From IMG/VR virus record IMGVR_UViG_2534681605_000002, positions 1,093 through 65,092 of that record: a DNA stretch of 64,000 nt. One strand, 5' to 3'. Under the pieces are notes generated by a model, which saw only the letters and a program-made list of their open reading frames with translations, had not been told where the DNA came from and did not search any database. Of this stretch, positions 1 to 64,000 are shown in pieces; the first letter of the stretch is position 1, and each line of letters opens with the position of its first letter. The translations under genes and the position numbers were made by a program. Source of the stretch: a virus.

Positions 1-201
1 AAGAAATGGCTGGACAACCAGGAGGTGTGCCTGCTGCTGAAGGTCAGCCCGAGAACCCTGCAGACCCTCCGTGACAACGGCACGCTGGCATACACACAGA
101 TCTGCCACAAGACATATTACAAGCCCGGGGACGTGGAAAGTATCATCCGGATAGTGGAGGAGCGCCGCAAGCGGGCTGAAAGTATGGGAAGGTCGATCTG
201 A
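1..201 (+). CDS. Excisionase-like HTH protein (5' partial)
   Basis: Frame 1 reads KKWLDNQEVCLLLKVSPRTLQTLRDNGTLAYTQICHKTYYK, a typical Bacteroides HTH_17/xis family motif. Confidence 0.8.
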   Translation, partial: KKWLDNQEVCLLLKVSPRTLQTLRDNGTLAYTQICHKTYYKPGDVESIIRIVEERRKRAESMGRSI

Positions 202-244
202 AAGGCCATGAAAAACGAATGTCGAACAAAAAAAAGATCAAGTC

Positions 245-568
245 ATGATGAATACCGATAACCGTCTGCTCACCCGTGAGAGCAGCGAGCATATAAGAGA
301 GTTCTTCTCCACCGTCGAACGTCTCTCCGTTTCCATGGAGCGTCTCTTTGCCGGCAGGTCACCGGCGATGGCGGGCGAGAACTTCTATACGGACCGCGAA
401 CTGGCTGAAAAGCTGAAAGTGAGCCGCCGCAGCCTGCAACAGTACCGTGACAGCGGTCTGCTTGCCTTCACCCGGCTGGGCGGCAAGATACTGTACCGTT
501 CTTCCGACATCGAGAAGCTGCTTGACGGCTGCTACCGGGAGGCGAGAACCAGGCCGGAGGAACTTTAG
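245..568 (+). CDS. Excisionase-like HTH protein
   Basis: YTDRELAEKLKVSRRSLQQYRDSGLLAFTRLGGKILYR motif. Confidence 0.85.
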   Translation: MMNTDNRLLTRESSEHIREFFSTVERLSVSMERLFAGRSPAMAGENFYTDRELAEKLKVSRRSLQQYRDSGLLAFTRLGGKILYRSSDIEKLLDGCYREARTRPEEL

Positions 569-1093
569 AAAAGTTCCGTACGGGATCGTGAATGAAGGGG
601 CGGTCGGTTGTCATACCGGTCGCTCCTTCATTTTCTTTCCACCGGATGAACGACTTTAATTTGCTCGTAAAATACTTATACACAGAGTGTTTTTTTTCTT
701 TATGAATTATGATCCGGTGACAACATTGGCATAACATGGCGGGACATGGAAACATTTTTCCGATATGGCAATAAGATACGGGGATTCCATTATAAAAAAA
801 GACTCTTATTTTATTATGTCATTATGTTATTCTGAAATTGGGGCGGGCCGTTCGTGTACCGGTGGGACGATCCGTTCCCGTAATGGCGGCACATTCCGTA
901 CTGGTATCATTATCCTCCGGCAATGCCGTTTCCCGGTCTTTTCGGAGTGACCTTATGCCGGCCGGTGACAACCGCATGTCCGTGTGTAAACATGGCGGCG
1001 CATAAAAACAGGCACATCCTCCGGGCTTTTGTCCCGTCGGATGCGCCTGTCTCCGTCATGTCATATACAGCCGGACTCCTCCGGCCCATGTCT

Positions 1094-1486
1094 CTATCTG
1101 AGTATCGGATTCGAGAGCAGTATCTTGTAATAGGCCACTCCGCCAATCTCTACCGGCATCCTCGCCATCATGAACTGCACGCTCTTCCTCTCCACCTTCG
1201 CCTGCCGCATGAGCCTCTGCACGATAAACCCCGCCGAGAACCTTGCGCATCTTTTGTCCTTCCAGACGATGAACCCCTCGCTGTCGTCGGCCCGGCAGAT
1301 ATACCAGTCACCCGTCTCGTCGTCGTGGGCGAAGTTCACCCGTCCGCCGCCGAGGATTCCTAATTCGATTGACATCGTCTTTGACAGATAGACAGTCCCC
1401 CTGCTGTCAAGGTTGATGGTCCGCTTACCCTTGTATGTGACTTCCTGCGGACGGGAGTTTTCCCTGTTGTATACTATCAGTGCCAT
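1094..1486 (-). CDS. Hypothetical protein of the conjugative element
   Basis: ORF; start MALIVYN chosen because it lies just downstream of the sigma-like gene. Confidence 0.65.
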   Translation of the reverse strand: MALIVYNRENSRPQEVTYKGKRTINLDSRGTVYLSKTMSIELGILGGGRVNFAHDDETGDWYICRADDSEGFIVWKDKRCARFSAGFIVQRLMRQAKVERKSVQFMMARMPVEIGGVAYYKILLSNPILR

Positions 1487-1524
1487 AATTGTCCTTCTTT
1501 TATCGGTTGAACTGTTTTTGTTTT

Positions 1525-2085
1525 TCAATACATGAAGCTTTCCACCGCCAGCATCTGACTTCTCCATGCGAAACCGCTGTGGGTACGTACCGCGTCCACT
1601 ATCCTGCATACTTTCTGCGATATGGCCGATGCCGAGATACCCATGCATTCCGCCAGCGCCTTGAACGAGAACTGCGCTTCATAGAACCTGAGCATGAACA
1701 TCCGGTATTCCTCGTAGGAGAACTTCTGCCTTACGAAACGCAGTATGTCTCTTACCAGCCGCTCGCACCCGTTCAGGTCGTCCTCGGAAAGGAATTTTGC
1801 CTCCTCGCCACATCGGAGGAAGAAATCATCTTCAGGGTGTGCATACCGGTTCTCCCTTTTAATCTTTATCAGGGCCGCCTTTTTGTAGCATCCGATGAAA
1901 TACGCGTCATAGTCCGTTATGTCCTTTCCGGGAACCAGCACCTGCCTTCTTACGAAAAGGTAGGTGTCATGGAAATTGTCCTCGTCCAGCATTCCGTACC
2001 GGCGTAACGTCCCTCTCAACCTGTCATAGGATTTTGTGAACCACTCGTTGAACAGTCTTTCCTTTTCTGCGCTCTTGTCTGCCAT
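1525..2085 (-). CDS. ECF/sigma-70 family RNA polymerase sigma factor-like protein
   Basis: Region-2-like DEDNFHDTYL and C-terminal HTH FSFKALAECMGISASAISQKV. Confidence 0.7.
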   Translation of the reverse strand: MADKSAEKERLFNEWFTKSYDRLRGTLRRYGMLDEDNFHDTYLFVRRQVLVPGKDITDYDAYFIGCYKKAALIKIKRENRYAHPEDDFFLRCGEEAKFLSEDDLNGCERLVRDILRFVRQKFSYEEYRMFMLRFYEAQFSFKALAECMGISASAISQKVCRIVDAVRTHSGFAWRSQMLAVESFMY

Positions 2086-2792
2086 AACCTTATATTTTTT
2101 TGAGTTATACATGGCCTACACGGGTAGGCATTCTTATTTCTTGTGCTTCCTCCAGTTTGTTTTTCGGCGGTCTCCGGCAAGGCTTGCCGTGAAAAAATAC
2201 GCTCACGCAAAGCGTGAGGAAGATTTTTTCACGAGCAACCAGCCCGCAGGGCCGCCTTGCGGGACCGGCCTGAAAAACAACTATTTTTGCCGCAAGAAAT
2301 GAGGATGACGGATTCCTTCTGTCTATTGCCTGTCCGGTGAGAATCTAAAATACCATGCAGCTTTTCTGTCTTCGGCATACTTGGAGAAATATTCAAGGAT
2401 ATGGAATGAGAACGGCAATACGTGATATTGCAGAAGGAGCGGAAATGGGATTGGAAACAGGAAGCATGTCCGGGCTTTCATGCGGTTTATACGGCAGTGT
2501 TGATTTTGGGGAGGATTACAGGGAAGTGACAGGAAGGTTAGCCGTTCCGGAGAAATTGTATGTGTACGTTTGTTCCTTCTGGAATACGGAGTCTTTTAAA
2601 ATCATGGAAGACCTCATTCGGGAATGTGTTCCGAACAATACCCCGCCACGGAACGGTTATGACACTTGATATCAGGCTGTAAGCCGTTCCGTAGCTTCAG
2701 TATCCCATATCCCATGCATGAATGTGGATCAGGCGGCATTTCACCTCCTTGCCCCGTTTACGGACATGCCGATGCGTTGCCTGCCGGAATTC

Positions 2793-3596
2793 TCATTCAA
2801 GCAGTTTTCGTCCGCCATCATCTTCCAACACACGCATTTGCTGGATGGCTATCCGGTTCAGTCTCACGAGCCGTTCGCCTTGCGGTATGCCCTGGTCTAT
2901 GAATACGGCGTTCAGGTTTTCCATATTGGAGAGGCAGATCAGTTCATTGATGGAGGCATAGTCACGGATATTGCCCTTCAGACCGGGATTCTGCTCACGC
3001 CACATCCTGGCGGTCATCCCGAACATGGCTACGTTGAGCACGTCCGCCTCTTCCGCATAGATGACGCCGGCCTGTGCGGGGGTGACTTCCACCGGTATCA
3101 GGTTCTGCCTGATGGCATCGGTATGTATGCGGTAGTTGATCTTTGACAGTTCCCGTTTCGCACTCCAGCCGAGCTGGGCCTGTTCCTCCTCTTTCAACCG
3201 CTGGAACTCTTTCAGCAGGTACAGCTTGAATTGAGGGGATACCCACGTGGCGAACTCGAACGCGATATCCTTGTGTGCGTAAGTCCCTCCATAGCGTCCG
3301 GCCTTGGCGATGATACCTTTGGAGTTGGTCTTTTCCACCCATTGTTTGACGGAAAGGATGAAACGGTTCAATCCGGCCTCGTTTTTAATTCCCTCGAATT
3401 CGGGGGAATTAAAATCCGGATTGTACATCTCCTCCCATATGCCCAGAAACTCGACGGTATTCTTGTTACGCAACCACTTTTCAATAAGGGCGGGACCGTT
3501 TTCCATATTGCGGACCATGTCGGTCAGGGAGATATAATCCTTGTCATTGTACGTGATGACTGTCACTTCTGTATTTTGGACTTTAATTTTAGCCAT
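2793..3596 (-). CDS. KilA-N domain DNA-binding protein
   Basis: DYISLTDM, WLRNKNTVEFLGIWE, GRYGGTYAHKDIAFEFATW motifs. Confidence 0.92.
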   Translation of the reverse strand: MAKIKVQNTEVTVITYNDKDYISLTDMVRNMENGPALIEKWLRNKNTVEFLGIWEEMYNPDFNSPEFEGIKNEAGLNRFILSVKQWVEKTNSKGIIAKAGRYGGTYAHKDIAFEFATWVSPQFKLYLLKEFQRLKEEEQAQLGWSAKRELSKINYRIHTDAIRQNLIPVEVTPAQAGVIYAEEADVLNVAMFGMTARMWREQNPGLKGNIRDYASINELICLSNMENLNAVFIDQGIPQGERLVRLNRIAIQQMRVLEDDGGRKLLE

Positions 3597-3959
3597 GTTC
3601 TTTTAACGGTTATTCGGTTATTATTGGTTCGATGTACAAATGTACGGTGTATTTTCCGGAATGGTCCTCCATATCCGGAAAAGTTTGTGTCACGCCGCCT
3701 GTTGCGACAAGCCGTTTCTACCAAGGAAAGGGCAGGCAATACCGGCTGACGTGGATACAGGCGGAACAACTCGCATATGCAATGCAGAGGGAGCAGGAGA
3801 GCCTTCACCACAGCCGGAGAGGAAAGCGGTCTCATGCCGGGGTACGGCATGAAAAGAGGCTCCCGGACAGTTCTTTTCCTTGTCGCACATGCACTACGTC
3901 GGTCGCAGTTTTCGCCTTCTGAATCCCTTTTACGTCCGTCCCTGCGCTTTCGGAGCGTT

Positions 3960-4003
3960 TTTCCGGTAGAAAATTTCACCATGCGGAAATTTTCTACCGG
4001 AAA
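3960..4003. repeat. Perfect 18-bp inverted repeat with 8-nt spacer downstream of the integrase
   Basis: TTTCCGGTAGAAAATTTC ... GAAATTTTCTACCGGAAA. Confidence 0.85.
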
Positions 4004-4088
4004 CCGAAGGGAAAACGCGGAGTCCCGCAGGGACGGACGAACTTTGATGAGGAAGGGGAAAATCGTCCGTTTCATAAATACCATTTCC

Positions 4089-5336
4089 TCATATGGCATC
4101 GCATATTTCCTTCTCCATCTTTTCCAGCTTATGGGACAGGATTTCCATGTCGCTGCTGATCTTCTGGTTGGTTATCCGGGCATATATCTGGGTGGTTTTC
4201 AAATCCGTATGCCCCAAAAGACGGCTTACGGTCTCGATGGGCACACCGTGCGAGAGCAGCACGGTGGTGGCGTTCGTATGCCGGGCCACATGATAGGTCA
4301 GCCTTATCTTGAAACCGCACTGCCTGCCAAGTTCCTTCAATATGGTGTTGCATCTGCCGTTGCTCGGTACCGGAAATACATGATCGTCCTTGGACAGCCC
4401 CTTGTACTTCTCTATGATGCGCTTGGGAACGTCCAGCAGGCGGATGTTGGACTCGGTGTTTGTCTTGCGCCGGCGGGTGATGATCCAGAGGTTGCCGTCG
4501 AAGAAGGTCTGGAGCCGGTCGGTCGTCAGCGCCTTCACGTCCGCGTATGCCAGTCCGGTGAACACCGAGAAGATGAAGAGGTCACGTACCAGCTCGCAGG
4601 TCCCGCTTTTCACCGGGGCCTCCATCAGCGTCTGTATCTCACGCTCCGTCAAGTAGCCCCGGTCAACGCTCTCGAAGGAGTTGATGTACCCGGCGAAGGG
4701 GTTGAAGGGTAGCGCGCCGCTGTTGCGGGCGATGGAGATGACGTGCTTGAGCCCGATCATGTAACCCCATACGGTATTGGTGCGGCATTTCTTCTCCGTA
4801 CGCAGAAAATACTCGAAGTTGTTGATGAACGTCAGGTTGAGTTCCTTCAGGGGAATGTCGTCACGGCGGTACACTTTCGGGACGAACTCGCAAAGGTGCC
4901 TGTATATGGTACGGTAGCGGTTGTATGTTCCCTGCACGCGGCTGTGTCCCACTTTCTTGATGAACTCCTCGTTGTGCTGCTCGAAGAGTTTCAACAGCGT
5001 CTCGCGTTTTACGCCCAGCCCGAGGCAGGCGTCCCTCAGCCTGGCGGCGGTGACATAGCCGTCGGACTGCATCAGTTCCTGGTAACGGCGGTTCACGTCC
5101 ACGCGTATCCGGTCAACCTCCGCATTGATTTTCTGCGCCTCGGCGCTCTTGCCCGTGGCACGTGCCGTTTTCACGTCCCAAAGTTTCGGAGGTACGTCCA
5201 GTTTACAACTGAACTGCTTGATTTCACCGTCCACCGTAAGACGGCACATTAGGGGGAGATAGCCGTTGGCTCTCTCGCTGCCCTTCTTCACGTAGAAGAG
5301 GATTTTGAAAGTCGATCTGCTCATACTCGTTTTCAT
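4089..5336 (-). CDS. int: Tyrosine site-specific integrase (IntDOT-like)
   Basis: RSTFKILFY arm-binding N-terminus; FTGLAYAD, HVARHT, LGH...TTQIYA catalytic motifs. Confidence 0.95.
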   Translation of the reverse strand: MKTSMSRSTFKILFYVKKGSERANGYLPLMCRLTVDGEIKQFSCKLDVPPKLWDVKTARATGKSAEAQKINAEVDRIRVDVNRRYQELMQSDGYVTAARLRDACLGLGVKRETLLKLFEQHNEEFIKKVGHSRVQGTYNRYRTIYRHLCEFVPKVYRRDDIPLKELNLTFINNFEYFLRTEKKCRTNTVWGYMIGLKHVISIARNSGALPFNPFAGYINSFESVDRGYLTEREIQTLMEAPVKSGTCELVRDLFIFSVFTGLAYADVKALTTDRLQTFFDGNLWIITRRRKTNTESNIRLLDVPKRIIEKYKGLSKDDHVFPVPSNGRCNTILKELGRQCGFKIRLTYHVARHTNATTVLLSHGVPIETVSRLLGHTDLKTTQIYARITNQKISSDMEILSHKLEKMEKEICDAI

Positions 5337-5637
5337 ACTTTTTTGATCGTTACAAAGTTAATATCAAGCGAGTTGTCCTCAGGTATGAAAAACTGTGCAA
5401 ATTACTGAAATAGAACCCGTTGTGCCGTTTCTTATTCCCGTTATATCAGTAACGATATGGGAACTGAAGTCTTTCGCTGTTTTTAGCGGATCTCCTTTTT
5501 CAGCTTATGCAGTATTATGAGTTAAACACCTAACTGCTTAATAGACTGCATTCTTGCTGTATTATCATCAACCTTGCTTTTTCTTGCTGCGTTTACTTTA
5601 TTATTTTATGCAAATATGTAAGTCGCATTTGCTCCAG

Positions 5638-5976
5638 TTACAAAACAGCAACAGCTTTGCGTATGTTATCCAATATCACGGACAACTTACTATCACGCCG
5701 AGCGGTCTGCATATCGTAATTGGATTGCATATTCACCCATATGTAAGCAGGTATTCCGGTTGCCGCCTCAATCTTCAATGCGTATTCGGTGGTTATCGGG
5801 CGTTTGCCGTTTATCACCTCGTTAAGCACGGAATAAGAAACACCAATTACAGCCGCAAATTTCCTTTGCGACATTCCACGTGATTCTAACTCGTCTTTCA
5901 GTATTTCTCCCGGATGTATCGGGGTGGACGGTTGTAGCTCGTGCGGTGCGTAAGTTTTTTTTGTTTCCATATCCAC
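5638..5976 (-). CDS. higA: HigA family antitoxin
   Basis: IHPGEILKDEL...SQRKFAAVIGVS...ITTEYALKIE...WVNMQSNYD. Confidence 0.92.
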   Translation of the reverse strand: MDMETKKTYAPHELQPSTPIHPGEILKDELESRGMSQRKFAAVIGVSYSVLNEVINGKRPITTEYALKIEAATGIPAYIWVNMQSNYDMQTARRDSKLSVILDNIRKAVAVL

Positions 5977-5978
5977 AA

Positions 5979-6296
5979 CTATTTGTAATGATTACTAATA
6001 TCCAGCAAACGGCAGACTGTTACTATTTGCTCATTCATAACATCCCTAACGGTAAATTCAAGTCGGTATTGCCGATTTATCCGCACGGATGAAATACCTT
6101 TCTTATCCCCTTTCAAAACCTCGTAATTGAGTGCATTGTTTCGGAACAAGTCGGTAATGGTATTTGCGGAAGAAAGCACAAAAACTGCCTTTTGATAACC
6201 TCTTATCACTTCTGGCTGGTAGCGGTGCTTTTTGTCGTTCGTTCTACCTTCTGTATAGAGTTCACGCAAATAGTCCTTGTCAAATTCAATAATCAT
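5979..6296 (-). CDS. higB: HigB/RelE family toxin
   Basis: LNYEVLKGDKKGISSVRINRQYRLEF; toxin upstream of antitoxin. Confidence 0.92.
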   Translation of the reverse strand: MIIEFDKDYLRELYTEGRTNDKKHRYQPEVIRGYQKAVFVLSSANTITDLFRNNALNYEVLKGDKKGISSVRINRQYRLEFTVRDVMNEQIVTVCRLLDISNHYK

Positions 6297-6390
6297 ATCT
6301 TTCCGTTCCTTTGTGCAAAGTTACCTTTTTTGCAAATATTCGCAAATTATCGAACACTTTATTTACACTCAGGGGCTACAATCTGGATTT

Positions 6391-6430
6391 CCCCCATCGC
6401 TAAGCATCTAATAAACTTGGTGATGGATTT
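6391..6430 (+). terminator. Hairpin, copy 1 of a direct repeat
   Basis: CCATCGCTAAG-CATCTAATAAA-CTTGGTGATGG followed by a T-run. Confidence 0.7.
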
Positions 6431-6555
6431 TTTTTGCTTCTTTTATAATCGGAATGAACTTCTTTCTATCAATCCCAGGTAAATTGAATTTTGTATTCAG
6501 GGATTTGTTATATTAAAGATTTTAACCATCTTTGCTGCATTAAATAATAATCGTT

Positions 6556-6933
6556 ATGTCCATAACAGGTATTAGAGAACTTCTTTCACGTTCAGATGCA
6601 AGCGGATCAAAATCCACAATATTGAAACCTTTGACATGGTTCTTAGCACTAATAATTGGAGGTATTTTGACATTACTAAAATTTGGATCGCCTATTTGGT
6701 TAACTATAATGCTGGCTGTTATTTTTTGCTTAGGAGTTGCTGTATTCTTTTTTGTTTACATATATTGTTTGATAAATGATAGAGATTCATTAAGAAGTGA
6801 AAAATTTACTATTCAAAAACTGGCTATTGAAAAAGGAATTATGGGTGATGATGTGACTGGAATTGCACCATTATCTAATAATCGTCAACCAAACGAATGT
6901 AACTCTCGACTATCAAAGGAGGATGGAATATGA
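6556..6933 (+). CDS. Two-TM membrane protein
   Basis: Two hydrophobic helices; AT-rich; ATGA overlap with the next gene. Confidence 0.8.
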   Translation: MSITGIRELLSRSDASGSKSTILKPLTWFLALIIGGILTLLKFGSPIWLTIMLAVIFCLGVAVFFFVYIYCLINDRDSLRSEKFTIQKLAIEKGIMGDDVTGIAPLSNNRQPNECNSRLSKEDGI

Positions 6934-7235
6934 AAAAAAGATTTGTAGTTTGTTATAGCGACAACATCCCCAAAGAAAAGGAGATGCATTTTATACAATT
7001 TATAAAAGATAATAAATTGGGGTGGTGGCATTGGATTAGTAATATGTGGCTGTTGGTAGATAGTTCTGGTCAAATGACAGCATCAATACTTAGAGACAAA
7101 ATATGTAAGCTTTATTCTGAAAATCGAGTTATGGTTATTGAATTGGATGGAGATAGAGACACGTGGGCCGGCTTTGGACCAACTCAACCCAAAAATATGT
7201 TTGACTGGATAAAACAAAATTGGGGGAAGGATTGA
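6930..7235 (+). CDS. Small protein, possible ferredoxin-like (Cas2/VapD-like) fold
   Basis: FVVCY...WWHWISNMWLL...LRDKI...VMVIEL pattern; fold assignment is inference. Confidence 0.6.
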   Translation: MKKRFVVCYSDNIPKEKEMHFIQFIKDNKLGWWHWISNMWLLVDSSGQMTASILRDKICKLYSENRVMVIELDGDRDTWAGFGPTQPKNMFDWIKQNWGKD

Positions 7236-7254
7236 ATTTAAATTCCATAACCCA

Positions 7255-7297
7255 GAATTCCCCATCGCTAAGCATCTAAACTTGGTGATGGGGGATT
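7255..7297. terminator. Hairpin, copy 2 of the direct repeat, between convergent genes
   Basis: CCCCATCGCTAAG-CATCTAAA-CTTGGTGATGGGG. Confidence 0.75.
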
Positions 7298-7301
7298 CTC
7301 T

Positions 7302-7541
7302 CTATTTTTTATAGCACAGTTTACAAGCTCGTTTACCTTGTTGTTTAGCCGTTTCCAAAGAAACCAACTTAACTTCCCCTTTACAATTATCCAGTCCTTT
7401 GCAGTTCTTGTTGGAATGGTACACTTTAGCGTATCTACCAGTGCAAATATATACATTTGCCACTTGAGCGGCTCCAGTCAAGGATACCAATAAAGTTACT
7501 ACTAAAAGTAACTTTAATGTCTGTTTAATTTTTGTGTTCAT
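7302..7541 (-). CDS. Secreted small Cys-containing (Ada-like metal-binding) protein
   Basis: Signal peptide; VYICTG..AKVYH...C..L..C...GKRACKLC. Confidence 0.7.
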   Translation of the reverse strand: MNTKIKQTLKLLLVVTLLVSLTGAAQVANVYICTGRYAKVYHSNKNCKGLDNCKGEVKLVSLETAKQQGKRACKLCYKK

Positions 7542-7549
7542 ATAAATTT

Positions 7550-8029
7550 CTATATATCGTTTGAATTACATAAATCATATAATCGCTCATCTTTGTAAGA
7601 TAGCACATATTTATACCTGTCAATAGAAACAAAACACGAGAATACACTTCTTCCTAAGTCATCACAAGCAGATGCACTAATGTCTTTTATATTAAAACAA
7701 TTATATTTATTTACAATTTTCCTGTGAAGTTCCTGTGTGTCATTATTATCATCACTGTAAAATTCTATGCAATAAAATACATTCTTCTTGAAACGAAACA
7801 ATACCTTATCAAAATACACACCTCCAAAAAAGACGCCCTCTACAGCAAGATATGATGCATGTTTTTCAACTTCATAATCCTGTAAAACCAATTTTCCCAT
7901 GATTTCATCATAAGAAGATCCAAAACAACATTCATAAAAACAATCTTGAATTTTATTTGCGTTTGCAGATAAACAAGAGAATAAAATAAAAATTAGATAT
8001 ATAATTATTCGTACCATGATATTTATCAT
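7550..8029 (-). CDS. Secreted hypothetical protein
   Basis: N-terminal signal-like segment; co-oriented downstream of the repressor. Confidence 0.65.
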   Translation of the reverse strand: MINIMVRIIIYLIFILFSCLSANANKIQDCFYECCFGSSYDEIMGKLVLQDYEVEKHASYLAVEGVFFGGVYFDKVLFRFKKNVFYCIEFYSDDNNDTQELHRKIVNKYNCFNIKDISASACDDLGRSVFSCFVSIDRYKYVLSYKDERLYDLCNSNDI

Positions 8030-8193
8030 TGCTTAACCATCTCAATTTTACCTGTGGCTTTATCAATAATACTGCAACCATCTGTTACATGATATCTTAA
8101 ATGGCAGCTCAAAAAATAAGATATTATTACAAATGTCAATGTTGCAATCACCAAGCATATCGCTTTTATTTTTCTATATTTATCTTCATCCAT
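8026..8193 (-). CDS. 55-aa single-TM protein (absent from the ORF track)
   Basis: MDEDKYRKIKAICLVIATLTFVIISYFLSCHLRYHVTDG...; TGA overlaps the ATG of the next gene. Confidence 0.6.
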   Translation of the reverse strand: MDEDKYRKIKAICLVIATLTFVIISYFLSCHLRYHVTDGCSIIDKATGKIEMVKQ

Positions 8194-8203
8194 AATTATA
8201 TAA

Positions 8204-8605
8204 TCACCTTGATTTACTTAACATATTCAACAACTTATCTATCTGTTCATCCTTCTTTTTGAGCAGTTCGTGACACTTGTCCAATGCTTCGAGTAGCTTT
8301 TCTGTTTCGGACTTATTCACCGTTACCGACTGTCCATGGATATTATCCCCATTCTGATTGGTTTGAACAACGGGGCTATTAAACAATTCGCCATCTCCAG
8401 ATTTGATCCATTCAATTGATACTTCAGGAAACGCCTCCTTTATTTTAGCAAACAAATTGTTTGGTATCATGATTTTATTGTTGACAATTTGGGAAATTGT
8501 CGTTTTATCAGAACCAATTCTTTCAACAAAATCTTGCTGATTTCTGACTCTCTTGTTTTCCTTAAGAGAAGTTATCACATTTCTAAATCTCTGATTTTCT
8601 TCCAT
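8204..8605 (-). CDS. CI-like HTH repressor with C-terminal coiled coil
   Basis: NQQDFVERIGSDKTTISQIVN...VSIEWIKSGDGELF; divergent from the Cro-like gene. Confidence 0.8.
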   Translation of the reverse strand: MEENQRFRNVITSLKENKRVRNQQDFVERIGSDKTTISQIVNNKIMIPNNLFAKIKEAFPEVSIEWIKSGDGELFNSPVVQTNQNGDNIHGQSVTVNKSETEKLLEALDKCHELLKKKDEQIDKLLNMLSKSR

Positions 8606-8638
8606 GTAAACATGCTTTAGTATATTTAACCATTTAAT

Positions 8639-8682
8639 TACAAACAAATTGTTTGTAAATACAAACGGTATGTTTATATTTG
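8639..8682 (+). promoter_or_regulatory. Early lytic promoter overlapped by two operator-like palindromes
   Basis: TTTG(8652)-19 nt-TATATTTG(8675) matches the Bacteroides consensus; TACAAACA-AAT-TGTTTGTA (8639-8657) plus an imperfect copy at 8660-8678. Confidence 0.8.
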
Positions 8683-8752
8683 CACCGTGATACTACTCTA
8701 ACAAGTATCACAACGCAACAAAAAAGTTTAATATACAAAAATAATATACATT

Positions 8753-8995
8753 ATGTTAGCGACAAAGCAAAAGCGAAGAAAAAAGACAGTCATTGACGGA
8801 ATAGTAATGCGCCCTGTCTGGACTGAAACATTTAAGAATTTCAAGGTTGGTGAATCAAAGACATTCTACCGACCGGACCTAACCACAACCCAGGCCCGTG
8901 TCATAGCTGCAAGGCTGAACACTTCCACAAACATGAAATTTTCTGTCTCTACTGGAGAGTTGGAAGAATACTGTATTGTAAAACGGGAGGCGTGA
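8753..8995 (+). CDS. Cro-like small DNA-binding protein
   Basis: First gene after the early promoter; resembles 63067-63258. Confidence 0.65.
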   Translation: MLATKQKRRKKTVIDGIVMRPVWTETFKNFKVGESKTFYRPDLTTTQARVIAARLNTSTNMKFSVSTGELEEYCIVKREA

Positions 8996-9203
8996 GTTAT
9001 GGGAACTGCATTCACAAGGGAAGAGTTAATGTCCGATACATTATGGCACATCCGAGAAGATCTACAAGAACAGAGAGCCATCTTACAACGACTGGGATAT
9101 CCTTATCTGAAATGGTTGCAGAAGCAAGGTCTTCTATTCCGAACAAGAAAAGAAGCCAGAGACCTCTGTAATAGTATCAGAGGATTTTTAGGAATGCAAA
9201 AGA

Positions 9204-9443
9204 TTACAACTCCGTGCGAAGAGCTTGATATGTCTCTTCTATCCAAAGAAAAGCAGAAAGATAATACTCAATTGTCTCCTCGGAAATTCCCTTGCTCTGC
9301 ATCGCTGCCTGCCGATCGGAACCAAACGAATGCTGATTGCGACACGCTTCAAGTGCATATTTCACGAACGCACGACGATCATACCAGTTTAGACTTTCAG
9401 GTGAACCTGATAAGAAAGAAATAAATAATTCATTTTCATTCAT
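9204..9443 (-). CDS. Small antisense-oriented moron protein
   Basis: Own TAACTTTG motif at 9472-9479 (minus strand). Confidence 0.65.
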   Translation of the reverse strand: MNENELFISFLSGSPESLNWYDRRAFVKYALEACRNQHSFGSDRQAAMQSKGISEETIEYYLSAFLWIEETYQALRTEL

Positions 9444-9534
9444 ACTGCTTAATTTTTAAAGTTTTCAATCACAAAGTTAAGCAATCCCAGCAGAGGGTAG
9501 TGCCTCCGCTGGGAACAAAAAAACAAACAACCCT

Positions 9535-9831
9535 ATGAACGCAGAAATAACATTCTTCGAGAAATCGGTCACCTACGACAAGTTTGTGACGGATATAGCC
9601 GCCCGTCTCGCTTCATTCATGAAAGAGGACAAAGACGATCCGGAATATATCTCACAGCGGAGAGCGGAAAGAATATACGGACAGGCAAACATACTCCGCT
9701 GGAGAAGATCAGGAGCTATCAAACCAATAATAAGACCGGGTAAGATAGAATATCCAACGGCCCAACTGAAAGAGTTAAGCCGTGTAGACGAGATATTCAT
9801 CAGATGGCAATTGAGCAAAAAGAAAAAATAA
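9535..9831 (+). CDS. Excisionase-like winged-HTH protein
   Basis: DKDDPEYISQRRA..IYG...RWRR.G...RPGKIEY; paralogous to 63277-63591. Confidence 0.7.
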   Translation: MNAEITFFEKSVTYDKFVTDIAARLASFMKEDKDDPEYISQRRAERIYGQANILRWRRSGAIKPIIRPGKIEYPTAQLKELSRVDEIFIRWQLSKKKK

Positions 9832-9858
9832 ACCAACCGTCGGAGTTTTCCGATATCC

Positions 9859-9933
9859 GCTCCTTTAGCTCAGACAGGTCAGAGCAGATCACTCATAATG
9901 ATAAGGTCGCCGGTTCAAGTCCGGCAGGGAGCA
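9859..9933 (+). tRNA. tRNA with CAT anticodon, probably tRNA-Ile2 (lysidine type); Met not excluded
   Basis: Cloverleaf GCTCCTT/AGGGAGC, D-arm GCTC/GAGC, loop CTCATAA, T-arm GCCGG-TTCAAGT-CCGGC, discriminator A. Confidence 0.9.
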
Positions 9934-9943
9934 CCGATATAGA

Positions 9944-9955
9944 CGTTCTTTAACA
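9944..9955 (+). promoter_or_regulatory. boxA-like antitermination element
   Basis: CGTTCTTTAACA, close to boxA TGCTCTTTAACA. Confidence 0.5.
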
Positions 9956-10244
9956 TTGTGGATTAAATCCTGCCTTCCAGTAAATAGGCTTTTGCTTGGG
10001 CTGGTAGACGGGTCGTTTCAATCGATCAGCAACAAACTGTATGAGGTTATTGCTTCCGGTGTTGTTTAACCGGTGTTGTCGATGTGAGGTTGGGGCGCGT
10101 AACGTTCACTTTCAGATGATCCCTTTCGGTGTTACTCGGTCATGGAGTTGGTCAACCGTCGTTACGAATAAGATATATCCCGGACATGAAGGCGCTACGC
10201 TGCTGATTGGATCGGCCTCCGGGAACGAATTAAAAAACGTGATT

Positions 10245-10403
10245 ATGAAAGTACTTATCCAAAAAGAAGTAAAGACAAAACGCTTACGTGAAGTAAGAAT
10301 CGGGGAAACCTTTAAAAAGGAAATGCACATTGCAGAACAGGTAACAACCCTTTATATCATAGGAATCCCCGTTTTCCGGAAGAAAGAATTATTCAGCGAT
10401 TAA
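10245..10403 (+). CDS. Small hypothetical protein (52 aa)
   Basis: MKVLIQKEVKTKR..., with an A-rich translation start context. Confidence 0.5.
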   Translation: MKVLIQKEVKTKRLREVRIGETFKKEMHIAEQVTTLYIIGIPVFRKKELFSD

Positions 10404-10577
10404 TTCCCTGATCTGATCAAGACTTTGATCTACATACAAAACAGCAGTAGCATCCGGTCTTGAATAGGCAAAATGCACAACAGAACCAGACAAGTCGCTT
10501 CTTTCAACATAAGAAATAGAATTAACATTCACGATAAATTTGTCTTTCCCAGAATTTAGTTCAATAAACTTGCTCAT
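10389..10577 (-). CDS. Small antisense moron protein (FlbD-like pattern)
   Basis: MSKFIEL...VNVNSISYVE...VDQSLDQIRELI; own TAACTTTG motif at 10605-10612. Confidence 0.7.
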   Translation of the reverse strand: MSKFIELNSGKDKFIVNVNSISYVERSDLSGSVVHFAYSRPDATAVLYVDQSLDQIRELIAE

Positions 10578-11112
10578 TTTCTTAATTTTTTTGATTTGAC
10601 ACTACAAAGTTAAGAAAACCCGGTACAAAGGCGCGAAGCTGTCGATCGGATCGGCTGCCGGGGACAAATTTTTACTCAACTAATTCTTTAATTTTTATTG
10701 TTTACAGCTAACGAAGTTGGCAAAACCAACTTATCCGTATCCTCTTGCGACAAGCCGATACGGTTTCTTTTTTGACTCTTTTTATTTCCATACTATATAA
10801 CTCGTGGCAATCCCTATCCGGGTATCCTTGCGGTGGTTGGTTAAGAAGACCGTATTGCCACATAACAAACATTGATATGAAAGAAATATTTATTCCGCCT
10901 TAGAGATGGTTGGGCGGCCAAATAAACAAGGTGAAAATTTTAATTATATCAACGTGTCTCGCCTAAAAAGCTCACCTGGGTTTACACGCGGATCGAGTCC
11001 GCGATTGGCCTCAGTTATTTTTTATTGGTTTAGAATAAGTAGTAATATCGCCGTATCGGCCTGTGACAGGTAGATACGGTTTCCTTTTTGAAACAAATTT
11101 AAAAATCAACGA

Positions 11113-11263
11113 TATGGAAACAGAAAACAAAATCATCTTTGTGATGGCCTTGCTTATGGCAATAGGCAGTGGTGTCGGGATGTTCTACAACTATTCCCTT
11201 GTTCTCTTCTTTGCATGTGGCCTTTCCTTATTATATGCAATACATAAGGAGGAACGGAAATGA
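11113..11263 (+). CDS. Small two-TM protein
   Basis: METENKIIFVMALL...; hydrophobic. Confidence 0.55.
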
Positions 11264-11385
11264 AGGAGATCTACATCAAGAACCCGGACGGCGATCTTTG
11301 CTACGACGGAGAAGAAACCAATGATCCAGAATTCGACGAAATGTTAGAAGATTGGAGGTTTGAAATGAACACGTACAACTATTAA
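11260..11385 (+). CDS. 41-aa acidic peptide
   Basis: MKEIYIKNPDGDLCYDGEETNDPEFDEMLEDWRFEMNTYNY; ATGA-coupled to the previous ORF. Confidence 0.5.
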   Translation: MKEIYIKNPDGDLCYDGEETNDPEFDEMLEDWRFEMNTYNY

Positions 11386-11397
11386 TAAATAAGAATT

Positions 11398-11907
11398 ATG
11401 AATGATTTAGTAAAAACTGAAGAGCTTGACGTTCCAGTAAAGCCTAATTTGGCTCCAGTAGAAGATGCTGTATTTACACTTGATCCCCAAAATCCAAACA
11501 AGGCCCTGACGGATATTGACAATGCGATCGTTGTTCCCTTACAGGCGAATATGGAAATGTGGAATCCCGTCAGCGAAGGGGATACGATGGTCGGTCTTCT
11601 AAACGGTTTTACGGTTTTGCAAATGCAGAGCATGAGCAACCCGGAAACTACCGAAGACGTTGAGTGCGCGATCTTATACACACCCAAAGATGTTGTCGAT
11701 CCTAAGACTGGAGAAGTACAAGGCCGTAAACTGGCAAAAGTCGGCATTGCGGCCAAACGCGCTGTGTCCTTTCTTAAAAGCGTACCCCGCTCAACCATGT
11801 GGACCATACGCTTTACAGGTGAACAGAAGAATAAAAACAACCAATTCAAGTCAAAGACTTTCGAATTTTATCAAATGACGAAAAATGACAGCAGACGAAC
11901 TCATTAA
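11398..11907 (+). CDS. Hypothetical protein, possible ssDNA-binding/recombination accessory
   Basis: Adjacent to the exonuclease; function inferred from position. Confidence 0.6.
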   Translation: MNDLVKTEELDVPVKPNLAPVEDAVFTLDPQNPNKALTDIDNAIVVPLQANMEMWNPVSEGDTMVGLLNGFTVLQMQSMSNPETTEDVECAILYTPKDVVDPKTGEVQGRKLAKVGIAAKRAVSFLKSVPRSTMWTIRFTGEQKNKNNQFKSKTFEFYQMTKNDSRRTH

Positions 11908-13090
11908 TATGGCGATAGCCGAAGGCATAGATGTCAGTAGCCAGCCGGCATCTGTGCCGATGTCCATAGATTACACGCGGTCATTGAAGGATTATGCCAC
12001 AGCTGGAGAGATAGCATCTTTTCTTCACGCGCGTAAGAAATCCCATCACATTTACTCTAATACACTTCGCAAGAACGGTATCGTTGTAAAAGAAGATATG
12101 GGAAAATACCTTGCATCGAAAGATTATATCAATTCCGGTGCACTCAAAGAGGCCATCAAATCCCCTCTTCATCTTTTTTACGCGGTAGAATCCGGTTGGA
12201 AAGACCGCTTGGAGGCTTACGAAAAATCCAAGAACTATTTTGTCCTCGGAGAATTCATTCATCAAGCGATACTCGAACCTCGCAAGTTTTCCAGAGTAGT
12301 TGTCGAGCCCGGCTTTAAATTGAATACGAAAGATGGTGTAAAAGGGCTTGTTTCTTTCTGGGAGGACAAACTGGACCAGTCCCAAGAAGAAGATGGCGCA
12401 CCTGATAAAGAGAAAATCAAGAATATTGTAGTTCAAGGAGGTTTCGATCTGGACAAAATGGACGGCCTTAAACAATATTACGCGGCACTCAAAGCAGCTT
12501 CCGGTTTCCAAGCCATAGACGAACCAAACAAACTAATAGTGGATATTATGTACTCGAACTATCGTCGTTACGGAGACGGTTTGTTTTTCGAGCTACTGAA
12601 GCATAGCAAAAGGGAAACATCCATCTACTATCAAGATCCAATCTATTCAATTCCGCAGAGAATTCGCCCTGATGCAATGCAGTTTGAAGAAAATATAGGA
12701 GCCAATACTATAATTTCAGTGAAGTCCACCAGAGCCGAAAGTATCGGACATTTTACATATCAAACTGCCAAACTCTGTTACGAACTTTCAGAAGGAATGT
12801 ACTTAGATGTTGCCAGTGCTGTTACAGGTCGGGATTTTAGAAGTACGATCATGATAATGGTTCAAACTATCCCGCCTTTTGGTATTGCAGCATTCGTTTG
12901 GGACCCGGAAGATCTCGAAATTGGTAAATACAAATACCGTCAAGCCTTACAAACCGTAGCCGAATGCCGGGAGAAAGGTTTGTATCCTGGATATGATGCG
13001 TATGCCGAATCCGGAAATTTTGGGCTTATCTCTATGAAACAACCGGAATGGAACACAAAAGAACTTCATCCGGTAGATATTGATAATTAA
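11885..13090 (+). CDS. PD-(D/E)XK RecE/DUF3799-like exonuclease
   Basis: INSGALK, LGEFIHQAILEP, RIRPDA...ISVKST motifs. Confidence 0.8.
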   Translation: MTADELINMAIAEGIDVSSQPASVPMSIDYTRSLKDYATAGEIASFLHARKKSHHIYSNTLRKNGIVVKEDMGKYLASKDYINSGALKEAIKSPLHLFYAVESGWKDRLEAYEKSKNYFVLGEFIHQAILEPRKFSRVVVEPGFKLNTKDGVKGLVSFWEDKLDQSQEEDGAPDKEKIKNIVVQGGFDLDKMDGLKQYYAALKAASGFQAIDEPNKLIVDIMYSNYRRYGDGLFFELLKHSKRETSIYYQDPIYSIPQRIRPDAMQFEENIGANTIISVKSTRAESIGHFTYQTAKLCYELSEGMYLDVASAVTGRDFRSTIMIMVQTIPPFGIAAFVWDPEDLEIGKYKYRQALQTVAECREKGLYPGYDAYAESGNFGLISMKQPEWNTKELHPVDIDN

Positions 13091-13108
13091 TTATTAAATC
13101 CTCATAAT

Positions 13109-13537
13109 ATGGACAAATTTTTAGGACAGGAACAACCCGAAGAAGATAGATGGCAATTTATTCAGGACAATGCCGATGCAATTGAAGAAATTGGTTATAC
13201 CCATCGTTTTACACCCGAAGAATTAGCACAGAAAAAAGAATCTCTTGCTGAAACTTCTATTGAAATCAACGACATCGAAGAAGAAAAGAAAGAAGTCATG
13301 CAAGAATACAAGAAGCAACTGGAGCCTCTTTTGAAACAAAAGAAACAACTTCTTGAGCACATCAAGAAGGGATCGGAGTTCAGAGAGAACGAGCAATGTG
13401 CCAAAATTCTTTATCACGACGAAAGGATGGTTGGATATTACAACAAACTCGGAGAGCTGGTTTATTCCCGCCCTATTATGCCGCAAGAAATGCAAAAAAC
13501 AATTTTCAAAACATTAAAAACAGGAACAAATGACTGA
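13109..13537 (+). CDS. Conserved Bacteroidales phage protein (coiled coil)
   Basis: Clean ORF coupled to the next gene. Confidence 0.75.
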   Translation: MDKFLGQEQPEEDRWQFIQDNADAIEEIGYTHRFTPEELAQKKESLAETSIEINDIEEEKKEVMQEYKKQLEPLLKQKKQLLEHIKKGSEFRENEQCAKILYHDERMVGYYNKLGELVYSRPIMPQEMQKTIFKTLKTGTND

Positions 13538-14267
13538 AAACAAATTGAACGTAGTTGTGCCGAAAGACTATAACGGCAAACCTATCGAAGTAGTATTGCG
13601 TGAAGGTGAAGCGCCCGTAGCACTTGACCCAAAAGAACAGGAAAGAGTAGTTATCAATGGAACGATAGATGCACCTCTCAGATGGTTGGAAAAGCGTGTC
13701 GAACTGATTAATCAGAAATCGACCAATATCATCGTAAACCGTGATAAGATGGGGATAGCATTAACTATTGATGAAACCAACTACTATCAGACTGAAATCA
13801 AAGGTATTTTACAGGCTTCCAAGGAAATGCAGGAGTTCGGTATCAATACTGATAAAAAATGGGAGCCTATTAAGCTATCCCAGTTCTTCAAGATGCACCG
13901 TGCTTTCTTCAAGGACAAATCTGAAAACATGATACTGGTTTCCACTTTGAAGAACTTTAAAGCAAAGGTAAACCAAGACATTGAGCGCAGCAAGGAGGAA
14001 AACGGCAGCAAAGTTGACAGCTACTCGCAGGTGGTTGATTCCAATCTGCCGAAATCATTCAAACTGAACATCCCTCTTTTTAAAGGCTTTGCCTGTGAAG
14101 AAATCGAAGTTGAGATTTACGCGGATGTAGACGGTAGAGACGTATCTCTTTCCTTAGTATCTGCCGGTGCGAATGAAGCTATCGAGGAATACAAGAATAA
14201 AGTGATTGACGAACAACTGGATGCTATCAGACAGATTGCACCAGATATTGTAATCATAGAAGTTTGA
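13530..14267 (+). CDS. Conserved Bacteroidales phage protein
   Basis: 245-aa ORF. Confidence 0.75.
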   Translation: MTENKLNVVVPKDYNGKPIEVVLREGEAPVALDPKEQERVVINGTIDAPLRWLEKRVELINQKSTNIIVNRDKMGIALTIDETNYYQTEIKGILQASKEMQEFGINTDKKWEPIKLSQFFKMHRAFFKDKSENMILVSTLKNFKAKVNQDIERSKEENGSKVDSYSQVVDSNLPKSFKLNIPLFKGFACEEIEVEIYADVDGRDVSLSLVSAGANEAIEEYKNKVIDEQLDAIRQIAPDIVIIEV

Positions 14268-14385
14268 TTATGGAAGATTATTATGATTATATCCCCGATT
14301 GGGCGATAATAGAAAAGTAGTTGGTTTTTCATGGTATTTAGAATCTTTACCGCGAAGAGCCTGTGAAGGCGTAAGCGGTAAACTT

Positions 14386-14463
14386 GGGCGGCCAGTAATC
14401 AGGGATGAAACATTACGGAGTGCGCACGATGTAAAGAGGCCGGTTCGATGCCGGCGTCGCCCA
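14386..14463 (+). ncRNA. tRNA-like RNA lacking an anticodon arm
   Basis: 7-bp acceptor GGGCGGC/GTCGCCC+A, T-arm GCCGG-TTCGATG-CCGGC. Confidence 0.5.
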
Positions 14464-14802
14464 CAAACCCTTTTAGTGAAAACCTTCAAAAAAATGTCAG
14501 AAGTAGAGCGAAGATAGCGCAGGTGTTTTCCGCACGGCATCGGTTAGCCGTTGACTCTATCTGAAAGGTGATGCGAAATTGACATAGAAGGTATGACGGA
14601 AGTGAGCAGCACTTTAACTGCACCTTGTATGTGCCCCGGATAACATGGTCCGGGGCTTTAAAATGAAGCTAATTTTATACATCATGAATATAGAAACAAT
14701 CAACAATTGGACAGAGGCGCTTTCTCTGGTTGTCTTGATCTTAGGTATCATGGCTATTCTTTACATTGGATTATGTCTCATTAATCAAAAAAGAAACAGA
14801 AA

Positions 14803-15243
14803 ATGGTAAATAGTAAACAATGCAAGGAAGCAAAGCCTAAACGTCTCTCTATCTCCCTGCTTCAGCAGAGATTGGACAAAGTTTTTTCCGAATACATCCG
14901 TCTACGAGATGCAAATGAAAACGGTTTCTGCCGATGTGCAACATGTGGCGAAATGTGGAGATGGCAAATAATGCAAAACGGTCATTACATAAGCCGACAG
15001 CATATAAAAACCAGATACGACGAAAGGAACTGTCATTCACAATGTTTTAATTGCAATATCGGCTTACGAGGCAACTTAGATCGGTATAAGCGATTTATCA
15101 TAGAAAAATACGGGGTAAAGGTTCTTGAAGAACTGGAAACAGCCAAGAAAGTCATTGAAAAATGGACCATTTCTGATTATCAGGAGAAGATCAAATATTA
15201 CAAAGCTGAAGTCAATCGGCTAAGAAAAGAGAAAGGACTTTAA
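14803..15243 (+). CDS. ninG: NinG/Rap family recombination endonuclease
   Basis: LDKVFSEYIRLRD, CATCG, GHYISR, RYDERNCHSQCFNCN. Confidence 0.88.
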   Translation: MVNSKQCKEAKPKRLSISLLQQRLDKVFSEYIRLRDANENGFCRCATCGEMWRWQIMQNGHYISRQHIKTRYDERNCHSQCFNCNIGLRGNLDRYKRFIIEKYGVKVLEELETAKKVIEKWTISDYQEKIKYYKAEVNRLRKEKGL

Positions 15244-15244
15244 A

Positions 15245-16009
15245 ATGGCAAAGACCGGATTCCCCTTTTATAGAGCCGAGACAGATCGTTTTCAGGATAT
15301 CCGGATCAAACGACTAAAAAAAGAGTTTAAAGGAGCCGGCTATGCTGTTTACTCATATATACTCAATGAAATCTACCGAGTAAAAGGTTGCTTCCTGGAG
15401 TGGGACGAAAGTACTGCCTTTGACGTATCTGAATACTGGGATCTGAAGGAAAGCCAAGTTGAAGAAATTGTGAAATACTGTTGTGCAATCGGGCTATTTG
15501 ATAAAGGACTATTCACAAACGGGAGAGTAATAACATCACGGGCAATTCAGATAAGATACATTGAGATGAATAAGCTGGCAAAAAGAAATAGTTTTGATAT
15601 TCCAGACAACATCTGTCTTATTCAAGAAGAAATGCAAAAACTTCCAGAAAAAACAAGAAAACTTCTGGAAGTTTCAGACAAAGTAGAGTATAGTAGAGAA
15701 AAGAAAAGTAAAGAAAAGTATCCTCCCCCTCTATCCCCCGCAGGGGGAAATGGAGGATGCGGAAATAATCTTTTTTCTAAAGATTCCAATACAGATGGGA
15801 TAGAAAGAAACTTCGAAGGACTGACCAACAGGCTGAACAGATTATTTATCCCTCCAGACGAGTTCAACATCATTTGCCAATTGTCGAACAATGGAGAAAT
15901 AGGGCATCCCATTTGGACCATAATCCAAGCTGCTGAACGAGGAGGAGCTCGGCTGCACTCTCCCGGCAAATATATTATTTCAGAACTCAAAAAAGCAATC
16001 AAGAAATGA
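15245..16009 (+). CDS. Replication initiator (DUF4373/Lin1244-like N-terminus)
   Basis: FQDIRIKRLKKEFKGAGYAVY..IL.EIY...LFD..ITSRAIQ.RY. Confidence 0.8.
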   Translation: MAKTGFPFYRAETDRFQDIRIKRLKKEFKGAGYAVYSYILNEIYRVKGCFLEWDESTAFDVSEYWDLKESQVEEIVKYCCAIGLFDKGLFTNGRVITSRAIQIRYIEMNKLAKRNSFDIPDNICLIQEEMQKLPEKTRKLLEVSDKVEYSREKKSKEKYPPPLSPAGGNGGCGNNLFSKDSNTDGIERNFEGLTNRLNRLFIPPDEFNIICQLSNNGEIGHPIWTIIQAAERGGARLHSPGKYIISELKKAIKK

Positions 16010-16364
16010 AAATCAATGTTTTCAAAACTCAATGTAAAATAGGTTCATCTGTCAAATACAAACAGAAAACAAGAAAAGTTGTCGACATAAACCGAAGTAC
16101 CAATGAGGTTTGTTTAGACCACCGTCTGTGGGTTCGTTGTACAGAGGTTGAGTTATTAACATCGGAATAAAAAATATATGATCATGCAAAAAGACTGGAA
16201 ATTAGAAGAAATAAAGCGTCTCGAAAAGGAACGCGACAGGAACTTGGCAATACACTGTAACTATGTGGCTGCCAAACATCAAAGACTGATCGACAGACTG
16301 GAAAAGGAAATCAATCAAGACACGAAACATTAATACATCTATAACTACCTAAAATTTAAAAACA

Positions 16365-17006
16365 ATGAATGTTAACATCAAAAATTTAAACCTGTCGGTA
16401 ATCATGCCGGCGATCACCAAGAGTGGCCAACCCGTATGTAACGACCGCGTATCATCTGAAAAGGACAAAGTAGAGCACGCCAGCGGACTGTATCTAATCT
16501 ACGAAGACGGACACGCAGAGCCGTTTACCGGCGATAACTCCAAAGATTGTGTACGATACATCGGGTTGAAGCACGGATACATGTCATTTGCAATCTCACT
16601 GACGGAGCATGATAGCGTACAATTGCTTGACGATGATAGCCGTGAAGAATCCGGAAGTGGGACATATTACGAACGTGAATGTGATGCGCTGTTTGACATT
16701 GACGGACGCGGCAATACGGAACGCCTTGTAGCCAGAAATCCAAAATTGAGAAATCTGCTGGAAGATGGCGAGTATATACCATCTCTTGGTCAATTAAATT
16801 TAATGGCCCATCATATGGACGAACTAAACAAAGCATTCGCTTATGTTTCGGCATCTCCCCTCTCCTCGGCGTGGTATTGGTCCAGTACCGAGTTCAGCCA
16901 GGGCAACGCATGGTACGTGCACTTCTCCAATGGCTACACGCACAACACCTACAAGTGCAGTAGTTACAGGGTTCGGGCGGTGGCAGCATTCACTTTTAAA
17001 CTTTAA
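16365..17006 (+). CDS. DUF1566/C-type-lectin-fold protein with a DGR-type variable C-terminus
   Basis: YIPSLGQL...YWSSTE....AWYVHF..G......K...YRVRAVAAF. Confidence 0.85.
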   Translation: MNVNIKNLNLSVIMPAITKSGQPVCNDRVSSEKDKVEHASGLYLIYEDGHAEPFTGDNSKDCVRYIGLKHGYMSFAISLTEHDSVQLLDDDSREESGSGTYYERECDALFDIDGRGNTERLVARNPKLRNLLEDGEYIPSLGQLNLMAHHMDELNKAFAYVSASPLSSAWYWSSTEFSQGNAWYVHFSNGYTHNTYKCSSYRVRAVAAFTFKL

Positions 17007-17012
17007 TCTTTT

Positions 17013-17036
17013 GGTGCGCTCCTTTTGGAGCGTGCC
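17013..17036 (+). promoter_or_regulatory. GC-rich hairpin after the VR (DGR homing hairpin candidate)
   Basis: GGTGCGCTCC-TTTT-GGAGCGTGCC, 6 nt after the stop codon. Confidence 0.65.
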
Positions 17037-17085
17037 TTTAAAAATCAACATTACACAGAGAAGGCAACAAAAAAAAGAAATCAAG

Positions 17086-17496
17086 ATGGGACAAGTTAAA
17101 GGTTTTAATGACATAATTGCTGATTATTTGAAACAACGAGCAGAAGAAGATACCCTGTTTGCTCCAAAGTTTGCCAATCCCAATAAGAGTATTGATGAAT
17201 GCTGCCGTTACATTTTAGGAGAGGCTCGTAAACGAGGAACTGCTGTTGCAATGAGTGACTCGGAAGTCTTTGGACTGGCCGTGCACTACTATGATGAAAA
17301 GGATATCAAGATAGAAAAAGTTTCTGCCGGTTGTTCTGTTTCTTCTTCTCAGAAAGTAAAACTAACAGAAGAAGAGAAGAAAATAGCCCGTGAAGTGGCT
17401 ATCAAACGGTTAGCCGAAGAGCAATACCAATTGCTTAAAAAGAAGTCGGCGAAAAAGAAAGCAGATACAAATGTCCAACAAATGAGCCTGTTTTGA
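17086..17496 (+). CDS. pcfK: PcfK-like protein
   Basis: IADYLKQRAEEDTLFA...KSIDECCRYILGEA...EVFGLAVHYYDE...QMSLF. Confidence 0.88.
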   Translation: MGQVKGFNDIIADYLKQRAEEDTLFAPKFANPNKSIDECCRYILGEARKRGTAVAMSDSEVFGLAVHYYDEKDIKIEKVSAGCSVSSSQKVKLTEEEKKIAREVAIKRLAEEQYQLLKKKSAKKKADTNVQQMSLF

Positions 17497-17497
17497 T

Positions 17498-18817
17498 ATG
17501 AAGCCGAGAACGAAATTGGAAAAGCTGGTGACGGAGTTAAGCGGAAAACTGCCTGCCATCACGAAGGGACAGGAAGACTGGGCCAAAAAGCATCTGTTTG
17601 ATCATTTTGCCTACAAATGTAAGGATGAGCTATGGTGTTCCGAATGTGGTAAGATGTGGGTCAATACGAGTAAAGATAAATTGGGTGACAAAATCGAATG
17701 CCCTTATTGCCATCATCAATTGGACGTAAAGGTCAGCCGGAAGCAGAAGATCCATGAAGAGGCGTATATGTCCATCCTGCAAGTGAAAGGCGGGTTCCAG
17801 GTGATCCGGCATATACTATGTTGGAAAAATATTCGGAAGGAAACTTCTCCGGTGTGTTATGATTTTACAGAAGTGGTTCAAGAGTGGATTCGTGAAGACG
17901 GAAAACGTACGATCATAGCCCGACCGATTAATATGGGCAGTAACGGATTTGTATATAGTTCACCTCTCAGTATCAAAGGAAAATATGGAAGTACCCCCTA
18001 TAACTATTACGGTGATTTATATGCGATACATGGAGAGCTTTATCCAAGGAAAGAATTACTGCCGGAATTAAAAAAACGGGGACTGAATCGACGGTTCCCA
18101 GATGTAACCCCGTCGAAATTGATACGTGACTTATTGAAAGGTGGTAACGATTCGGAATTGTGTCTGAAGACCGGGCAAATCCCCATGCTGAAGCATATGT
18201 ATAGAAACGGCTTCTCCCTACTTCGCTATAAACCGTCGTTCAACATCTGCAACCGCAACCATTACATCATTAAGGACGCTTCTATGTGGGAAGATTATAT
18301 GTCTTTGCTGTCTTACTTTGGTAAAGATATGCGTAACGCCCACTATGTCTGCCCTAAGAACCTGAAAACTGCACATGATAAACTACTAAAGATAAAACAG
18401 GTACGTGAAGCCAGGTTGAGACAGGAAAGGGATCGAGCACAATCTATCAGTAAGCGTGAAAAGTTAATGAAGGATATAGCCGGCTTCTACGAGCGGATGG
18501 AAAAGTTCTTCGGATTGAGAATCGAAGAAGAGGATATAATCATCCGCCCTTTGGAAAGTGTCACCCAGTTTTATCAGGAAGGTAAGGCCATGCACCATTG
18601 TGTGTATCAGAACGGATACTACAGACGGCCGGAATGCCTGATATTGTCGGCAAAGGACACGGCTGGAAAACGATTGGAGACGATAGAGGTAAACTTGAAT
18701 ACACTGGATATCGTCCAGTCCCGATCCTTCTGTAACGGCGTAAGCGAGTATCACGATCAGATAGTAAAACTGGTGAAAAAGAATATAAATCTGATTCGTC
18801 GTAAAATGATTGCATAA
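17498..18817 (+). CDS. pcfJ: PcfJ domain protein
   Basis: MKPRTKLEK, CPYCH, EGKAMHHCVY, RLETIEV. Confidence 0.88.
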   Translation: MKPRTKLEKLVTELSGKLPAITKGQEDWAKKHLFDHFAYKCKDELWCSECGKMWVNTSKDKLGDKIECPYCHHQLDVKVSRKQKIHEEAYMSILQVKGGFQVIRHILCWKNIRKETSPVCYDFTEVVQEWIREDGKRTIIARPINMGSNGFVYSSPLSIKGKYGSTPYNYYGDLYAIHGELYPRKELLPELKKRGLNRRFPDVTPSKLIRDLLKGGNDSELCLKTGQIPMLKHMYRNGFSLLRYKPSFNICNRNHYIIKDASMWEDYMSLLSYFGKDMRNAHYVCPKNLKTAHDKLLKIKQVREARLRQERDRAQSISKREKLMKDIAGFYERMEKFFGLRIEEEDIIIRPLESVTQFYQEGKAMHHCVYQNGYYRRPECLILSAKDTAGKRLETIEVNLNTLDIVQSRSFCNGVSEYHDQIVKLVKKNINLIRRKMIA

Positions 18818-18829
18818 ATAAAGTAAACA

Positions 18830-19114
18830 ATGAGGTACGCATTAAGAAAGCAGGATAAGATTGCGGCTGCAATAGGTGATGATTATTTGAAAAATCATAT
18901 CCTCAAAAGCCTTGATAGTTTCTTCCGAAAGAGCAATGATGAATGTATAATCAGTTCTGTTGAATTGGACACCTATCAAACCGAATCAGGAGAAAGTTAT
19001 GCCGTGTTAAGAGTTAATGACCTTGCAGATGATAACGCAATGTTGGAATTTGCCGTAGTGGGTCAGCAATTCGATGTATTAAAACTGGCCTTTTTGGGCA
19101 GAATGAAAGGATAG
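18830..19114 (+). CDS. Hypothetical protein
   Basis: ORF in the early operon. Confidence 0.65.
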   Translation: MRYALRKQDKIAAAIGDDYLKNHILKSLDSFFRKSNDECIISSVELDTYQTESGESYAVLRVNDLADDNAMLEFAVVGQQFDVLKLAFLGRMKG

Positions 19115-19188
19115 AACAATGAAACTAAAAATCAAACAAATACAGGAGGTAAAGAAATGACAAAAATAAAATTGAAAACAAATAAAAC

Positions 19189-19214
19189 AAAAAAAAGCAG
19201 GCTGTATAGCCTGC
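19189..19214 (-). terminator. Rho-independent terminator
   Basis: GCAGGCT-ATAC-AGCCTGC plus T-run on the minus strand. Confidence 0.8.
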
Positions 19215-19236
19215 TGAAATATGTGAAGTTAAGAAT

Positions 19237-19304
19237 AAGCAAGGGTGGATTCGAACCACCGACCTTCGTTTGAAACGATGCTCTAACCCCTGAGCTACAA
19301 GGAA
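19237..19304 (-). ncRNA. Pseudo-tRNA/tRNA mimic with a TCA anticodon loop and no acceptor pairing
   Basis: TAGCTCAGGGGTTAGAGC-A-TCG-TTTCAAA-CGA-AGGTC-GGTGG-TTCGAAT-CCACC. Confidence 0.65.
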
Positions 19305-19468
19305 AACATCCAAATGTTAATTTGGACGAATCAAAGCTATCTAGAATTACTTTGATGTTGCTACAGAGATTTTGATAATCCCCTTTCATGTAACAAGTGG
19401 TACAAAGGTATGAAAAAGATTTAAATCATAAAAATAAAAAGAATGAAAATAAGACAAACTAAAAAATT

Positions 19469-19669
19469 ATGAGTGATTTATACTTCAACGATAAACGCTT
19501 TGTTGGCCACAGTAAAATTAGTGATATATTTTTTTTGCTTCCGGCGATAATGTGGTACATGGAGCACGAAAGGATTAAAGATGCAGACGCGTTCGTGATA
19601 TGTGCGCATTGGCTTTGTTTTCAGTGCGGGTTATTTATCCGGTGTAAAAGAAAAATTAAAAATAATTGA
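19469..19669 (+). CDS. Hypothetical protein
   Basis: ORF with ATG and an A-rich leader. Confidence 0.5.
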   Translation: MSDLYFNDKRFVGHSKISDIFFLLPAIMWYMEHERIKDADAFVICAHWLCFQCGLFIRCKRKIKNN

Positions 19670-19701
19670 GCCTTGGGCGGCTTTGTAAAACCCATATTCA
19701 T

Positions 19702-19893
19702 ATGAGCGATTTTAAATCACGTCTGGTTGAAGAACAAGAGCAACTCGAAGAAAGGCTTAACAAGCTGAATGAATTTAATCAAAGTGAAAAGGTCAATGCG
19801 ATTGATCCGGTACATAAGTCTATTTTGATTATACAGGCCAGAGCGATGCAAACCTATAACGAGTGCCTGAAAGCCAGATTGGGACGATTGTAA
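19702..19893 (+). CDS. Small coiled-coil phage protein
   Basis: MSDFKSRLVEEQEQLEERLNKLNEF...Q..AM..Y...L..R. Confidence 0.7.
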   Translation: MSDFKSRLVEEQEQLEERLNKLNEFNQSEKVNAIDPVHKSILIIQARAMQTYNECLKARLGRL

Positions 19894-19953
19894 TTATGCT
19901 GCGGGATAGTCTGATAGCTATCCCGCACTAATAACTAAAAAGAACTGAGTCTA

Positions 19954-20760
19954 ATGGATAAGATACAACAATCAATAGATTTTCTCCGGAAGTTGGAAAC
20001 GGACGAACCGTTTTATCTTGGTTTCTCCGGCGGTAAAGATAGTGTCGTTATTTTGGATCTGGCCGAACGTGCTGGAGTTCGTTTCACCGCTACCTATGCC
20101 AACACGACGGTGGATCCACCGGGTACAATCTCTTTCATCAAAAATAATTATCCGCAAGTGGTTATTCGGCATCCGGAAAAATCATTTTTTCAGCTTGTAA
20201 GCGAAAAAGGTTTTCCATCCCGGATGCGCAGGTTCTGCTGCGAAAAACTAAAGGAGCGATATGGTATAGGTAAAAGGACGATTGAAGGTATGCGAGCAGA
20301 AGAAAGTTCGAAACGTGCATTGTATGAGCCGGAGCAGTGTGATAGTAGAAAGTGGATGAAGGGTGCAAAACATATTTTACCGATCTTATCCTGGACGGAA
20401 AATGATGTATGGCGGTATATCCGTAAGCGTGGATTGCCTTATTCAAAATATTACGATCCACCTTACTGTTTAACCAGACATGGTTGTGTAGGTTGCCCTC
20501 TGGCTCCGGTACATCAAATGCAGGCAGAATACAAATTGTTCCCCGGTTACGCCCGGCAGATGATCCGATCAATCGGAAAGTACATGGATAATAAACCGGA
20601 CAATGCAATAGCGAGAAACTTCTCTGATCCTTACGAGGCATTTTATTTCTACCTGAATGAGATGTCGATGCAAGATATACGACGATTAAAGAAAGGTTTG
20701 TTTGGATTCAATGCCAAACAAATTATTGAAAAAGAAATATTTCAAACTAAAAAGAACTAA
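19954..20760 (+). CDS. PAPS-reductase family (PP-loop) protein
   Basis: FSGGKDS, RFCCEKLKE, GMRAEES..R, PILSWT, RHGCVGCP. Confidence 0.9.
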   Translation: MDKIQQSIDFLRKLETDEPFYLGFSGGKDSVVILDLAERAGVRFTATYANTTVDPPGTISFIKNNYPQVVIRHPEKSFFQLVSEKGFPSRMRRFCCEKLKERYGIGKRTIEGMRAEESSKRALYEPEQCDSRKWMKGAKHILPILSWTENDVWRYIRKRGLPYSKYYDPPYCLTRHGCVGCPLAPVHQMQAEYKLFPGYARQMIRSIGKYMDNKPDNAIARNFSDPYEAFYFYLNEMSMQDIRRLKKGLFGFNAKQIIEKEIFQTKKN

Positions 20761-20763
20761 GTC

Positions 20764-20964
20764 ATGGATAACGAGTATGTCTACTACAATAAGCCAACAC
20801 CTAAAGAGCCTATTTTTCTGGATGAAATAGAAGCCAGCCTCCCGATGTGGGAAAATAAACCACCGGCATGGAAAGGTTCTTCTTCCAAATCCGGAAGAAG
20901 CGAAAAACAGATCAAGAAAGATCGTAAGAAGAAGAAAATGAATAAGCGTAATCATAAAAAATAA
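20764..20964 (+). CDS. Small basic protein
   Basis: ORF with a Lys/Arg-rich tail. Confidence 0.55.
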   Translation: MDNEYVYYNKPTPKEPIFLDEIEASLPMWENKPPAWKGSSSKSGRSEKQIKKDRKKKKMNKRNHKK

Positions 20965-21279
20965 CTAATAAAAAGATGAAAGTTAAAAAGTTACTGATAG
21001 GACGACTATATAAATGTACCTATCCTAACAGGGAAGGTGAATATGTATATGTCGGTGAGCATCTGATTGGGTATTGTTTCAATGGATGTGGAGGAAATCG
21101 AAACATAGCCATGAGTGAAAGAATGGTTGAAAAGCACATCCATGAGACGGATTAAGCTCAAATCACGAAATAATTGGCTGAACGCCACTATTAGTAATGG
21201 CGTCGTGGATCACGACGCCCTCTGGTTTACAATGGCTTATTATTGCACCCAGGATTGATATAACGAAAGAATAAATATT

Positions 21280-21543
21280 ATGAAGTGTCACTATGTATAC
21301 GATAAGGAAGTAGGTCGCGTCTTAATACCAGGCTGTTGGTCTGTCGTTATGAGCAACGATATAAAAGATTGCACTTGCACTGTTGAGCCAATATCCACTG
21401 CTGGCTTTGAGCGCAAACGGTACAATGAAGAGATCAGAAAACGAAATGCCATAATAAAAGATCTACGTCGGCAAGTGGAATATCTTCAAAATGAACTGGA
21501 TAATACAATTAAATTATTAACAACTAAAAAAAATAAGCTATGA
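21280..21543 (+). CDS. Hypothetical protein
   Basis: Cys-containing N-terminus plus coiled coil. Confidence 0.6.
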   Translation: MKCHYVYDKEVGRVLIPGCWSVVMSNDIKDCTCTVEPISTAGFERKRYNEEIRKRNAIIKDLRRQVEYLQNELDNTIKLLTTKKNKL

Positions 21544-21791
21544 CCTGGAAAGAATTAAAAGACAAAATATCCCTTATGACAGAAGAAGAGCAACAGCAGG
21601 AAGTTGCAGTTTGGGGAGAAGATATCAGTTTGAGAAACAAAGATTGCTCTTTGGAGAAAACAAACGAGGCTTTGTACTACGATCCTAAATGGGATTATGC
21701 TCTTGAAGAGAGCGAATTGGAGCCAGAAGACAAGGATAATCCTGATGTATATAAGATATGTGAAGCAGGAGTGTATTATATTTCAATTTAA
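21540..21791 (+). CDS. Hypothetical acidic protein
   Basis: ATGA-coupled ORF. Confidence 0.65.
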   Translation: MTWKELKDKISLMTEEEQQQEVAVWGEDISLRNKDCSLEKTNEALYYDPKWDYALEESELEPEDKDNPDVYKICEAGVYYISI

Positions 21792-21804
21792 AAAATAGCG
21801 AATC

Positions 21805-22224
21805 ATGATAACGAAAGAACAAGTTAAAGAAATATTGACAAAAAATCCGGCAGGAATTACAAAAGAAGAGTTGAAATTTGTTTTTGGCATATTCTGCTTA
21901 TCAATCAAAGAATATGAAAAATCAGAACATAATCTTTGGTTTGAAGTACATTTCGAACGCATATACATCGCTCAAATTCGATATGGTATAAAAGGTGGGA
22001 TGTCTTTTAGTAACGAATATGTAAATATGGGAGATGGATGTCATGGAGTAACAATGGGAACAGTGAATAATACAGCCGATCTATTAAAAATATTCATCAA
22101 TATGTTTTACGACAATTTATTGAAACAAGCCAACTATGCTCCTTTATATAACGAAGAGACATCTCAATTCGAATCCCTTGAACAAGCTCAAGAATATTTG
22201 GAATATGTTCAATCTATACTGTAA
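21805..22224 (+). CDS. Hypothetical protein
   Basis: 139-aa ORF. Confidence 0.65.
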   Translation: MITKEQVKEILTKNPAGITKEELKFVFGIFCLSIKEYEKSEHNLWFEVHFERIYIAQIRYGIKGGMSFSNEYVNMGDGCHGVTMGTVNNTADLLKIFINMFYDNLLKQANYAPLYNEETSQFESLEQAQEYLEYVQSIL

Positions 22225-22228
22225 AATT

Positions 22229-22375
22229 TAAAAAAAAGTGAATGCAGACGGCAATCTGGCATCCACTTTATTCAATCATATAAAAACGCTTGACCTCGTT
22301 TAAAAACAGCAAGACTCCTCATCTTGCAAGTGATTGATTTTTTACAAAAGTAACTTTTATTTTTGTTAGTAACAA
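22229..22375 (-). other. Small antisense transcription unit (sRNA or 16-aa peptide)
   Basis: TTG-20 nt-TACTTTTG promoter (22345-22375), ORF 22272-22322, terminator hairpin plus T-run 22229-22266. Confidence 0.6.
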
Positions 22376-22403
22376 GATTACCCAGTTATTATTTAAAAAA
22401 GGT

Positions 22404-22640
22404 ATGAATATAGATACTGAATTTAACGTAGGAGATAGCGTATGCTATCTGAGCGGGGATAACATTATCCATACAACTATAAGCAAAATAATCATCGAAA
22501 TATCCTATGCTGATGATAATTTCTTTATGGTTTATAAGCTGTCAGATGGACTTAGTGTACCCAGAAACAATTATCCCAAATGGGATAAAAGACTTTTCAA
22601 AGACAAAGAGAGTTTGATAAAATATTTATCTGAATCATAA
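22404..22640 (+). CDS. Hypothetical protein (SH3/KOW-like)
   Basis: TEFNVGDSVCYL...LF..KESLIKYL. Confidence 0.65.
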   Translation: MNIDTEFNVGDSVCYLSGDNIIHTTISKIIIEISYADDNFFMVYKLSDGLSVPRNNYPKWDKRLFKDKESLIKYLSES

Positions 22641-22652
22641 CTACTAAAGAAT

Positions 22653-22925
22653 ATGAATATGGAACCATTGATAAGATTGGTGGGATTAAAGGGGTGCAGT
22701 GGTGATACTTATGCTTATTTTTCCCGTGATAAAGAAAATGTGAAAAAAGCGTTGGAATTGGGGATAGCCTGTACCGGAGCGGACGATAACGGAGCCTTTA
22801 ACATATATTTTAATGACTCTGAGGAACTTTGTTGTGAGTATATGAGATATTGTGTTACCAAAGAGTTTAAAAAAGCCGCTTCTATTGAAGAGGCTGTTGA
22901 ATGGATGGATCAACTAATGAACTAA
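22653..22925 (+). CDS. Hypothetical protein
   Basis: Last clear ORF of the plus-strand early block. Confidence 0.6.
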   Translation: MNMEPLIRLVGLKGCSGDTYAYFSRDKENVKKALELGIACTGADDNGAFNIYFNDSEELCCEYMRYCVTKEFKKAASIEEAVEWMDQLMN

Positions 22926-23264
22926 AAATTAAATAGAAATGAAACAAAAGAAATTACATATATCTTTTGACTTAGTATAATTGGCAAAACGAAAAGTACA
23001 AATTTTCAAAACGAAAGAGGATGTAAATTAAACTGTGTCAGCAAAGAATAAAATATTAACTTTGCTAACACAGTTTTTCATACATAAAAATCCGCTAACC
23101 GCCACTCTGTTTCGAGTAAAAAGATCGTTACTTAGGATGCTCGTAGTTTCTTAAGAGTTGATTTGTCAGAGGATTGCTCCATCGAATTGAATGTCTTTTT
23201 CCGGAAAGGAGAAAGGCCTCGGATTAATGGTTTTGTTCATTATAACACTAAAACTAAATTAAGG

Positions 23265-24296
23265 TTACCAACAAATCTGTTGTAACGAAGAAGATGGCCC
23301 ATCAGTACATAACTTACCTTTTTCATCGAAGAATAATCGATCCATACAGACCACTCTATCCCAATTCGGTTTTTGGCAATGCACATCAGCATGGCGATGA
23401 TAAACAATATACAGATCACCATTCGGAGCCTCTACTATCGAATTGTGTCCCGGTGCAGAAACCCCTTTAGGAAGATCCGTAGTCAAAAGAGGATTATCCT
23501 CACTCTTTACCCAAGGCCCCAGTGGACTATCCGCATAAGAAACCCCTACTCCATAAAACTCATAGCCGGTATCATTGGCGGAATAAGTCATATAATACTT
23601 TCCATTCTTTTTAAACACATAAGCACCTTCATTGCATCGGTTCCTATCCCAGTTAACCTTTTCCCATGTTTGCGAAGCGCCAGATATAAAAACAGGTTCC
23701 CCCATCAATCCGGAAAGGTCTTTTTTTAATTTCACCCCATAAAGTTCACCAGTAGCCAACGTATCCTGCATTCCATTTTTGCTGAAATATACATAAGGCG
23801 TCCCGTCATCATCAACAAAAATGTCTGCATCAATGGCAGAATAGCCCAAGTCGAACCAAGGAGTATAAAGATCTATAAACGGTCCTCCCGGCTTTTCACT
23901 GACAGCAAGACAAGTAAGCATCCGATCCAAATCTTTCATATAACAACTGTAAGTCATATAAAACCGCCCTTCGTAATATTTCACCTCTGGAGCCCAAAAG
24001 CCATAACAGCCGATGTGATCCTTTGGTTTACGATACAAAAGACCTTGATACTTCCACCTAATCAGGTCGGAAGAAATATAATAAGCAAATCCTTCTCCTT
24101 CCGGCAATGCAGTCGTACCTGTCAGGTAATATAAACCACCGGCTTTATAGATAAAAGGATCAGCTATATACAATTCAGTACTGTCCGTTGTTTTTAAAGG
24201 ATTCTCATAACACCTTAACTTCCTATCCGATATTTGATGACAAGAAAACAAAAAAACACTCGACAATACAAGCATCGTTTGATAAAAAAACTTCAT
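23265..24296 (-). CDS. Glycoside hydrolase family 43 lipoprotein
   Basis: Lipobox LFSC; ADPFI, WAPEV, IDADIF, NEGA, PGHNS motifs. Confidence 0.92.
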   Translation of the reverse strand: MKFFYQTMLVLSSVFLFSCHQISDRKLRCYENPLKTTDSTELYIADPFIYKAGGLYYLTGTTALPEGEGFAYYISSDLIRWKYQGLLYRKPKDHIGCYGFWAPEVKYYEGRFYMTYSCYMKDLDRMLTCLAVSEKPGGPFIDLYTPWFDLGYSAIDADIFVDDDGTPYVYFSKNGMQDTLATGELYGVKLKKDLSGLMGEPVFISGASQTWEKVNWDRNRCNEGAYVFKKNGKYYMTYSANDTGYEFYGVGVSYADSPLGPWVKSEDNPLLTTDLPKGVSAPGHNSIVEAPNGDLYIVYHRHADVHCQKPNWDRVVCMDRLFFDEKGKLCTDGPSSSLQQICW

Positions 24297-24402
24297 ATAA
24301 ATGTTATTTTTGCAAAATATCCAGTAAATGTACTTCTATTTTTCTAATAACAAAACTATTTCCGATTCCTTTTTAAATGAACCCTAATCACATATTTGAC
24401 AA

Positions 24403-24433
24403 ACTACCGCTAAACTGAAAATTTAGCGGTAGT
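24403..24433. terminator. Palindromic hairpin at the end of the late operon
   Basis: ACTACCGCTAAA-CTGAAAA-TTTAGCGGTAGT. Confidence 0.7.
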
Positions 24434-24436
24434 AGT

Positions 24437-24910
24437 TCACCAAATCCTATAATATCCCCCAATCCCTACATATGGAGATAAGCCATCTCGACCAATCCCA
24501 TAACCGGCCATGATACCTATTCCCCAGCGACGGGATGACTGCCGTTTCGTGATATACATTGTTTCCTGAAAAACATCAATACTATCAAGCGACGGATTGT
24601 ATCCCGATACCCAAGCATGATAATCGTCCGTCAAGTATTCTTTCTGAGTGATCGGTACCGGCACATAGATCGTGTCAATCTTATCCTGCCCTTTCTCTTT
24701 AATGACGATCGGATAGGGTATTTCGACCTCTCCTACTTCGATTTCAAAGGAAGCTACCGGCAGAACCGTTCTCAAGGTGTCAATTACCGTATCACGTTCA
24801 ATTTGTACATTTTTTACACATGTACTCCGAATATGGTAGCCCGCTATAAAGCTGGCTACCAACCCGATCAACAATAGTGTGACATACCAGGATTTCATAG
24901 CAAAATCCAT
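24437..24910 (-). CDS. Lysis accessory, spanin-like membrane protein
   Basis: N-terminal TM; C-terminal RWGIGIMAGYG...PYVGIG; follows the endolysin. Confidence 0.65.
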   Translation of the reverse strand: MDFAMKSWYVTLLLIGLVASFIAGYHIRSTCVKNVQIERDTVIDTLRTVLPVASFEIEVGEVEIPYPIVIKEKGQDKIDTIYVPVPITQKEYLTDDYHAWVSGYNPSLDSIDVFQETMYITKRQSSRRWGIGIMAGYGIGRDGLSPYVGIGGYYRIW

Positions 24911-25305
24911 CCTGTTATAACATCCGGCATATCAGCTTCTACGCCGTTTTCAACATACGACATAGCAGCGACAATGCGAATCATTATCTCTCTGTTCTCA
25001 GGATATACAAGCTCGTCAGCTGGAATACCGCTTCTTTCTGCCACCACCCTGATATAATTCTCCGTATGGTTCTCGTTTGTCGGAGCCCACCGGCTAATCA
25101 TCTTGCGGATGGTGTCCAGTTTGTAATTGCGGATATAATTCCGTAAGATTACGAACATCGCCCGGTATCCGTAAGCCATTGTTGTAAATTGCTTAAACGA
25201 CTTATCCTTGCTTGGTCTCACCTCGCCCTGAAATAAGTCGCCATTGATCCGGATATTTCCGGGATTGTTATTTCTTAAGCCTCTCGGCAAATTATTCTTC
25301 TTCAT
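24895..25305 (-). CDS. Endolysin-like (lysozyme-fold) protein
   Basis: RGLRNNNPGNIR...GYRAM...ISRWAP..EN.T..YI. Confidence 0.8.
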   Translation of the reverse strand: MKKNNLPRGLRNNNPGNIRINGDLFQGEVRPSKDKSFKQFTTMAYGYRAMFVILRNYIRNYKLDTIRKMISRWAPTNENHTENYIRVVAERSGIPADELVYPENREIMIRIVAAMSYVENGVEADMPDVITGWILL

Positions 25306-25306
25306 A

Positions 25307-25762
25307 TTATTTATCTCCTTTATTACTTGAATTTTTGATAATCTTAATCAGTTCTTCCGCATCTTTCGATACTGCGCATTGAACGATCCTTTCTACGATA
25401 TCGGCAATTTCCCCGGCATGAGCCTTCTTCTTCTTGCTATTTTCCACAACCGATCGTCCTTCAATAAGTAATATTCCCAAAGTAACCACGATCACACAAT
25501 AAGGGATGGCATACCAAGGGAAAAACAGCCCCAACACGTCAATCAAGACAGCAAAGAGGACTACTCGCAGGTAATCTACGATCTTGGCAATTGTCTTCCT
25601 AAGCGACCGGCTGGAAATAGGTTCTTTATTCACCCTTGCTGCATCCAGTCCCGTCCACATGTCAATGAACGAGGCTACGATTGTCAAGATAGCACAGATA
25701 AAAATAATAGTAGTCCCATGCGTTATATCCTGGGTAATGTTCAAATGAATGATACGTTCCAT
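25307..25762 (-). CDS. Holin
   Basis: Three TMs; D.WTG...SRSLRKTIAK...IEGRSVVEN. Confidence 0.85.
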   Translation of the reverse strand: MERIIHLNITQDITHGTTIIFICAILTIVASFIDMWTGLDAARVNKEPISSRSLRKTIAKIVDYLRVVLFAVLIDVLGLFFPWYAIPYCVIVVTLGILLIEGRSVVENSKKKKAHAGEIADIVERIVQCAVSKDAEELIKIIKNSSNKGDK

Positions 25763-25764
25763 AC

Positions 25765-26280
25765 TTACGCTAAAATTAAAAGTGACAGATAGGTACTTGT
25801 TAATGCTGCAACTTCGATCCAGAACATCGGTTTAGTGTACAGAAAATCCGATATAATGCAATCGTTTTCATTTCGCACCATCATGGCCACGGTATAACCC
25901 ACATACGCTATCCAAACCATCAAACACCACGGACAGTTACAGGCTACCCAAGCCTGCGAACCCACAAGGCAAAGTATAGCCCCCATTTTGTGTATGCCCC
26001 CCTCGACGATATCCTTGAAGTTTGGAGCAGCCCCAATGAAGAACATACCGGCACAAGCTAAGAATGCCAGCCATTCTGTGCCCGGCTTACTTACTTCCAG
26101 CACGGCCGGCATCAACAATCCGGCAGTCAGCCACATTGTAGCCATAAACCAGTGATCGTGTTCCAGTTTGTAATAGGTTGCACTGATAGAGTAAGGTACA
26201 CCTTTTGCCTTTATACAAACTGCTGCCGTATAAACTGCGATAACCAAAAAAGAAATAATTAATAATAACATGATTTTCAA
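25765..26280 (-). CDS. Multi-pass membrane protein
   Basis: Five to six hydrophobic segments; PYSISATYY. Confidence 0.75.
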   Translation of the reverse strand: MKIMLLLIISFLVIAVYTAAVCIKAKGVPYSISATYYKLEHDHWFMATMWLTAGLLMPAVLEVSKPGTEWLAFLACAGMFFIGAAPNFKDIVEGGIHKMGAILCLVGSQAWVACNCPWCLMVWIAYVGYTVAMMVRNENDCIISDFLYTKPMFWIEVAALTSTYLSLLILA

Positions 26281-26520
26281 ACTTTAATGTTTAACTTTGT
26301 TTCCGGAGACCCTCGGTCCCCTAATTTTCTTTTTTTACAGCCTCCAATCTGTGATAGCCTGGAGGCTGTTTTATTATTCTTTCGCCACCGAACATTTTAT
26401 ATCTCCATTTGTTTTAAAAGAAAATACCCAACCTGGGGTTGGCGATTATCAATAATTTTTTCTGAATATACATTTGCTGTCTTTCTGCTGTGACAGCCCA
26501 AAGACAGTGTCACTAATTTA

Positions 26521-27156
26521 TTAATACGGCCTTGCAGGCGGAGTGAAGTTTGATGTCCAACGGGCAATATTACTGATGCGAAACTCGTCAATCATACCGT
26601 TCAGATACAATCCATAATCCCGATATTTTCCGATCATTAAAGAACTATAGTACCCTGAAACCATCGTTGATGTGAAACCAGACGCATACACTCCATTTAC
26701 ATACACTTTCCAATATCGAGATTGTGACCTGACGATCGCAAGATGAACCCACTGATCCCGTGGCATCGTAAAATAGCATATTGCATCCCCTCGGGTTCCA
26801 CCATACTGCAATCCAAAGAAAATGCGTCCGTCAGATTCCTCCATTATATCAAAGCTGTAACTTCCACCACCATCGCCTTTTGACATTATACCGTTTTTCA
26901 CACCACTTTTCAGTTTAATCCAAAAATCGACGGTATAGTTTGGATATAGGGACTCGTTTATGGCATTCGTTCCACTTATCTTTACATACCCGTTTCCTGA
27001 AAACGAAACGCAATTCTTGAATTTTCCCACTACATAGGACATATTACTACCAACATAAGGCTTGCCTGAGGCTTCATCTTTCAATGATCCATCAAAATGT
27101 AGCAACAGCAAAGTATTCTTGTCTACTTTCTTCCGTCCCATCATCGACCGTCTCAT
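26521..27156 (-). CDS. LamG/concanavalin-like domain protein (candidate receptor-binding protein)
   Basis: LLLHFDG, YTVDFW, WVHLAIVR, YVNG, GMIDEFRISNIARWTSNFTPP. Confidence 0.88.
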   Translation of the reverse strand: MRRSMMGRKKVDKNTLLLLHFDGSLKDEASGKPYVGSNMSYVVGKFKNCVSFSGNGYVKISGTNAINESLYPNYTVDFWIKLKSGVKNGIMSKGDGGGSYSFDIMEESDGRIFFGLQYGGTRGDAICYFTMPRDQWVHLAIVRSQSRYWKVYVNGVYASGFTSTMVSGYYSSLMIGKYRDYGLYLNGMIDEFRISNIARWTSNFTPPARPY

Positions 27157-27214
27157 CTACGCCCTCCTTTCTTACGATAAGAGGTCGTAACTTCTTTATT
27201 TAGAGAGTATTTTA

Positions 27215-27224
27215 CCCCCCCCCC
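27215..27224 (-). repeat. G10 homopolymer inside a leader ORF
   Basis: C10 on the plus strand within ORF MKQVMLLKVKRGGG (start 27255). Confidence 0.9.
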
Positions 27225-27251
27225 GTTTGACTTTTAATAACATAACCTGTT

Positions 27252-28271
27252 TCATTGCTTTACCTCCTGTACAATTGTGGGCAAGTCTTTCAAGTCGTTC
27301 GGATAACCTGTAACGGTTGTCAGAATGCAGAGATAGATCACACCGTATTGTTCATAATATTTGTCTTTCTCGAATGCCATACCCTGCACGTATGGAATAG
27401 GATCATCAAGCGTGCCTGCGTGCTCAGCTTCAACGATCTTATACAGTGAAGCAGTTTCTATGCCCGGTTTCCAATCGGCTTGCAGCTTGTGCTTTTGTAT
27501 CACTTCAAACAAAGTGTCGCTTTCTCCTTCCACTACTCGAAGCCGGAAGCCTATTTCAACTTCCTTGCCAAACTCCGCATCTTTCTCACCCCAAATGGGG
27601 AATAAGACCTGCATCTCCAACGCTTGGCTGGCTGTGAGAGACACGCTGTTCATCATCGTACGGGCAAAGGTCACTGCCTGCGCTTCCGGGGATTTAGCGA
27701 TTGCCTTATCTGCTTTAGTTTGCAAGGCTGCCGTTGTTGTATGGATCATTTCAGGATAGCCTTCCACCACGATAGCTTCGACCTCCTCGGCTGTTTGGGC
27801 GGCATCGATACGGGATAGCAAGCGGTCTGTCACCCTGCCGCATTGCTCCGAATAGTCCGCTATTTCGTCAAGAGCAACCGTTAAGATATTCGAGGCGTAA
27901 AGATGACCGCCTACTTCGACTTCTTCCTGCCGGCCACACTTATCCTTCACTTGCAGGGTGTTCGAGACATATGCGTCCTGTTCATCAATATAATAATGAT
28001 GGATGTCTTTGTCGTAGATTTCCTGCCGTTTGGCATCACGGGCACGCCAGAGCAATTCTTCCGGAGTCGGTTCAGGTTCCGGAGCGGGCTGCATGTGCCA
28101 ACACTCCAACGGGGTTGCATCCGGATGTTCGTTGTGGTACTGTTCCTGTTCTTCTGAGAGCGGAAGATAAGCCCCAACCTCATAATCGTCTATATCTGTA
28201 CTTATGAGATAGGAATCAGGAAGTTTTACTTTCGTTTTCCAAAAATTAATGTCTTTATGAATGTATATCAT
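27252..28271 (-). CDS. Tail-fibre-associated/assembly protein
   Basis: Position in the tail cluster; HAGTLDDPIPY..GM...KYYEQ C-terminus. Confidence 0.7.
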   Translation of the reverse strand: MIYIHKDINFWKTKVKLPDSYLISTDIDDYEVGAYLPLSEEQEQYHNEHPDATPLECWHMQPAPEPEPTPEELLWRARDAKRQEIYDKDIHHYYIDEQDAYVSNTLQVKDKCGRQEEVEVGGHLYASNILTVALDEIADYSEQCGRVTDRLLSRIDAAQTAEEVEAIVVEGYPEMIHTTTAALQTKADKAIAKSPEAQAVTFARTMMNSVSLTASQALEMQVLFPIWGEKDAEFGKEVEIGFRLRVVEGESDTLFEVIQKHKLQADWKPGIETASLYKIVEAEHAGTLDDPIPYVQGMAFEKDKYYEQYGVIYLCILTTVTGYPNDLKDLPTIVQEVKQ

Positions 28272-28281
28272 ATTGCTATTC

Positions 28282-29184
28282 TTAATTGTGATAATATAAA
28301 CAAATTATACCCTGTCCTCCTTTTCCTCCTTTACGTGACAGACTACCACCTCCTCCGCCACCAGCTCCAATGCCACCATTTCCGCCATTCGTAGGATTGC
28401 TTGACCCTGAATTTCCACCATTTCCACCTGATTCAAGACCTGCCGCCCCACCACCTGCTCCAGACCCATCCGAACCAGATCCGTTCGAGCCTTTCCCCGA
28501 AGTTCCACCTCCTCCAAATAGGCCAATAGGAATAAGTACATTGTTATATTTATATCCTGTACCACCTTGATAAGATTGACTATTTCCACCTTTATAACCG
28601 CCCATACCATCTGCATTACTTACACTGTTTCCACCGGTCATTCCTGACGATGAATTTCCATTACCCGACATAGATGCGCCTGAACCACCAGCATAACCGT
28701 AAGAACCATTCCAATAACCAGGAGAGCCTCCACCATTATTACAAATCGCGATATCGGAAGATGGGTTTTCTACCAACTTTGATAGAATGGTATATATACT
28801 GTCTGGTATTTTAGAGCCATTACCAAGCCCTCCTGCTCCCTCACTATTACCTCTTTGCCCTCCAGCACAGATTATCGTATCCCCGTTTATTTCAAGAGTT
28901 GTACTATCCCCATCAGTTTGTGCATTTACAGGCTTTGCAATTTTACAAGTCAAAGTTTTCGGTAGCAAAGAGATTTTTATATTACGAGCAAATGCTATTG
29001 TTCCAGAAGCTCCACCGCCACCACTGTTTGTGCCACCTCCGCCGCCACCTCCAACGATTAGCAAATCCACAAACTTATATTTTTTCTCTATTATATAATT
29101 CTGTTGGATACCTAAAGGACTTACCAGCTTTACCAATTTAGGCACTGTATTATATAGATTACCTGATATCAATCTACGTTTCAT
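28282..29184 (-). CDS. Glycine-rich tail protein
   Basis: VGGGGGGG...GGKGGQGII polyglycine pattern. Confidence 0.8.
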   Translation of the reverse strand: MKRRLISGNLYNTVPKLVKLVSPLGIQQNYIIEKKYKFVDLLIVGGGGGGGTNSGGGGASGTIAFARNIKISLLPKTLTCKIAKPVNAQTDGDSTTLEINGDTIICAGGQRGNSEGAGGLGNGSKIPDSIYTILSKLVENPSSDIAICNNGGGSPGYWNGSYGYAGGSGASMSGNGNSSSGMTGGNSVSNADGMGGYKGGNSQSYQGGTGYKYNNVLIPIGLFGGGGTSGKGSNGSGSDGSGAGGGAAGLESGGNGGNSGSSNPTNGGNGGIGAGGGGGGSLSRKGGKGGQGIICLYYHN

Positions 29185-29200
29185 CTCTTCCTGTTTTGAA

Positions 29201-30187
29201 TTATACCCTAACTACTATTATCCCGTGTTCTTTCTTCAAGGATACACCTGTCGGTTTCCCGTTCGGTAACGTTACACTTGATTCCTCGGACTGCCAGCCA
29301 GAACCATTAGGGACCGGTTGGTCAAAGTCCGACCCGGAACTGTTCAAGATCGACAGATAGAATTCTTGCATTTCCGGTACGCTGGCGATATCGGCAAAGT
29401 TGATCGCTTGCGGGGATTTGCTTGTGTATTTGAAGCGAAGGTTATACGGTGATGACGGAAGAGCCGCCAGAGACTCGACATCGACATACTCTTTCAGCCT
29501 CAAAGAGTCCGATACCTTCGTTTTCTCTTCATTGCTGTAATTATTATCCGTATGGACATAAGCAGCGTCCTTGACCGTATGGTCGTCATTCTGTAACTGG
29601 GATAGCCTTGTCGGAATCGCCTGCTGGACATTTGTGATGCTCTGGTTCAGCCCGGCGATGATCCCTTGCAACGTCTGTGTGTCCTCTACGTTGGCAAGGA
29701 AAGCGATGATCTCGTTAAATGACTCGATGGCACTCGATGCGTCACCCGAAACGAGCGTGTTGACTTGCTGCTGCAAGGCTGTCAGCGCGTTCCTGATTTC
29801 CGTGTCGTCGTAGCTTTCCCCGTCCTGTCCTTCGGCTACCACACCCGTATCCTCTTCGCCTATTTTCCAATGCTTGGTTTCCGGATCGATCGAAGGAACC
29901 GGGGCATCGTTTCCCCGAAGGTTCGGGGTGTCAAACTTACCTTCAGCCGTCGTGATCGTCAGGATATAGGTCGTGGCATCATTCGTTTTAACTGTGACCT
30001 TCACCTCCTGCATGACGGCCGGCAACTGGGCAAACGTATGAACGCCATCAGCCAGCTTCATGTTGAATTTACCGTTTTCCAAACGTTCAAATAACCAGAC
30101 TGATGTAGGGTAGACGGTTGCGTTATCGGCCCATTCAGCCGTCGTCAGTTCGATCTGTTGATAAATAAATGCACCTTTCTTACTCAT
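29201..30187 (-). CDS. Tail fibre protein
   Basis: TTAEWA...KLADGVHTFAQLP N-terminus; AIESFNEIIAFL. Confidence 0.75.
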   Translation of the reverse strand: MSKKGAFIYQQIELTTAEWADNATVYPTSVWLFERLENGKFNMKLADGVHTFAQLPAVMQEVKVTVKTNDATTYILTITTAEGKFDTPNLRGNDAPVPSIDPETKHWKIGEEDTGVVAEGQDGESYDDTEIRNALTALQQQVNTLVSGDASSAIESFNEIIAFLANVEDTQTLQGIIAGLNQSITNVQQAIPTRLSQLQNDDHTVKDAAYVHTDNNYSNEEKTKVSDSLRLKEYVDVESLAALPSSPYNLRFKYTSKSPQAINFADIASVPEMQEFYLSILNSSGSDFDQPVPNGSGWQSEESSVTLPNGKPTGVSLKKEHGIIVVRV

Positions 30188-31829
30188 TGCTTAAATATCC
30201 TTGTTTTATCGTTCGTACTGATTCATTGTAATAATTGGCTCCTGTCAGATAAACATTACCGGGCAAGGCTGTACCGCTGCCGGATTCCTGCCACGAGGCT
30301 TTTCCCCCGGCAAGATCATAAAGCCGGTAGAATACATATTCGCCATCTTCCGCTACACGCATATCATCACCGATACGAAAATTGATGGTTGTACCGTCGG
30401 TATTGACATAGCTCAATGTATTTTCGTCCGGGATAGCCTCCAACGTCGGGATCTCCGGTTTGTTCTTGATATAATTGGGCGATTCCTTTCCTGAGAGCCA
30501 ATCAGGGCGAATACCGGAAACGATCCCTTCTGCAGCCTCGGCGGCAGTGTTGGCCCGATCAGCTGCCTCATTGGCTTTTTGAATAGAAATCTCTGTACTT
30601 GTTTCCCGTTTGGTTTCTTGACTTTGACGAATTTCCTCCTGGTTCTGGCGAACCACTTCCGCCGCTTCCCGCTCTTCTTCTGATACTCCACGGACTATTT
30701 CAGCCGCTTCCCGTACGGCTTCGGCCTTGATACGTTGCTCTTCGGATAAAGTACGAAGCGATTCAGCCTCGACACGGACTGATTCCGACTCTTTGCGTAT
30801 GCTCTCGGCCTTCGTCCTTTCAACTTCTGTTTCCGTTCTTGTCTGTTCCGCCCTTACCCGACTGGCTTCTACCTGAACGCGAGACGATTCAGATTCTATC
30901 CTTGCTGTTTCGGCTTCCTTGCGCAAGTTTTCAGATGTATTTCGCTCACTCTCACTTGTTTTGCGTATGGTTTCAGCCTCCTTACGGACCGTTTCCGATT
31001 CCTTGCGTTCTGTTTCGGCGGTTTGTCGCTCTGATTCATTGCTTCTGCGAAGAGCTTCCGCCTCGGTCCGTTTCGTCTCGGAATTCTTACGGGCAATCTC
31101 GGAAGTGGAACGTTCCTGCTCAGCGGCAACCCTTTCGATCTCCGCTTCTATACGTGCTGCTTCCGCCTTGATTCGCTCCGCCTCCTGTTCACAGACTTCC
31201 ACGTTCGTTTGTTCGGTAGCCTCGGCGGCCGCATTGGCCCGGTCCGCCCCGGCATTGGCTACCTCGGCAGCTTCCAGTGCCGGAGCCTGGAACTCGGTCA
31301 GTACATCATCCGGCAATTCATGCCAAAGTTCTGCAATCTGGTCTTTCGTCAAGTCCGTAAAGTGCCAGCGAAGATCATCAATGGCAATTAACGACCGCCA
31401 GGCCGTATCTTCCTCGCTCTTATATTTCCACTCCAAACCGGTGTCACCTTTGCGAAACTCCGGGGTTTCGCCCGCGTCACCTTTCAAATAGGACAATTGT
31501 ATCAACGTCTTCCATTCGGACGGTTCGCCACCGGAAACACTCACCTTACGCCACTGGATGGCCGTTCGGTCCGCATCGACCTGGAACTCGACATCATGAC
31601 CGTCCACACCTTTCAATATCTCAACGGCTACGCGGACCAGCTTGTAACTTGCTCCCAGGGATTGCAGGACGGGAAGTGACGTTATACCGGAAAGGCTCTT
31701 TACTTCCTCCCATTCGCCCGGATCCTTCGAATTGCTCGATATGAGCTTTTCGACCTCGACCGCGATCTTTTGTAAGTCTTCTATCGTGAGTATCTTACCG
31801 TCCGATGTAATTATATCGCCTACTGCCAT
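30180..31829 (-). CDS. Tail fibre with a long E/A/R coiled coil
   Basis: Heptad-like RxxAExx repeats. Confidence 0.75.
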   Translation of the reverse strand: MAVGDIITSDGKILTIEDLQKIAVEVEKLISSNSKDPGEWEEVKSLSGITSLPVLQSLGASYKLVRVAVEILKGVDGHDVEFQVDADRTAIQWRKVSVSGGEPSEWKTLIQLSYLKGDAGETPEFRKGDTGLEWKYKSEEDTAWRSLIAIDDLRWHFTDLTKDQIAELWHELPDDVLTEFQAPALEAAEVANAGADRANAAAEATEQTNVEVCEQEAERIKAEAARIEAEIERVAAEQERSTSEIARKNSETKRTEAEALRRSNESERQTAETERKESETVRKEAETIRKTSESERNTSENLRKEAETARIESESSRVQVEASRVRAEQTRTETEVERTKAESIRKESESVRVEAESLRTLSEEQRIKAEAVREAAEIVRGVSEEEREAAEVVRQNQEEIRQSQETKRETSTEISIQKANEAADRANTAAEAAEGIVSGIRPDWLSGKESPNYIKNKPEIPTLEAIPDENTLSYVNTDGTTINFRIGDDMRVAEDGEYVFYRLYDLAGGKASWQESGSGTALPGNVYLTGANYYNESVRTIKQGYLSNE

Positions 31830-31854
31830 ACATGTTCCATTTTTTATTTAAAGT

Positions 31855-32145
31855 TCATTCCGCATCCGAAACCTGTACCGTCATTTGCTTCTTTTCCTGG
31901 AGCTTCTCTATCAGAATAGCAACAATACTTTTTTGTTCTTCACCCGTCAATGCATCCGGATCAGAAAGCGACAAGGTCAGACGTTTTCCTTCCGAGTAGT
32001 TCATATACCCTACCTGTTTGCCGTCCTTCTTTATGTAAGATACAAACGAATGTTTGTTTTCCGAGAGGTCATGGGTTGCCATATATTCGGCCGACACATT
32101 ACCGGATTGGACTGTTCCGTTTGATGTCAATACCTGTGTTTCCAT
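31855..32145 (-). CDS. Small virion/tail protein
   Basis: ORF in the late operon. Confidence 0.6.
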   Translation of the reverse strand: METQVLTSNGTVQSGNVSAEYMATHDLSENKHSFVSYIKKDGKQVGYMNYSEGKRLTLSLSDPDALTGEEQKSIVAILIEKLQEKKQMTVQVSDAE

Positions 32146-32149
32146 ATGC

Positions 32150-32470
32150 CTACTTTTTTTCTATCAGTTCTACAATCTGTCCATATCCTCCCGGATTGAG
32201 CACCGCAGCGGCCTGCTTGACCAAAGCTGCTTCCTCGGCCGTCAGCTCCACTACGCCTTTTGCCTTGGATATCTTGCAATACAATTCATAGGAGGCAAGC
32301 TTCTGTTTCGCGACCATCTCGGCATCCGACGACGGACGGATAAAATCCCCGCTGAAAAGAAGCAGGCTTACCGTTTCATCTATCATCTTGGCTTTTTCTT
32401 CCTCGCCTTTTCTTTCTTTTATCTCTTCCCCGTTCCAAGCTTTGAACGGCACATGCAAATTCAGTTTCAT
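32150..32470 (-). CDS. Small tail-associated protein
   Basis: ORF in the late operon. Confidence 0.65.
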   Translation of the reverse strand: MKLNLHVPFKAWNGEEIKERKGEEEKAKMIDETVSLLLFSGDFIRPSSDAEMVAKQKLASYELYCKISKAKGVVELTAEEAALVKQAAAVLNPGGYGQIVELIEKK

Positions 32471-32490
32471 AAATTTCTATTTTTTTGAGA

Positions 32491-35097
32491 TTAAAAATTA
32501 TCTGTATTAAAATCAACCGAACGTGGCTTTGTACAAGCAACGGCTATGCCATTGTCAAATACAAACCAAGTATCGCTGTTATCTATTCTATAAGCCCCTT
32601 TTAAGCCCCCTCTCACATTCCCTTTCGGACTCTTGGTGAAATATCCATCTGAATAGATATAGCCATCAAACCAAGCAGCCCAAACAGTGTCTCCGGATGG
32701 GTAAGAAGGAGATTGTTTGCTAGAACCATAAATCGCTGCTGAACCGGGAGCACGTCCTATCGCTTTCACTCCAAAACGGCCTTGTGTGGACGCTCCAAAT
32801 GCGACATCAACCAATCCGTCATTATTATTACCATAACCCATTTTTATAGTGCGGGATTTATCCCCGAAATAATCCAAACCTTCCCATACAAGACGATTAT
32901 TTATTATCTTGAAAAGGCCAATCTGGCCACCGTTCGCCGTAATTGTCCCGCTAAACGTCCCGTTTTTGGCAGTCATATTTCCAGATCCGTCTATGCTGAA
33001 GCCACTATTAACAGTAGTATAACCTTCCAAATGTATCTGGTCTGCACCTATTGCGACCGTGCTTAACTGCTTGCCTACATATGTGGAAACATAAGCCTGA
33101 GTCACCAGCCCCCTATCGTTAACTTCTTCCGCAAAAAGCGAAGCGAATCCCGACTTGGTGATGAAACCAGAGGCCTTTACATATCGGTCCAAATTGTTCA
33201 CGTCAGTCGTTACCGCCTCAATACTATCCGCCTGGATGTCGATCTGGCTTTGCAGTTGTTGTTTAAGACTGTTAGTCCCGTTTTGGTATTCTGAATAGGT
33301 CACACGGGCATTGATATCGTCCGCCATGATACTAAGCTGGCTGTCATAGCGGCTCGTGATCACTCCTTCGGAATCCTTGATCTGTTTCGTGGCCCATAGC
33401 TTGATCCGCTCCTCGCTCTGCTCTATGCCGGTGGCAAGGTAGAGGAACGCGTCAGCCGCACTATCGTTACGGAGCGTCACGCCGTATATCAGTATTTCTC
33501 CTGTAAAAGCAATGTCGAAATCACCTTTCTCATCCCACATACCGGTATGGTAATAAAGGGTATAACCGCCCGAAGGAGGCAAACTTTCTTCTTTGTAAAG
33601 TTCCGATCCGGACACCCCGGCACGCAATGTACCTGCCCTTAATACCCGGTAATGGAAAGAGAAAGAATAGGTGTATTTTCCATCCTCGCTCGGATTGGAA
33701 TGCATCGGGATATCCATTAAGTCGTTTGCCTGACCGGCACTACTGTTCAGAATCCTCAAGACACGACGGTTTCCGTCACGGTACATACCAACATACGTTT
33801 CTTTATCCACATAGAAAGAGGACGGCAGCCAAAGCCATCCATCTTTGACTGGGATGTAATGCACCAGGCTCTTCGTATCCCAATAATAGGTGTTGGACGC
33901 AAACGAAGGGTTCCGGAGGATATTCCCCTTTTCCCCAGATATATCATTTCGTACACCCTCTATCTCGCTACGGAGCTTGCCTTCCATCACTTCGAATGTC
34001 TGCTCAATGGTGCTTCCGTCTTCCAGGTAATAGGTGCTATGCTGAAAGATACCACCATTAATATAGATGCCATGCCCTGTAAGGGTACGCCCGTTGACCG
34101 TCAGCCCCCCCAGATTCCCGATGCGGACCTTCGTATTGTCGGCTATGAGTTGCGGACTGGTTACTTCATCGAGCACATCTATATAAGGAGCATAATCGTC
34201 GGAAGAAGTCAAATAGATAAGCCCCTGGCGATTCTTCTCCTCAAGGTTCCCCATACGGAACGCTACGTCACCTGCCTTTGGCACGCTCCCGCCCTCGATC
34301 ACTTTAAGGTCGAACCTCTCCGATGTCACGTTTTCCACTTCGGCAAACAAGTAACGGATTCCACCTTTCCCGTCCCGTTGCTGGATACGAACAAGGTCAC
34401 CATCCCGAAGATTCATGAACATTTCGCCCCCCATATCGTCCATCTCACAGCGATAACGACGTGTTCCGAGCGGAGTGACCGTCTTTATCTTGTTAAAATC
34501 TGACACGATATGGGAACCGTTCAGCCCCAACACTTGGGAATAAACCAGCTCGTAGACTTTAAATGTCTTCCGCACCGTCCAGTTGTCCACCGTACCGGAA
34601 GCTGTAGGCGAATCAATACGCCAGCCATAACCGAACATACCGGAAGCAAAATCACGGCTGCCTATGGAGTTTCCTATAATTGCATCCGAACGGATCACAG
34701 CCGATTCACCTTCAATACCACCATCAGCCGTAATTTTCCAACCATTTCCCCCTTCAATACCGGTCAAAAAGTCAGGTGAACCGATACTTTCATGAAATCG
34801 GATGTTTCCTAATGCGTAATCGTCTATATCTTTACGGATAAACATGCCATCCATTTCTATAATGGCACCACGTATAGCGTCTTCTATCTCCTTCAGTGCC
34901 CGAAGTGCCGTAAAAGCATTCGTATCCGATGGCCGGATATCATCGTTCAGCTTTATATGATAAATACCACTGCCACTACCACCAGTCCCCGGAGTACCGA
35001 TACTCGCGATTACTTCTGGCTTAATTTTAAGTATAAGATTGTCATTTTCAACCTCATACAACAAATCACCCTTATCTTCATCTAACTGATATCTCAT
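32491..35097 (-). CDS. Large tail/tail-spike protein
   Basis: 868 aa; coiled coil followed by a beta-rich C-terminus. Confidence 0.75.
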   Translation of the reverse strand: MRYQLDEDKGDLLYEVENDNLILKIKPEVIASIGTPGTGGSGSGIYHIKLNDDIRPSDTNAFTALRALKEIEDAIRGAIIEMDGMFIRKDIDDYALGNIRFHESIGSPDFLTGIEGGNGWKITADGGIEGESAVIRSDAIIGNSIGSRDFASGMFGYGWRIDSPTASGTVDNWTVRKTFKVYELVYSQVLGLNGSHIVSDFNKIKTVTPLGTRRYRCEMDDMGGEMFMNLRDGDLVRIQQRDGKGGIRYLFAEVENVTSERFDLKVIEGGSVPKAGDVAFRMGNLEEKNRQGLIYLTSSDDYAPYIDVLDEVTSPQLIADNTKVRIGNLGGLTVNGRTLTGHGIYINGGIFQHSTYYLEDGSTIEQTFEVMEGKLRSEIEGVRNDISGEKGNILRNPSFASNTYYWDTKSLVHYIPVKDGWLWLPSSFYVDKETYVGMYRDGNRRVLRILNSSAGQANDLMDIPMHSNPSEDGKYTYSFSFHYRVLRAGTLRAGVSGSELYKEESLPPSGGYTLYYHTGMWDEKGDFDIAFTGEILIYGVTLRNDSAADAFLYLATGIEQSEERIKLWATKQIKDSEGVITSRYDSQLSIMADDINARVTYSEYQNGTNSLKQQLQSQIDIQADSIEAVTTDVNNLDRYVKASGFITKSGFASLFAEEVNDRGLVTQAYVSTYVGKQLSTVAIGADQIHLEGYTTVNSGFSIDGSGNMTAKNGTFSGTITANGGQIGLFKIINNRLVWEGLDYFGDKSRTIKMGYGNNNDGLVDVAFGASTQGRFGVKAIGRAPGSAAIYGSSKQSPSYPSGDTVWAAWFDGYIYSDGYFTKSPKGNVRGGLKGAYRIDNSDTWFVFDNGIAVACTKPRSVDFNTDNF

Positions 35098-35714
35098 TGT
35101 ATTTTCGGAAGGACTTGAACTGCTATTTTCAACATTCGCTCAGCGACATTAGGCATCTCGAATATATTATATACCAAATAAGCACAAGCGTAACAAATCG
35201 CGGGCATTAATGATTCACCGTAATTCGAAAGACTATCATCAGATAAGTCCGTCATGCTTTTTACATAATTGAAATATTGTAATTCACCGGATGGAAAACA
35301 TTCTATACACAGCCCTGTCTTATTATAAGAAAAAACGCATGAAGGTTTATTTACACCACTTCGGGTAACGGCATTGTGTTGAATTTTATAGTCTTCACTT
35401 CCAAATGGAGAAACTCTCTGGACCTCTCTTTTCCATCCCGAAAGACGTAGAGACACAAAACGTAAAAAATCTTGCGGTAAAGGAATTACCGTACAACCTT
35501 CACTACTTGTTCCGCCAGATGTCATATTTCCGGTGTTCAACAAAGCAATAGAGACATTTTCATCCTGTGCTATGAGATTTATAGCATCAGGTATAACAGA
35601 TTCTATATACTCTGCCAGCTTTACTGTATCTTCTGATAACAATGAGAGATTTTCTTCCTCGCCTATCTCATTCATTATCGCTCTGGTTTTATCTATTATA
35701 CCCTGCTTTGTCAT
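35094..35714 (-). CDS. Head-tail adaptor/tail tubular protein A-like
   Basis: IPLPQDFLRFVSL...AICYACAYLVY; position after the capsid gene. Confidence 0.6.
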   Translation of the reverse strand: MTKQGIIDKTRAIMNEIGEEENLSLLSEDTVKLAEYIESVIPDAINLIAQDENVSIALLNTGNMTSGGTSSEGCTVIPLPQDFLRFVSLRLSGWKREVQRVSPFGSEDYKIQHNAVTRSGVNKPSCVFSYNKTGLCIECFPSGELQYFNYVKSMTDLSDDSLSNYGESLMPAICYACAYLVYNIFEMPNVAERMLKIAVQVLPKIQ

Positions 35715-35716
35715 GA

Positions 35717-36115
35717 TTATCTCATATTAGGGAATGATACACTCTTTTTCTTGGCCGCTTCTTTTACATCCTGTTTACTCTTCAGAGAATCTAACTGGAC
35801 ACCATGCTTGGTGACTAACACGTTTATAGCATCCTGAACACGCGTAATGTAATTATACTCTTTTACCTTACCGTTGCTTGCTACTCTCTCTTTAGACTGC
35901 ATAGGCGAAATTACTTCAAGAAAGAAAAGCTCACCATACCTTGGGTCTGACTCTATTGCATCTTGCAACCGTTTGTCAGAAGTTACAAATCTCGCAGATA
36001 CCCGTGATACCCCAGATGGAACACCTCCTGTAAATTCAATACGTCTTGGAATACCACCTACATTAATAATCGTCGAAAGTTCGGCAGACGATGTACCATA
36101 TATTTTCTTATACAT
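35717..36115 (-). CDS. Hypothetical structural-module protein
   Basis: ORF after the capsid gene. Confidence 0.65.
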   Translation of the reverse strand: MYKKIYGTSSAELSTIINVGGIPRRIEFTGGVPSGVSRVSARFVTSDKRLQDAIESDPRYGELFFLEVISPMQSKERVASNGKVKEYNYITRVQDAINVLVTKHGVQLDSLKSKQDVKEAAKKKSVSFPNMR

Positions 36116-36187
36116 AACCTTATCTCTATCTAAAAAGGGAGAATCTAAAAAATGCAGAATCTCCCTTTTCTAATTAAACATTAATTA

Positions 36188-37837
36188 TCAGGCTCCGATA
36201 TAGACATCTCCATCATACTTTACCCATTTTGTCCCATTCCACTGAGCCAACATACCGGCCTTCAACTCATCGTTGGTTCCAGTCGATGCGACATCCTTCT
36301 TCAAGTACAGGATAGCGCCTTCCTTATTTCCCTCACTTGGCAAAGTCGCACCATCATTTGTTTTTGCCTTTACAAGATCTGGTTCCGCATCATTGAAACC
36401 GGACGTGTTCGGCTTGATCAGCAGATGACTGTATCCTTTCAACGTTAAACAGTCTGTCTGAATCGTAACATTGCGTTCAGCAGCTTCGCCCTGCGTTTCC
36501 ATATTGATATTCCGTCGCTCCTCCTCCATTTTGTAGAGAACCAACATATCAAGATCAAGACAAATACCGATCTCCGACAAACCAACTTCGTCCAGAATAG
36601 GCAAATGGACAACATTCATCGTTCCGAAAGAGCTTTCGAAGGCTTGGAATTTGATACCCCATTTCTCTCTGGATTTCACATTAATATCTTTCGTCAACGT
36701 GTAATCGACTGTCATCATATCTTCCAACAAATCCTTGCCGACACCTACAAAGGCTTCCTTGCTTCCGTTGTTACCGGTAAATTTCATTTTGGTAATACCG
36801 ATAAAATCCGCAAAGCTGAACTTACCTTTCGTATATTCATAGTGTTTCTTGATGGACCACATGATACCCTCCTGAAAATACACGTTTTCAATTCCACGAT
36901 TCGGATATTGCGCATCCTTGATCGCGATCTTACCCTTGATACCCAGCAAATAGGACACTTCGCATTTGCGACGGAATTCCCAAAGGTCATTTTCCATCAC
37001 ATCTTCCTTATCCCAGGCCACCTTTTTCTTTACATTCTCAAAATATTCGGTAAACTTGGTGTTGGACATCTTCCGCTGCATATAGACTTCGCGAGGCGTA
37101 GGCGCCTGATTGGTCGGAGGACAGAACAACTGGCTTTCGCTGCCGGCCTTGGCCATACAATACAAGGCCGTGCCCTCCGGAATAGAAGGAACATAACATT
37201 CCACGTCTGCCGGGTTTTGCTTTTTCCCATTAATGGCTACAACTACTGGAAGCCCCGACGAAGCATCCAGTGCCACAACATAAAGCATCAGATCCACACC
37301 GGGAGTGACCGTCGAACCGTCGCTTGCATAACCGTCCACTCCACGAACGTTGATTGTGTCATATACGTTAAACACACTGCCGTCCGCTGCATCAATAGGC
37401 AATGCTACACGTTTTTTACTTGCAGACTCCGTATGTTCAGCGTTCGTGATACAAGTGATACGGGAAGCATCGATATTATAATGCTTGACAACATAATTCG
37501 TTTTTCTCTTTTTCTTTGCCGCTTTTCGGGCAATCGTGTCAATCGGGAAAAAATCAGGACGGAATTTCGCAATATCCTCGTCTATGTCTTCAGCTATGAT
37601 ATCGCCCGTTTCACCACCTCTTTCCAAAGTGGTCACAGAAGTATCCTGCCCTCCTAACTGTGTTTGCAAACCCTCATGGCCTTCCGTAGCCGTACCCCCT
37701 TCTGGTGCTGGCGGAGCAACAGTCACCCCTTCAGCCATAAGGACAGATGCATCTCCAAACGCAATCCCAAGAATCATTAACACCAAGGATAAAATAAATC
37801 CCTTTTCGTTTCTCACATAATTTACAAATTTTCCCAT
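36188..37837 (-). CDS. Major capsid protein (HK97-fold, SU10/DUF5309-like) with an N-terminal hydrophobic leader
   Basis: Downstream of the scaffold gene; DIDEDIAK.RP..FP, YMQR, EFRRKCEVSYLLG, EGI, FESSFGTMNVV pattern; start MGKFVNY at 37837. Confidence 0.8.
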   Translation of the reverse strand: MGKFVNYVRNEKGFILSLVLMILGIAFGDASVLMAEGVTVAPPAPEGGTATEGHEGLQTQLGGQDTSVTTLERGGETGDIIAEDIDEDIAKFRPDFFPIDTIARKAAKKKRKTNYVVKHYNIDASRITCITNAEHTESASKKRVALPIDAADGSVFNVYDTINVRGVDGYASDGSTVTPGVDLMLYVVALDASSGLPVVVAINGKKQNPADVECYVPSIPEGTALYCMAKAGSESQLFCPPTNQAPTPREVYMQRKMSNTKFTEYFENVKKKVAWDKEDVMENDLWEFRRKCEVSYLLGIKGKIAIKDAQYPNRGIENVYFQEGIMWSIKKHYEYTKGKFSFADFIGITKMKFTGNNGSKEAFVGVGKDLLEDMMTVDYTLTKDINVKSREKWGIKFQAFESSFGTMNVVHLPILDEVGLSEIGICLDLDMLVLYKMEEERRNINMETQGEAAERNVTIQTDCLTLKGYSHLLIKPNTSGFNDAEPDLVKAKTNDGATLPSEGNKEGAILYLKKDVASTGTNDELKAGMLAQWNGTKWVKYDGDVYIGA

Positions 37838-37859
37838 CGCTTTACTTATTAAAAATTGA

Positions 37860-38615
37860 TTAATCATTCCATACGCTCGACTTGTAAGAAGGCTTTTTTT
37901 CGGCACGTTTAACCGTTGAAGCGGTGCTTGCCCCTAATCTTGGCAATCCGTCACCGGCATTATCCTTTCTCATCCTGTCAATCTTTTGATTTCTCCCTGC
38001 AACAACACCAGACTGAAAGGATTCTTCAATATCTGTCTTATAATTCATGCCATTGTACAACATTTCCAACAGTTCGGTAGTGTAGTTCCCTTTGAAAATG
38101 GGCTCAAGTATCCGGCTGTAGGCACTGTCAAGAAATTCATCGATATCGATTTTTCTGGATGTGGCAAATTCATCCAGAACCGGTAAACTTGCTTCAATAT
38201 TTACATCGTATTCCTCTTTGCTTTTACGCATGGATTCCAATTCCTCCATACGCTCTTTCTCGGCATTCTGCAAATCATTCCACTCGTCCGAACCTTCTTC
38301 TGCTCCCAAAATATCCTTTCCGAAATATCGTACAAGAGCCGAAGTTGCCCCCCTTTTGCCGCCAGCCATGTCCGAAAGGACTTGTGCAAGGCGCGGATCT
38401 TTTGAAAGTATTTCGGTCATGCGCTCCTGTGATTCGTCATTCTTTTGCCGATAATCAAGCATGTCAGAATAAACAGAGTCTTCGTCTTCACCGTAAGACT
38501 CTCCCATACGAGAACGCATATAATCCAAATAAGCCTGTTTCTTGGAAGGTTTATTTGTCGCCCCTGAAGATTCCACAGGTACTTTTTCTTCTTCGTTTCC
38601 TACATTATTATCCAT
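37860..38615 (-). CDS. Scaffolding-like protein
   Basis: Acidic, helical, directly upstream of the capsid gene. Confidence 0.65.
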   Translation of the reverse strand: MDNNVGNEEEKVPVESSGATNKPSKKQAYLDYMRSRMGESYGEDEDSVYSDMLDYRQKNDESQERMTEILSKDPRLAQVLSDMAGGKRGATSALVRYFGKDILGAEEGSDEWNDLQNAEKERMEELESMRKSKEEYDVNIEASLPVLDEFATSRKIDIDEFLDSAYSRILEPIFKGNYTTELLEMLYNGMNYKTDIEESFQSGVVAGRNQKIDRMRKDNAGDGLPRLGASTASTVKRAEKKPSYKSSVWND

Positions 38616-38724
38616 GAAATAATATTTAAAGTATTACTTTAGCAAAGTAAAGACATTATTTTGTGGTTTAATATGTTATAATGCTATATATTTGAGCCAT
38701 TATAACAAACCAAAGCATTTTTTC

Positions 38725-39111
38725 ATGGCAAAAACAGAGAACTGGCAAAAAAAAGATGATGTATTTAAGGCATACGAAAGGGCAATAAAAGAATTGGGGG
38801 ATGTCGCACGCCGGGTTCCCAAAAATACGATCATAGAAAAAGCGATGTCTTATCCGGCTCCAAGGTATTACATCACCTTAGAAGTCGCTATCAGAAACAT
38901 ATCGCTTATGTATAGAGGGATACAACCGGACATGTACAACCCCATGAAAATAGACATGTACGACAGTATTTTCAGGAAATTTGTTGCAAAAGGGCTAAAA
39001 TATCCGGGATATAGCTATTTGGAAACCATCATCAATAATGAAGCTCCTTCTTTCTATATCGAAAAAAGGCAATTTGTACGCATTATTAATGACAAATTAA
39101 AAAGAAAATGA
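38725..39111 (+). CDS. Hypothetical protein, first gene of the TerL operon
   Basis: Start MAKTENW follows a TATATTTG motif at 38687-38694. Confidence 0.7.
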   Translation: MAKTENWQKKDDVFKAYERAIKELGDVARRVPKNTIIEKAMSYPAPRYYITLEVAIRNISLMYRGIQPDMYNPMKIDMYDSIFRKFVAKGLKYPGYSYLETIINNEAPSFYIEKRQFVRIINDKLKRK

Positions 39112-39644
39112 TCCTGGTATTCATATTTATCCTTTTTTATTCCCTATCACGGTACTACGATCTAAGCGATTACGGACTGTCCTCCGGATTCCGATATTGG
39201 CAACTGATTGCATACAATTTCATACATCTGACCTTTATGCACATGTTCTTCAATTCAATCGGATACCTGATATATAAGCCGGTGATTGCAGAATATTATG
39301 GACGCAAAGCCCCAATTATAGTAATACCAATATCTGTAATCCTGTCTTCTGCAATCTTTTGCTCTGAAAAACCGACATTCGGCGCATCAACCATCATATT
39401 TTCCATGATCGGCATGTATTTAAGCAAGATATGGCAAGATGGACATTCGAAGCGACAGAAATATACAATCATGCTGCTTATAATGTTAATAATGCAGTCA
39501 ATATTCGGCTATAATGTCATTAATTGGAAAATACACATTTCAGCTTTAGCAATCTCATTCATTTTATCTCGATTATGCACGACATTCACAATGATTTCGA
39601 GATCGAAAATATCTTGGAAGAAAACAGAAAAAGACACGAAATAA
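39108..39644 (+). CDS. Rhomboid family intramembrane serine protease
   Basis: YWQL, FIHLTFMHMFFN, GAS (Ser), WKIH (His); multi-TM. Confidence 0.85.
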   Translation: MILVFIFILFYSLSRYYDLSDYGLSSGFRYWQLIAYNFIHLTFMHMFFNSIGYLIYKPVIAEYYGRKAPIIVIPISVILSSAIFCSEKPTFGASTIIFSMIGMYLSKIWQDGHSKRQKYTIMLLIMLIMQSIFGYNVINWKIHISALAISFILSRLCTTFTMISRSKISWKKTEKDTK

Positions 39645-41587
39645 TAAACGCACCATACAATCCAGTCACCGGTCTTGGCGCCGTAGGGGAACGAAAAAAG
39701 ATTTCAATAAAAGACTCCCCTATTGGCGATATGTATTTACCGGTTGAATTGATAAAAGAAAACCTGTTTATCCGTAGACTCGCCAAATACGGATTCAAAG
39801 GATATATTATCCGATTTATTAAAGAAGTGGAGTATTCCGAAGAAGCCCTAAACCAGCTTTGGATTGAATTTATAAAATATCGGATAATATACGATTTTGA
39901 ATACTGGGCCTATTCATTCATCTTTATAAAAGATAAAGTGAGCCCAAAAGATATCCCATTTAAACTAAACCGTGCGCAAAGAAGAGTACTGAATAAACTT
40001 GAAAAACTACGAAAGGCCGGAAAGCCTATCAAGTTTATCCTCTTAAAAGCACGACAGTGGGGAGGATCAACACTCGTCCAAATTTATATGCTTTGGATAA
40101 TGCTCGTACACCGTCGAAACTGGAATACCGTCATTTGTGGAGATGTGGAAACACAGTCAAGAAACGTTCGGGCAATGATCACAAAGGCTTTAAACAAATA
40201 CCCTTCTTATCTGCTTGGAGAAACGGTTAAATTCACACCCTTTGAAGGTTCAAGCAAAAACAAAGTCATTCAAAACACAAATTGTGTTGTCTCGATCGGA
40301 TCTTTCCAAAAACCCGATACACTTCGAAGCGGTGACATATCAGGAGCTCACCTAACCGAAATTGGACTTTGGAGAGCTACACCAGGCAAAAAGCCGGAGG
40401 ACCTTATCCAGTCTATATCCGGTTCCATTTATGATACAGCATATACGATTTTAGGGTTGGAAAGTACGGCAAAAGGCGTTGGTAATTTTTTTCATCGTAC
40501 ATGGCAACAGGCTGTCAAAGGTAAAAATAACCTGCTCCCCATTTTTGTAGCATGGTTTGATATTGATATTTATTCAATCCCTATTGATAACCACGAAGAG
40601 TTTATCCATTCTATGGACGAATACGAATGGGACCTTTGGAAACTGGGAGCTACACTGGAAGCTATTGCTTGGTATAGAGAAAAAAAGAAAGACATGAAAG
40701 ATATTTGGCGTATGAATTCTGAATATCCAAGCACTCCAACAGAAGCCTTTCAATCTACCGGCCGACGACGTTTCCGGCTTTCAGACACGCTCAAACTACG
40801 CGAAACTTGCATCGATCCTATTTTTCATGGTGAAATTTCAGGTTCGGAAGAAACGGGTGTAGAAAGCCTTCAGAATCTTCGGTTGTCAAAAGAAGAAATA
40901 GGCTGCTTGTCCATTTGGAAAATGCCGGATAAATCAAAACGATATCGAAATCGTTATATTGTCGTTATGGATGTAGGGGGAGTTTCAGATGAAGCCGACT
41001 ACACGGATATCACCGTCTTTGATCGCTATTGGATGATGGACGGAGGCATCCCGGAAGTGGTAGCCGAATGGCACGGCCATATCGACCATGATAAAGGCGC
41101 TTGGAAGGCTGTACAGATGGCAACATTTTATGCTGACGAGGAGGATGCTATGGTTGTAATAGAAAGTAACACGCTTGAAACAGAAGGCACGGAAGGCAAT
41201 AATTTCGAATACATCTTAGACGAGATAGCAGGGCATTACTCCAATCTCTACTGTCGCACCCCGGCCGACCAAATCAGACAAGGCGCCCCAGCAAAATGGG
41301 GATTTCACACCAACACATCAACCAAGCCTATGGTTATCTCCCATCAAGCAAAAGCAATACGGGATTCTTTATACATCGAAAGATGCGAGGAAGCCGTAGA
41401 CGAACACGACACATTTGAAATCAAAGAAGATGGTAAAACAATGGGAGCTGTTGAAGGAATGCATGATGACAGACTCATGACTCGTGCTATCGGCGTATGG
41501 ATCTGCTATCGGATAGGTCTTCCATTTGCCGTAAATACCCCAATAGCTACACCAACCCGTAAAGTCATATCGGAAGCTACAATATGA
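39575..41587 (+). CDS. terL: Terminase large subunit
   Basis: ILLKARQWGGST Walker A, LESTAKG, MDVGG, HDDRLM nuclease motifs. Confidence 0.92.
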   Translation: MHDIHNDFEIENILEENRKRHEIINAPYNPVTGLGAVGERKKISIKDSPIGDMYLPVELIKENLFIRRLAKYGFKGYIIRFIKEVEYSEEALNQLWIEFIKYRIIYDFEYWAYSFIFIKDKVSPKDIPFKLNRAQRRVLNKLEKLRKAGKPIKFILLKARQWGGSTLVQIYMLWIMLVHRRNWNTVICGDVETQSRNVRAMITKALNKYPSYLLGETVKFTPFEGSSKNKVIQNTNCVVSIGSFQKPDTLRSGDISGAHLTEIGLWRATPGKKPEDLIQSISGSIYDTAYTILGLESTAKGVGNFFHRTWQQAVKGKNNLLPIFVAWFDIDIYSIPIDNHEEFIHSMDEYEWDLWKLGATLEAIAWYREKKKDMKDIWRMNSEYPSTPTEAFQSTGRRRFRLSDTLKLRETCIDPIFHGEISGSEETGVESLQNLRLSKEEIGCLSIWKMPDKSKRYRNRYIVVMDVGGVSDEADYTDITVFDRYWMMDGGIPEVVAEWHGHIDHDKGAWKAVQMATFYADEEDAMVVIESNTLETEGTEGNNFEYILDEIAGHYSNLYCRTPADQIRQGAPAKWGFHTNTSTKPMVISHQAKAIRDSLYIERCEEAVDEHDTFEIKEDGKTMGAVEGMHDDRLMTRAIGVWICYRIGLPFAVNTPIATPTRKVISEATI

Positions 41588-41620
41588 AACGAGGCAAGAT
41601 CGGAAATGATCTTGCCTCGT
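41588..41620. terminator. Bidirectional terminator between terL and the portal gene
   Basis: AACGAGGCAAGATC-GGAAAT-GATCTTGCCTCGTT. Confidence 0.8.
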
Positions 41621-41629
41621 TATTTAAAA

Positions 41630-43555
41630 TTATGCCCGGATTTGACCTATGACCTCAGAAGGAATTCCCTGAAGTTGCGCCATACGACCTTCCTCTTGGG
41701 CCTGCAACATCTCCGCTTCATCCCGCTTAATACTTTCCAAGATACGTTCAGCAAACGGAAGCGACGAATTTTCAAGCAATTGCTTGACATTTATTGCCTG
41801 ATTTTTGTAAAGCTCCATCAAGAACTCATTCATCACCATTTGATAAACCGGAGTATTAGAACCTTCCGTAATATAGACATCTATTTCTGAATCTTGCACC
41901 TTTTCCGGATCATACCATTTACTTTCTTTCGAATAGTCCGATCCGGCAAGGTCTATATATCGAGCAGAAGTATAAAATTGCTGAATCGTCTTCATTACTT
42001 TATTGTCTCGCTTCTTTTGAAAATTACGAAAAGAATCAAGCAAGCCTTTAACATTCATACTTGAATTCTGAACCTGCTGGGCATAAAGCGAAGATGGCGT
42101 ATTAGAAGATGGCGTTTGGCCTTGCATTGCAGAATTTACACCAGAAATATCATTGATAAGTTTCAATTGTAAGTTCAATAGTTCGTAATCTCCGGCAACA
42201 GCCGCAGATCCGTTATATTGATGAACGATATTCTGTATATTCTGGCCCTGTTTAAGACGAACAAAAAGCACACCATTATAACGCACATATTCATCTACAA
42301 TCTGCTCCCGGCTCATTCCCTGAAAAGCATCTTCATCCACAATGAGAAGTCCTTTCGCAGTAGACGAACGAATAAAATCGATCATCGTAAGCGTCCGGTT
42401 TATGTACTTTTGCTGATCAATAAAGTCATCAACAAAATTAAAGACTTTACCATTGACAAACGGATAAATGTTCAATATGTAATTATGCTCTTTATGCCAG
42501 TAAGGTGAACGCCCTTCCTGTAACACATCTCCGAACGGAGTCATGTAACGATAGTACCAATATTGCTCAATTGAATAGGTATATTCCACAAGAAGCACAT
42601 CTTCCGGGTCCATGCCGTTAGCTAACGCTTCTTCCATACGCTGCTTATTTAAAACATCTATCGATTTTCTGTCGGAAAGATTGGAATACCACCATTCCCC
42701 ACTCAATAGGTCACGGCAAAAAAGTGCTTCCCGACTTTCCTTTTTCCAAACAAGAATCACCCGGCAAAGATCTGGACGGGACGGCATATAAAAATCCATA
42801 TTTTTGTTCTGGTCCCCTTGTAATCCAAACGAATCAGCCCAGGTAGCCCCGTTATGATCACCGTAAATCCGATAAATATCATCACAGGTTGTTTTATCAC
42901 GGGCAAATGCGGCCACAATATCCGAAAGAGTCATATCATACATTTCCCCGATAATACGAAGATCCCATGTCCGAGGATCTTCTATATCCGTGTTGAAGAA
43001 TAACCGATAAGTATTGGTTGGATAAACCCACACATCCAAATTTTGTTTAGCCGGATTCATGCCGTACTCTACCCGTTGGGCACATAACCCTGAAAGCATA
43101 AGATTCGTCAAACTTGCAGCATCCATTTCCGTCGTTTCGTTGATCTGATGGCAATACTCAATTGCAATGCTCATCATTTCTCCAATCTTACTTTCCCTTT
43201 TGTCCCTAACAACACAAACGGGCTTCGTTTGGTTATTTCGGAATTGTCCGTCGATATTTTTCAAAATCGGGCGAATGACATTGTTTTTCAAAGGCACTTT
43301 ACCCTGCGATCGAATATATGCACTTTCTGTCACTTTCTTCCCACTTGCTGGATCAATAACAAGATCGCCCCATTGATCTTCAAATCCATACATCTGGGAA
43401 CGTGCAGCCTTCTTGCGAACCTCACTAAGTCCCCACCAAGCATTTTCAGCCTCTTTCAGCACATCTGTAGCCTTTGTCAAACTAATAGCTGACCGGGTGC
43501 GACCACCCCGCTCCACTCCCGGTTTCAATCTACGGTTATAAAACTTTCTATTCAT
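41630..43555 (-). CDS. Portal protein (P22/podovirus-like)
   Basis: FEDQW, NNVIRPI..IDG, FVDDFIDQQKYIN, ISGVNSAMQG. Confidence 0.85.
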   Translation of the reverse strand: MNRKFYNRRLKPGVERGGRTRSAISLTKATDVLKEAENAWWGLSEVRKKAARSQMYGFEDQWGDLVIDPASGKKVTESAYIRSQGKVPLKNNVIRPILKNIDGQFRNNQTKPVCVVRDKRESKIGEMMSIAIEYCHQINETTEMDAASLTNLMLSGLCAQRVEYGMNPAKQNLDVWVYPTNTYRLFFNTDIEDPRTWDLRIIGEMYDMTLSDIVAAFARDKTTCDDIYRIYGDHNGATWADSFGLQGDQNKNMDFYMPSRPDLCRVILVWKKESREALFCRDLLSGEWWYSNLSDRKSIDVLNKQRMEEALANGMDPEDVLLVEYTYSIEQYWYYRYMTPFGDVLQEGRSPYWHKEHNYILNIYPFVNGKVFNFVDDFIDQQKYINRTLTMIDFIRSSTAKGLLIVDEDAFQGMSREQIVDEYVRYNGVLFVRLKQGQNIQNIVHQYNGSAAVAGDYELLNLQLKLINDISGVNSAMQGQTPSSNTPSSLYAQQVQNSSMNVKGLLDSFRNFQKKRDNKVMKTIQQFYTSARYIDLAGSDYSKESKWYDPEKVQDSEIDVYITEGSNTPVYQMVMNEFLMELYKNQAINVKQLLENSSLPFAERILESIKRDEAEMLQAQEEGRMAQLQGIPSEVIGQIRA

Positions 43556-46500
43556 CTCCTATTTTGTCTAATTCGTTAATCATCATTTCTTTTGTCTTTC
43601 TCGCCTGTTCGTAAAGAGCTTTCTTTTCTTCTCCATCCATCAAGCGGGCCATATCATACATACTTTCAATCGCTTTTTTATAAAAGCCGGTCGTTTGATA
43701 ACGTCGGTATGCACGACTATTGGCAAAGGATTTGTAATTACCCGACAGGTCCTTACCCCCTTCGAGCCCTTTACGGTACATCCTATCCCTACTCTGCATC
43801 TCTTCATACTCTTTCACGTAATGGTTATAGCGTTCGTTTGTATAATTACGCGGAACCATATTTTCTGTGTCATAGGTCAGCCCGCTCACAACTGGGATAT
43901 TCCTAAGCTGCACATCTCCGGTTACTGCGCCTTCCACCGTTTTGTAACATTGAGCAATGGCTTTACCTACGCCACCTAAGTACTGTTCGAAAAGGTACTC
44001 TACGGCAGAAGGATTCAAAAGAGCATAATCCAATTTTCCTTTAGAGGCATAATCGCCTCCCGACAGACTATTCAGCCGTTCGGAGGCTTTGATTATCGCT
44101 TTGCTGGTTCCAGTCGTTACCTTATGATATTCTGGAACATACTTATTAAACTCGTTGCGCCCCGTGATCCGTTTCCCGAAAAAGTTCTGATTCCAAAGGT
44201 ATGCATCGGTGATCGGGGTAAACATATCCGGAGTAAATACTCGTATTGCTGTTTCTAGCCAATTATCTGAGCCTTCAGCTTCGAATGAGAAGGGAAGCAG
44301 TGTCATCATCCTGCCCGTCACATCAGCAGTAAAGCTGCGCCCCTTATATTCACCACGAAGATATTGTGCACTCATATCACCCAATCCATACAAAGCACGA
44401 AGTTCCACAGATAAGGGCAAAAGAACATATTTTCCTTCTCCTACCGGAATAATCACATTGTTTTGCCGTACATAATCTGGGATCTCGTTATATTCATCGT
44501 TATCCCCCAACAGAAGGTCCGTCAACATACAATAGGCAAATCCCAGTGTTGCCCACATGGCGATCGCCGCCGAAGCACGGCCAGGATTTGCTTTCGCTGC
44601 ACCAAGGAAATTATGCGATCCCTGAACGGCCGCATTAAAGAAGAAATAGAAGTTCTGCGCACACACAGCACCCATTGCTCCACTTCCTCTCCGATTGAAG
44701 TTCACGGATGCTTCCTTGGCCGCGCTAATACTTTGTAGTTCCGACATGCCGGTTTCTTTGGCAGCCAGATAAGTCGCAAAGCGGGACGTGTTTTCTATAA
44801 TAGAGTTGACGGTTTCGAAATAACCTCCCAGCATATTGAACACATCTTTTACTTGTAACCTACCGCCAGCACTTTTACGAACCATCCGGTCAACCTCACG
44901 TTTATACTTTTCATACCCCATAACTGCTACAAATCCCGTACGTCCACCACCTTTCAAAAAGGTTTCGTAAGACGAACGCATTTGTTTGGCTTTCGCCCCC
45001 TTTTCCTCAAAGCCAAACGAAACACGCGCAATACACCTTATGGCCGGTATGATATTTTTCAGATATCGGCCTTCGAATCCAGCTCCGTATCTTACGAAAT
45101 TCATCGTATTGGTATAGAACAAATCACGGACAAAATTTCGTATGATGAAGTTCACAGAGCGTGAGGTGTAATTAAGCATCATAAACTGCCGGATCCGGTT
45201 CAGTGCTTTTAACACACTATTATTCAAATTCTGGTTATTTAGCCCATTAATAGCTTGTGATACACGAGGATCTCCATTGATGTAAACAAGCAAATCACGG
45301 CCTCCTTCTTTTACACGGACAGTATGTTGTTTCTCTTGCCAATCCTTGACGGGGACACCGAGGGTAAGCACTTCGCGACGAGTCTTCGCCTCACCTTTCT
45401 CCCGCAGATCCTTCATCTTTTCCTCGAAATCATTAATGATCTTGGCATTTTCTGCCGGATCTTCCACCAGACCTTCGGCCGAAACAGCCTCCCACATAGG
45501 ATTGCCTTCCGCATCTACTCCACTTTTTACGTACCACTGGTTAGAAACTGCAGCTGCTTTTGTCTTACTATTTCTTACCAGATTGGCAAAACGGAGTTTT
45601 GTCAGATTCTTATACCCCATCATCGTAGCGCTTTCGTAATCATGAGCGATGTTGGCAAGTACGGCACCAGCCCTTGACTTACGCCCACGGGCTTTCTTTA
45701 TCGGGTTCGACACAATATCCTTGTCCGCATCGAAATAGTCGAACAGGTCGCCGGCCGTCGTTTCATCCCATTCCTTTAAAGGGATATAATATTCGTACAT
45801 ATTCTGCAGATTATCCCTCTCCTCACGGCCGATCAAGTTCGTCTGGTACATCTTTTCCAGCGTTGCCTGTGTGGCAGCTTCCACCGCTTTCCATAGGCCA
45901 TTAGTGCTGTGGCTATTCTCATATTTTTCAGCCCAGTCTTTCAGCTTTTGCTCTTCCATCATATCAGAATCAAAAATTTCTTTACTAAGAGCTGTAAGAC
46001 CGGAGAAGTCCTTCAATTCAAGCGACATCCGTTTCTTCTCTATAAGGTCAGACGTTTCATTTTCCCTTTCCTCTATTCTCTTATCAACGGTCTTTCTCAT
46101 GTTTTCAAGCTGTTTAGACGAATAATTACCTGATTTTTCCTTTTCCGTGAAGTAATCTTCCATTTCTTTCTTAACACGCTCAAGTTTATCCTCCTTCCGT
46201 CTTCTGTACTTCTCCAGCTCATCCTCTCTCATTTTCTTGTTCCTTTCAAGTCCATGCTTGATCATCATATAGTTTTCAACATCGCGATTTCTCTGGGCAT
46301 CAAAATGGCCGTCCACAGTAGACAGCCGGGATACTTCATCCACCAGCTTCTTAAACTCCGTCTCCTTGAATTTTTCCACATCATACTGGCTTTTCGACTG
46401 GGCTGTATTTTCATATACATACGCATTCTCAAAATCCCGTATCTTATGTCCAGTCTCTTTTTCTACTTCTTTTTGGAACTCACGAAGCGCAATCATCCTA

Positions 46501-49500
46501 TCTTGATAACCTTCCCGGAAACGCTGATAGAACTTCCGGGATGATGGTGAGGCTGATTTCAATCCTTCTATCACGCTTCTAATAGCCCTAACCATGCTAC
46601 GACGTTCTTCTGCCGAAGTGGCAAGCATCGTTCCGCTACTAACCAACGGATCACGGAACAACAATGTATCACGCATATTTCCATCTTTGGCCACTTTATG
46701 AATGATCGTAACAAGTGAATCACCTTTTTCAAGACGGTTCTTACTCTTCCATAACATATAAGCAATATCTTCATCCCGCATACGCAAATCGATTCCCAAC
46801 GACCGGAAAAATCCGCGGATGGCCGATTTTATCTTTTGCCAAATGGACGGCTCGGATACACCGTTTTCTGCAACAGAAGCCAAATACTCTTCCGTCGCGA
46901 TCCTGAAGTCTCCCCCATAGCGGGAAAGTCCGGCACGGGTAACCTTACGGCGCACATCTTCCGGTAGGTTGCGATAGACAGAATCCATCATGTCGTCAAA
47001 CTTTTCTCCTAATAGTCCGCGAAGCCCTTTATGCGCAACGACCTCGTGTAAAATGGTCGCTTGTGCGTCGGCGATGCTTTCGGCATTGGGCAAAACCAAA
47101 TATACTTCGCCAGTTTCCATATCATACCAACCTTTGGACCCTCGTTTCTTCCGTTGAGTATCTTTGTTATCGTCCGTGATATCGTTTACATCCCGGATGA
47201 TGTGTATCGGAATATGTAGGCCACTTGCCAATTCATCTACGGCAGACGATATTTTTCCCTCGTCAAGGGTTGGATTTACAAAAGATTCCACTATCTTTGT
47301 GGCAGATGAAAAGCTACTGTTTTTATCATCAACGTTAGCGGGAGTACTGCTATTTGATATAAAATCAGTAGCTTTTTTCTTGTCGACCCATTTTAGTAAA
47401 CCATCGTTTATCCATGAATAGATATCCTTAACATAGTCCTTCGGATAAATACTACGCACAGAATTGATTTCAATATTGCCAACCTTACGGTTCACCTGTA
47501 TAGCCACAACAAAATTATCTCCATTGCTTTCAAGTTCTGTTAAAACGACCTTTGCATCAATTCGTGTTTTGCTGTCAAATACCGCTATCGGATTGGCTAT
47601 AGCTTGTGGAAGATTCTCTACACTTGTCAAATTGAAAGGATGGTTACTTTTATATTTCTCAGATGCTTTAGTCGCCAATTTATCTGCACGTAACTCTATT
47701 GGCAGATAAGGGAATCCCGCAGCCTGTAAAAACCTGGACGGATTCCCCAGCTTGTAAACATGCCCTTTAGGCAAAGAACCGTCAATTTGTCGCTGTAAAT
47801 CTTCGTTGAAACGCTCGTTCACCTCTTCGATATTCCCAGAAGCCGGTGCATAAGAAGCCGGTTTTCCTAATGCGTCATCGAGGAACAGCTGGTCTTCACG
47901 CGCTACGTCTTCCGTTTCTTCTGCCAGCGTTCTCCGTCGCTCTTCCGGTGTCATAGACAAACGCCTCGATACATTACGGGCTTCTGTCTCTCCGGCATTA
48001 CGCATATAAATATTTTCAGCATCTTTCTTGCTAAGTATCCCAGTTAAATGGCTTTTACCTTCCCTATGTCCTTTTTCATAAGCATCTCTTAGTTCCTTTG
48101 AGGTATGGTAAACGGCCAGTGTCTCGATCGGCCCATAGTCTGAGTACATGTTATTTCTACCATAAAGAGGGCCCATCGCGGACCTGACAGCCCAACGCAT
48201 GTATTTATACTTTCCCCTTTTAATCAATTTTTCAGCCCTTTTGCGAATAAATGCGGCGGTATTAAGCGTATTTAAATCAGCCGTATCTATTTTATATTGA
48301 GTATCCAAATATCTGTCTATCACTGCTTCTGGATGGTCGCCTGCCTCAAAACCTTCATATGATTGAATCGCATGCTGTATCTCATGGGCGGTAGTCGATT
48401 CATAAAGCCAAGGCCTGTTATGCGCCGTATTGATAACGATTTCATTGCTTCCAAACCATCCGCTGCCATACTCGTCCGGATGAGATTCCAACCGGAATTT
48501 CAATTCTTTCAACCTGGGATAGGCCGCGAATAACTCGTCATCTTTGAGGATTTCGCTTAAGCTGTAGTTCTTGCCTTCTTCGAAATTCTCAGGTGGAGCA
48601 TATTCAAAATCCGGTGTCTCATACCGCCACTTTCCGTCAACGCCACGCTCCCAGCCGGTAGCAAGTTTGATTTTACGTGCATTTTCTCTGCCGTTCACTT
48701 GTAAAATTGAAAGCAACTTCGTATCTTTGATATCGGAATTAAGGGAAGTTGTTTGATTAAAACCGGGAGTTGTTATCCCGATTAGTGAATCAAGTAATTT
48801 CCCTTTTTCTATTTTGGAAAGTTTGTGGTCATAATAACGAGTGCCCTCTTTAGGCTTGACAATTACAGCACGAACCGTATAATCTTCACCGCCAATCTTC
48901 ATCCCACAAACATAATAGTCAAACTTTTCAGCGTCAACCTTATCGTCTGTATTAGCTTGTGATTCGATATACACAGCATTCTCGATAATCTGAGGTATGG
49001 CCGCAACGCTTTGCAGTTGCTCCGCGTTTTTATAGTCGTGGTTCAGCACCTCCTTGATAGCATTCTTGCCGACCATGACTGTTTCCCCTGTGTCTTTGTT
49101 GGTATATTCACCACGCAACCTTTTCCCATACTCCAGTGCATTCTTCTTATATTGTTTCAGATCATCGCTCGGCTCGATCTCCCTGCCTGTTATTTCCACC
49201 GGCTCACTTTTACGCAGCTTTTCTATCCGCTGCTTCTTTTCATTGAAAGCGGATTCCATCTCCCTTGCCACATTCAAGTTGTCAAGACGGGTAGTTGCTT
49301 CTTCTGCTGCATCAAGCCTTGCTGCTCCCTGCTCGCCGATAAAGCGGAAGCGAGGGTCGCTCTTCCGGGCGTTGAAGCGTTGAGACAGGGGGATGATGTT
49401 CCCTTTGTCGTCCCGGGTAACCAGGTCGTTCAACTTGCGGTTGTTCCGGGTGTCCTTATACAGGTAGTCGCTCTTGTCGTCATATCCCCATTCGTTGATG

Positions 49501-52500
49501 TCGTTCCCGTCCCAATAGAGGTTCTCAGCCGGTACACGTTCTTCCATCATCCGGTAGTCCCCCTCCAAGGCGTGGTTGCCGTGCTGCCGGGCATAGGCTT
49601 CGGAGAGTGTCACCCAGTCACCGTTCCGGACGCTTCCCTCTTTGAGTGACTTGGGCACCGCCCGGTAGATGGTGACCATCGGCTTTTCTCCTTTATCTAT
49701 GGCGTCCAACGCCTCGCTGATAGCCGCTATGCTCTCTTCCCGGTTCTTGTCCCGGTTCATGCGGAACTGTTCGTCCAGACTGTCGCGGATGTTGTCTTTG
49801 TTCTGAGCCACGTCGACCATACTCTTGTCGATGCCCTCTTCATCGTAGGAGGGGGCACGGTGCGCCATTCTGAACTCATCCGTCGACAAATAGCCTTTGC
49901 GCCGGGCGGCTTCGTTCACGAGGTCGCGCATGCGGCTCTCGTCTTGGGCTTCGACGGCTTCAAGGTAGGCGCGATCCAACGCTTCGCTCGACATCAGTTC
50001 AAACTCTTCCAGTCGTTTTCTTTCTGCTGCGGCAGCCTCCTCTTCCCGTTTGCGGGCGGCTTCCATGGCGTTGCGCTCATCCTGCGCCTGCTTGACATAG
50101 CTGTCGCGCAGTTCGTCGACATTGCCGAACTTGTCGAACAGCTCCGCCTTGACCGGGGAGAAGACCTTGACAAATTCACCCAAAGATAGCTGGTCGTTTG
50201 CCAAGCGGATGCTTCTCTTGATGCTTTTGAACGCATAGCTGGCTCCGCCCAGATTACCTGCTTTCATGGACTCTGCGTACTTCTTTACGTCTGCCTCTTC
50301 CAGTTGATGCTTCTGTGCGAACGAGGAAACATCGCTCTCCTTTGCCGTGCGAAAACGCAGGTTGTCATTGTTTTCAGCTTCCCGTTTGTCAAGTTCCTGT
50401 TGCGCCTTATTGCTATCTGTCTTTACACTCTTATATTCTGCAAACGCTTTTGTCTTGCGGTGGCTGCTACCTATCCATTTCTCGAAATCCTCCAAGTTTA
50501 CGGGGGTTACCACCGTCTTGTGCTTCTTCGCCCAATCTTTGTCATAGTTGGCGAAATAAGCCGTCTCGGCATCGGCCGCCTCATTGAAGCCAAGCATTAC
50601 CTTATGCTCGTCAAAGCTGCCGTCCTCGTTGTATTGATCCACCACAAACGCTTTTCGACCGTTCCACCCATCAATATCATCAGATAGGAACACATCTATA
50701 TGGTCGCCGTCCACGCCCTCCGTACCACGAATGTAGCCGTAGGTGTTCTGCATGGTCGTTTCCCACTTCTTACCATTAGCATCCACGCCACTACGAACAG
50801 AACCTTTCGGTTGCTCGATGCTAATATCAAATGTACCTACACGCACATGCCCTTTCTTGTAATTGCCGGCTTCCTTCTGGGCTTCGGTAGGATTTATATC
50901 GGTATTTGCTTCGGCATCTGCAATTTTTTCGCTTAACCCACTGTTATTACGAGATAAATCACTATCTTTGTCGGTAGAAGACAAGTCAGACGGAAGAGTG
51001 GAAAGGCTTGCCGCCGCCTCTTTAGAGGCCAGTATGAGGAGTTCGCCGCCCTCACGTTTGGCTTGTCTTTTTATTCTGTCAAGATTCCTATTATCCAGAG
51101 TGTACCACCCTACAATTTCCACATTATCCTTGTTGCTGTTTACTTCAAGAACAACTATCGGACTTTTATCATCCAACTTTATTACAATCCAGTGGTTCTT
51201 TTTGGTATTCGGCTGCGACTGTCCTACAATGTCAGGATTATATAAAGCTCTCTCCAATATATCCCTACTTGATTGAGGAGTAAAGGCATGAGCCTTGCCG
51301 TTCTTATCGAATATGTTCTTCTTTATAATAACACGCTTTCCGTCAGCTCCGATTGCATCAGACACATTCTTTGGAACAACGGGCAACCCTATAGTGCGAT
51401 AAGGAGATGTAAAGTCTTCATCTGTTATATCCGATACACTACTTACATCCTCGATAATAAGATTACCTTCGGAGTCTATAGGATTACCCTGCCTATCTAT
51501 TTCTCCGGGTGCGCTTTCTTGTGCAACTCCATTCGCGCGATCAACACCGGGGCCAGCCGGTTCTCCTGCTTCAATTTCTTCACTTCGCCCGGTCTGAGCA
51601 GATTGTTCTCCTTGCAGTATCTCGCTGCCTCCTTCGCGTAAGACATCGCCTCCGCTTTCGTCATTTCCTTCAGTGTTTTCATCTTTTTCTGTTCTATTTT
51701 GTGCCAATATAGCATCTATTTCTTCCAGTTCCTCCTGGATTGCCTGAATTTCGTCAGCCATCTGAGAATCCAACTCAAATTGTTCTTCATCAGTAAGCAG
51801 ATTTTCTTTAAAATCACGAACAACCGCATCTTCGTATGCCTCATAATCTTCAGGCGAAAGGTGATAATTTTCCTCGCACCAGCGAGCATATTCGTTATAT
51901 TCTGCCTGCCGTATCTCCTCGGCTTTCGCTTCGCGGCGGTTCTTGATGTAGTTGATCAGATCGCCACGGGTACGCGCAGTCGAGAGCACCTCAATAATAG
52001 CATTACGACCGGCATTCGGATCATTCTGGTCAAAGAAATTAGAACCGTTCTCCAAATCCGCTTGCATCAGGATTTCGCCGGCACGCTCTATCGATACACC
52101 ACCTTTATCTTTCCCGGCAAACAATCCAAACAGCGAACGGGATTCAGATATACGCCCTCCGGTTTCACGTCGATAATCATCCTGCAGCAACTTTATAGAA
52201 CCATTGGCCAGCATTTGCGCAGCCAGTTCTTCCCCGCTTTGTGGTGCAGTATTACGCATTAAATTAATAGCAGCTTCTTCACCCGGTTTCACACGGGCAT
52301 CCTGCAATTTTGATTTAATATCTTCCCAATAGCTCTTTTCCTGTTCGATAGGCTTCCGCCCTTCTTCCCACTCTTTTTTTCTGGCTTTATAACCGTCTAT
52401 ATCAAGCTCCATCACAGGAGCCTTTTTGCCCGACTCGGTTAAACGCCTTTCTGCATCAGAAATATGATTATTTACAAACTGGTCCACTTCTTCAAGTGTC

Positions 52501-54764
52501 AGGGAACCGTCAAGAAGAGCATCTAAAGTATCACTAATTTCTGCCTGATGATAAATAGGATTACCAGCCTCGTCCATGGGAATAGATGATTCTGGAGTAT
52601 TTGACTCTTGGTTAATCGGAATTTCCGTCTGGGATGCTGGTAAAATAACATTTTCTTCGGCAGAACTATCCACATCTGGCGTGACAGTCCGGTAAAACGC
52701 TTCCAGATCTGCCAATTCCTGTTTTTTTACACGTATTTCATCCCGCAACGATGCACGTTCCCCACCCGATGCTTTCTCAATCCGGGATTCTGACTTGGAT
52801 ATTTCACTTCGTTTATTCTCTATATCCGCACGCAAATCTTCAAGAGCCGTCTGAGGAGATTCGGAAAGGGACGTATATTCATATTGCTGCTGTGGAGTCA
52901 TGGCCTTATAGTCGATCGTCCCGTCATTTCGTTTGGGCAACGATGCGACAACACTCTCCAACGTCTTTTCCGGCACATTTTCTAACACTCTGCTGTCTCC
53001 ATCCGTTGAAGAATCCTCATTTTGGGTTTGATTTTTTGACATATTGTCAATAATAGAATCCAACCCTATTTCTTCCGTCATGCCATCAACTTCAACGATA
53101 ACACCTCCATCATCGCTCATCTGCTGCACTATCCCTTGACGACCGTCCACCAAATTCACCAAATCGCCAGGATTAAACATCACCGGCTGCATATCTGCTG
53201 CTTCGGACTCCATCTCTTCTTGTGCAATCACTTCGCCGGGGACTGTGTTTATGATATCGGCATATAATTGCTCAACTGGATACTGTTCGATCAAACTATC
53301 GAACATTTCAGGTCGTCCTTGCTGGACTTTGCCATTTTCATCAAGATAATACAAAATATCATCCGACTGTTTTGCATCCACCAATCCTTCTTCGTCAAAA
53401 ACAATATTACCGCCTGTTATATAAACCGGCTGGTCTGAAGAAGGAAATTTGACTGTAACAACTTGCCCCATGTCTTTATTGGCCGTTCGGCCAATATCAT
53501 CCATACGGCGTCTTGTTTCTTCGTCAATACGCGACTGCACATAGTCTACATATCCGTTATAATTCAGCAGACTGATTGTATACTTTCGTATATCTGCAAG
53601 ATCCTCACTACTCAATCCTTTAACAGAGGCAACTTTATCGACAAAATCCTGTACAGATCCAAGAGACTGTGAATGCTTAAGTACTACTTCGTTAAATTTA
53701 TCCATATCTTCTCCCAAAATACGCTTTGCAGTTTCAGAAGAAGCCTTGTAGTTATTTGTTATGTTTTTCTTTCGCTTAGAGTCATAGAGCTTCGATCCGC
53801 CAATCACAGGAACAAACTGCGCCCCTCCCATTGATCCCGTCACACCGGCATCAAGCATTGTTTCAAATATATTGTCAGTGCGTTCTACCCCCGTCTTCTT
53901 ATCAATGAGATATTCGGCCAATGCGTTGGCCATCTCTTCCATTCCTTCCGAGGCAATTGGAGCAGTAATCCAATGTTTACTTTCGAACGCAGCCATTTTA
54001 TCAAGAAAATTCTTCTTTATCACATTAGCTGCTGCTACTCGTCCGTTCTTTTTCAATAGATTTCCGATCGTTTTCCCAATCATTCCGGCACCAAGGACCT
54101 CTGTTAGCGATTCAGATGCACCGCTACCAATTGCATTGATCCATTTATTCACCTCGCTCAACTCTGGATTTTGCGCACCCAGCTCATCATATTTGTCTGA
54201 CGCAGTTATGGCTCCGGCTCCAATAAGCCCAGGAGCCATTCCACCTGTCAAAGCAGTAGAGCCAGCAATAGCAAGACTTGTAGGTGCGGACTCTGTTGCA
54301 CTCAACAGCGCAGATCCCATAGCCCCAGAGTAATCACCATCGCTCCACAAAGAAGAAAATCCTTTTCCTTTATAACGATCAGACGCTTTATGTAGTTTAT
54401 CAGCCCATTCATTGAGCTTTTCCGCCTCTGCACCAAATGTTCCGCTTCTTGGAATACCTATCTTTTCGAGAGCTTTCGTTCCCTTGTCCATCAAATTAAG
54501 AGTACTCCCGGCCAAATGACCAAGCCCAGAGGCAAATCTTTCACCTAAATCACCAACAAAACTACCCGTATCCCGCATCTCATCTATGGAGATATCCGGC
54601 TCTGGATGTTGCTGCATGAATATATCATATTGTGATGCCTTGACACGATACGGCTTATCCGGCCTCTCAATTACTGTCACAGCATCTGGATATTCCGATG
54701 CAAAATCAGGTATATATTCTGGGGAGACATCATACTTAACCCCCTTGTTTTCAAAAATAGGCAT
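43548..54764 (-). CDS. Giant polyvalent (ejected/internal virion) protein, 3738 aa
   Basis: Modules recognised by eye: PBECR-like, inorganic-pyrophosphatase-like (EAQKEAGNYKKGH, DGDHIDVF), ART-like (IYRAVP, GDWVT), LPD23-like with HEIQH, LPD3-like, MuF-C-like, HEVVAH metallopeptidase, LPD38-like C-terminus. Confidence 0.85.
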   Translation of the reverse strand: MPIFENKGVKYDVSPEYIPDFASEYPDAVTVIERPDKPYRVKASQYDIFMQQHPEPDISIDEMRDTGSFVGDLGERFASGLGHLAGSTLNLMDKGTKALEKIGIPRSGTFGAEAEKLNEWADKLHKASDRYKGKGFSSLWSDGDYSGAMGSALLSATESAPTSLAIAGSTALTGGMAPGLIGAGAITASDKYDELGAQNPELSEVNKWINAIGSGASESLTEVLGAGMIGKTIGNLLKKNGRVAAANVIKKNFLDKMAAFESKHWITAPIASEGMEEMANALAEYLIDKKTGVERTDNIFETMLDAGVTGSMGGAQFVPVIGGSKLYDSKRKKNITNNYKASSETAKRILGEDMDKFNEVVLKHSQSLGSVQDFVDKVASVKGLSSEDLADIRKYTISLLNYNGYVDYVQSRIDEETRRRMDDIGRTANKDMGQVVTVKFPSSDQPVYITGGNIVFDEEGLVDAKQSDDILYYLDENGKVQQGRPEMFDSLIEQYPVEQLYADIINTVPGEVIAQEEMESEAADMQPVMFNPGDLVNLVDGRQGIVQQMSDDGGVIVEVDGMTEEIGLDSIIDNMSKNQTQNEDSSTDGDSRVLENVPEKTLESVVASLPKRNDGTIDYKAMTPQQQYEYTSLSESPQTALEDLRADIENKRSEISKSESRIEKASGGERASLRDEIRVKKQELADLEAFYRTVTPDVDSSAEENVILPASQTEIPINQESNTPESSIPMDEAGNPIYHQAEISDTLDALLDGSLTLEEVDQFVNNHISDAERRLTESGKKAPVMELDIDGYKARKKEWEEGRKPIEQEKSYWEDIKSKLQDARVKPGEEAAINLMRNTAPQSGEELAAQMLANGSIKLLQDDYRRETGGRISESRSLFGLFAGKDKGGVSIERAGEILMQADLENGSNFFDQNDPNAGRNAIIEVLSTARTRGDLINYIKNRREAKAEEIRQAEYNEYARWCEENYHLSPEDYEAYEDAVVRDFKENLLTDEEQFELDSQMADEIQAIQEELEEIDAILAQNRTEKDENTEGNDESGGDVLREGGSEILQGEQSAQTGRSEEIEAGEPAGPGVDRANGVAQESAPGEIDRQGNPIDSEGNLIIEDVSSVSDITDEDFTSPYRTIGLPVVPKNVSDAIGADGKRVIIKKNIFDKNGKAHAFTPQSSRDILERALYNPDIVGQSQPNTKKNHWIVIKLDDKSPIVVLEVNSNKDNVEIVGWYTLDNRNLDRIKRQAKREGGELLILASKEAAASLSTLPSDLSSTDKDSDLSRNNSGLSEKIADAEANTDINPTEAQKEAGNYKKGHVRVGTFDISIEQPKGSVRSGVDANGKKWETTMQNTYGYIRGTEGVDGDHIDVFLSDDIDGWNGRKAFVVDQYNEDGSFDEHKVMLGFNEAADAETAYFANYDKDWAKKHKTVVTPVNLEDFEKWIGSSHRKTKAFAEYKSVKTDSNKAQQELDKREAENNDNLRFRTAKESDVSSFAQKHQLEEADVKKYAESMKAGNLGGASYAFKSIKRSIRLANDQLSLGEFVKVFSPVKAELFDKFGNVDELRDSYVKQAQDERNAMEAARKREEEAAAAERKRLEEFELMSSEALDRAYLEAVEAQDESRMRDLVNEAARRKGYLSTDEFRMAHRAPSYDEEGIDKSMVDVAQNKDNIRDSLDEQFRMNRDKNREESIAAISEALDAIDKGEKPMVTIYRAVPKSLKEGSVRNGDWVTLSEAYARQHGNHALEGDYRMMEERVPAENLYWDGNDINEWGYDDKSDYLYKDTRNNRKLNDLVTRDDKGNIIPLSQRFNARKSDPRFRFIGEQGAARLDAAEEATTRLDNLNVAREMESAFNEKKQRIEKLRKSEPVEITGREIEPSDDLKQYKKNALEYGKRLRGEYTNKDTGETVMVGKNAIKEVLNHDYKNAEQLQSVAAIPQIIENAVYIESQANTDDKVDAEKFDYYVCGMKIGGEDYTVRAVIVKPKEGTRYYDHKLSKIEKGKLLDSLIGITTPGFNQTTSLNSDIKDTKLLSILQVNGRENARKIKLATGWERGVDGKWRYETPDFEYAPPENFEEGKNYSLSEILKDDELFAAYPRLKELKFRLESHPDEYGSGWFGSNEIVINTAHNRPWLYESTTAHEIQHAIQSYEGFEAGDHPEAVIDRYLDTQYKIDTADLNTLNTAAFIRKRAEKLIKRGKYKYMRWAVRSAMGPLYGRNNMYSDYGPIETLAVYHTSKELRDAYEKGHREGKSHLTGILSKKDAENIYMRNAGETEARNVSRRLSMTPEERRRTLAEETEDVAREDQLFLDDALGKPASYAPASGNIEEVNERFNEDLQRQIDGSLPKGHVYKLGNPSRFLQAAGFPYLPIELRADKLATKASEKYKSNHPFNLTSVENLPQAIANPIAVFDSKTRIDAKVVLTELESNGDNFVVAIQVNRKVGNIEINSVRSIYPKDYVKDIYSWINDGLLKWVDKKKATDFISNSSTPANVDDKNSSFSSATKIVESFVNPTLDEGKISSAVDELASGLHIPIHIIRDVNDITDDNKDTQRKKRGSKGWYDMETGEVYLVLPNAESIADAQATILHEVVAHKGLRGLLGEKFDDMMDSVYRNLPEDVRRKVTRAGLSRYGGDFRIATEEYLASVAENGVSEPSIWQKIKSAIRGFFRSLGIDLRMRDEDIAYMLWKSKNRLEKGDSLVTIIHKVAKDGNMRDTLLFRDPLVSSGTMLATSAEERRSMVRAIRSVIEGLKSASPSSRKFYQRFREGYQDRMIALREFQKEVEKETGHKIRDFENAYVYENTAQSKSQYDVEKFKETEFKKLVDEVSRLSTVDGHFDAQRNRDVENYMMIKHGLERNKKMREDELEKYRRRKEDKLERVKKEMEDYFTEKEKSGNYSSKQLENMRKTVDKRIEERENETSDLIEKKRMSLELKDFSGLTALSKEIFDSDMMEEQKLKDWAEKYENSHSTNGLWKAVEAATQATLEKMYQTNLIGREERDNLQNMYEYYIPLKEWDETTAGDLFDYFDADKDIVSNPIKKARGRKSRAGAVLANIAHDYESATMMGYKNLTKLRFANLVRNSKTKAAAVSNQWYVKSGVDAEGNPMWEAVSAEGLVEDPAENAKIINDFEEKMKDLREKGEAKTRREVLTLGVPVKDWQEKQHTVRVKEGGRDLLVYINGDPRVSQAINGLNNQNLNNSVLKALNRIRQFMMLNYTSRSVNFIIRNFVRDLFYTNTMNFVRYGAGFEGRYLKNIIPAIRCIARVSFGFEEKGAKAKQMRSSYETFLKGGGRTGFVAVMGYEKYKREVDRMVRKSAGGRLQVKDVFNMLGGYFETVNSIIENTSRFATYLAAKETGMSELQSISAAKEASVNFNRRGSGAMGAVCAQNFYFFFNAAVQGSHNFLGAAKANPGRASAAIAMWATLGFAYCMLTDLLLGDNDEYNEIPDYVRQNNVIIPVGEGKYVLLPLSVELRALYGLGDMSAQYLRGEYKGRSFTADVTGRMMTLLPFSFEAEGSDNWLETAIRVFTPDMFTPITDAYLWNQNFFGKRITGRNEFNKYVPEYHKVTTGTSKAIIKASERLNSLSGGDYASKGKLDYALLNPSAVEYLFEQYLGGVGKAIAQCYKTVEGAVTGDVQLRNIPVVSGLTYDTENMVPRNYTNERYNHYVKEYEEMQSRDRMYRKGLEGGKDLSGNYKSFANSRAYRRYQTTGFYKKAIESMYDMARLMDGEEKKALYEQARKTKEMMINELDKIGDE

Positions 54765-54768
54765 AACT

Positions 54769-55869
54769 TTATTTGCTTTTCGGTTTATACTTAATCACTT
54801 CTTGTTCCGGACTGAAATCAACAACCTCTTTTCCATTCAAGTATTCAGGAGGACGATACGGCCCGCTATACTCCTGTTTTGGTAAAAATCGCTGTAAATA
54901 TTCATAAACGGTCTGCTGTGTATCTTTCGGCTCATATGCCCCGTTTATAATCGACTCCAATTCATCCTGTAACTCTGGAAAATCCTTTATCTTCCTTTTC
55001 ACAATAGATAGCATCTTAGTTGACTGATCTCCACCTTCACCCATTTGCATTTTTATGTCGTCAACTGTACGCCTGTCGTTAGGATTAGAAGCTATTATTT
55101 CCTGCATCCTATTGTATAAATACCCAGCTACCGCGGTTGCTTCGTCTTTAGGTATCACTGTTTTTCGCCCATTCTGGCCAATCAAATAATCGAACTTATC
55201 TTTTCCATTCTGACTTGCCGCAATCCTCTGCTGCTGGAGTTTTAGCATCGCTTCTCTATATTCGGCAGTCTTTTTATTCTCCTCCGCCCGCAATCGAGCA
55301 TTTTCAGCATCTTTCTGTATCTGCCTGTTTATATCCGCCAGTTTAATCTTTGTATTAGTATCAAACTTATGCTTCTCCCAATCGGCATTAGCTTTTGCAA
55401 CAGAAGCGGCCCTTTCATTTTGATAATCCTGTAAGCGGGCATTAAGAAGAGCATTATCGAATCGGACGCTATCTGCCCGCTGAAGGTCTTTCAGTCTTTG
55501 CAATCTTGCGTCAGCTATGCTTGTGTTCGATTGAGGCTGGTCAAATATCCTACGACCGGCTACACCAGTCGCAAGATTGACACCTAACCCCAATATATCC
55601 GATAACATCCCAAGTTTTTTCTGCCGTTCCGCTTCTGCGACCTCTTTTTCATACGAGCGCGGCCTGCCGTACTGACTTACGATATCATATATAGTTTGAG
55701 GCTGAATGGTTGTATGTGATACCGGTTCCACCTCTACTTTATCTGGATATTCCGGTCGAGGAACATTTAACGAAGAACCGGACAACATAGGCGTATCTTC
55801 AGCAGGAGCCGGAGTAAACGTGCCGTCCGGCTTTTGTCTTGCTTTTAGCTTTTCGAATAATAATCCCAT
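54769..55869 (-). CDS. Probable ejection (internal virion) protein
   Basis: Helical/coiled, short hydrophobic segment, upstream of the giant gene. Confidence 0.65.
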   Translation of the reverse strand: MGLLFEKLKARQKPDGTFTPAPAEDTPMLSGSSLNVPRPEYPDKVEVEPVSHTTIQPQTIYDIVSQYGRPRSYEKEVAEAERQKKLGMLSDILGLGVNLATGVAGRRIFDQPQSNTSIADARLQRLKDLQRADSVRFDNALLNARLQDYQNERAASVAKANADWEKHKFDTNTKIKLADINRQIQKDAENARLRAEENKKTAEYREAMLKLQQQRIAASQNGKDKFDYLIGQNGRKTVIPKDEATAVAGYLYNRMQEIIASNPNDRRTVDDIKMQMGEGGDQSTKMLSIVKRKIKDFPELQDELESIINGAYEPKDTQQTVYEYLQRFLPKQEYSGPYRPPEYLNGKEVVDFSPEQEVIKYKPKSK

Positions 55870-55877
55870 ATCAATCC

Positions 55878-56432
55878 TTATTTATTCCACACACTACCCA
55901 GTCTATCTACCATCTTACCCGCTAACTTGGAGTTTCCAAGCAGGCTACCAGCAGTCTGCAAAGCACCACCAGCCATACCGGCATAACCTCTTTCCGACAT
56001 GGCTGATTGGCCAAGACGAGCCTGATCAAGTGCATTCTGCTGATTTAGGTACAGGGATTTTACATTGTTCTTATACGCATCGGCATTTGCCTGAATGCCG
56101 GACGCGGCATCAGCAATAATTTCATTGTTCGCCTGCTTTTGTGCAACGACAGCTTCCGGGGTTGCGCCTGTTACAGCCGCCGAAGCTGCAGCAGTTTGGT
56201 TGCTTTTTCTCATCGTATCCCTTACCCGCTTCATGGCCGCCTGTACATCCGATCGATCCATATAATTCTGGTAATATTCGCTATTGAAGAAATCTTCATT
56301 TCGCTGTTTAGCTTCGCGGATGATCCGATCCTGACGCTTTCTTTCTTTAGCCGCCTTGATACCTCCAAACATTGAATTTGCAAGCCCTAAGCCGCCTCCT
56401 ATTAATCCCAACATATCAATACTTTTTTCCAC
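55878..56432 (-). CDS. Probable ejection/pilot protein
   Basis: MLGLIGGGLGLANSMFGG glycine-rich N-terminus; Ala/Gln-rich. Confidence 0.7.
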   Translation of the reverse strand: MEKSIDMLGLIGGGLGLANSMFGGIKAAKERKRQDRIIREAKQRNEDFFNSEYYQNYMDRSDVQAAMKRVRDTMRKSNQTAAASAAVTGATPEAVVAQKQANNEIIADAASGIQANADAYKNNVKSLYLNQQNALDQARLGQSAMSERGYAGMAGGALQTAGSLLGNSKLAGKMVDRLGSVWNK

Positions 56433-56549
56433 AAATGTAAGATTACAGGACCACTACGCACATGTTAAATTGATACTTTAATTAAATACACATATATTAT
56501 TGTTTCATACATTGTTATATTTGCAATAAAAACTATTTACAAACTATAT

Positions 56550-56849
56550 ATGGCAAGACCGAAAGGAGCACCGAAAGTCGGGGGAAGAGTAAAAGGAACA
56601 CCAAATAAGATTAAGTTGGAAATCCGCATGAAGATGTCAGATTTTATCATTGACCATTTCAACGACTTCGTCAAGTATTGGGAAGAACTACCGAAGGATT
56701 CCCCTGCTAAATTTAGCACATATATCAATGTGCTAAAGTATGTATTGCCTCCTATAGCAGCCGAACCCTTAAGTGAGGAAGGAACAGAGTCGACTGCAGC
56801 AAGTGCAATATCAAAGAGTATCGAAGATTTAAAGAACGCATCAAAATAA
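56550..56849 (+). CDS. terS: Terminase small subunit-like protein
   Basis: MARPKG.PK.GGR.KGTPNK motif; TATATTTG at 56516-56523. Confidence 0.7.
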   Translation: MARPKGAPKVGGRVKGTPNKIKLEIRMKMSDFIIDHFNDFVKYWEELPKDSPAKFSTYINVLKYVLPPIAAEPLSEEGTESTAASAISKSIEDLKNASK

Positions 56850-56857
56850 GATACAGT

Positions 56858-57280
56858 ATGACAACAGTAATCAACATCAACAGAGCCTTGATATTCGAGG
56901 GTATCTCCAAAATAACCGGCTTTATAGGCAAAAACGTTGAAAACGGACTGGATCGCATTGCGGTGACGGAAGACGAAAGAAATATCATCGACGACCTCAT
57001 TAGAAGTTCGATCATATCCATGACTGCTTTCGTTTCAGCGTATCATCCTGTTTTAAATGACAACGGAATAACCATTGAGACACCTTCGAATTTTGACAGG
57101 GCCGCATCCGAAGCGTTACAATCGGAAATGGAAACGTATATCATCAATCAATCATGCTGCAACTGGTTCCATATCGCAAGAGAAGAAAACGATGCGGGAA
57201 AATACAGCGAATATGCAAAAAACAATATCCTCAATATTAACCTACTCCTTTCGAGGAGAACAAGACCTCAAAGAATATGA
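56858..57280 (+). CDS. Head-completion-like protein
   Basis: Similar architecture to the next ORF. Confidence 0.55.
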   Translation: MTTVININRALIFEGISKITGFIGKNVENGLDRIAVTEDERNIIDDLIRSSIISMTAFVSAYHPVLNDNGITIETPSNFDRAASEALQSEMETYIINQSCCNWFHIAREENDAGKYSEYAKNNILNINLLLSRRTRPQRI

Positions 57281-57750
57281 CTGTTCAATTTGAAATAACA
57301 AAAAAAGATGTGCTTCTGCAGGTCAAAACAGAAGCCTTTGTAACAGGTGAAGCAAACAAGGACGGCGAGCTCTCCCGTATCAACCATGCAACAAAAACAC
57401 AGGCAAGCGACGATGACGATGATATTCTTAATGAGTATATCAATACGGCAGCATCAGCTATTACCGATTTGCTGTCCGGCCATCTTTCGCCATCACCGCC
57501 TGCAGATCAAAAAGAAAAGTTTATCTTCACATGCCAAATGCCTGATTCGTACGATACAAATCAGAACTGGGCTATCACAAACGGCATCAAAGATTATATG
57601 TCGGCCTATACTCTATACAAATGGTATAAAAGGGTGGCTCCAGACATGGCAGATGCAAGTGAATTAGAAATTATCAGGTCTGATATCAATCATAGGATAA
57701 ACCAAAGAAGAAAACCCGTCAGACGGCCTGTTCTTCCTCTCAACTTTTAA
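57277..57750 (+). CDS. Head-completion-like protein
   Basis: MPDSYD...IKDYMSAYTLYKWY. Confidence 0.55.
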   Translation: MTVQFEITKKDVLLQVKTEAFVTGEANKDGELSRINHATKTQASDDDDDILNEYINTAASAITDLLSGHLSPSPPADQKEKFIFTCQMPDSYDTNQNWAITNGIKDYMSAYTLYKWYKRVAPDMADASELEIIRSDINHRINQRRKPVRRPVLPLNF

Positions 57751-57754
57751 AAGA

Positions 57755-57787
57755 GACAACCGCTAACTCTAAAACTTAGCGGTTGTC
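57755..57787. terminator. Palindromic hairpin between convergent genes
   Basis: GACAACCGCTAA-CTCTAAAAC-TTAGCGGTTGTC. Confidence 0.75.
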
Positions 57788-57808
57788 CACATTATACGCA
57801 ATACCGGC

Positions 57809-60382
57809 TCATCTCAAGCGATTCGTGTAGGTTTCATCCACCATAAACTCAATATAGTTTAACGCGACATCCGTACGCACCCCTCCGACCAAAGCTATCA
57901 TGAAATATTTGAACGCTTTCGTTTTATTCATTTTGGTAATAAGGTCGCGCACGTCTTCGATCTTTTCACGCCCGGACAGCAGAATAAAGTGTTCGGCATC
58001 GTTGCTACCCAAAACATAGAAGCCGCATTTGCTGAAAGCCAAAATCTCTTGATCCCTGAATTTAACCGTCTCTCCGCGAAAATATACTAATGATTCGGAT
58101 GGACGTATTACGCCACGAATAGCTGATTGCACGATACGTTTATGGGTAAGCGTGCCAAACTTGATAGGACGAGTCAGCAGCAGTATTTTGTTGACTGTCC
58201 TATGTCCATTGTGCATATTGTAAACCCCGTGGTCGTTGAATACGGCCAAACATTCGGGATAAGAGTTTAGAAAGCGGTTGATTGAAGCGGAAATCTTGTA
58301 CCAGCTACCCGATTGCATATTGAACACGTAGGAATATGGGTAGTTCCGGTTTGCTACAATAACCTCTTTGTCTTTATAATTATACCCGACCTTTGCTTCC
58401 TCCAAATAATAAATAAATTCAGTGGAGGAAAGTTTGTCGCTGAATCCACCCACACCTGCAATTTTTTTAATTATAGGCGAACTGTCGACTGCCGTAGGAA
58501 GATAACCTTCCATGTCGGACGATATATCTCTTACAGTCGATCCTGATAGGACCTTCAGCCCTGAATCCGTAGAAAACACAATTGCATCATCAGTGAAAAC
58601 AATGGAATCTGGATTATTGCATACATCCCGTGTCACAGAAAAAGAATTTGCATAAGCGATATCGCCGGTTCCGACCGATAAGGCAAAAACACCTTCGCCC
58701 GTAAACACATAAAGAGGAAATTGCCCGAACTGGCCTGTCGACAAGGCCGTTGTCGCTGTAGCCATTGCCACTATGTTACGACTCGAAACCGTATATGTTT
58801 GTTTGGCGGGAAAATAAAACGGGTTTGAGACATTTGATACCTTCAATTTATTGGGAGCAACCGACACGGAATCTTCTGGCAAAGGCGTATAGGTCCCATA
58901 CTTATCGGTTATCGAGTAAGGATAAAGTCCTTTTAAGCTATAGGCTATGTTCAAGAAAGGATGTGGCTTTAACGGAATCTCATCGTAATACTTATCATTG
59001 TAGATAATCATTTTGACCGCCCGTGAATCCGGGTAAGACAGGTATGGGGAAACCATAGCACCATAGGCCGTACTTGCTCCATGTACTATTTTCATTCCGC
59101 TTTCCGTCTTGACATGCACCTCCGTATTTACCGTAAATTCGTTAATGTCGCTAACCGCAAACATTCCCAGAGGATAGGGTTTGGCAAGTTTTTCCCGGAT
59201 GTTCCCTACATGCAGCTTTCCGTTATATGTATACAGGTTTCCGGTTATCCTGCTTCTCGTAAAATCATCATCAGTTGCGACTTCTTGCTGTTCCAGGTTC
59301 TTAAATGCCTTGCCTTCGGCAAATATATTTTCAAACCCATTCGATATATCTCCGATCGGGATGCTTTTGACAAGATAAAAATTAGATATTTCCCCTATTT
59401 CTTCAAGCAATTCGCTTTCCGACTTAAACGGAAGATCCACCATCATATTATTCTTGTCCAAAACGGTCACTGTTTTTATCGTACTATCAAGATCATTGAT
59501 TACAAACGGTCTTGAAACGAATATGTCCACAGACGAAGCGACATCTTTCCAGCCGGACAAGCCGGATAAATCATATTTAACGCCTATGGTCCGAGGGTTT
59601 GCGATAAGTTTATAAGTAAAACCTTCCACCGACAGGGAGTCAAAATCAAATTTAGTTTTACTTACTGCCATCCTAATAAAATTTGGTTCGCCGACCAGCA
59701 GCGGGGACGAATGCATCACGTAGCTCTCATCGAACAGCCTGACGGCATACCTTACAAGGACAGGATATATAACATGTCCTGCATCATACACATCTTCTTG
59801 CAACAGTTTGTAATAACTTGCTTTAAAAGAATTGGTAATAATCTTTTCCCCGGCCTCGTTCAATGTTGCAAGGCTCCCGACATCCTGAATACGAACTGCC
59901 GGCTCCAAATTACACGATATATCATCCGAGTAGACAGCTTCTTCTTTAATACAAGAAAAACGGATCGACGGTTCCGGAATCTGATCACCAAGATATGTAT
60001 ATTCCCCACCTATGAATATTGCATAATGGATACTTTCGCCCGTCGCCATGACGAGGATATTCCCGACAGATTGTATCTGCTTTACGCCAGGTATCTGCGC
60101 GAAAGTTGTATTCTTTACAACCCATTGCCCGTCCACTTTATCGCTATCGAAAAGGACAATGTCATTGGCATACGAAATCAAATGCTCGTACGTGCCGTTT
60201 TTGTGCACAAATACCGGAGATTTTCCCTCTGCAAACTGACGTTCAAGTATTGGCCTCCCAACGGGTTCTATCGATCCGTTTTTAGGACGTGCATTTATCA
60301 GTTCCGAGCACATCCCGTCTTTTGACACGCCATCATCTGTATTACGGCTTATACCTCCCAGCCCAACATTGACCTTATTCAT
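57809..60382 (-). CDS. Tail nozzle/stabilisation (tubular B-like) protein
   Basis: GGISR..D...DG...ELIN N-terminus; LSTGQFGQFPLYVFT; beta-rich, 857 aa. Confidence 0.7.
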   Translation of the reverse strand: MNKVNVGLGGISRNTDDGVSKDGMCSELINARPKNGSIEPVGRPILERQFAEGKSPVFVHKNGTYEHLISYANDIVLFDSDKVDGQWVVKNTTFAQIPGVKQIQSVGNILVMATGESIHYAIFIGGEYTYLGDQIPEPSIRFSCIKEEAVYSDDISCNLEPAVRIQDVGSLATLNEAGEKIITNSFKASYYKLLQEDVYDAGHVIYPVLVRYAVRLFDESYVMHSSPLLVGEPNFIRMAVSKTKFDFDSLSVEGFTYKLIANPRTIGVKYDLSGLSGWKDVASSVDIFVSRPFVINDLDSTIKTVTVLDKNNMMVDLPFKSESELLEEIGEISNFYLVKSIPIGDISNGFENIFAEGKAFKNLEQQEVATDDDFTRSRITGNLYTYNGKLHVGNIREKLAKPYPLGMFAVSDINEFTVNTEVHVKTESGMKIVHGASTAYGAMVSPYLSYPDSRAVKMIIYNDKYYDEIPLKPHPFLNIAYSLKGLYPYSITDKYGTYTPLPEDSVSVAPNKLKVSNVSNPFYFPAKQTYTVSSRNIVAMATATTALSTGQFGQFPLYVFTGEGVFALSVGTGDIAYANSFSVTRDVCNNPDSIVFTDDAIVFSTDSGLKVLSGSTVRDISSDMEGYLPTAVDSSPIIKKIAGVGGFSDKLSSTEFIYYLEEAKVGYNYKDKEVIVANRNYPYSYVFNMQSGSWYKISASINRFLNSYPECLAVFNDHGVYNMHNGHRTVNKILLLTRPIKFGTLTHKRIVQSAIRGVIRPSESLVYFRGETVKFRDQEILAFSKCGFYVLGSNDAEHFILLSGREKIEDVRDLITKMNKTKAFKYFMIALVGGVRTDVALNYIEFMVDETYTNRLR

Positions 60383-60475
60383 AGATTCTTACTTTTTACA
60401 AAGTAAGGCATTGCAAGTAATGTAGTAACTGTTATTTTGGAACAAATAAAAGGCTTACCCAAAAGATTGCCGTTC

Positions 60476-61957
60476 CTATGAAAAACCCTTTCCTTTTTGC
60501 CGTTCGTAAAATCTGTGTTCTTTTTTGTCCAGATTATCAACCCTAAACAACGCTTTACTCCCAATAGGCATATCTTCTGGAAGATGTTTTACCAACTCGG
60601 AAATTACATCGTTAACATTGTTATACCCCAAATCTTCAAACGAATATATTTTCTTCTCTTGGAAAAACACAGTGCCACGGACCATGTTTTTGAATGATAT
60701 TCTAAATTGAGTTTGCTCCACATCTACATCATCTTCCAATAAATCCGGCAACTTATCATAAAACACAAAATCTATCACTTTCCGGTTTAACTCCGAAACA
60801 ATCGAGTAATCTGGTTTGACATATACCTCCGTCACTTTATGAGCGCTTGCATGGTTCATGGCAAACGCCACATCATACATAGTTGCCCTTATATCATTTC
60901 TCGCAATCGTTCCCCAGCTATGCCGGAACGTGTAGACACAATATGACTCTGGAAGTTCATTGAATTGACAAATTTTCCTTAGACCGCCATTCACATTCAC
61001 ATTAAAAATGTCATTATCAGAATAACGTTTATGGAAATTAAAAAGATATTCATCCCCGTCTTCAGATTTGTATTTTTCAAACAAGTCTTTTAAAATATCC
61101 GGTACATCCAGTTCCATATACGCACCATCACTCCTGAACTTAGCCGTCTTCCGTCTATTATAGGAAATTTTCCCATCTTTATAATCGGATACCTTCAGAT
61201 GATACAAATCTGCAGTATTTATACCTGCCAAACACATCACCATCTTGGCAACATCTTGAGCTAATTCCGGGAGTGGACATTTCATCTTTGAAGGAGGAAG
61301 AGGTAATTCAAAGAATTTTTTTATTTCTGAAGCAGGTATGGCCTTATGTTCCGGCTTATCGGATTTAGGAATAACAATCTTTGGCCAAGGATTCGTTTTT
61401 ATCTGGATAAGCCCACGGTCATAATCGTTATACTTCAATATGGCAGCTTTGAATATTTGTCGTACGCAAACAGGATACATCTCTTTCGCCCTTGATGTTC
61501 CAGATAAAGATTTCATCCAATCATTTACAAATTTAGTTGTGAATCTGGAAAACATCAGTTTATTCGTCCCGGCGAATCTTTCCAAATGCTGATACGCCAA
61601 CTGATAATTTTTTGCATTTCTTTCTTGACCGGATTTTGCCATTTCAAACTTATATTTTCGTGCAAAATCTGAAAAGCACACGTCGGTTTCTGTTTTTTCC
61701 AAAAAATCAACAAGCTCTTTTATGCTCCATTTCGATATATCTTCTTTATTGGCTTTATCTATATATGTCTTAATAATGTCTGAACAAAAAGATAACACAA
61801 AAGGATCTTTCACTTCGCCTGTGCGTGTTAATCCTTTTTTATCCACCATCTTATCCGTTTTTATGTAAGACGATTTTCGATTATGAGTAACCCTTATGTA
61901 AACGGGATAAAAACCGTCACTTCTCTGTTTTTGCACACATGTCTTGAAAGTTGCCAT
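60476..61957 (-). CDS. int: Prophage tyrosine integrase
   Basis: YPVYIRVTHNR arm domain; LAGINTADL, RRKT, YTFRHSWGTIA, MNH...VTEVY. Confidence 0.92.
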   Translation of the reverse strand: MATFKTCVQKQRSDGFYPVYIRVTHNRKSSYIKTDKMVDKKGLTRTGEVKDPFVLSFCSDIIKTYIDKANKEDISKWSIKELVDFLEKTETDVCFSDFARKYKFEMAKSGQERNAKNYQLAYQHLERFAGTNKLMFSRFTTKFVNDWMKSLSGTSRAKEMYPVCVRQIFKAAILKYNDYDRGLIQIKTNPWPKIVIPKSDKPEHKAIPASEIKKFFELPLPPSKMKCPLPELAQDVAKMVMCLAGINTADLYHLKVSDYKDGKISYNRRKTAKFRSDGAYMELDVPDILKDLFEKYKSEDGDEYLFNFHKRYSDNDIFNVNVNGGLRKICQFNELPESYCVYTFRHSWGTIARNDIRATMYDVAFAMNHASAHKVTEVYVKPDYSIVSELNRKVIDFVFYDKLPDLLEDDVDVEQTQFRISFKNMVRGTVFFQEKKIYSFEDLGYNNVNDVISELVKHLPEDMPIGSKALFRVDNLDKKEHRFYERQKGKGFS

Positions 61958-62149
61958 AAATCAATAATTTAGAACTATAAACATACTCTAAACATATGCT
62001 GCAAAAATACTAAACTATTTCTAAACATCTACCTGCATTTTATTCATTTTACGCTTATAACGCAATAAATAATAAAAGGCTGACAGACAGCTCAACAACT
62101 ATCTATCAGCCTAACTTATTGATAATTAAAGTGTATTTCTAAAGAAATA

Positions 62150-62307
62150 TCAGTCTTCTATAGCAGCCTGCGCCACTTTCAGATGGAATTGAAAATCAAA
62201 ATCTTATGCAACTTTAGCAAGTGATTTGTAAGTTTATGATTATCATTACTGGCAATAGTACATAAAAAGTAGTCTTATTCCTCTATCGCAGCTTGTGCCT
62301 CTTTAAT
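62150..62307 (-). repeat. Two att-like copies of a gene 3' end (KVAQAAIED* and KEAQAAIEE*)
   Basis: 62150-62179 and 62275-62304; differences are mostly synonymous. Confidence 0.7.
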
Positions 62308-62463
62308 TCATATCTGAATATCAGTAGCTTTCCTTTGCTTTGTAAGTAGTTTGTAAGTTTCAGGACTCTTCCTTTTTATGGATTACTTAAAAAAGGTAAG
62401 CTGCAAAATGGTTTTAATCATTGAATTATCTGTATGGGTACTACAGATGAAATAATTAATATC

Positions 62464-62922
62464 TTATTCCTTTCTCCTTTCTTTTAATAGTTCAATAATC
62501 ATATCTTTATCCTTCAGGTTTGAATCAAGACGTAAAATTTGTGAGTTCAGACTCTCTATCTGTTCTTTCAGAAGCTTGATTGTTTCCCTCAGGTTCTCCG
62601 TTTCTTTCTTTTCGTTGGATAATTGTACAGCAAGTTCCGCGTCACCTATCAGGTTATTCGCATTTCCCTCCAAGGCAACGGCTGCAAGATGTGCCGATAT
62701 ATTATGTTGTTTCGGACAGAAAAGGGAAAAGAAATTGAAGTCCAATGCTTCGCTGACTTTAATAAGCCTGCTTGTCTCCATTGTCTCCCTTTCCAGTATG
62801 CGGTTTATGTGCTGCTGCGGTACACCTATTTTACGTCCCAGCTCAGATTTGCTCAATCCAAGCTCGTTACGTCTTTTGTCGATAGCCTGACCTACATGCA
62901 CGTGTTTTATGTCATTATCCAT
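62464..62922 (-). CDS. XRE HTH repressor with coiled coil
   Basis: LGLSKSELGRKIGVPQQHINRIL...LDFNFF. Confidence 0.85.
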   Translation of the reverse strand: MDNDIKHVHVGQAIDKRRNELGLSKSELGRKIGVPQQHINRILERETMETSRLIKVSEALDFNFFSLFCPKQHNISAHLAAVALEGNANNLIGDAELAVQLSNEKKETENLRETIKLLKEQIESLNSQILRLDSNLKDKDMIIELLKERRKE

Positions 62923-63066
62923 GCGATTCCTTCAATAAATACATCTTAAACAATAAATCATCAAACAAATATTTGGTTATATAAACCATTTTACGTTACT
63001 TTGTGACGTAACCTATTCATTTGGTGAATACAAAGTTAAACATTAAATATTAAACATCCAACAATT

Positions 63067-63258
63067 ATGTCTGAAAACTTAGAAAAAATCCGTCCGGCAC
63101 TTGTTGCCCTTGAAGTAGGTGAATCCGTTTCATTCCCCATTTCACGTTTGAAAAGCGTCCGTACACAGGCCTCAGAGCTTGGTGCCATTTATAACCGTCA
63201 GTTCAAGACCAGGACTGACAGGGAAAACCACACCATTACGGTCAAACGAATAGTATAG
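63067..63258 (+). CDS. Cro-like small protein
   Basis: LEVGESVSFP...SVRTQAS; divergent from the repressor. Confidence 0.7.
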   Translation: MSENLEKIRPALVALEVGESVSFPISRLKSVRTQASELGAIYNRQFKTRTDRENHTITVKRIV

Positions 63259-63276
63259 AAATCAAATCAGGTTCAT

Positions 63277-63591
63277 ATGAAGATATTACAGTTTCTGGAC
63301 CATCTTATACCATACGAAACATTTCTGAATGACCTTTCCTCCAGAATTGTCAGGCAATTGAAAGCCGACAAGGATGATCCTGAATTCATCAGCCAGAGGA
63401 AGGCATACGAGCTGTTTGGCCGCAGGAATGTAGAACGGTGGAAACGTCAGGGAAAGGTGGTTTCCTACAAAAGACCCGGTAAGGTGGAATACCGCACGGC
63501 AGACCTCAGGCTCTTGCAGCGTACCACCCAGGACTATTTTGATGGAAGTCTGCCAAAACAGGCCGAAAGACCAGTCAAAAGAGATAAATGA
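63277..63591 (+). CDS. Excisionase-like protein
   Basis: DKDDPEFISQRKAYELFGRRNVERW...RPGKVEY. Confidence 0.75.
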   Translation: MKILQFLDHLIPYETFLNDLSSRIVRQLKADKDDPEFISQRKAYELFGRRNVERWKRQGKVVSYKRPGKVEYRTADLRLLQRTTQDYFDGSLPKQAERPVKRDK

Positions 63592-63796
63592 TAAACATAT
63601 TATGGCTAATATTTTAATAGTGACAAACTATGCATGTTTAGTTTAGCCGTGATACTCTATGAAATATAAAGAAAGCAATTATAGTAGGTACAGGAATGTG
63701 CGTCAGTAACCTTTGTTCACCAGCTTATAGCTTTACCACCTAACGATAAAGCCGGACAGGTCTTTTGTATCGCACATTCATAATGATTTTATAATA

Positions 63797-64000
63797 ATGA
63801 AAGAAATCAGACCAGCGTGCGATCCAAACGGTGTCTATTCAGTCAAGCGCACCTGTGCTGAACTCGGTATCAGCAACAAGACACTCAAAAAATACAGAGA
63901 AAACGGGTATATCCAACCGCTCAATCCTAATAATGTCAGCCGCCCGAAATACTCCGGCCAGTCAATAATCGATTGTTGGAACCTGCTCAGTACGTTATGA
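63797..64000 (+). CDS. MerR/xis-type HTH protein
   Basis: YSVKRTCAELGISNKTLKKYRENGYI. Confidence 0.75.
   Translation: MKEIRPACDPNGVYSVKRTCAELGISNKTLKKYRENGYIQPLNPNNVSRPKYSGQSIIDCWNLLSTL

Follow-up and report, generated by a model that had tools for sequence, protein, structure and literature searches.

In HK97 and T4 head maturation, a soluble prohead protease removes an N-terminal propeptide of the capsid protein inside the procapsid. The staphylococcal phage 80alpha reportedly has the N-termini of its capsid and scaffold proteins cut by the host protease Prp, a cytosolic cysteine protease. To our knowledge, the capsid proteins of tailed phages are taken as soluble and cytoplasmic and, where they are processed, as cut by a soluble protease within the procapsid. 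Sec signal peptides, which have a basic n-region and a hydrophobic core of 10-15 or more residues, are cut by signal peptidase I (LepB); M13 procoat is a known case of such insertion. By the -3/-1 rule of signal peptidase I, the residues at -1 and -3 are small, and Leu or Met at -3 is poor.

Rhomboids such as GlpG of Escherichia coli and AarA of Providencia stuartii carry a catalytic Ser-His pair, with Ser in G-x-S on helix 4 and His on helix 6, and an H-x4-H-x3-N motif on helix 2; loop 1 of rhomboids contains a W-R motif. AarA removes a short N-terminal extension from TatA and thereby activates this membrane protein. Strisovsky et al. 2009 (PMC2941825) report that rhomboids favour a small P1, a large hydrophobic P4 and a hydrophobic P2' residue, that Glu is among the preferred P1' residues, that GlpG prefers a negative P1' and that TatA tolerated no Gly at P2'. 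The report on the temperate Stenotrophomonas phage DLP5 lists a rhomboid membrane protein among the moron genes and gives it no link to the head genes (PMC5834331). In a 2025 review of the rhomboid superfamily, the words 'phage', 'virus' and 'viral' never occur, and our full-text literature searches returned nothing relevant on a capsid leader with a phage rhomboid.

We analysed a window of 64,000 nucleotides of viral DNA, in which the capsid protein starts with a signal-like leader and a rhomboid gene lies in the packaging operon. This combination suggests that in a phage of gut Bacteroidales the head may be built via the cell membrane. Should leader and rhomboid be linked, an intramembrane protease would for the first time be assigned a step of head maturation, and rhomboids, whose bacterial substrates are mostly unknown, would have an abundant natural substrate. 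The supply of capsid subunits would then be coupled to the membrane and to packaging. If they are unlinked, a signal-like leader on a capsid protein still calls for an explanation.

The capsid protein and its leader

The features of the capsid side of the locus are as follows.

36188..37837, minus strand: gene of the major capsid protein, 549 aa when started at ATG 37837 (Pfam SU10_MCP, phrog_26635, HK97 fold)
37733..37837, minus strand: leader, residues 1-35 (sequence, conservation, model helix 2-26)
37589..37732, minus strand: linker, residues 36-83, acidic and Pro/Gly/Thr-rich, joining the leader to the HK97 fold
37860..38615, minus strand: scaffold-like protein, 251 aa, directly upstream of the capsid gene (phrog_22323, 1.1e-18)

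The product of 36188..37837 is an HK97-fold major capsid protein by sequence match, fold and position in the head module. It matched Pfam SU10_MCP (PF17236) with 37.3 bits (cut-off 24.1, 3e-9) and, in the PHROGs scan, phrog_26635 at 2.5e-46; 78 capsid homologues were found. In the AlphaFold2 model, residues 2-26 form a helix and residues 29-83 a disordered stretch with pLDDT <50, after which the HK97 fold begins. When the model was compared by Foldseek, the best matches were the capsids of Vibrio phage VP1 (5e-17), phicrAss001 and SU10. The gene is flanked by the scaffold-like gene and an SU10-type adaptor. The Pfam scan gave no family for the scaffold-like protein, and the related loci that were mapped encode a protein of 237-279 aa at its position.

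The leader consists of a basic n-region (residues 1-13), a hydrophobic core of about 15 residues (14-27) and the stretch G28-D29-A-S-V-L-M-A35, followed by E36. A sequence-only reading of the window had described a basic n-region, a hydrophobic helix of about 15 residues, small residues and a Pro/Gly linker, and had proposed structure prediction as a check; sequence, conservation and the model all agree with this description. The n-region is conserved across leaders as M-K-K-x-F-x-F-L-K-x-E-K. Homologues down to about 24% identity keep the leader as protein sequence with conservative substitutions, and it is present in 111 of the 136 full-length representatives of the capsid family. In a leaderless sister clade, the capsid protein starts at M-A-E, aligned to the L-M-A-E junction of the leader-bearing capsids, and the stop-to-stop frames are too short to hold a leader. 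This clade keeps the same scaffold and module order despite the clean loss, and the linker is also found in leaderless relatives. These observations support a leader that is translated and conserved but not needed for the shell. As in HK97 and T4, an N-terminal segment would lie outside the mature shell, and relatives that lack it build their heads with the same module; here, however, it is a hydrophobic leader of 35 residues and not a long coiled-coil domain. The capsid gene is the sole gene of the virion module (26.5-60.4 kb, rhomboid excluded) with a hydrophobic N-terminal segment in the window's ORF list. The other single-pass proteins of the window are encoded either in the early region or at 24.4-26.3 kb, in the lysis cassette.

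The leader would be an annotation artefact if the true start lay downstream of the hydrophobic segment, which the sequence-only reading had named as one refuting case. The capsid ORF spans 36188..37906 on the minus strand with its first in-frame GTG at 37906, and the N-terminus quoted in that reading derives from the in-frame ATG at 37837. An alternative in-frame ATG, at 37867, shares bases with the stop codon of the gene upstream, and the hydrophobic segment is retained with either ATG. The 549-aa form has in-frame Met residues at positions 21 and 34, and it is to the second of these that the starting Met of the leaderless clade aligns. However, several relatives (e.g. P0023, P0025 and P0028) have no Met near the junction, and conservation holds over 36 distinct leaders. 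Because this conservation is at the protein level and extends to such distant homologues, we do not regard the leader as a start-codon artefact, and a downstream start is hardly credible.

The rhomboid in the packaging operon

The divergent operon and its surroundings contain the following features.

38692..39111, plus strand: small conserved protein, whose gene opens the divergent operon (phrog_27246, 1.4e-9)
39108..39644, plus strand: minimal six-helix rhomboid, 178 aa (Pfam Rhomboid, GlpG profile match, invariant residues, model)
39225..39254, plus strand: rhomboid H40/H45/N49, invariant, aligned to H..H..N of GlpG
39387..39389, plus strand: rhomboid Ser94, predicted catalytic, invariant
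39534..39536, plus strand: rhomboid His143, predicted catalytic, invariant
39575..41587, plus strand: large terminase subunit, terL (phrog_2, 5.2e-18)
41630..43555, minus strand: portal protein (Pfam P22_portal 3.5e-33, phrog_156 2.6e-52)

The rhomboid matched Pfam Rhomboid (PF01694, MEROPS S54) with 51.8 bits (cut-off 22.6, 1.3e-13), and a profile built from 10 rhomboid relatives matched E. coli GlpG at 5e-14. H40, H45, N49, G92, S94 and H143 were invariant in 10/10 aligned rhomboids. The two His, the Asn, GxS and the distal His were kept in all 12 rhomboid lineages, which share 16-41% pairwise identity except for three close pairs at 67-74%. The AlphaFold2 model (pLDDT 76) has 7 helices in all, with a short helix at 30-39 that precedes GlpG helix 2 and aligns to its start. 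In the Foldseek comparison, the first 37 rows were all of rhomboid fold (33 GlpG chains and 4 iRhom), at a TM of about 0.5 and with weak E-values of 1.7e-2 at best. The W-R motif is absent from the window rhomboid, which has Y-W-Q at the aligned place in a very short loop 1; the relatives vary here. The phage enzyme thus shares the rhomboid fold, the Ser-His pair and H-x4-H-x3-N with GlpG and AarA. Unlike these, it is phage-encoded, lies within the terminase operon and lacks a cytoplasmic domain, the phage rhomboids being 156-188 residues long. The host genomes have their own, longer rhomboids.

The gene overlaps both of its neighbours. At 39108-39111, the sequence ATGA combines the rhomboid start codon with the stop codon of the small gene, and the 3' end of the rhomboid gene overlaps terL, for which the first in-frame start is at 39524 and the homology-supported ATG at 39575; the terL N-terminus aligns with that of related loci. 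The capsid and rhomboid starts are 1.27 kb apart. The sequence-only reading was therefore accurate in placing an intact rhomboid about 1.3 kb away, coupled to the upstream gene and overlapping terL. The small conserved protein, of 128 aa when started at ATG 38725, is possibly the small terminase subunit, and its homologues precede the rhomboid, or terL directly where the rhomboid is absent. The order small gene-rhomboid-terL beside scaffold and capsid genes was found in three Bacteroides phages of GenBank, whose capsid proteins are about 30% identical, and likewise in IMG/VR, metagenome and GTDB loci. Since these three related phages have known Bacteroides hosts, a link between leader and rhomboid is open to direct test. 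In at least 20 lineages the rhomboid gene is a conserved member of the packaging operon, in contrast to the DLP5 moron, with which it shares the rhomboid family and the temperate phage genome. It always accompanies terL, even where the capsid genes are 40 kb off or otherwise arranged. Taken together, the comparisons support a conserved rhomboid, catalytically intact as judged by its residues, that is part of the head/packaging module and not a stray insertion.

No protease family besides the rhomboid was detected by Pfam on 38 window ORFs or by PHROGs on 8, with about 50 mostly short ORFs outside the scan. Prohead proteases (S78/U35, S49/ClpP-like, U9) were absent from the same 38 and 8 ORFs, which sets the locus apart from HK97 and T4 and agrees with the earlier impression that no HK97-type or ClpP-like enzyme is recognisable. 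This result also bears on the idea that the leader stays out of the membrane as a hydrophobic propeptide for assembly, in the manner of a delta domain or scaffold-binding helix, which would be buried during procapsid assembly and then retained or cleaved off by a soluble protease that escaped recognition. In favour of this, capsids are assembled and DNA is packaged in the cytoplasm, the n-region is more conserved in sequence than is usual for signal peptides, and a separate scaffold-like gene adjoins the capsid gene. We nevertheless consider such a propeptide quite improbable, as the scanned ORFs contain no soluble protease, the core follows a basic start and averages 2.7 on the Kyte-Doolittle scale over 15 residues, which is the membrane-targeted kind, and the leader is cleanly lost in a clade with an unchanged scaffold.

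The junction motif and the co-distribution of leader and rhomboid

The junction was analysed on the assumption of cleavage at A35|E36, with Ala35 as P1, position 32 as P4 and position 36 as P1'. P1 was Ala and P4 was V, M, I or L in 36/36 leaders, and P1' was E or D in 28/36. At P2', A, V, M or I was found in 28/36 leaders, but the window has Gly, the residue that TatA did not tolerate there, which speaks against the site as a rhomboid substrate. Helix-destabilising residues are located near the site: G28 in 27/36, D29 in 20/36 and G or S at position 31 in 31/36. As a motif, the conserved candidate site fits the published rhomboid preferences at P1, P4 and P1', and the small P1 and hydrophobic P4 are common to rhomboid substrates such as TatA. 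With the sites read by eye, P1' was acidic in 15/20 rhomboid-bearing lineages (non-acidic in the other five) versus 0/18 leader-bearing lineages without rhomboid, a difference that comprises 2 independent contrasts only.

The family consensus at the junction is A-M-A with A, V or E next; a Gly or Pro stands shortly before it, and P3 is small in 62/85 aligned sites family-wide. The leader could therefore be an ordinary Sec signal peptide that is cut by host signal peptidase I, with a rhomboid that at most clears leftover leader peptides and is helpful but dispensable. We regard this as a serious rival because throughout the family the leader has the look of a common Sec-type signal peptide. The n-region, the core and the Ala at -1 of the window leader fit the signal peptidase I pattern. 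The Leu at -3 does not, and Leu or Met occupies this position in 11 of the 14 tabulated rhomboid-bearing rows.

The distribution of leader and rhomboid was surveyed in 167 loci, which formed 76 capsid clusters at 90% identity, 48 of them with terL in view. Among these 48, the leader-bearing clusters had a rhomboid in 17 cases and none in 2, whereas the leaderless ones lacked it in 28 cases and had it in 1. Complete phages among the leader-bearing representatives almost always have the minimal rhomboid in the terminase operon. Leader and rhomboid, whose co-occurrence the sequence-only reading had proposed to check, thus go together in all but 3 of the 48 clusters; the case that it had named as refuting, one without the other, nevertheless occurs. 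The phage genome L104 (G001), 59 kb long and complete with terminal repeats, has the leader and no PF01694 match anywhere, and in the leader-bearing L105 the usual place of the rhomboid is without one. Conversely, L090 combines an intact rhomboid with a leaderless capsid gene, with no other leader-bearing structural gene in its 21.5 kb of sequence. A further 17 leader-bearing clusters showed neither rhomboid nor terL in view. Most of these are capsid genes of about 460 aa, and both of the mapped ones are in integrase-flanked, satellite-like islands; their genomes gave no phage-type rhomboid at E <= 1e-10 (1e-5 for two genomes).

In the terL tree, three pairs differ in the rhomboid; the leader changes likewise in one and is unchanged in two. 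BS-TP4 and BKO1-TP3, which have leader and rhomboid, are nested with 95% support beside a leaderless, rhomboid-less phage, and this placement is a second, independent concordant change of both. BS-TP4 is mosaic, with terL and the small gene of the leaderless type and a distant, leader-bearing capsid gene. With 111 of 136 family representatives carrying the leader, its presence in a rhomboid-bearing phage is close to the base rate. The pattern is mostly shared descent, and the phylogenetically independent contrasts are too few to test the association.

For signal peptidase I, the leader-bearing elements without a rhomboid (L104, L105 and the islands) are expected cases, and a dispensable helper role would account for the patchy loss; the rhomboids of the host genomes also mean that host membrane proteases are available. 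However, this explanation does not account for a rhomboid with invariant catalytic residues in 17/19 leader-bearing clusters with terL in view and its loss in 28/29 leaderless ones, and export of the capsid domain would be equally a problem. On balance, cleavage by signal peptidase I with a dispensable rhomboid is possible but doubtful.

It is also conceivable that the rhomboid acts on something else, such as a host or phage membrane protein in take-over, lysis timing or exclusion, or that it anchors the packaging machinery, its link to the leader being shared descent. L090, the constant company of terL, the scarcity of independent contrasts and the DLP5 moron are in line with this. However, the modules are mosaic, as in BS-TP4, and yet mixed combinations were found in just 3/48 clusters; the acidic P1' tracks the rhomboid, and the capsid protein is the one virion-module product with a hydrophobic N-terminus. 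We consider another target unlikely.

Topology and a possible route of the capsid protein

The 36 distinct leaders have 2-5 K/R before the core, and the 40 residues past the membrane segment contain 0-3 K/R and 1-7 D/E. Because of this basic start and the acidic stretch after it, the leader is predicted to be oriented N-in, by the positive-inside rule alone. The likeness to Sec signal peptides and M13 procoat extends to the basic start, the hydrophobic core, the polar end with small residues and the acidic stretch comparatively free of K/R. Unlike these, the passenger is an HK97-fold capsid that must work in the cytoplasm, the residue at -3 of the window's site is Leu, and the n-region is long and conserved. 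Classical rhomboid substrates are of type I, with the N-terminus outside, so that the leader is predicted to lie the opposite way round. At face value, it would export the capsid domain to the wrong side of the membrane.

In 12/12 lineages, the rhomboid has 6-12 K/R on the cytoplasmic side versus 0-4 outside. With this bias, its active site should face the side where an N-in leader presents the site, and both active site and cut site are predicted on the periplasmic face.

Rhomboid-dependent removal of the leader is our best reading, although we give it somewhat less than an even chance. The capsid protein would be made as a precursor whose first 35 residues act as a Sec/SRP-type leader and bring the N-terminus to the cytoplasmic membrane, where the basic start would stay inside and V-L-M-A|E would reach the outer face. 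Cleavage would occur at or next to Ala35 and leave a mature capsid protein starting at about Glu36, where the proteins of the leaderless clade naturally start. The cutting enzyme, or an enzyme acting on the leader, would be the phage rhomboid from the terminase operon, with its active site opening to the same periplasmic face. Possibly, the leader and the 48-residue disordered linker enter the translocon as a loop, are cut and slip back, and the capsid domain would thus stay cytoplasmic. The sequence-only reading had proposed that the rhomboid frees a membrane-tethered capsid; the co-distribution (17 clusters with both, 28 with neither, 3 mixed) and the site motif speak for this, whereas the N-in orientation and the signal peptidase I-like consensus speak against it.

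More broadly, head assembly might proceed through the membrane across a large family of gut Bacteroidales phages, where the rhomboid, or host signal peptidase in rhomboid-less relatives and satellites, would clip the leader at the outer face and the subunit would assemble only afterwards. We put this forward with considerable reserve.

The removal proposed here, beside a membrane helix, would resemble that of the TatA extension by AarA. The candidate substrate, a capsid protein with a putative cleavage site, is however predicted to be N-in, the opposite of TatA and of type I substrates in general. In contrast to the HK97 and T4 enzymes, the candidate protease is membrane-embedded and so cannot sit inside the procapsid. 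With 80alpha, as its processing is reported, the locus would have in common the removal of a short N-terminal capsid leader by a protease other than the classical prohead protease, whereas the processing in 80alpha has no membrane step.

Head region, capsid leader and rhomboid

The window spans bases 1093-65092 of a 65-kb virus record, and its close relatives lie within Parabacteroides genomes. The head genes are arranged as follows.

Features of the head region (coordinates, strand, description)
37860..38615, -, scaffold-like gene
36188..37837, -, capsid gene, ATG at 37837
head region, -, small decoration-like gene, listed after the capsid gene
head region, -, SU10-type adaptor, listed after the decoration-like gene
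38692..39111, +, small conserved gene, divergent from the capsid side
39108..39644, +, rhomboid
39575..41587, +, large terminase subunit (terL), overlapped by the rhomboid end
41630..43555, -, portal gene
43548-54764, -, polyvalent protein of 3738 aa, adjoining the portal gene

The capsid protein matched Pfam SU10_MCP above threshold. Its AlphaFold2 model, built from 38 sequences, had a helix at residues 2-26, disorder at 29-83 and an HK97 fold beyond, and the best Foldseek matches were the capsids of Vibrio phage VP1, phicrAss001 and SU10. Read from the ATG, the leader consists of a 13-residue basic stretch, 14 hydrophobic residues and G-D-A-S-V-L-M-A, and is followed by Glu36 and a linker rich in Pro, Gly, Thr and acidic residues. 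Among 36 distinct leaders from homologues, Ala35 was invariant, position 32 was V, M, I or L in all 36, position 36 was E or D in 28 and Gly28 was present in 27. Each leader had 2-5 K/R ahead of the hydrophobic core, and 0-3 K/R and 1-7 D/E in the 40 residues past the membrane segment.

For a wider survey, the 150 best representatives (50% clusters) were taken from a search over 1.84 billion proteins. 149 ids were examined (P0036 was omitted) and 13 were dropped as fragments or for a non-Met start, leaving 136 full-length representatives. A hydrophobic N-terminus was found in 111 of them, and the aligned family consensus ended in G-(D)-x-[G/A/S]-x-A-M-A, then A, V or E. The leader is a trait of the capsid family. 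The sequence-only reading had itself raised the concern that the true start lies downstream of the hydrophobic segment, which would make the leader an artefact of a wrong start codon. We rejected this explanation, which is hardly credible, since the leader is conserved at the protein level and certain relatives have no Met close to the junction. A lipoprotein signal was also rejected, as a Cys near the site occurs in some relatives only and the window has none.

In 80 IMG/VR loci that make up a sister clade, the capsid protein begins with M-A-E, which aligns exactly to the L-M-A-E of the leader-bearing proteins. The frame was open for at most about 25 codons upstream of the start in all but a few loci, and when the three longer frames (L016, L036, L074/L075) were examined no hydrophobic segment was found. 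In a quick maximum-likelihood tree, which omits five rows (L010, L026, L109, L110, L111), the leaderless clade was monophyletic with a support of 100 and nested among leader-bearing lineages. The leader is dispensable, and by this topology it was lost once, at the junction of the proposed cleavage.

The Pfam score of the rhomboid was 51.8 bits (cut-off 22.6). When ten relatives were combined into a profile, it matched GlpG at 5e-14, with H40, H45 and N49 aligned to the GlpG motif, and H40, H45, N49, T90, G92, S94 and H143 were invariant in the rhomboid alignment. The model had a pLDDT of 76, and its first 37 Foldseek rows were all of rhomboid fold (33 GlpG chains and 4 iRhom), with weak E-values from 1.7e-2. 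Twelve lineages, which share 16-41% mutual identity (close pairs 67-74%), kept all catalytic positions. The sequence-only reading had noted the capsid leader and an intact rhomboid in this one stretch; both observations held, and their extent proved broader. In all 12 lineages, 6-12 K+R were counted on the side of the N-tail, loop 2, loop 4 and the C-tail versus 0-4 on the side of loops 1, 3 and 5. From this bias the rhomboid is predicted to share the orientation of GlpG, its active site opening towards the periplasm. The searches used a multi-lineage profile; jackhmmer from the window rhomboid alone recovered near copies only, and tblastn against the phage records gave no matches, though three records hold divergent copies.

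The stop codon of the small gene, which possibly encodes the small terminase subunit, and the start of the rhomboid share an ATGA, and the 3' end of the rhomboid gene overlaps terL. No terminator-like sites were found in 38500-39700. A fused protease-scaffold was set aside for the scaffold-like protein, which was without a family match and in which no serine protease motif was noticed. The polyvalent protein (43548-54764, -) has the Pfam domains InPase, LPD13, LPD3, LPD23, MuF_C and LPD38; an H-E-x-x-H motif is visible, yet no Pfam peptidase family was called.

Distribution of leader and rhomboid

The GenBank Bacteroides phages BF1-TP2, BS-TP4 and BKO1-TP3, whose capsids are about 30% identical to that of the window, have the same gene order, and leader and rhomboid are present in all three. 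In PQ571263, PQ571277 and PQ571269 (L001-L003), terL is annotated in each case as 'tail spike protein' and the capsid proteins as DUF5309 or DUF2951; the BKO1-TP3 rhomboid is a 'glycoside hydrolase' in GenBank.

Related loci were sought in IMG/VR, among metagenome contigs and in GTDB genomes with single proteins and a closer alignment, and scored by local profiles. After removal of duplicate fetches of one place, the final table held 167 loci in which the capsid gene was near-full; these formed 76 clusters at 90% identity. Inferring the absence of the rhomboid from a +-9 kb view was rejected as unsafe for prophages: in genome G896, 40 kb separate the operon from the capsid gene. Absence was therefore called only when terL was in view or the entire genome had been searched.

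Clusters by leader and rhomboid
terL in view, leader: 17 with rhomboid, 2 without (L104, L105)
terL in view, leaderless: 1 with rhomboid (L090), 28 without
terL not in view, leader: 3 with rhomboid, 17 without
terL not in view, leaderless: 0 with rhomboid, 5 without

The leader could not be scored in three further clusters. In L167, which has a rhomboid, the leader falls below the threshold for hydrophobicity, although it is clearly recognisable by eye.

Leader and rhomboid went together in the counts with terL in view (17 versus 2 and 28 versus 1 clusters); independent contrasts were few. A terL tree of 37 rows, from which L011, L054, L064 and L072 were dropped for a short terL and in which L016, L024 and L136 were not included, contained three independent pairs on well-supported branches that differ in the rhomboid. 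In one of them, BS-TP4/BKO1-TP3 versus the leaderless L058 (95% support), the leader changes alike; in the other two, L104/L105 versus their rhomboid-bearing sisters and L090 versus L085, it does not change. Not much of the association is independent, and a contrast test is powerless at such numbers. In BS-TP4 and BKO1-TP3 (L002/L003), the small gene and terL are closely related to their counterparts in leaderless IMG/VR phages (L058, L073), with which those of BS-TP4 cluster, and the capsid gene comes from a very distant branch. Because the modules are mosaic, the scarcity of mixed leader and rhomboid combinations is more telling; this adds weight to their rarity as an argument, not as a statistic.

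The exceptions were inspected individually. L104 belongs to a complete genome of 59 kb with terminal repeats and a leader-bearing capsid gene; the small gene is followed directly by terL, and a PF01694 search across the complete genome gave no match. The fragment L105 has the same rhomboid gap. The provirus fragment L090 combines an intact rhomboid with a capsid gene that has no leader, and no alternative leader-bearing gene was found in the 21.5 kb examined, where candidate matches were shadow frames. A rhomboid function unrelated to the capsid leader seems quite unlikely.

A leader-bearing capsid relative of about 460 residues was found in about 17 of 401 sampled Bacteroidales genomes. Neither rhomboid nor terL was present within 9 kb, and a homologue of the small gene was found there in L208-L210 alone. 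No phage-type rhomboid was detected in these genomes at E <= 1e-10, with two rechecked at 1e-5. Two of the loci were mapped.

Small, integrase-flanked islands in GTDB Bacteroidales genomes
L200 6825-16247, genome G292
L208 4309-16566, genome G312

Both encode a scaffold, a leader-bearing capsid, a decoration protein, an adaptor, a protein of about 960 residues and lysis genes; portal and terminase were absent within 9 kb. The islands resemble phage satellites of Bacteroidales that encode a capsid, so that the missing functions could come from a helper phage, which is our guess. Remnants of the operon lie beside ordinary host genes in L164 (9095-10062; small gene and rhomboid) and L169 (7721-10585; small gene, rhomboid and terL) with no capsid gene nearby, and are probably decayed prophages.

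Proposed cleavage site and predicted membrane orientation

The leader is predicted to insert N-in by the positive-inside rule, which would present the site at the periplasmic face. This is where both rhomboid and signal peptidase I act. A propeptide that does not engage the membrane is a decidedly unlikely explanation for the leader. Capsid assembly and packaging are cytoplasmic, and the N-in orientation would conflict with this by exporting the capsid domain from the cytoplasm. Known rhomboid substrates have the type I orientation, whereas that of the capsid leader is predicted to be the reverse. For the type II substrate Star, a loop-back is suggested in the available part of Strisovsky et al. 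2009 (PMC2941825). In the capsid protein, the leader and the disordered 48-residue linker might form a loop that alone enters the translocon; once it was cut there, the new capsid N-terminus would slip back.

According to the same part of that paper, rhomboids require a small residue at P1, a large hydrophobic one at P4 and a hydrophobic one at P2'; the residues that AarA prefers at P1' include Glu, and earlier work is cited for a preference of GlpG for a negative P1' (PMC2941825). With the bond assumed after Ala35, the leaders follow these rules at both P1 and P4, and in many cases at P1' too; the fit at P2' is poorer, with Gly in the window. Read by eye, the sites had an acidic P1' in 15 of 20 rhomboid-bearing lineages versus 0 of 18 leader-bearing lineages without rhomboid; on the capsid tree this comes to only two independent contrasts, both concordant. 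That an acidic P1' accompanies the rhomboid was kept as no more than a tendency.

The family consensus A-M-A resembles a signal peptidase I site, and P3 was small in 62 of 85 aligned family sites. This favours cleavage of the leader by the host signal peptidase I with a secondary role or none for the rhomboid, an explanation that we take seriously but consider unlikely. The idea that the rhomboid is tied to a bulky P3 unusable by signal peptidase I was rejected on rhomboid-bearing counter-cases: L220 (F-A-M-A before E), L246 (M-A-M-A before G) and L250 (G-A-M-A before A).

The sequence-only reading had the capsid released from the membrane by the rhomboid. This interpretation is supported in part: the co-distribution and the fit of the site argue for it; however, L104, L105, L090 and the predicted orientation argue against it. 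Taken together, it is possible, at somewhat less than an even chance, that the capsid leader is a target of the phage rhomboid, for cleavage or for some other action.

Full-text searching found no publication in which capsid assembly is connected with a phage rhomboid or with a signal-like leader. The terms 'phage', 'virus' and 'viral' are absent from the available part of a rhomboid-superfamily review from 2025, as are 'protease' and 'propeptide' from that of the phicrAss001 structure paper. In the accessible text of the Stenotrophomonas phage DLP5 genome note, a 'rhomboid membrane protein' is listed as a moron (PMC5834331).

Other features of the window

Just past the lysis genes lies a glycoside hydrolase family 43 gene (23265-24296, -; 4.2e-55) with a hydrophobic N-terminus, likely a moron. 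Integrase-like genes are found near both record ends: the one at 4089-5336 (-) has complete Arm, SAM-like and catalytic domains, the one at 60476-61957 (-) Arm and SAM-like matches only. G+C is about 50% in the first 6 kb versus 34-46% in most of the remainder. The early region contains a tRNA-Met gene (9859-9935, +), and among the early genes are those for a PcfJ-like protein (17498-18817, +; 5.5e-38) and a PAPS-reductase-domain protein (19954-20760, +; 5.3e-19).
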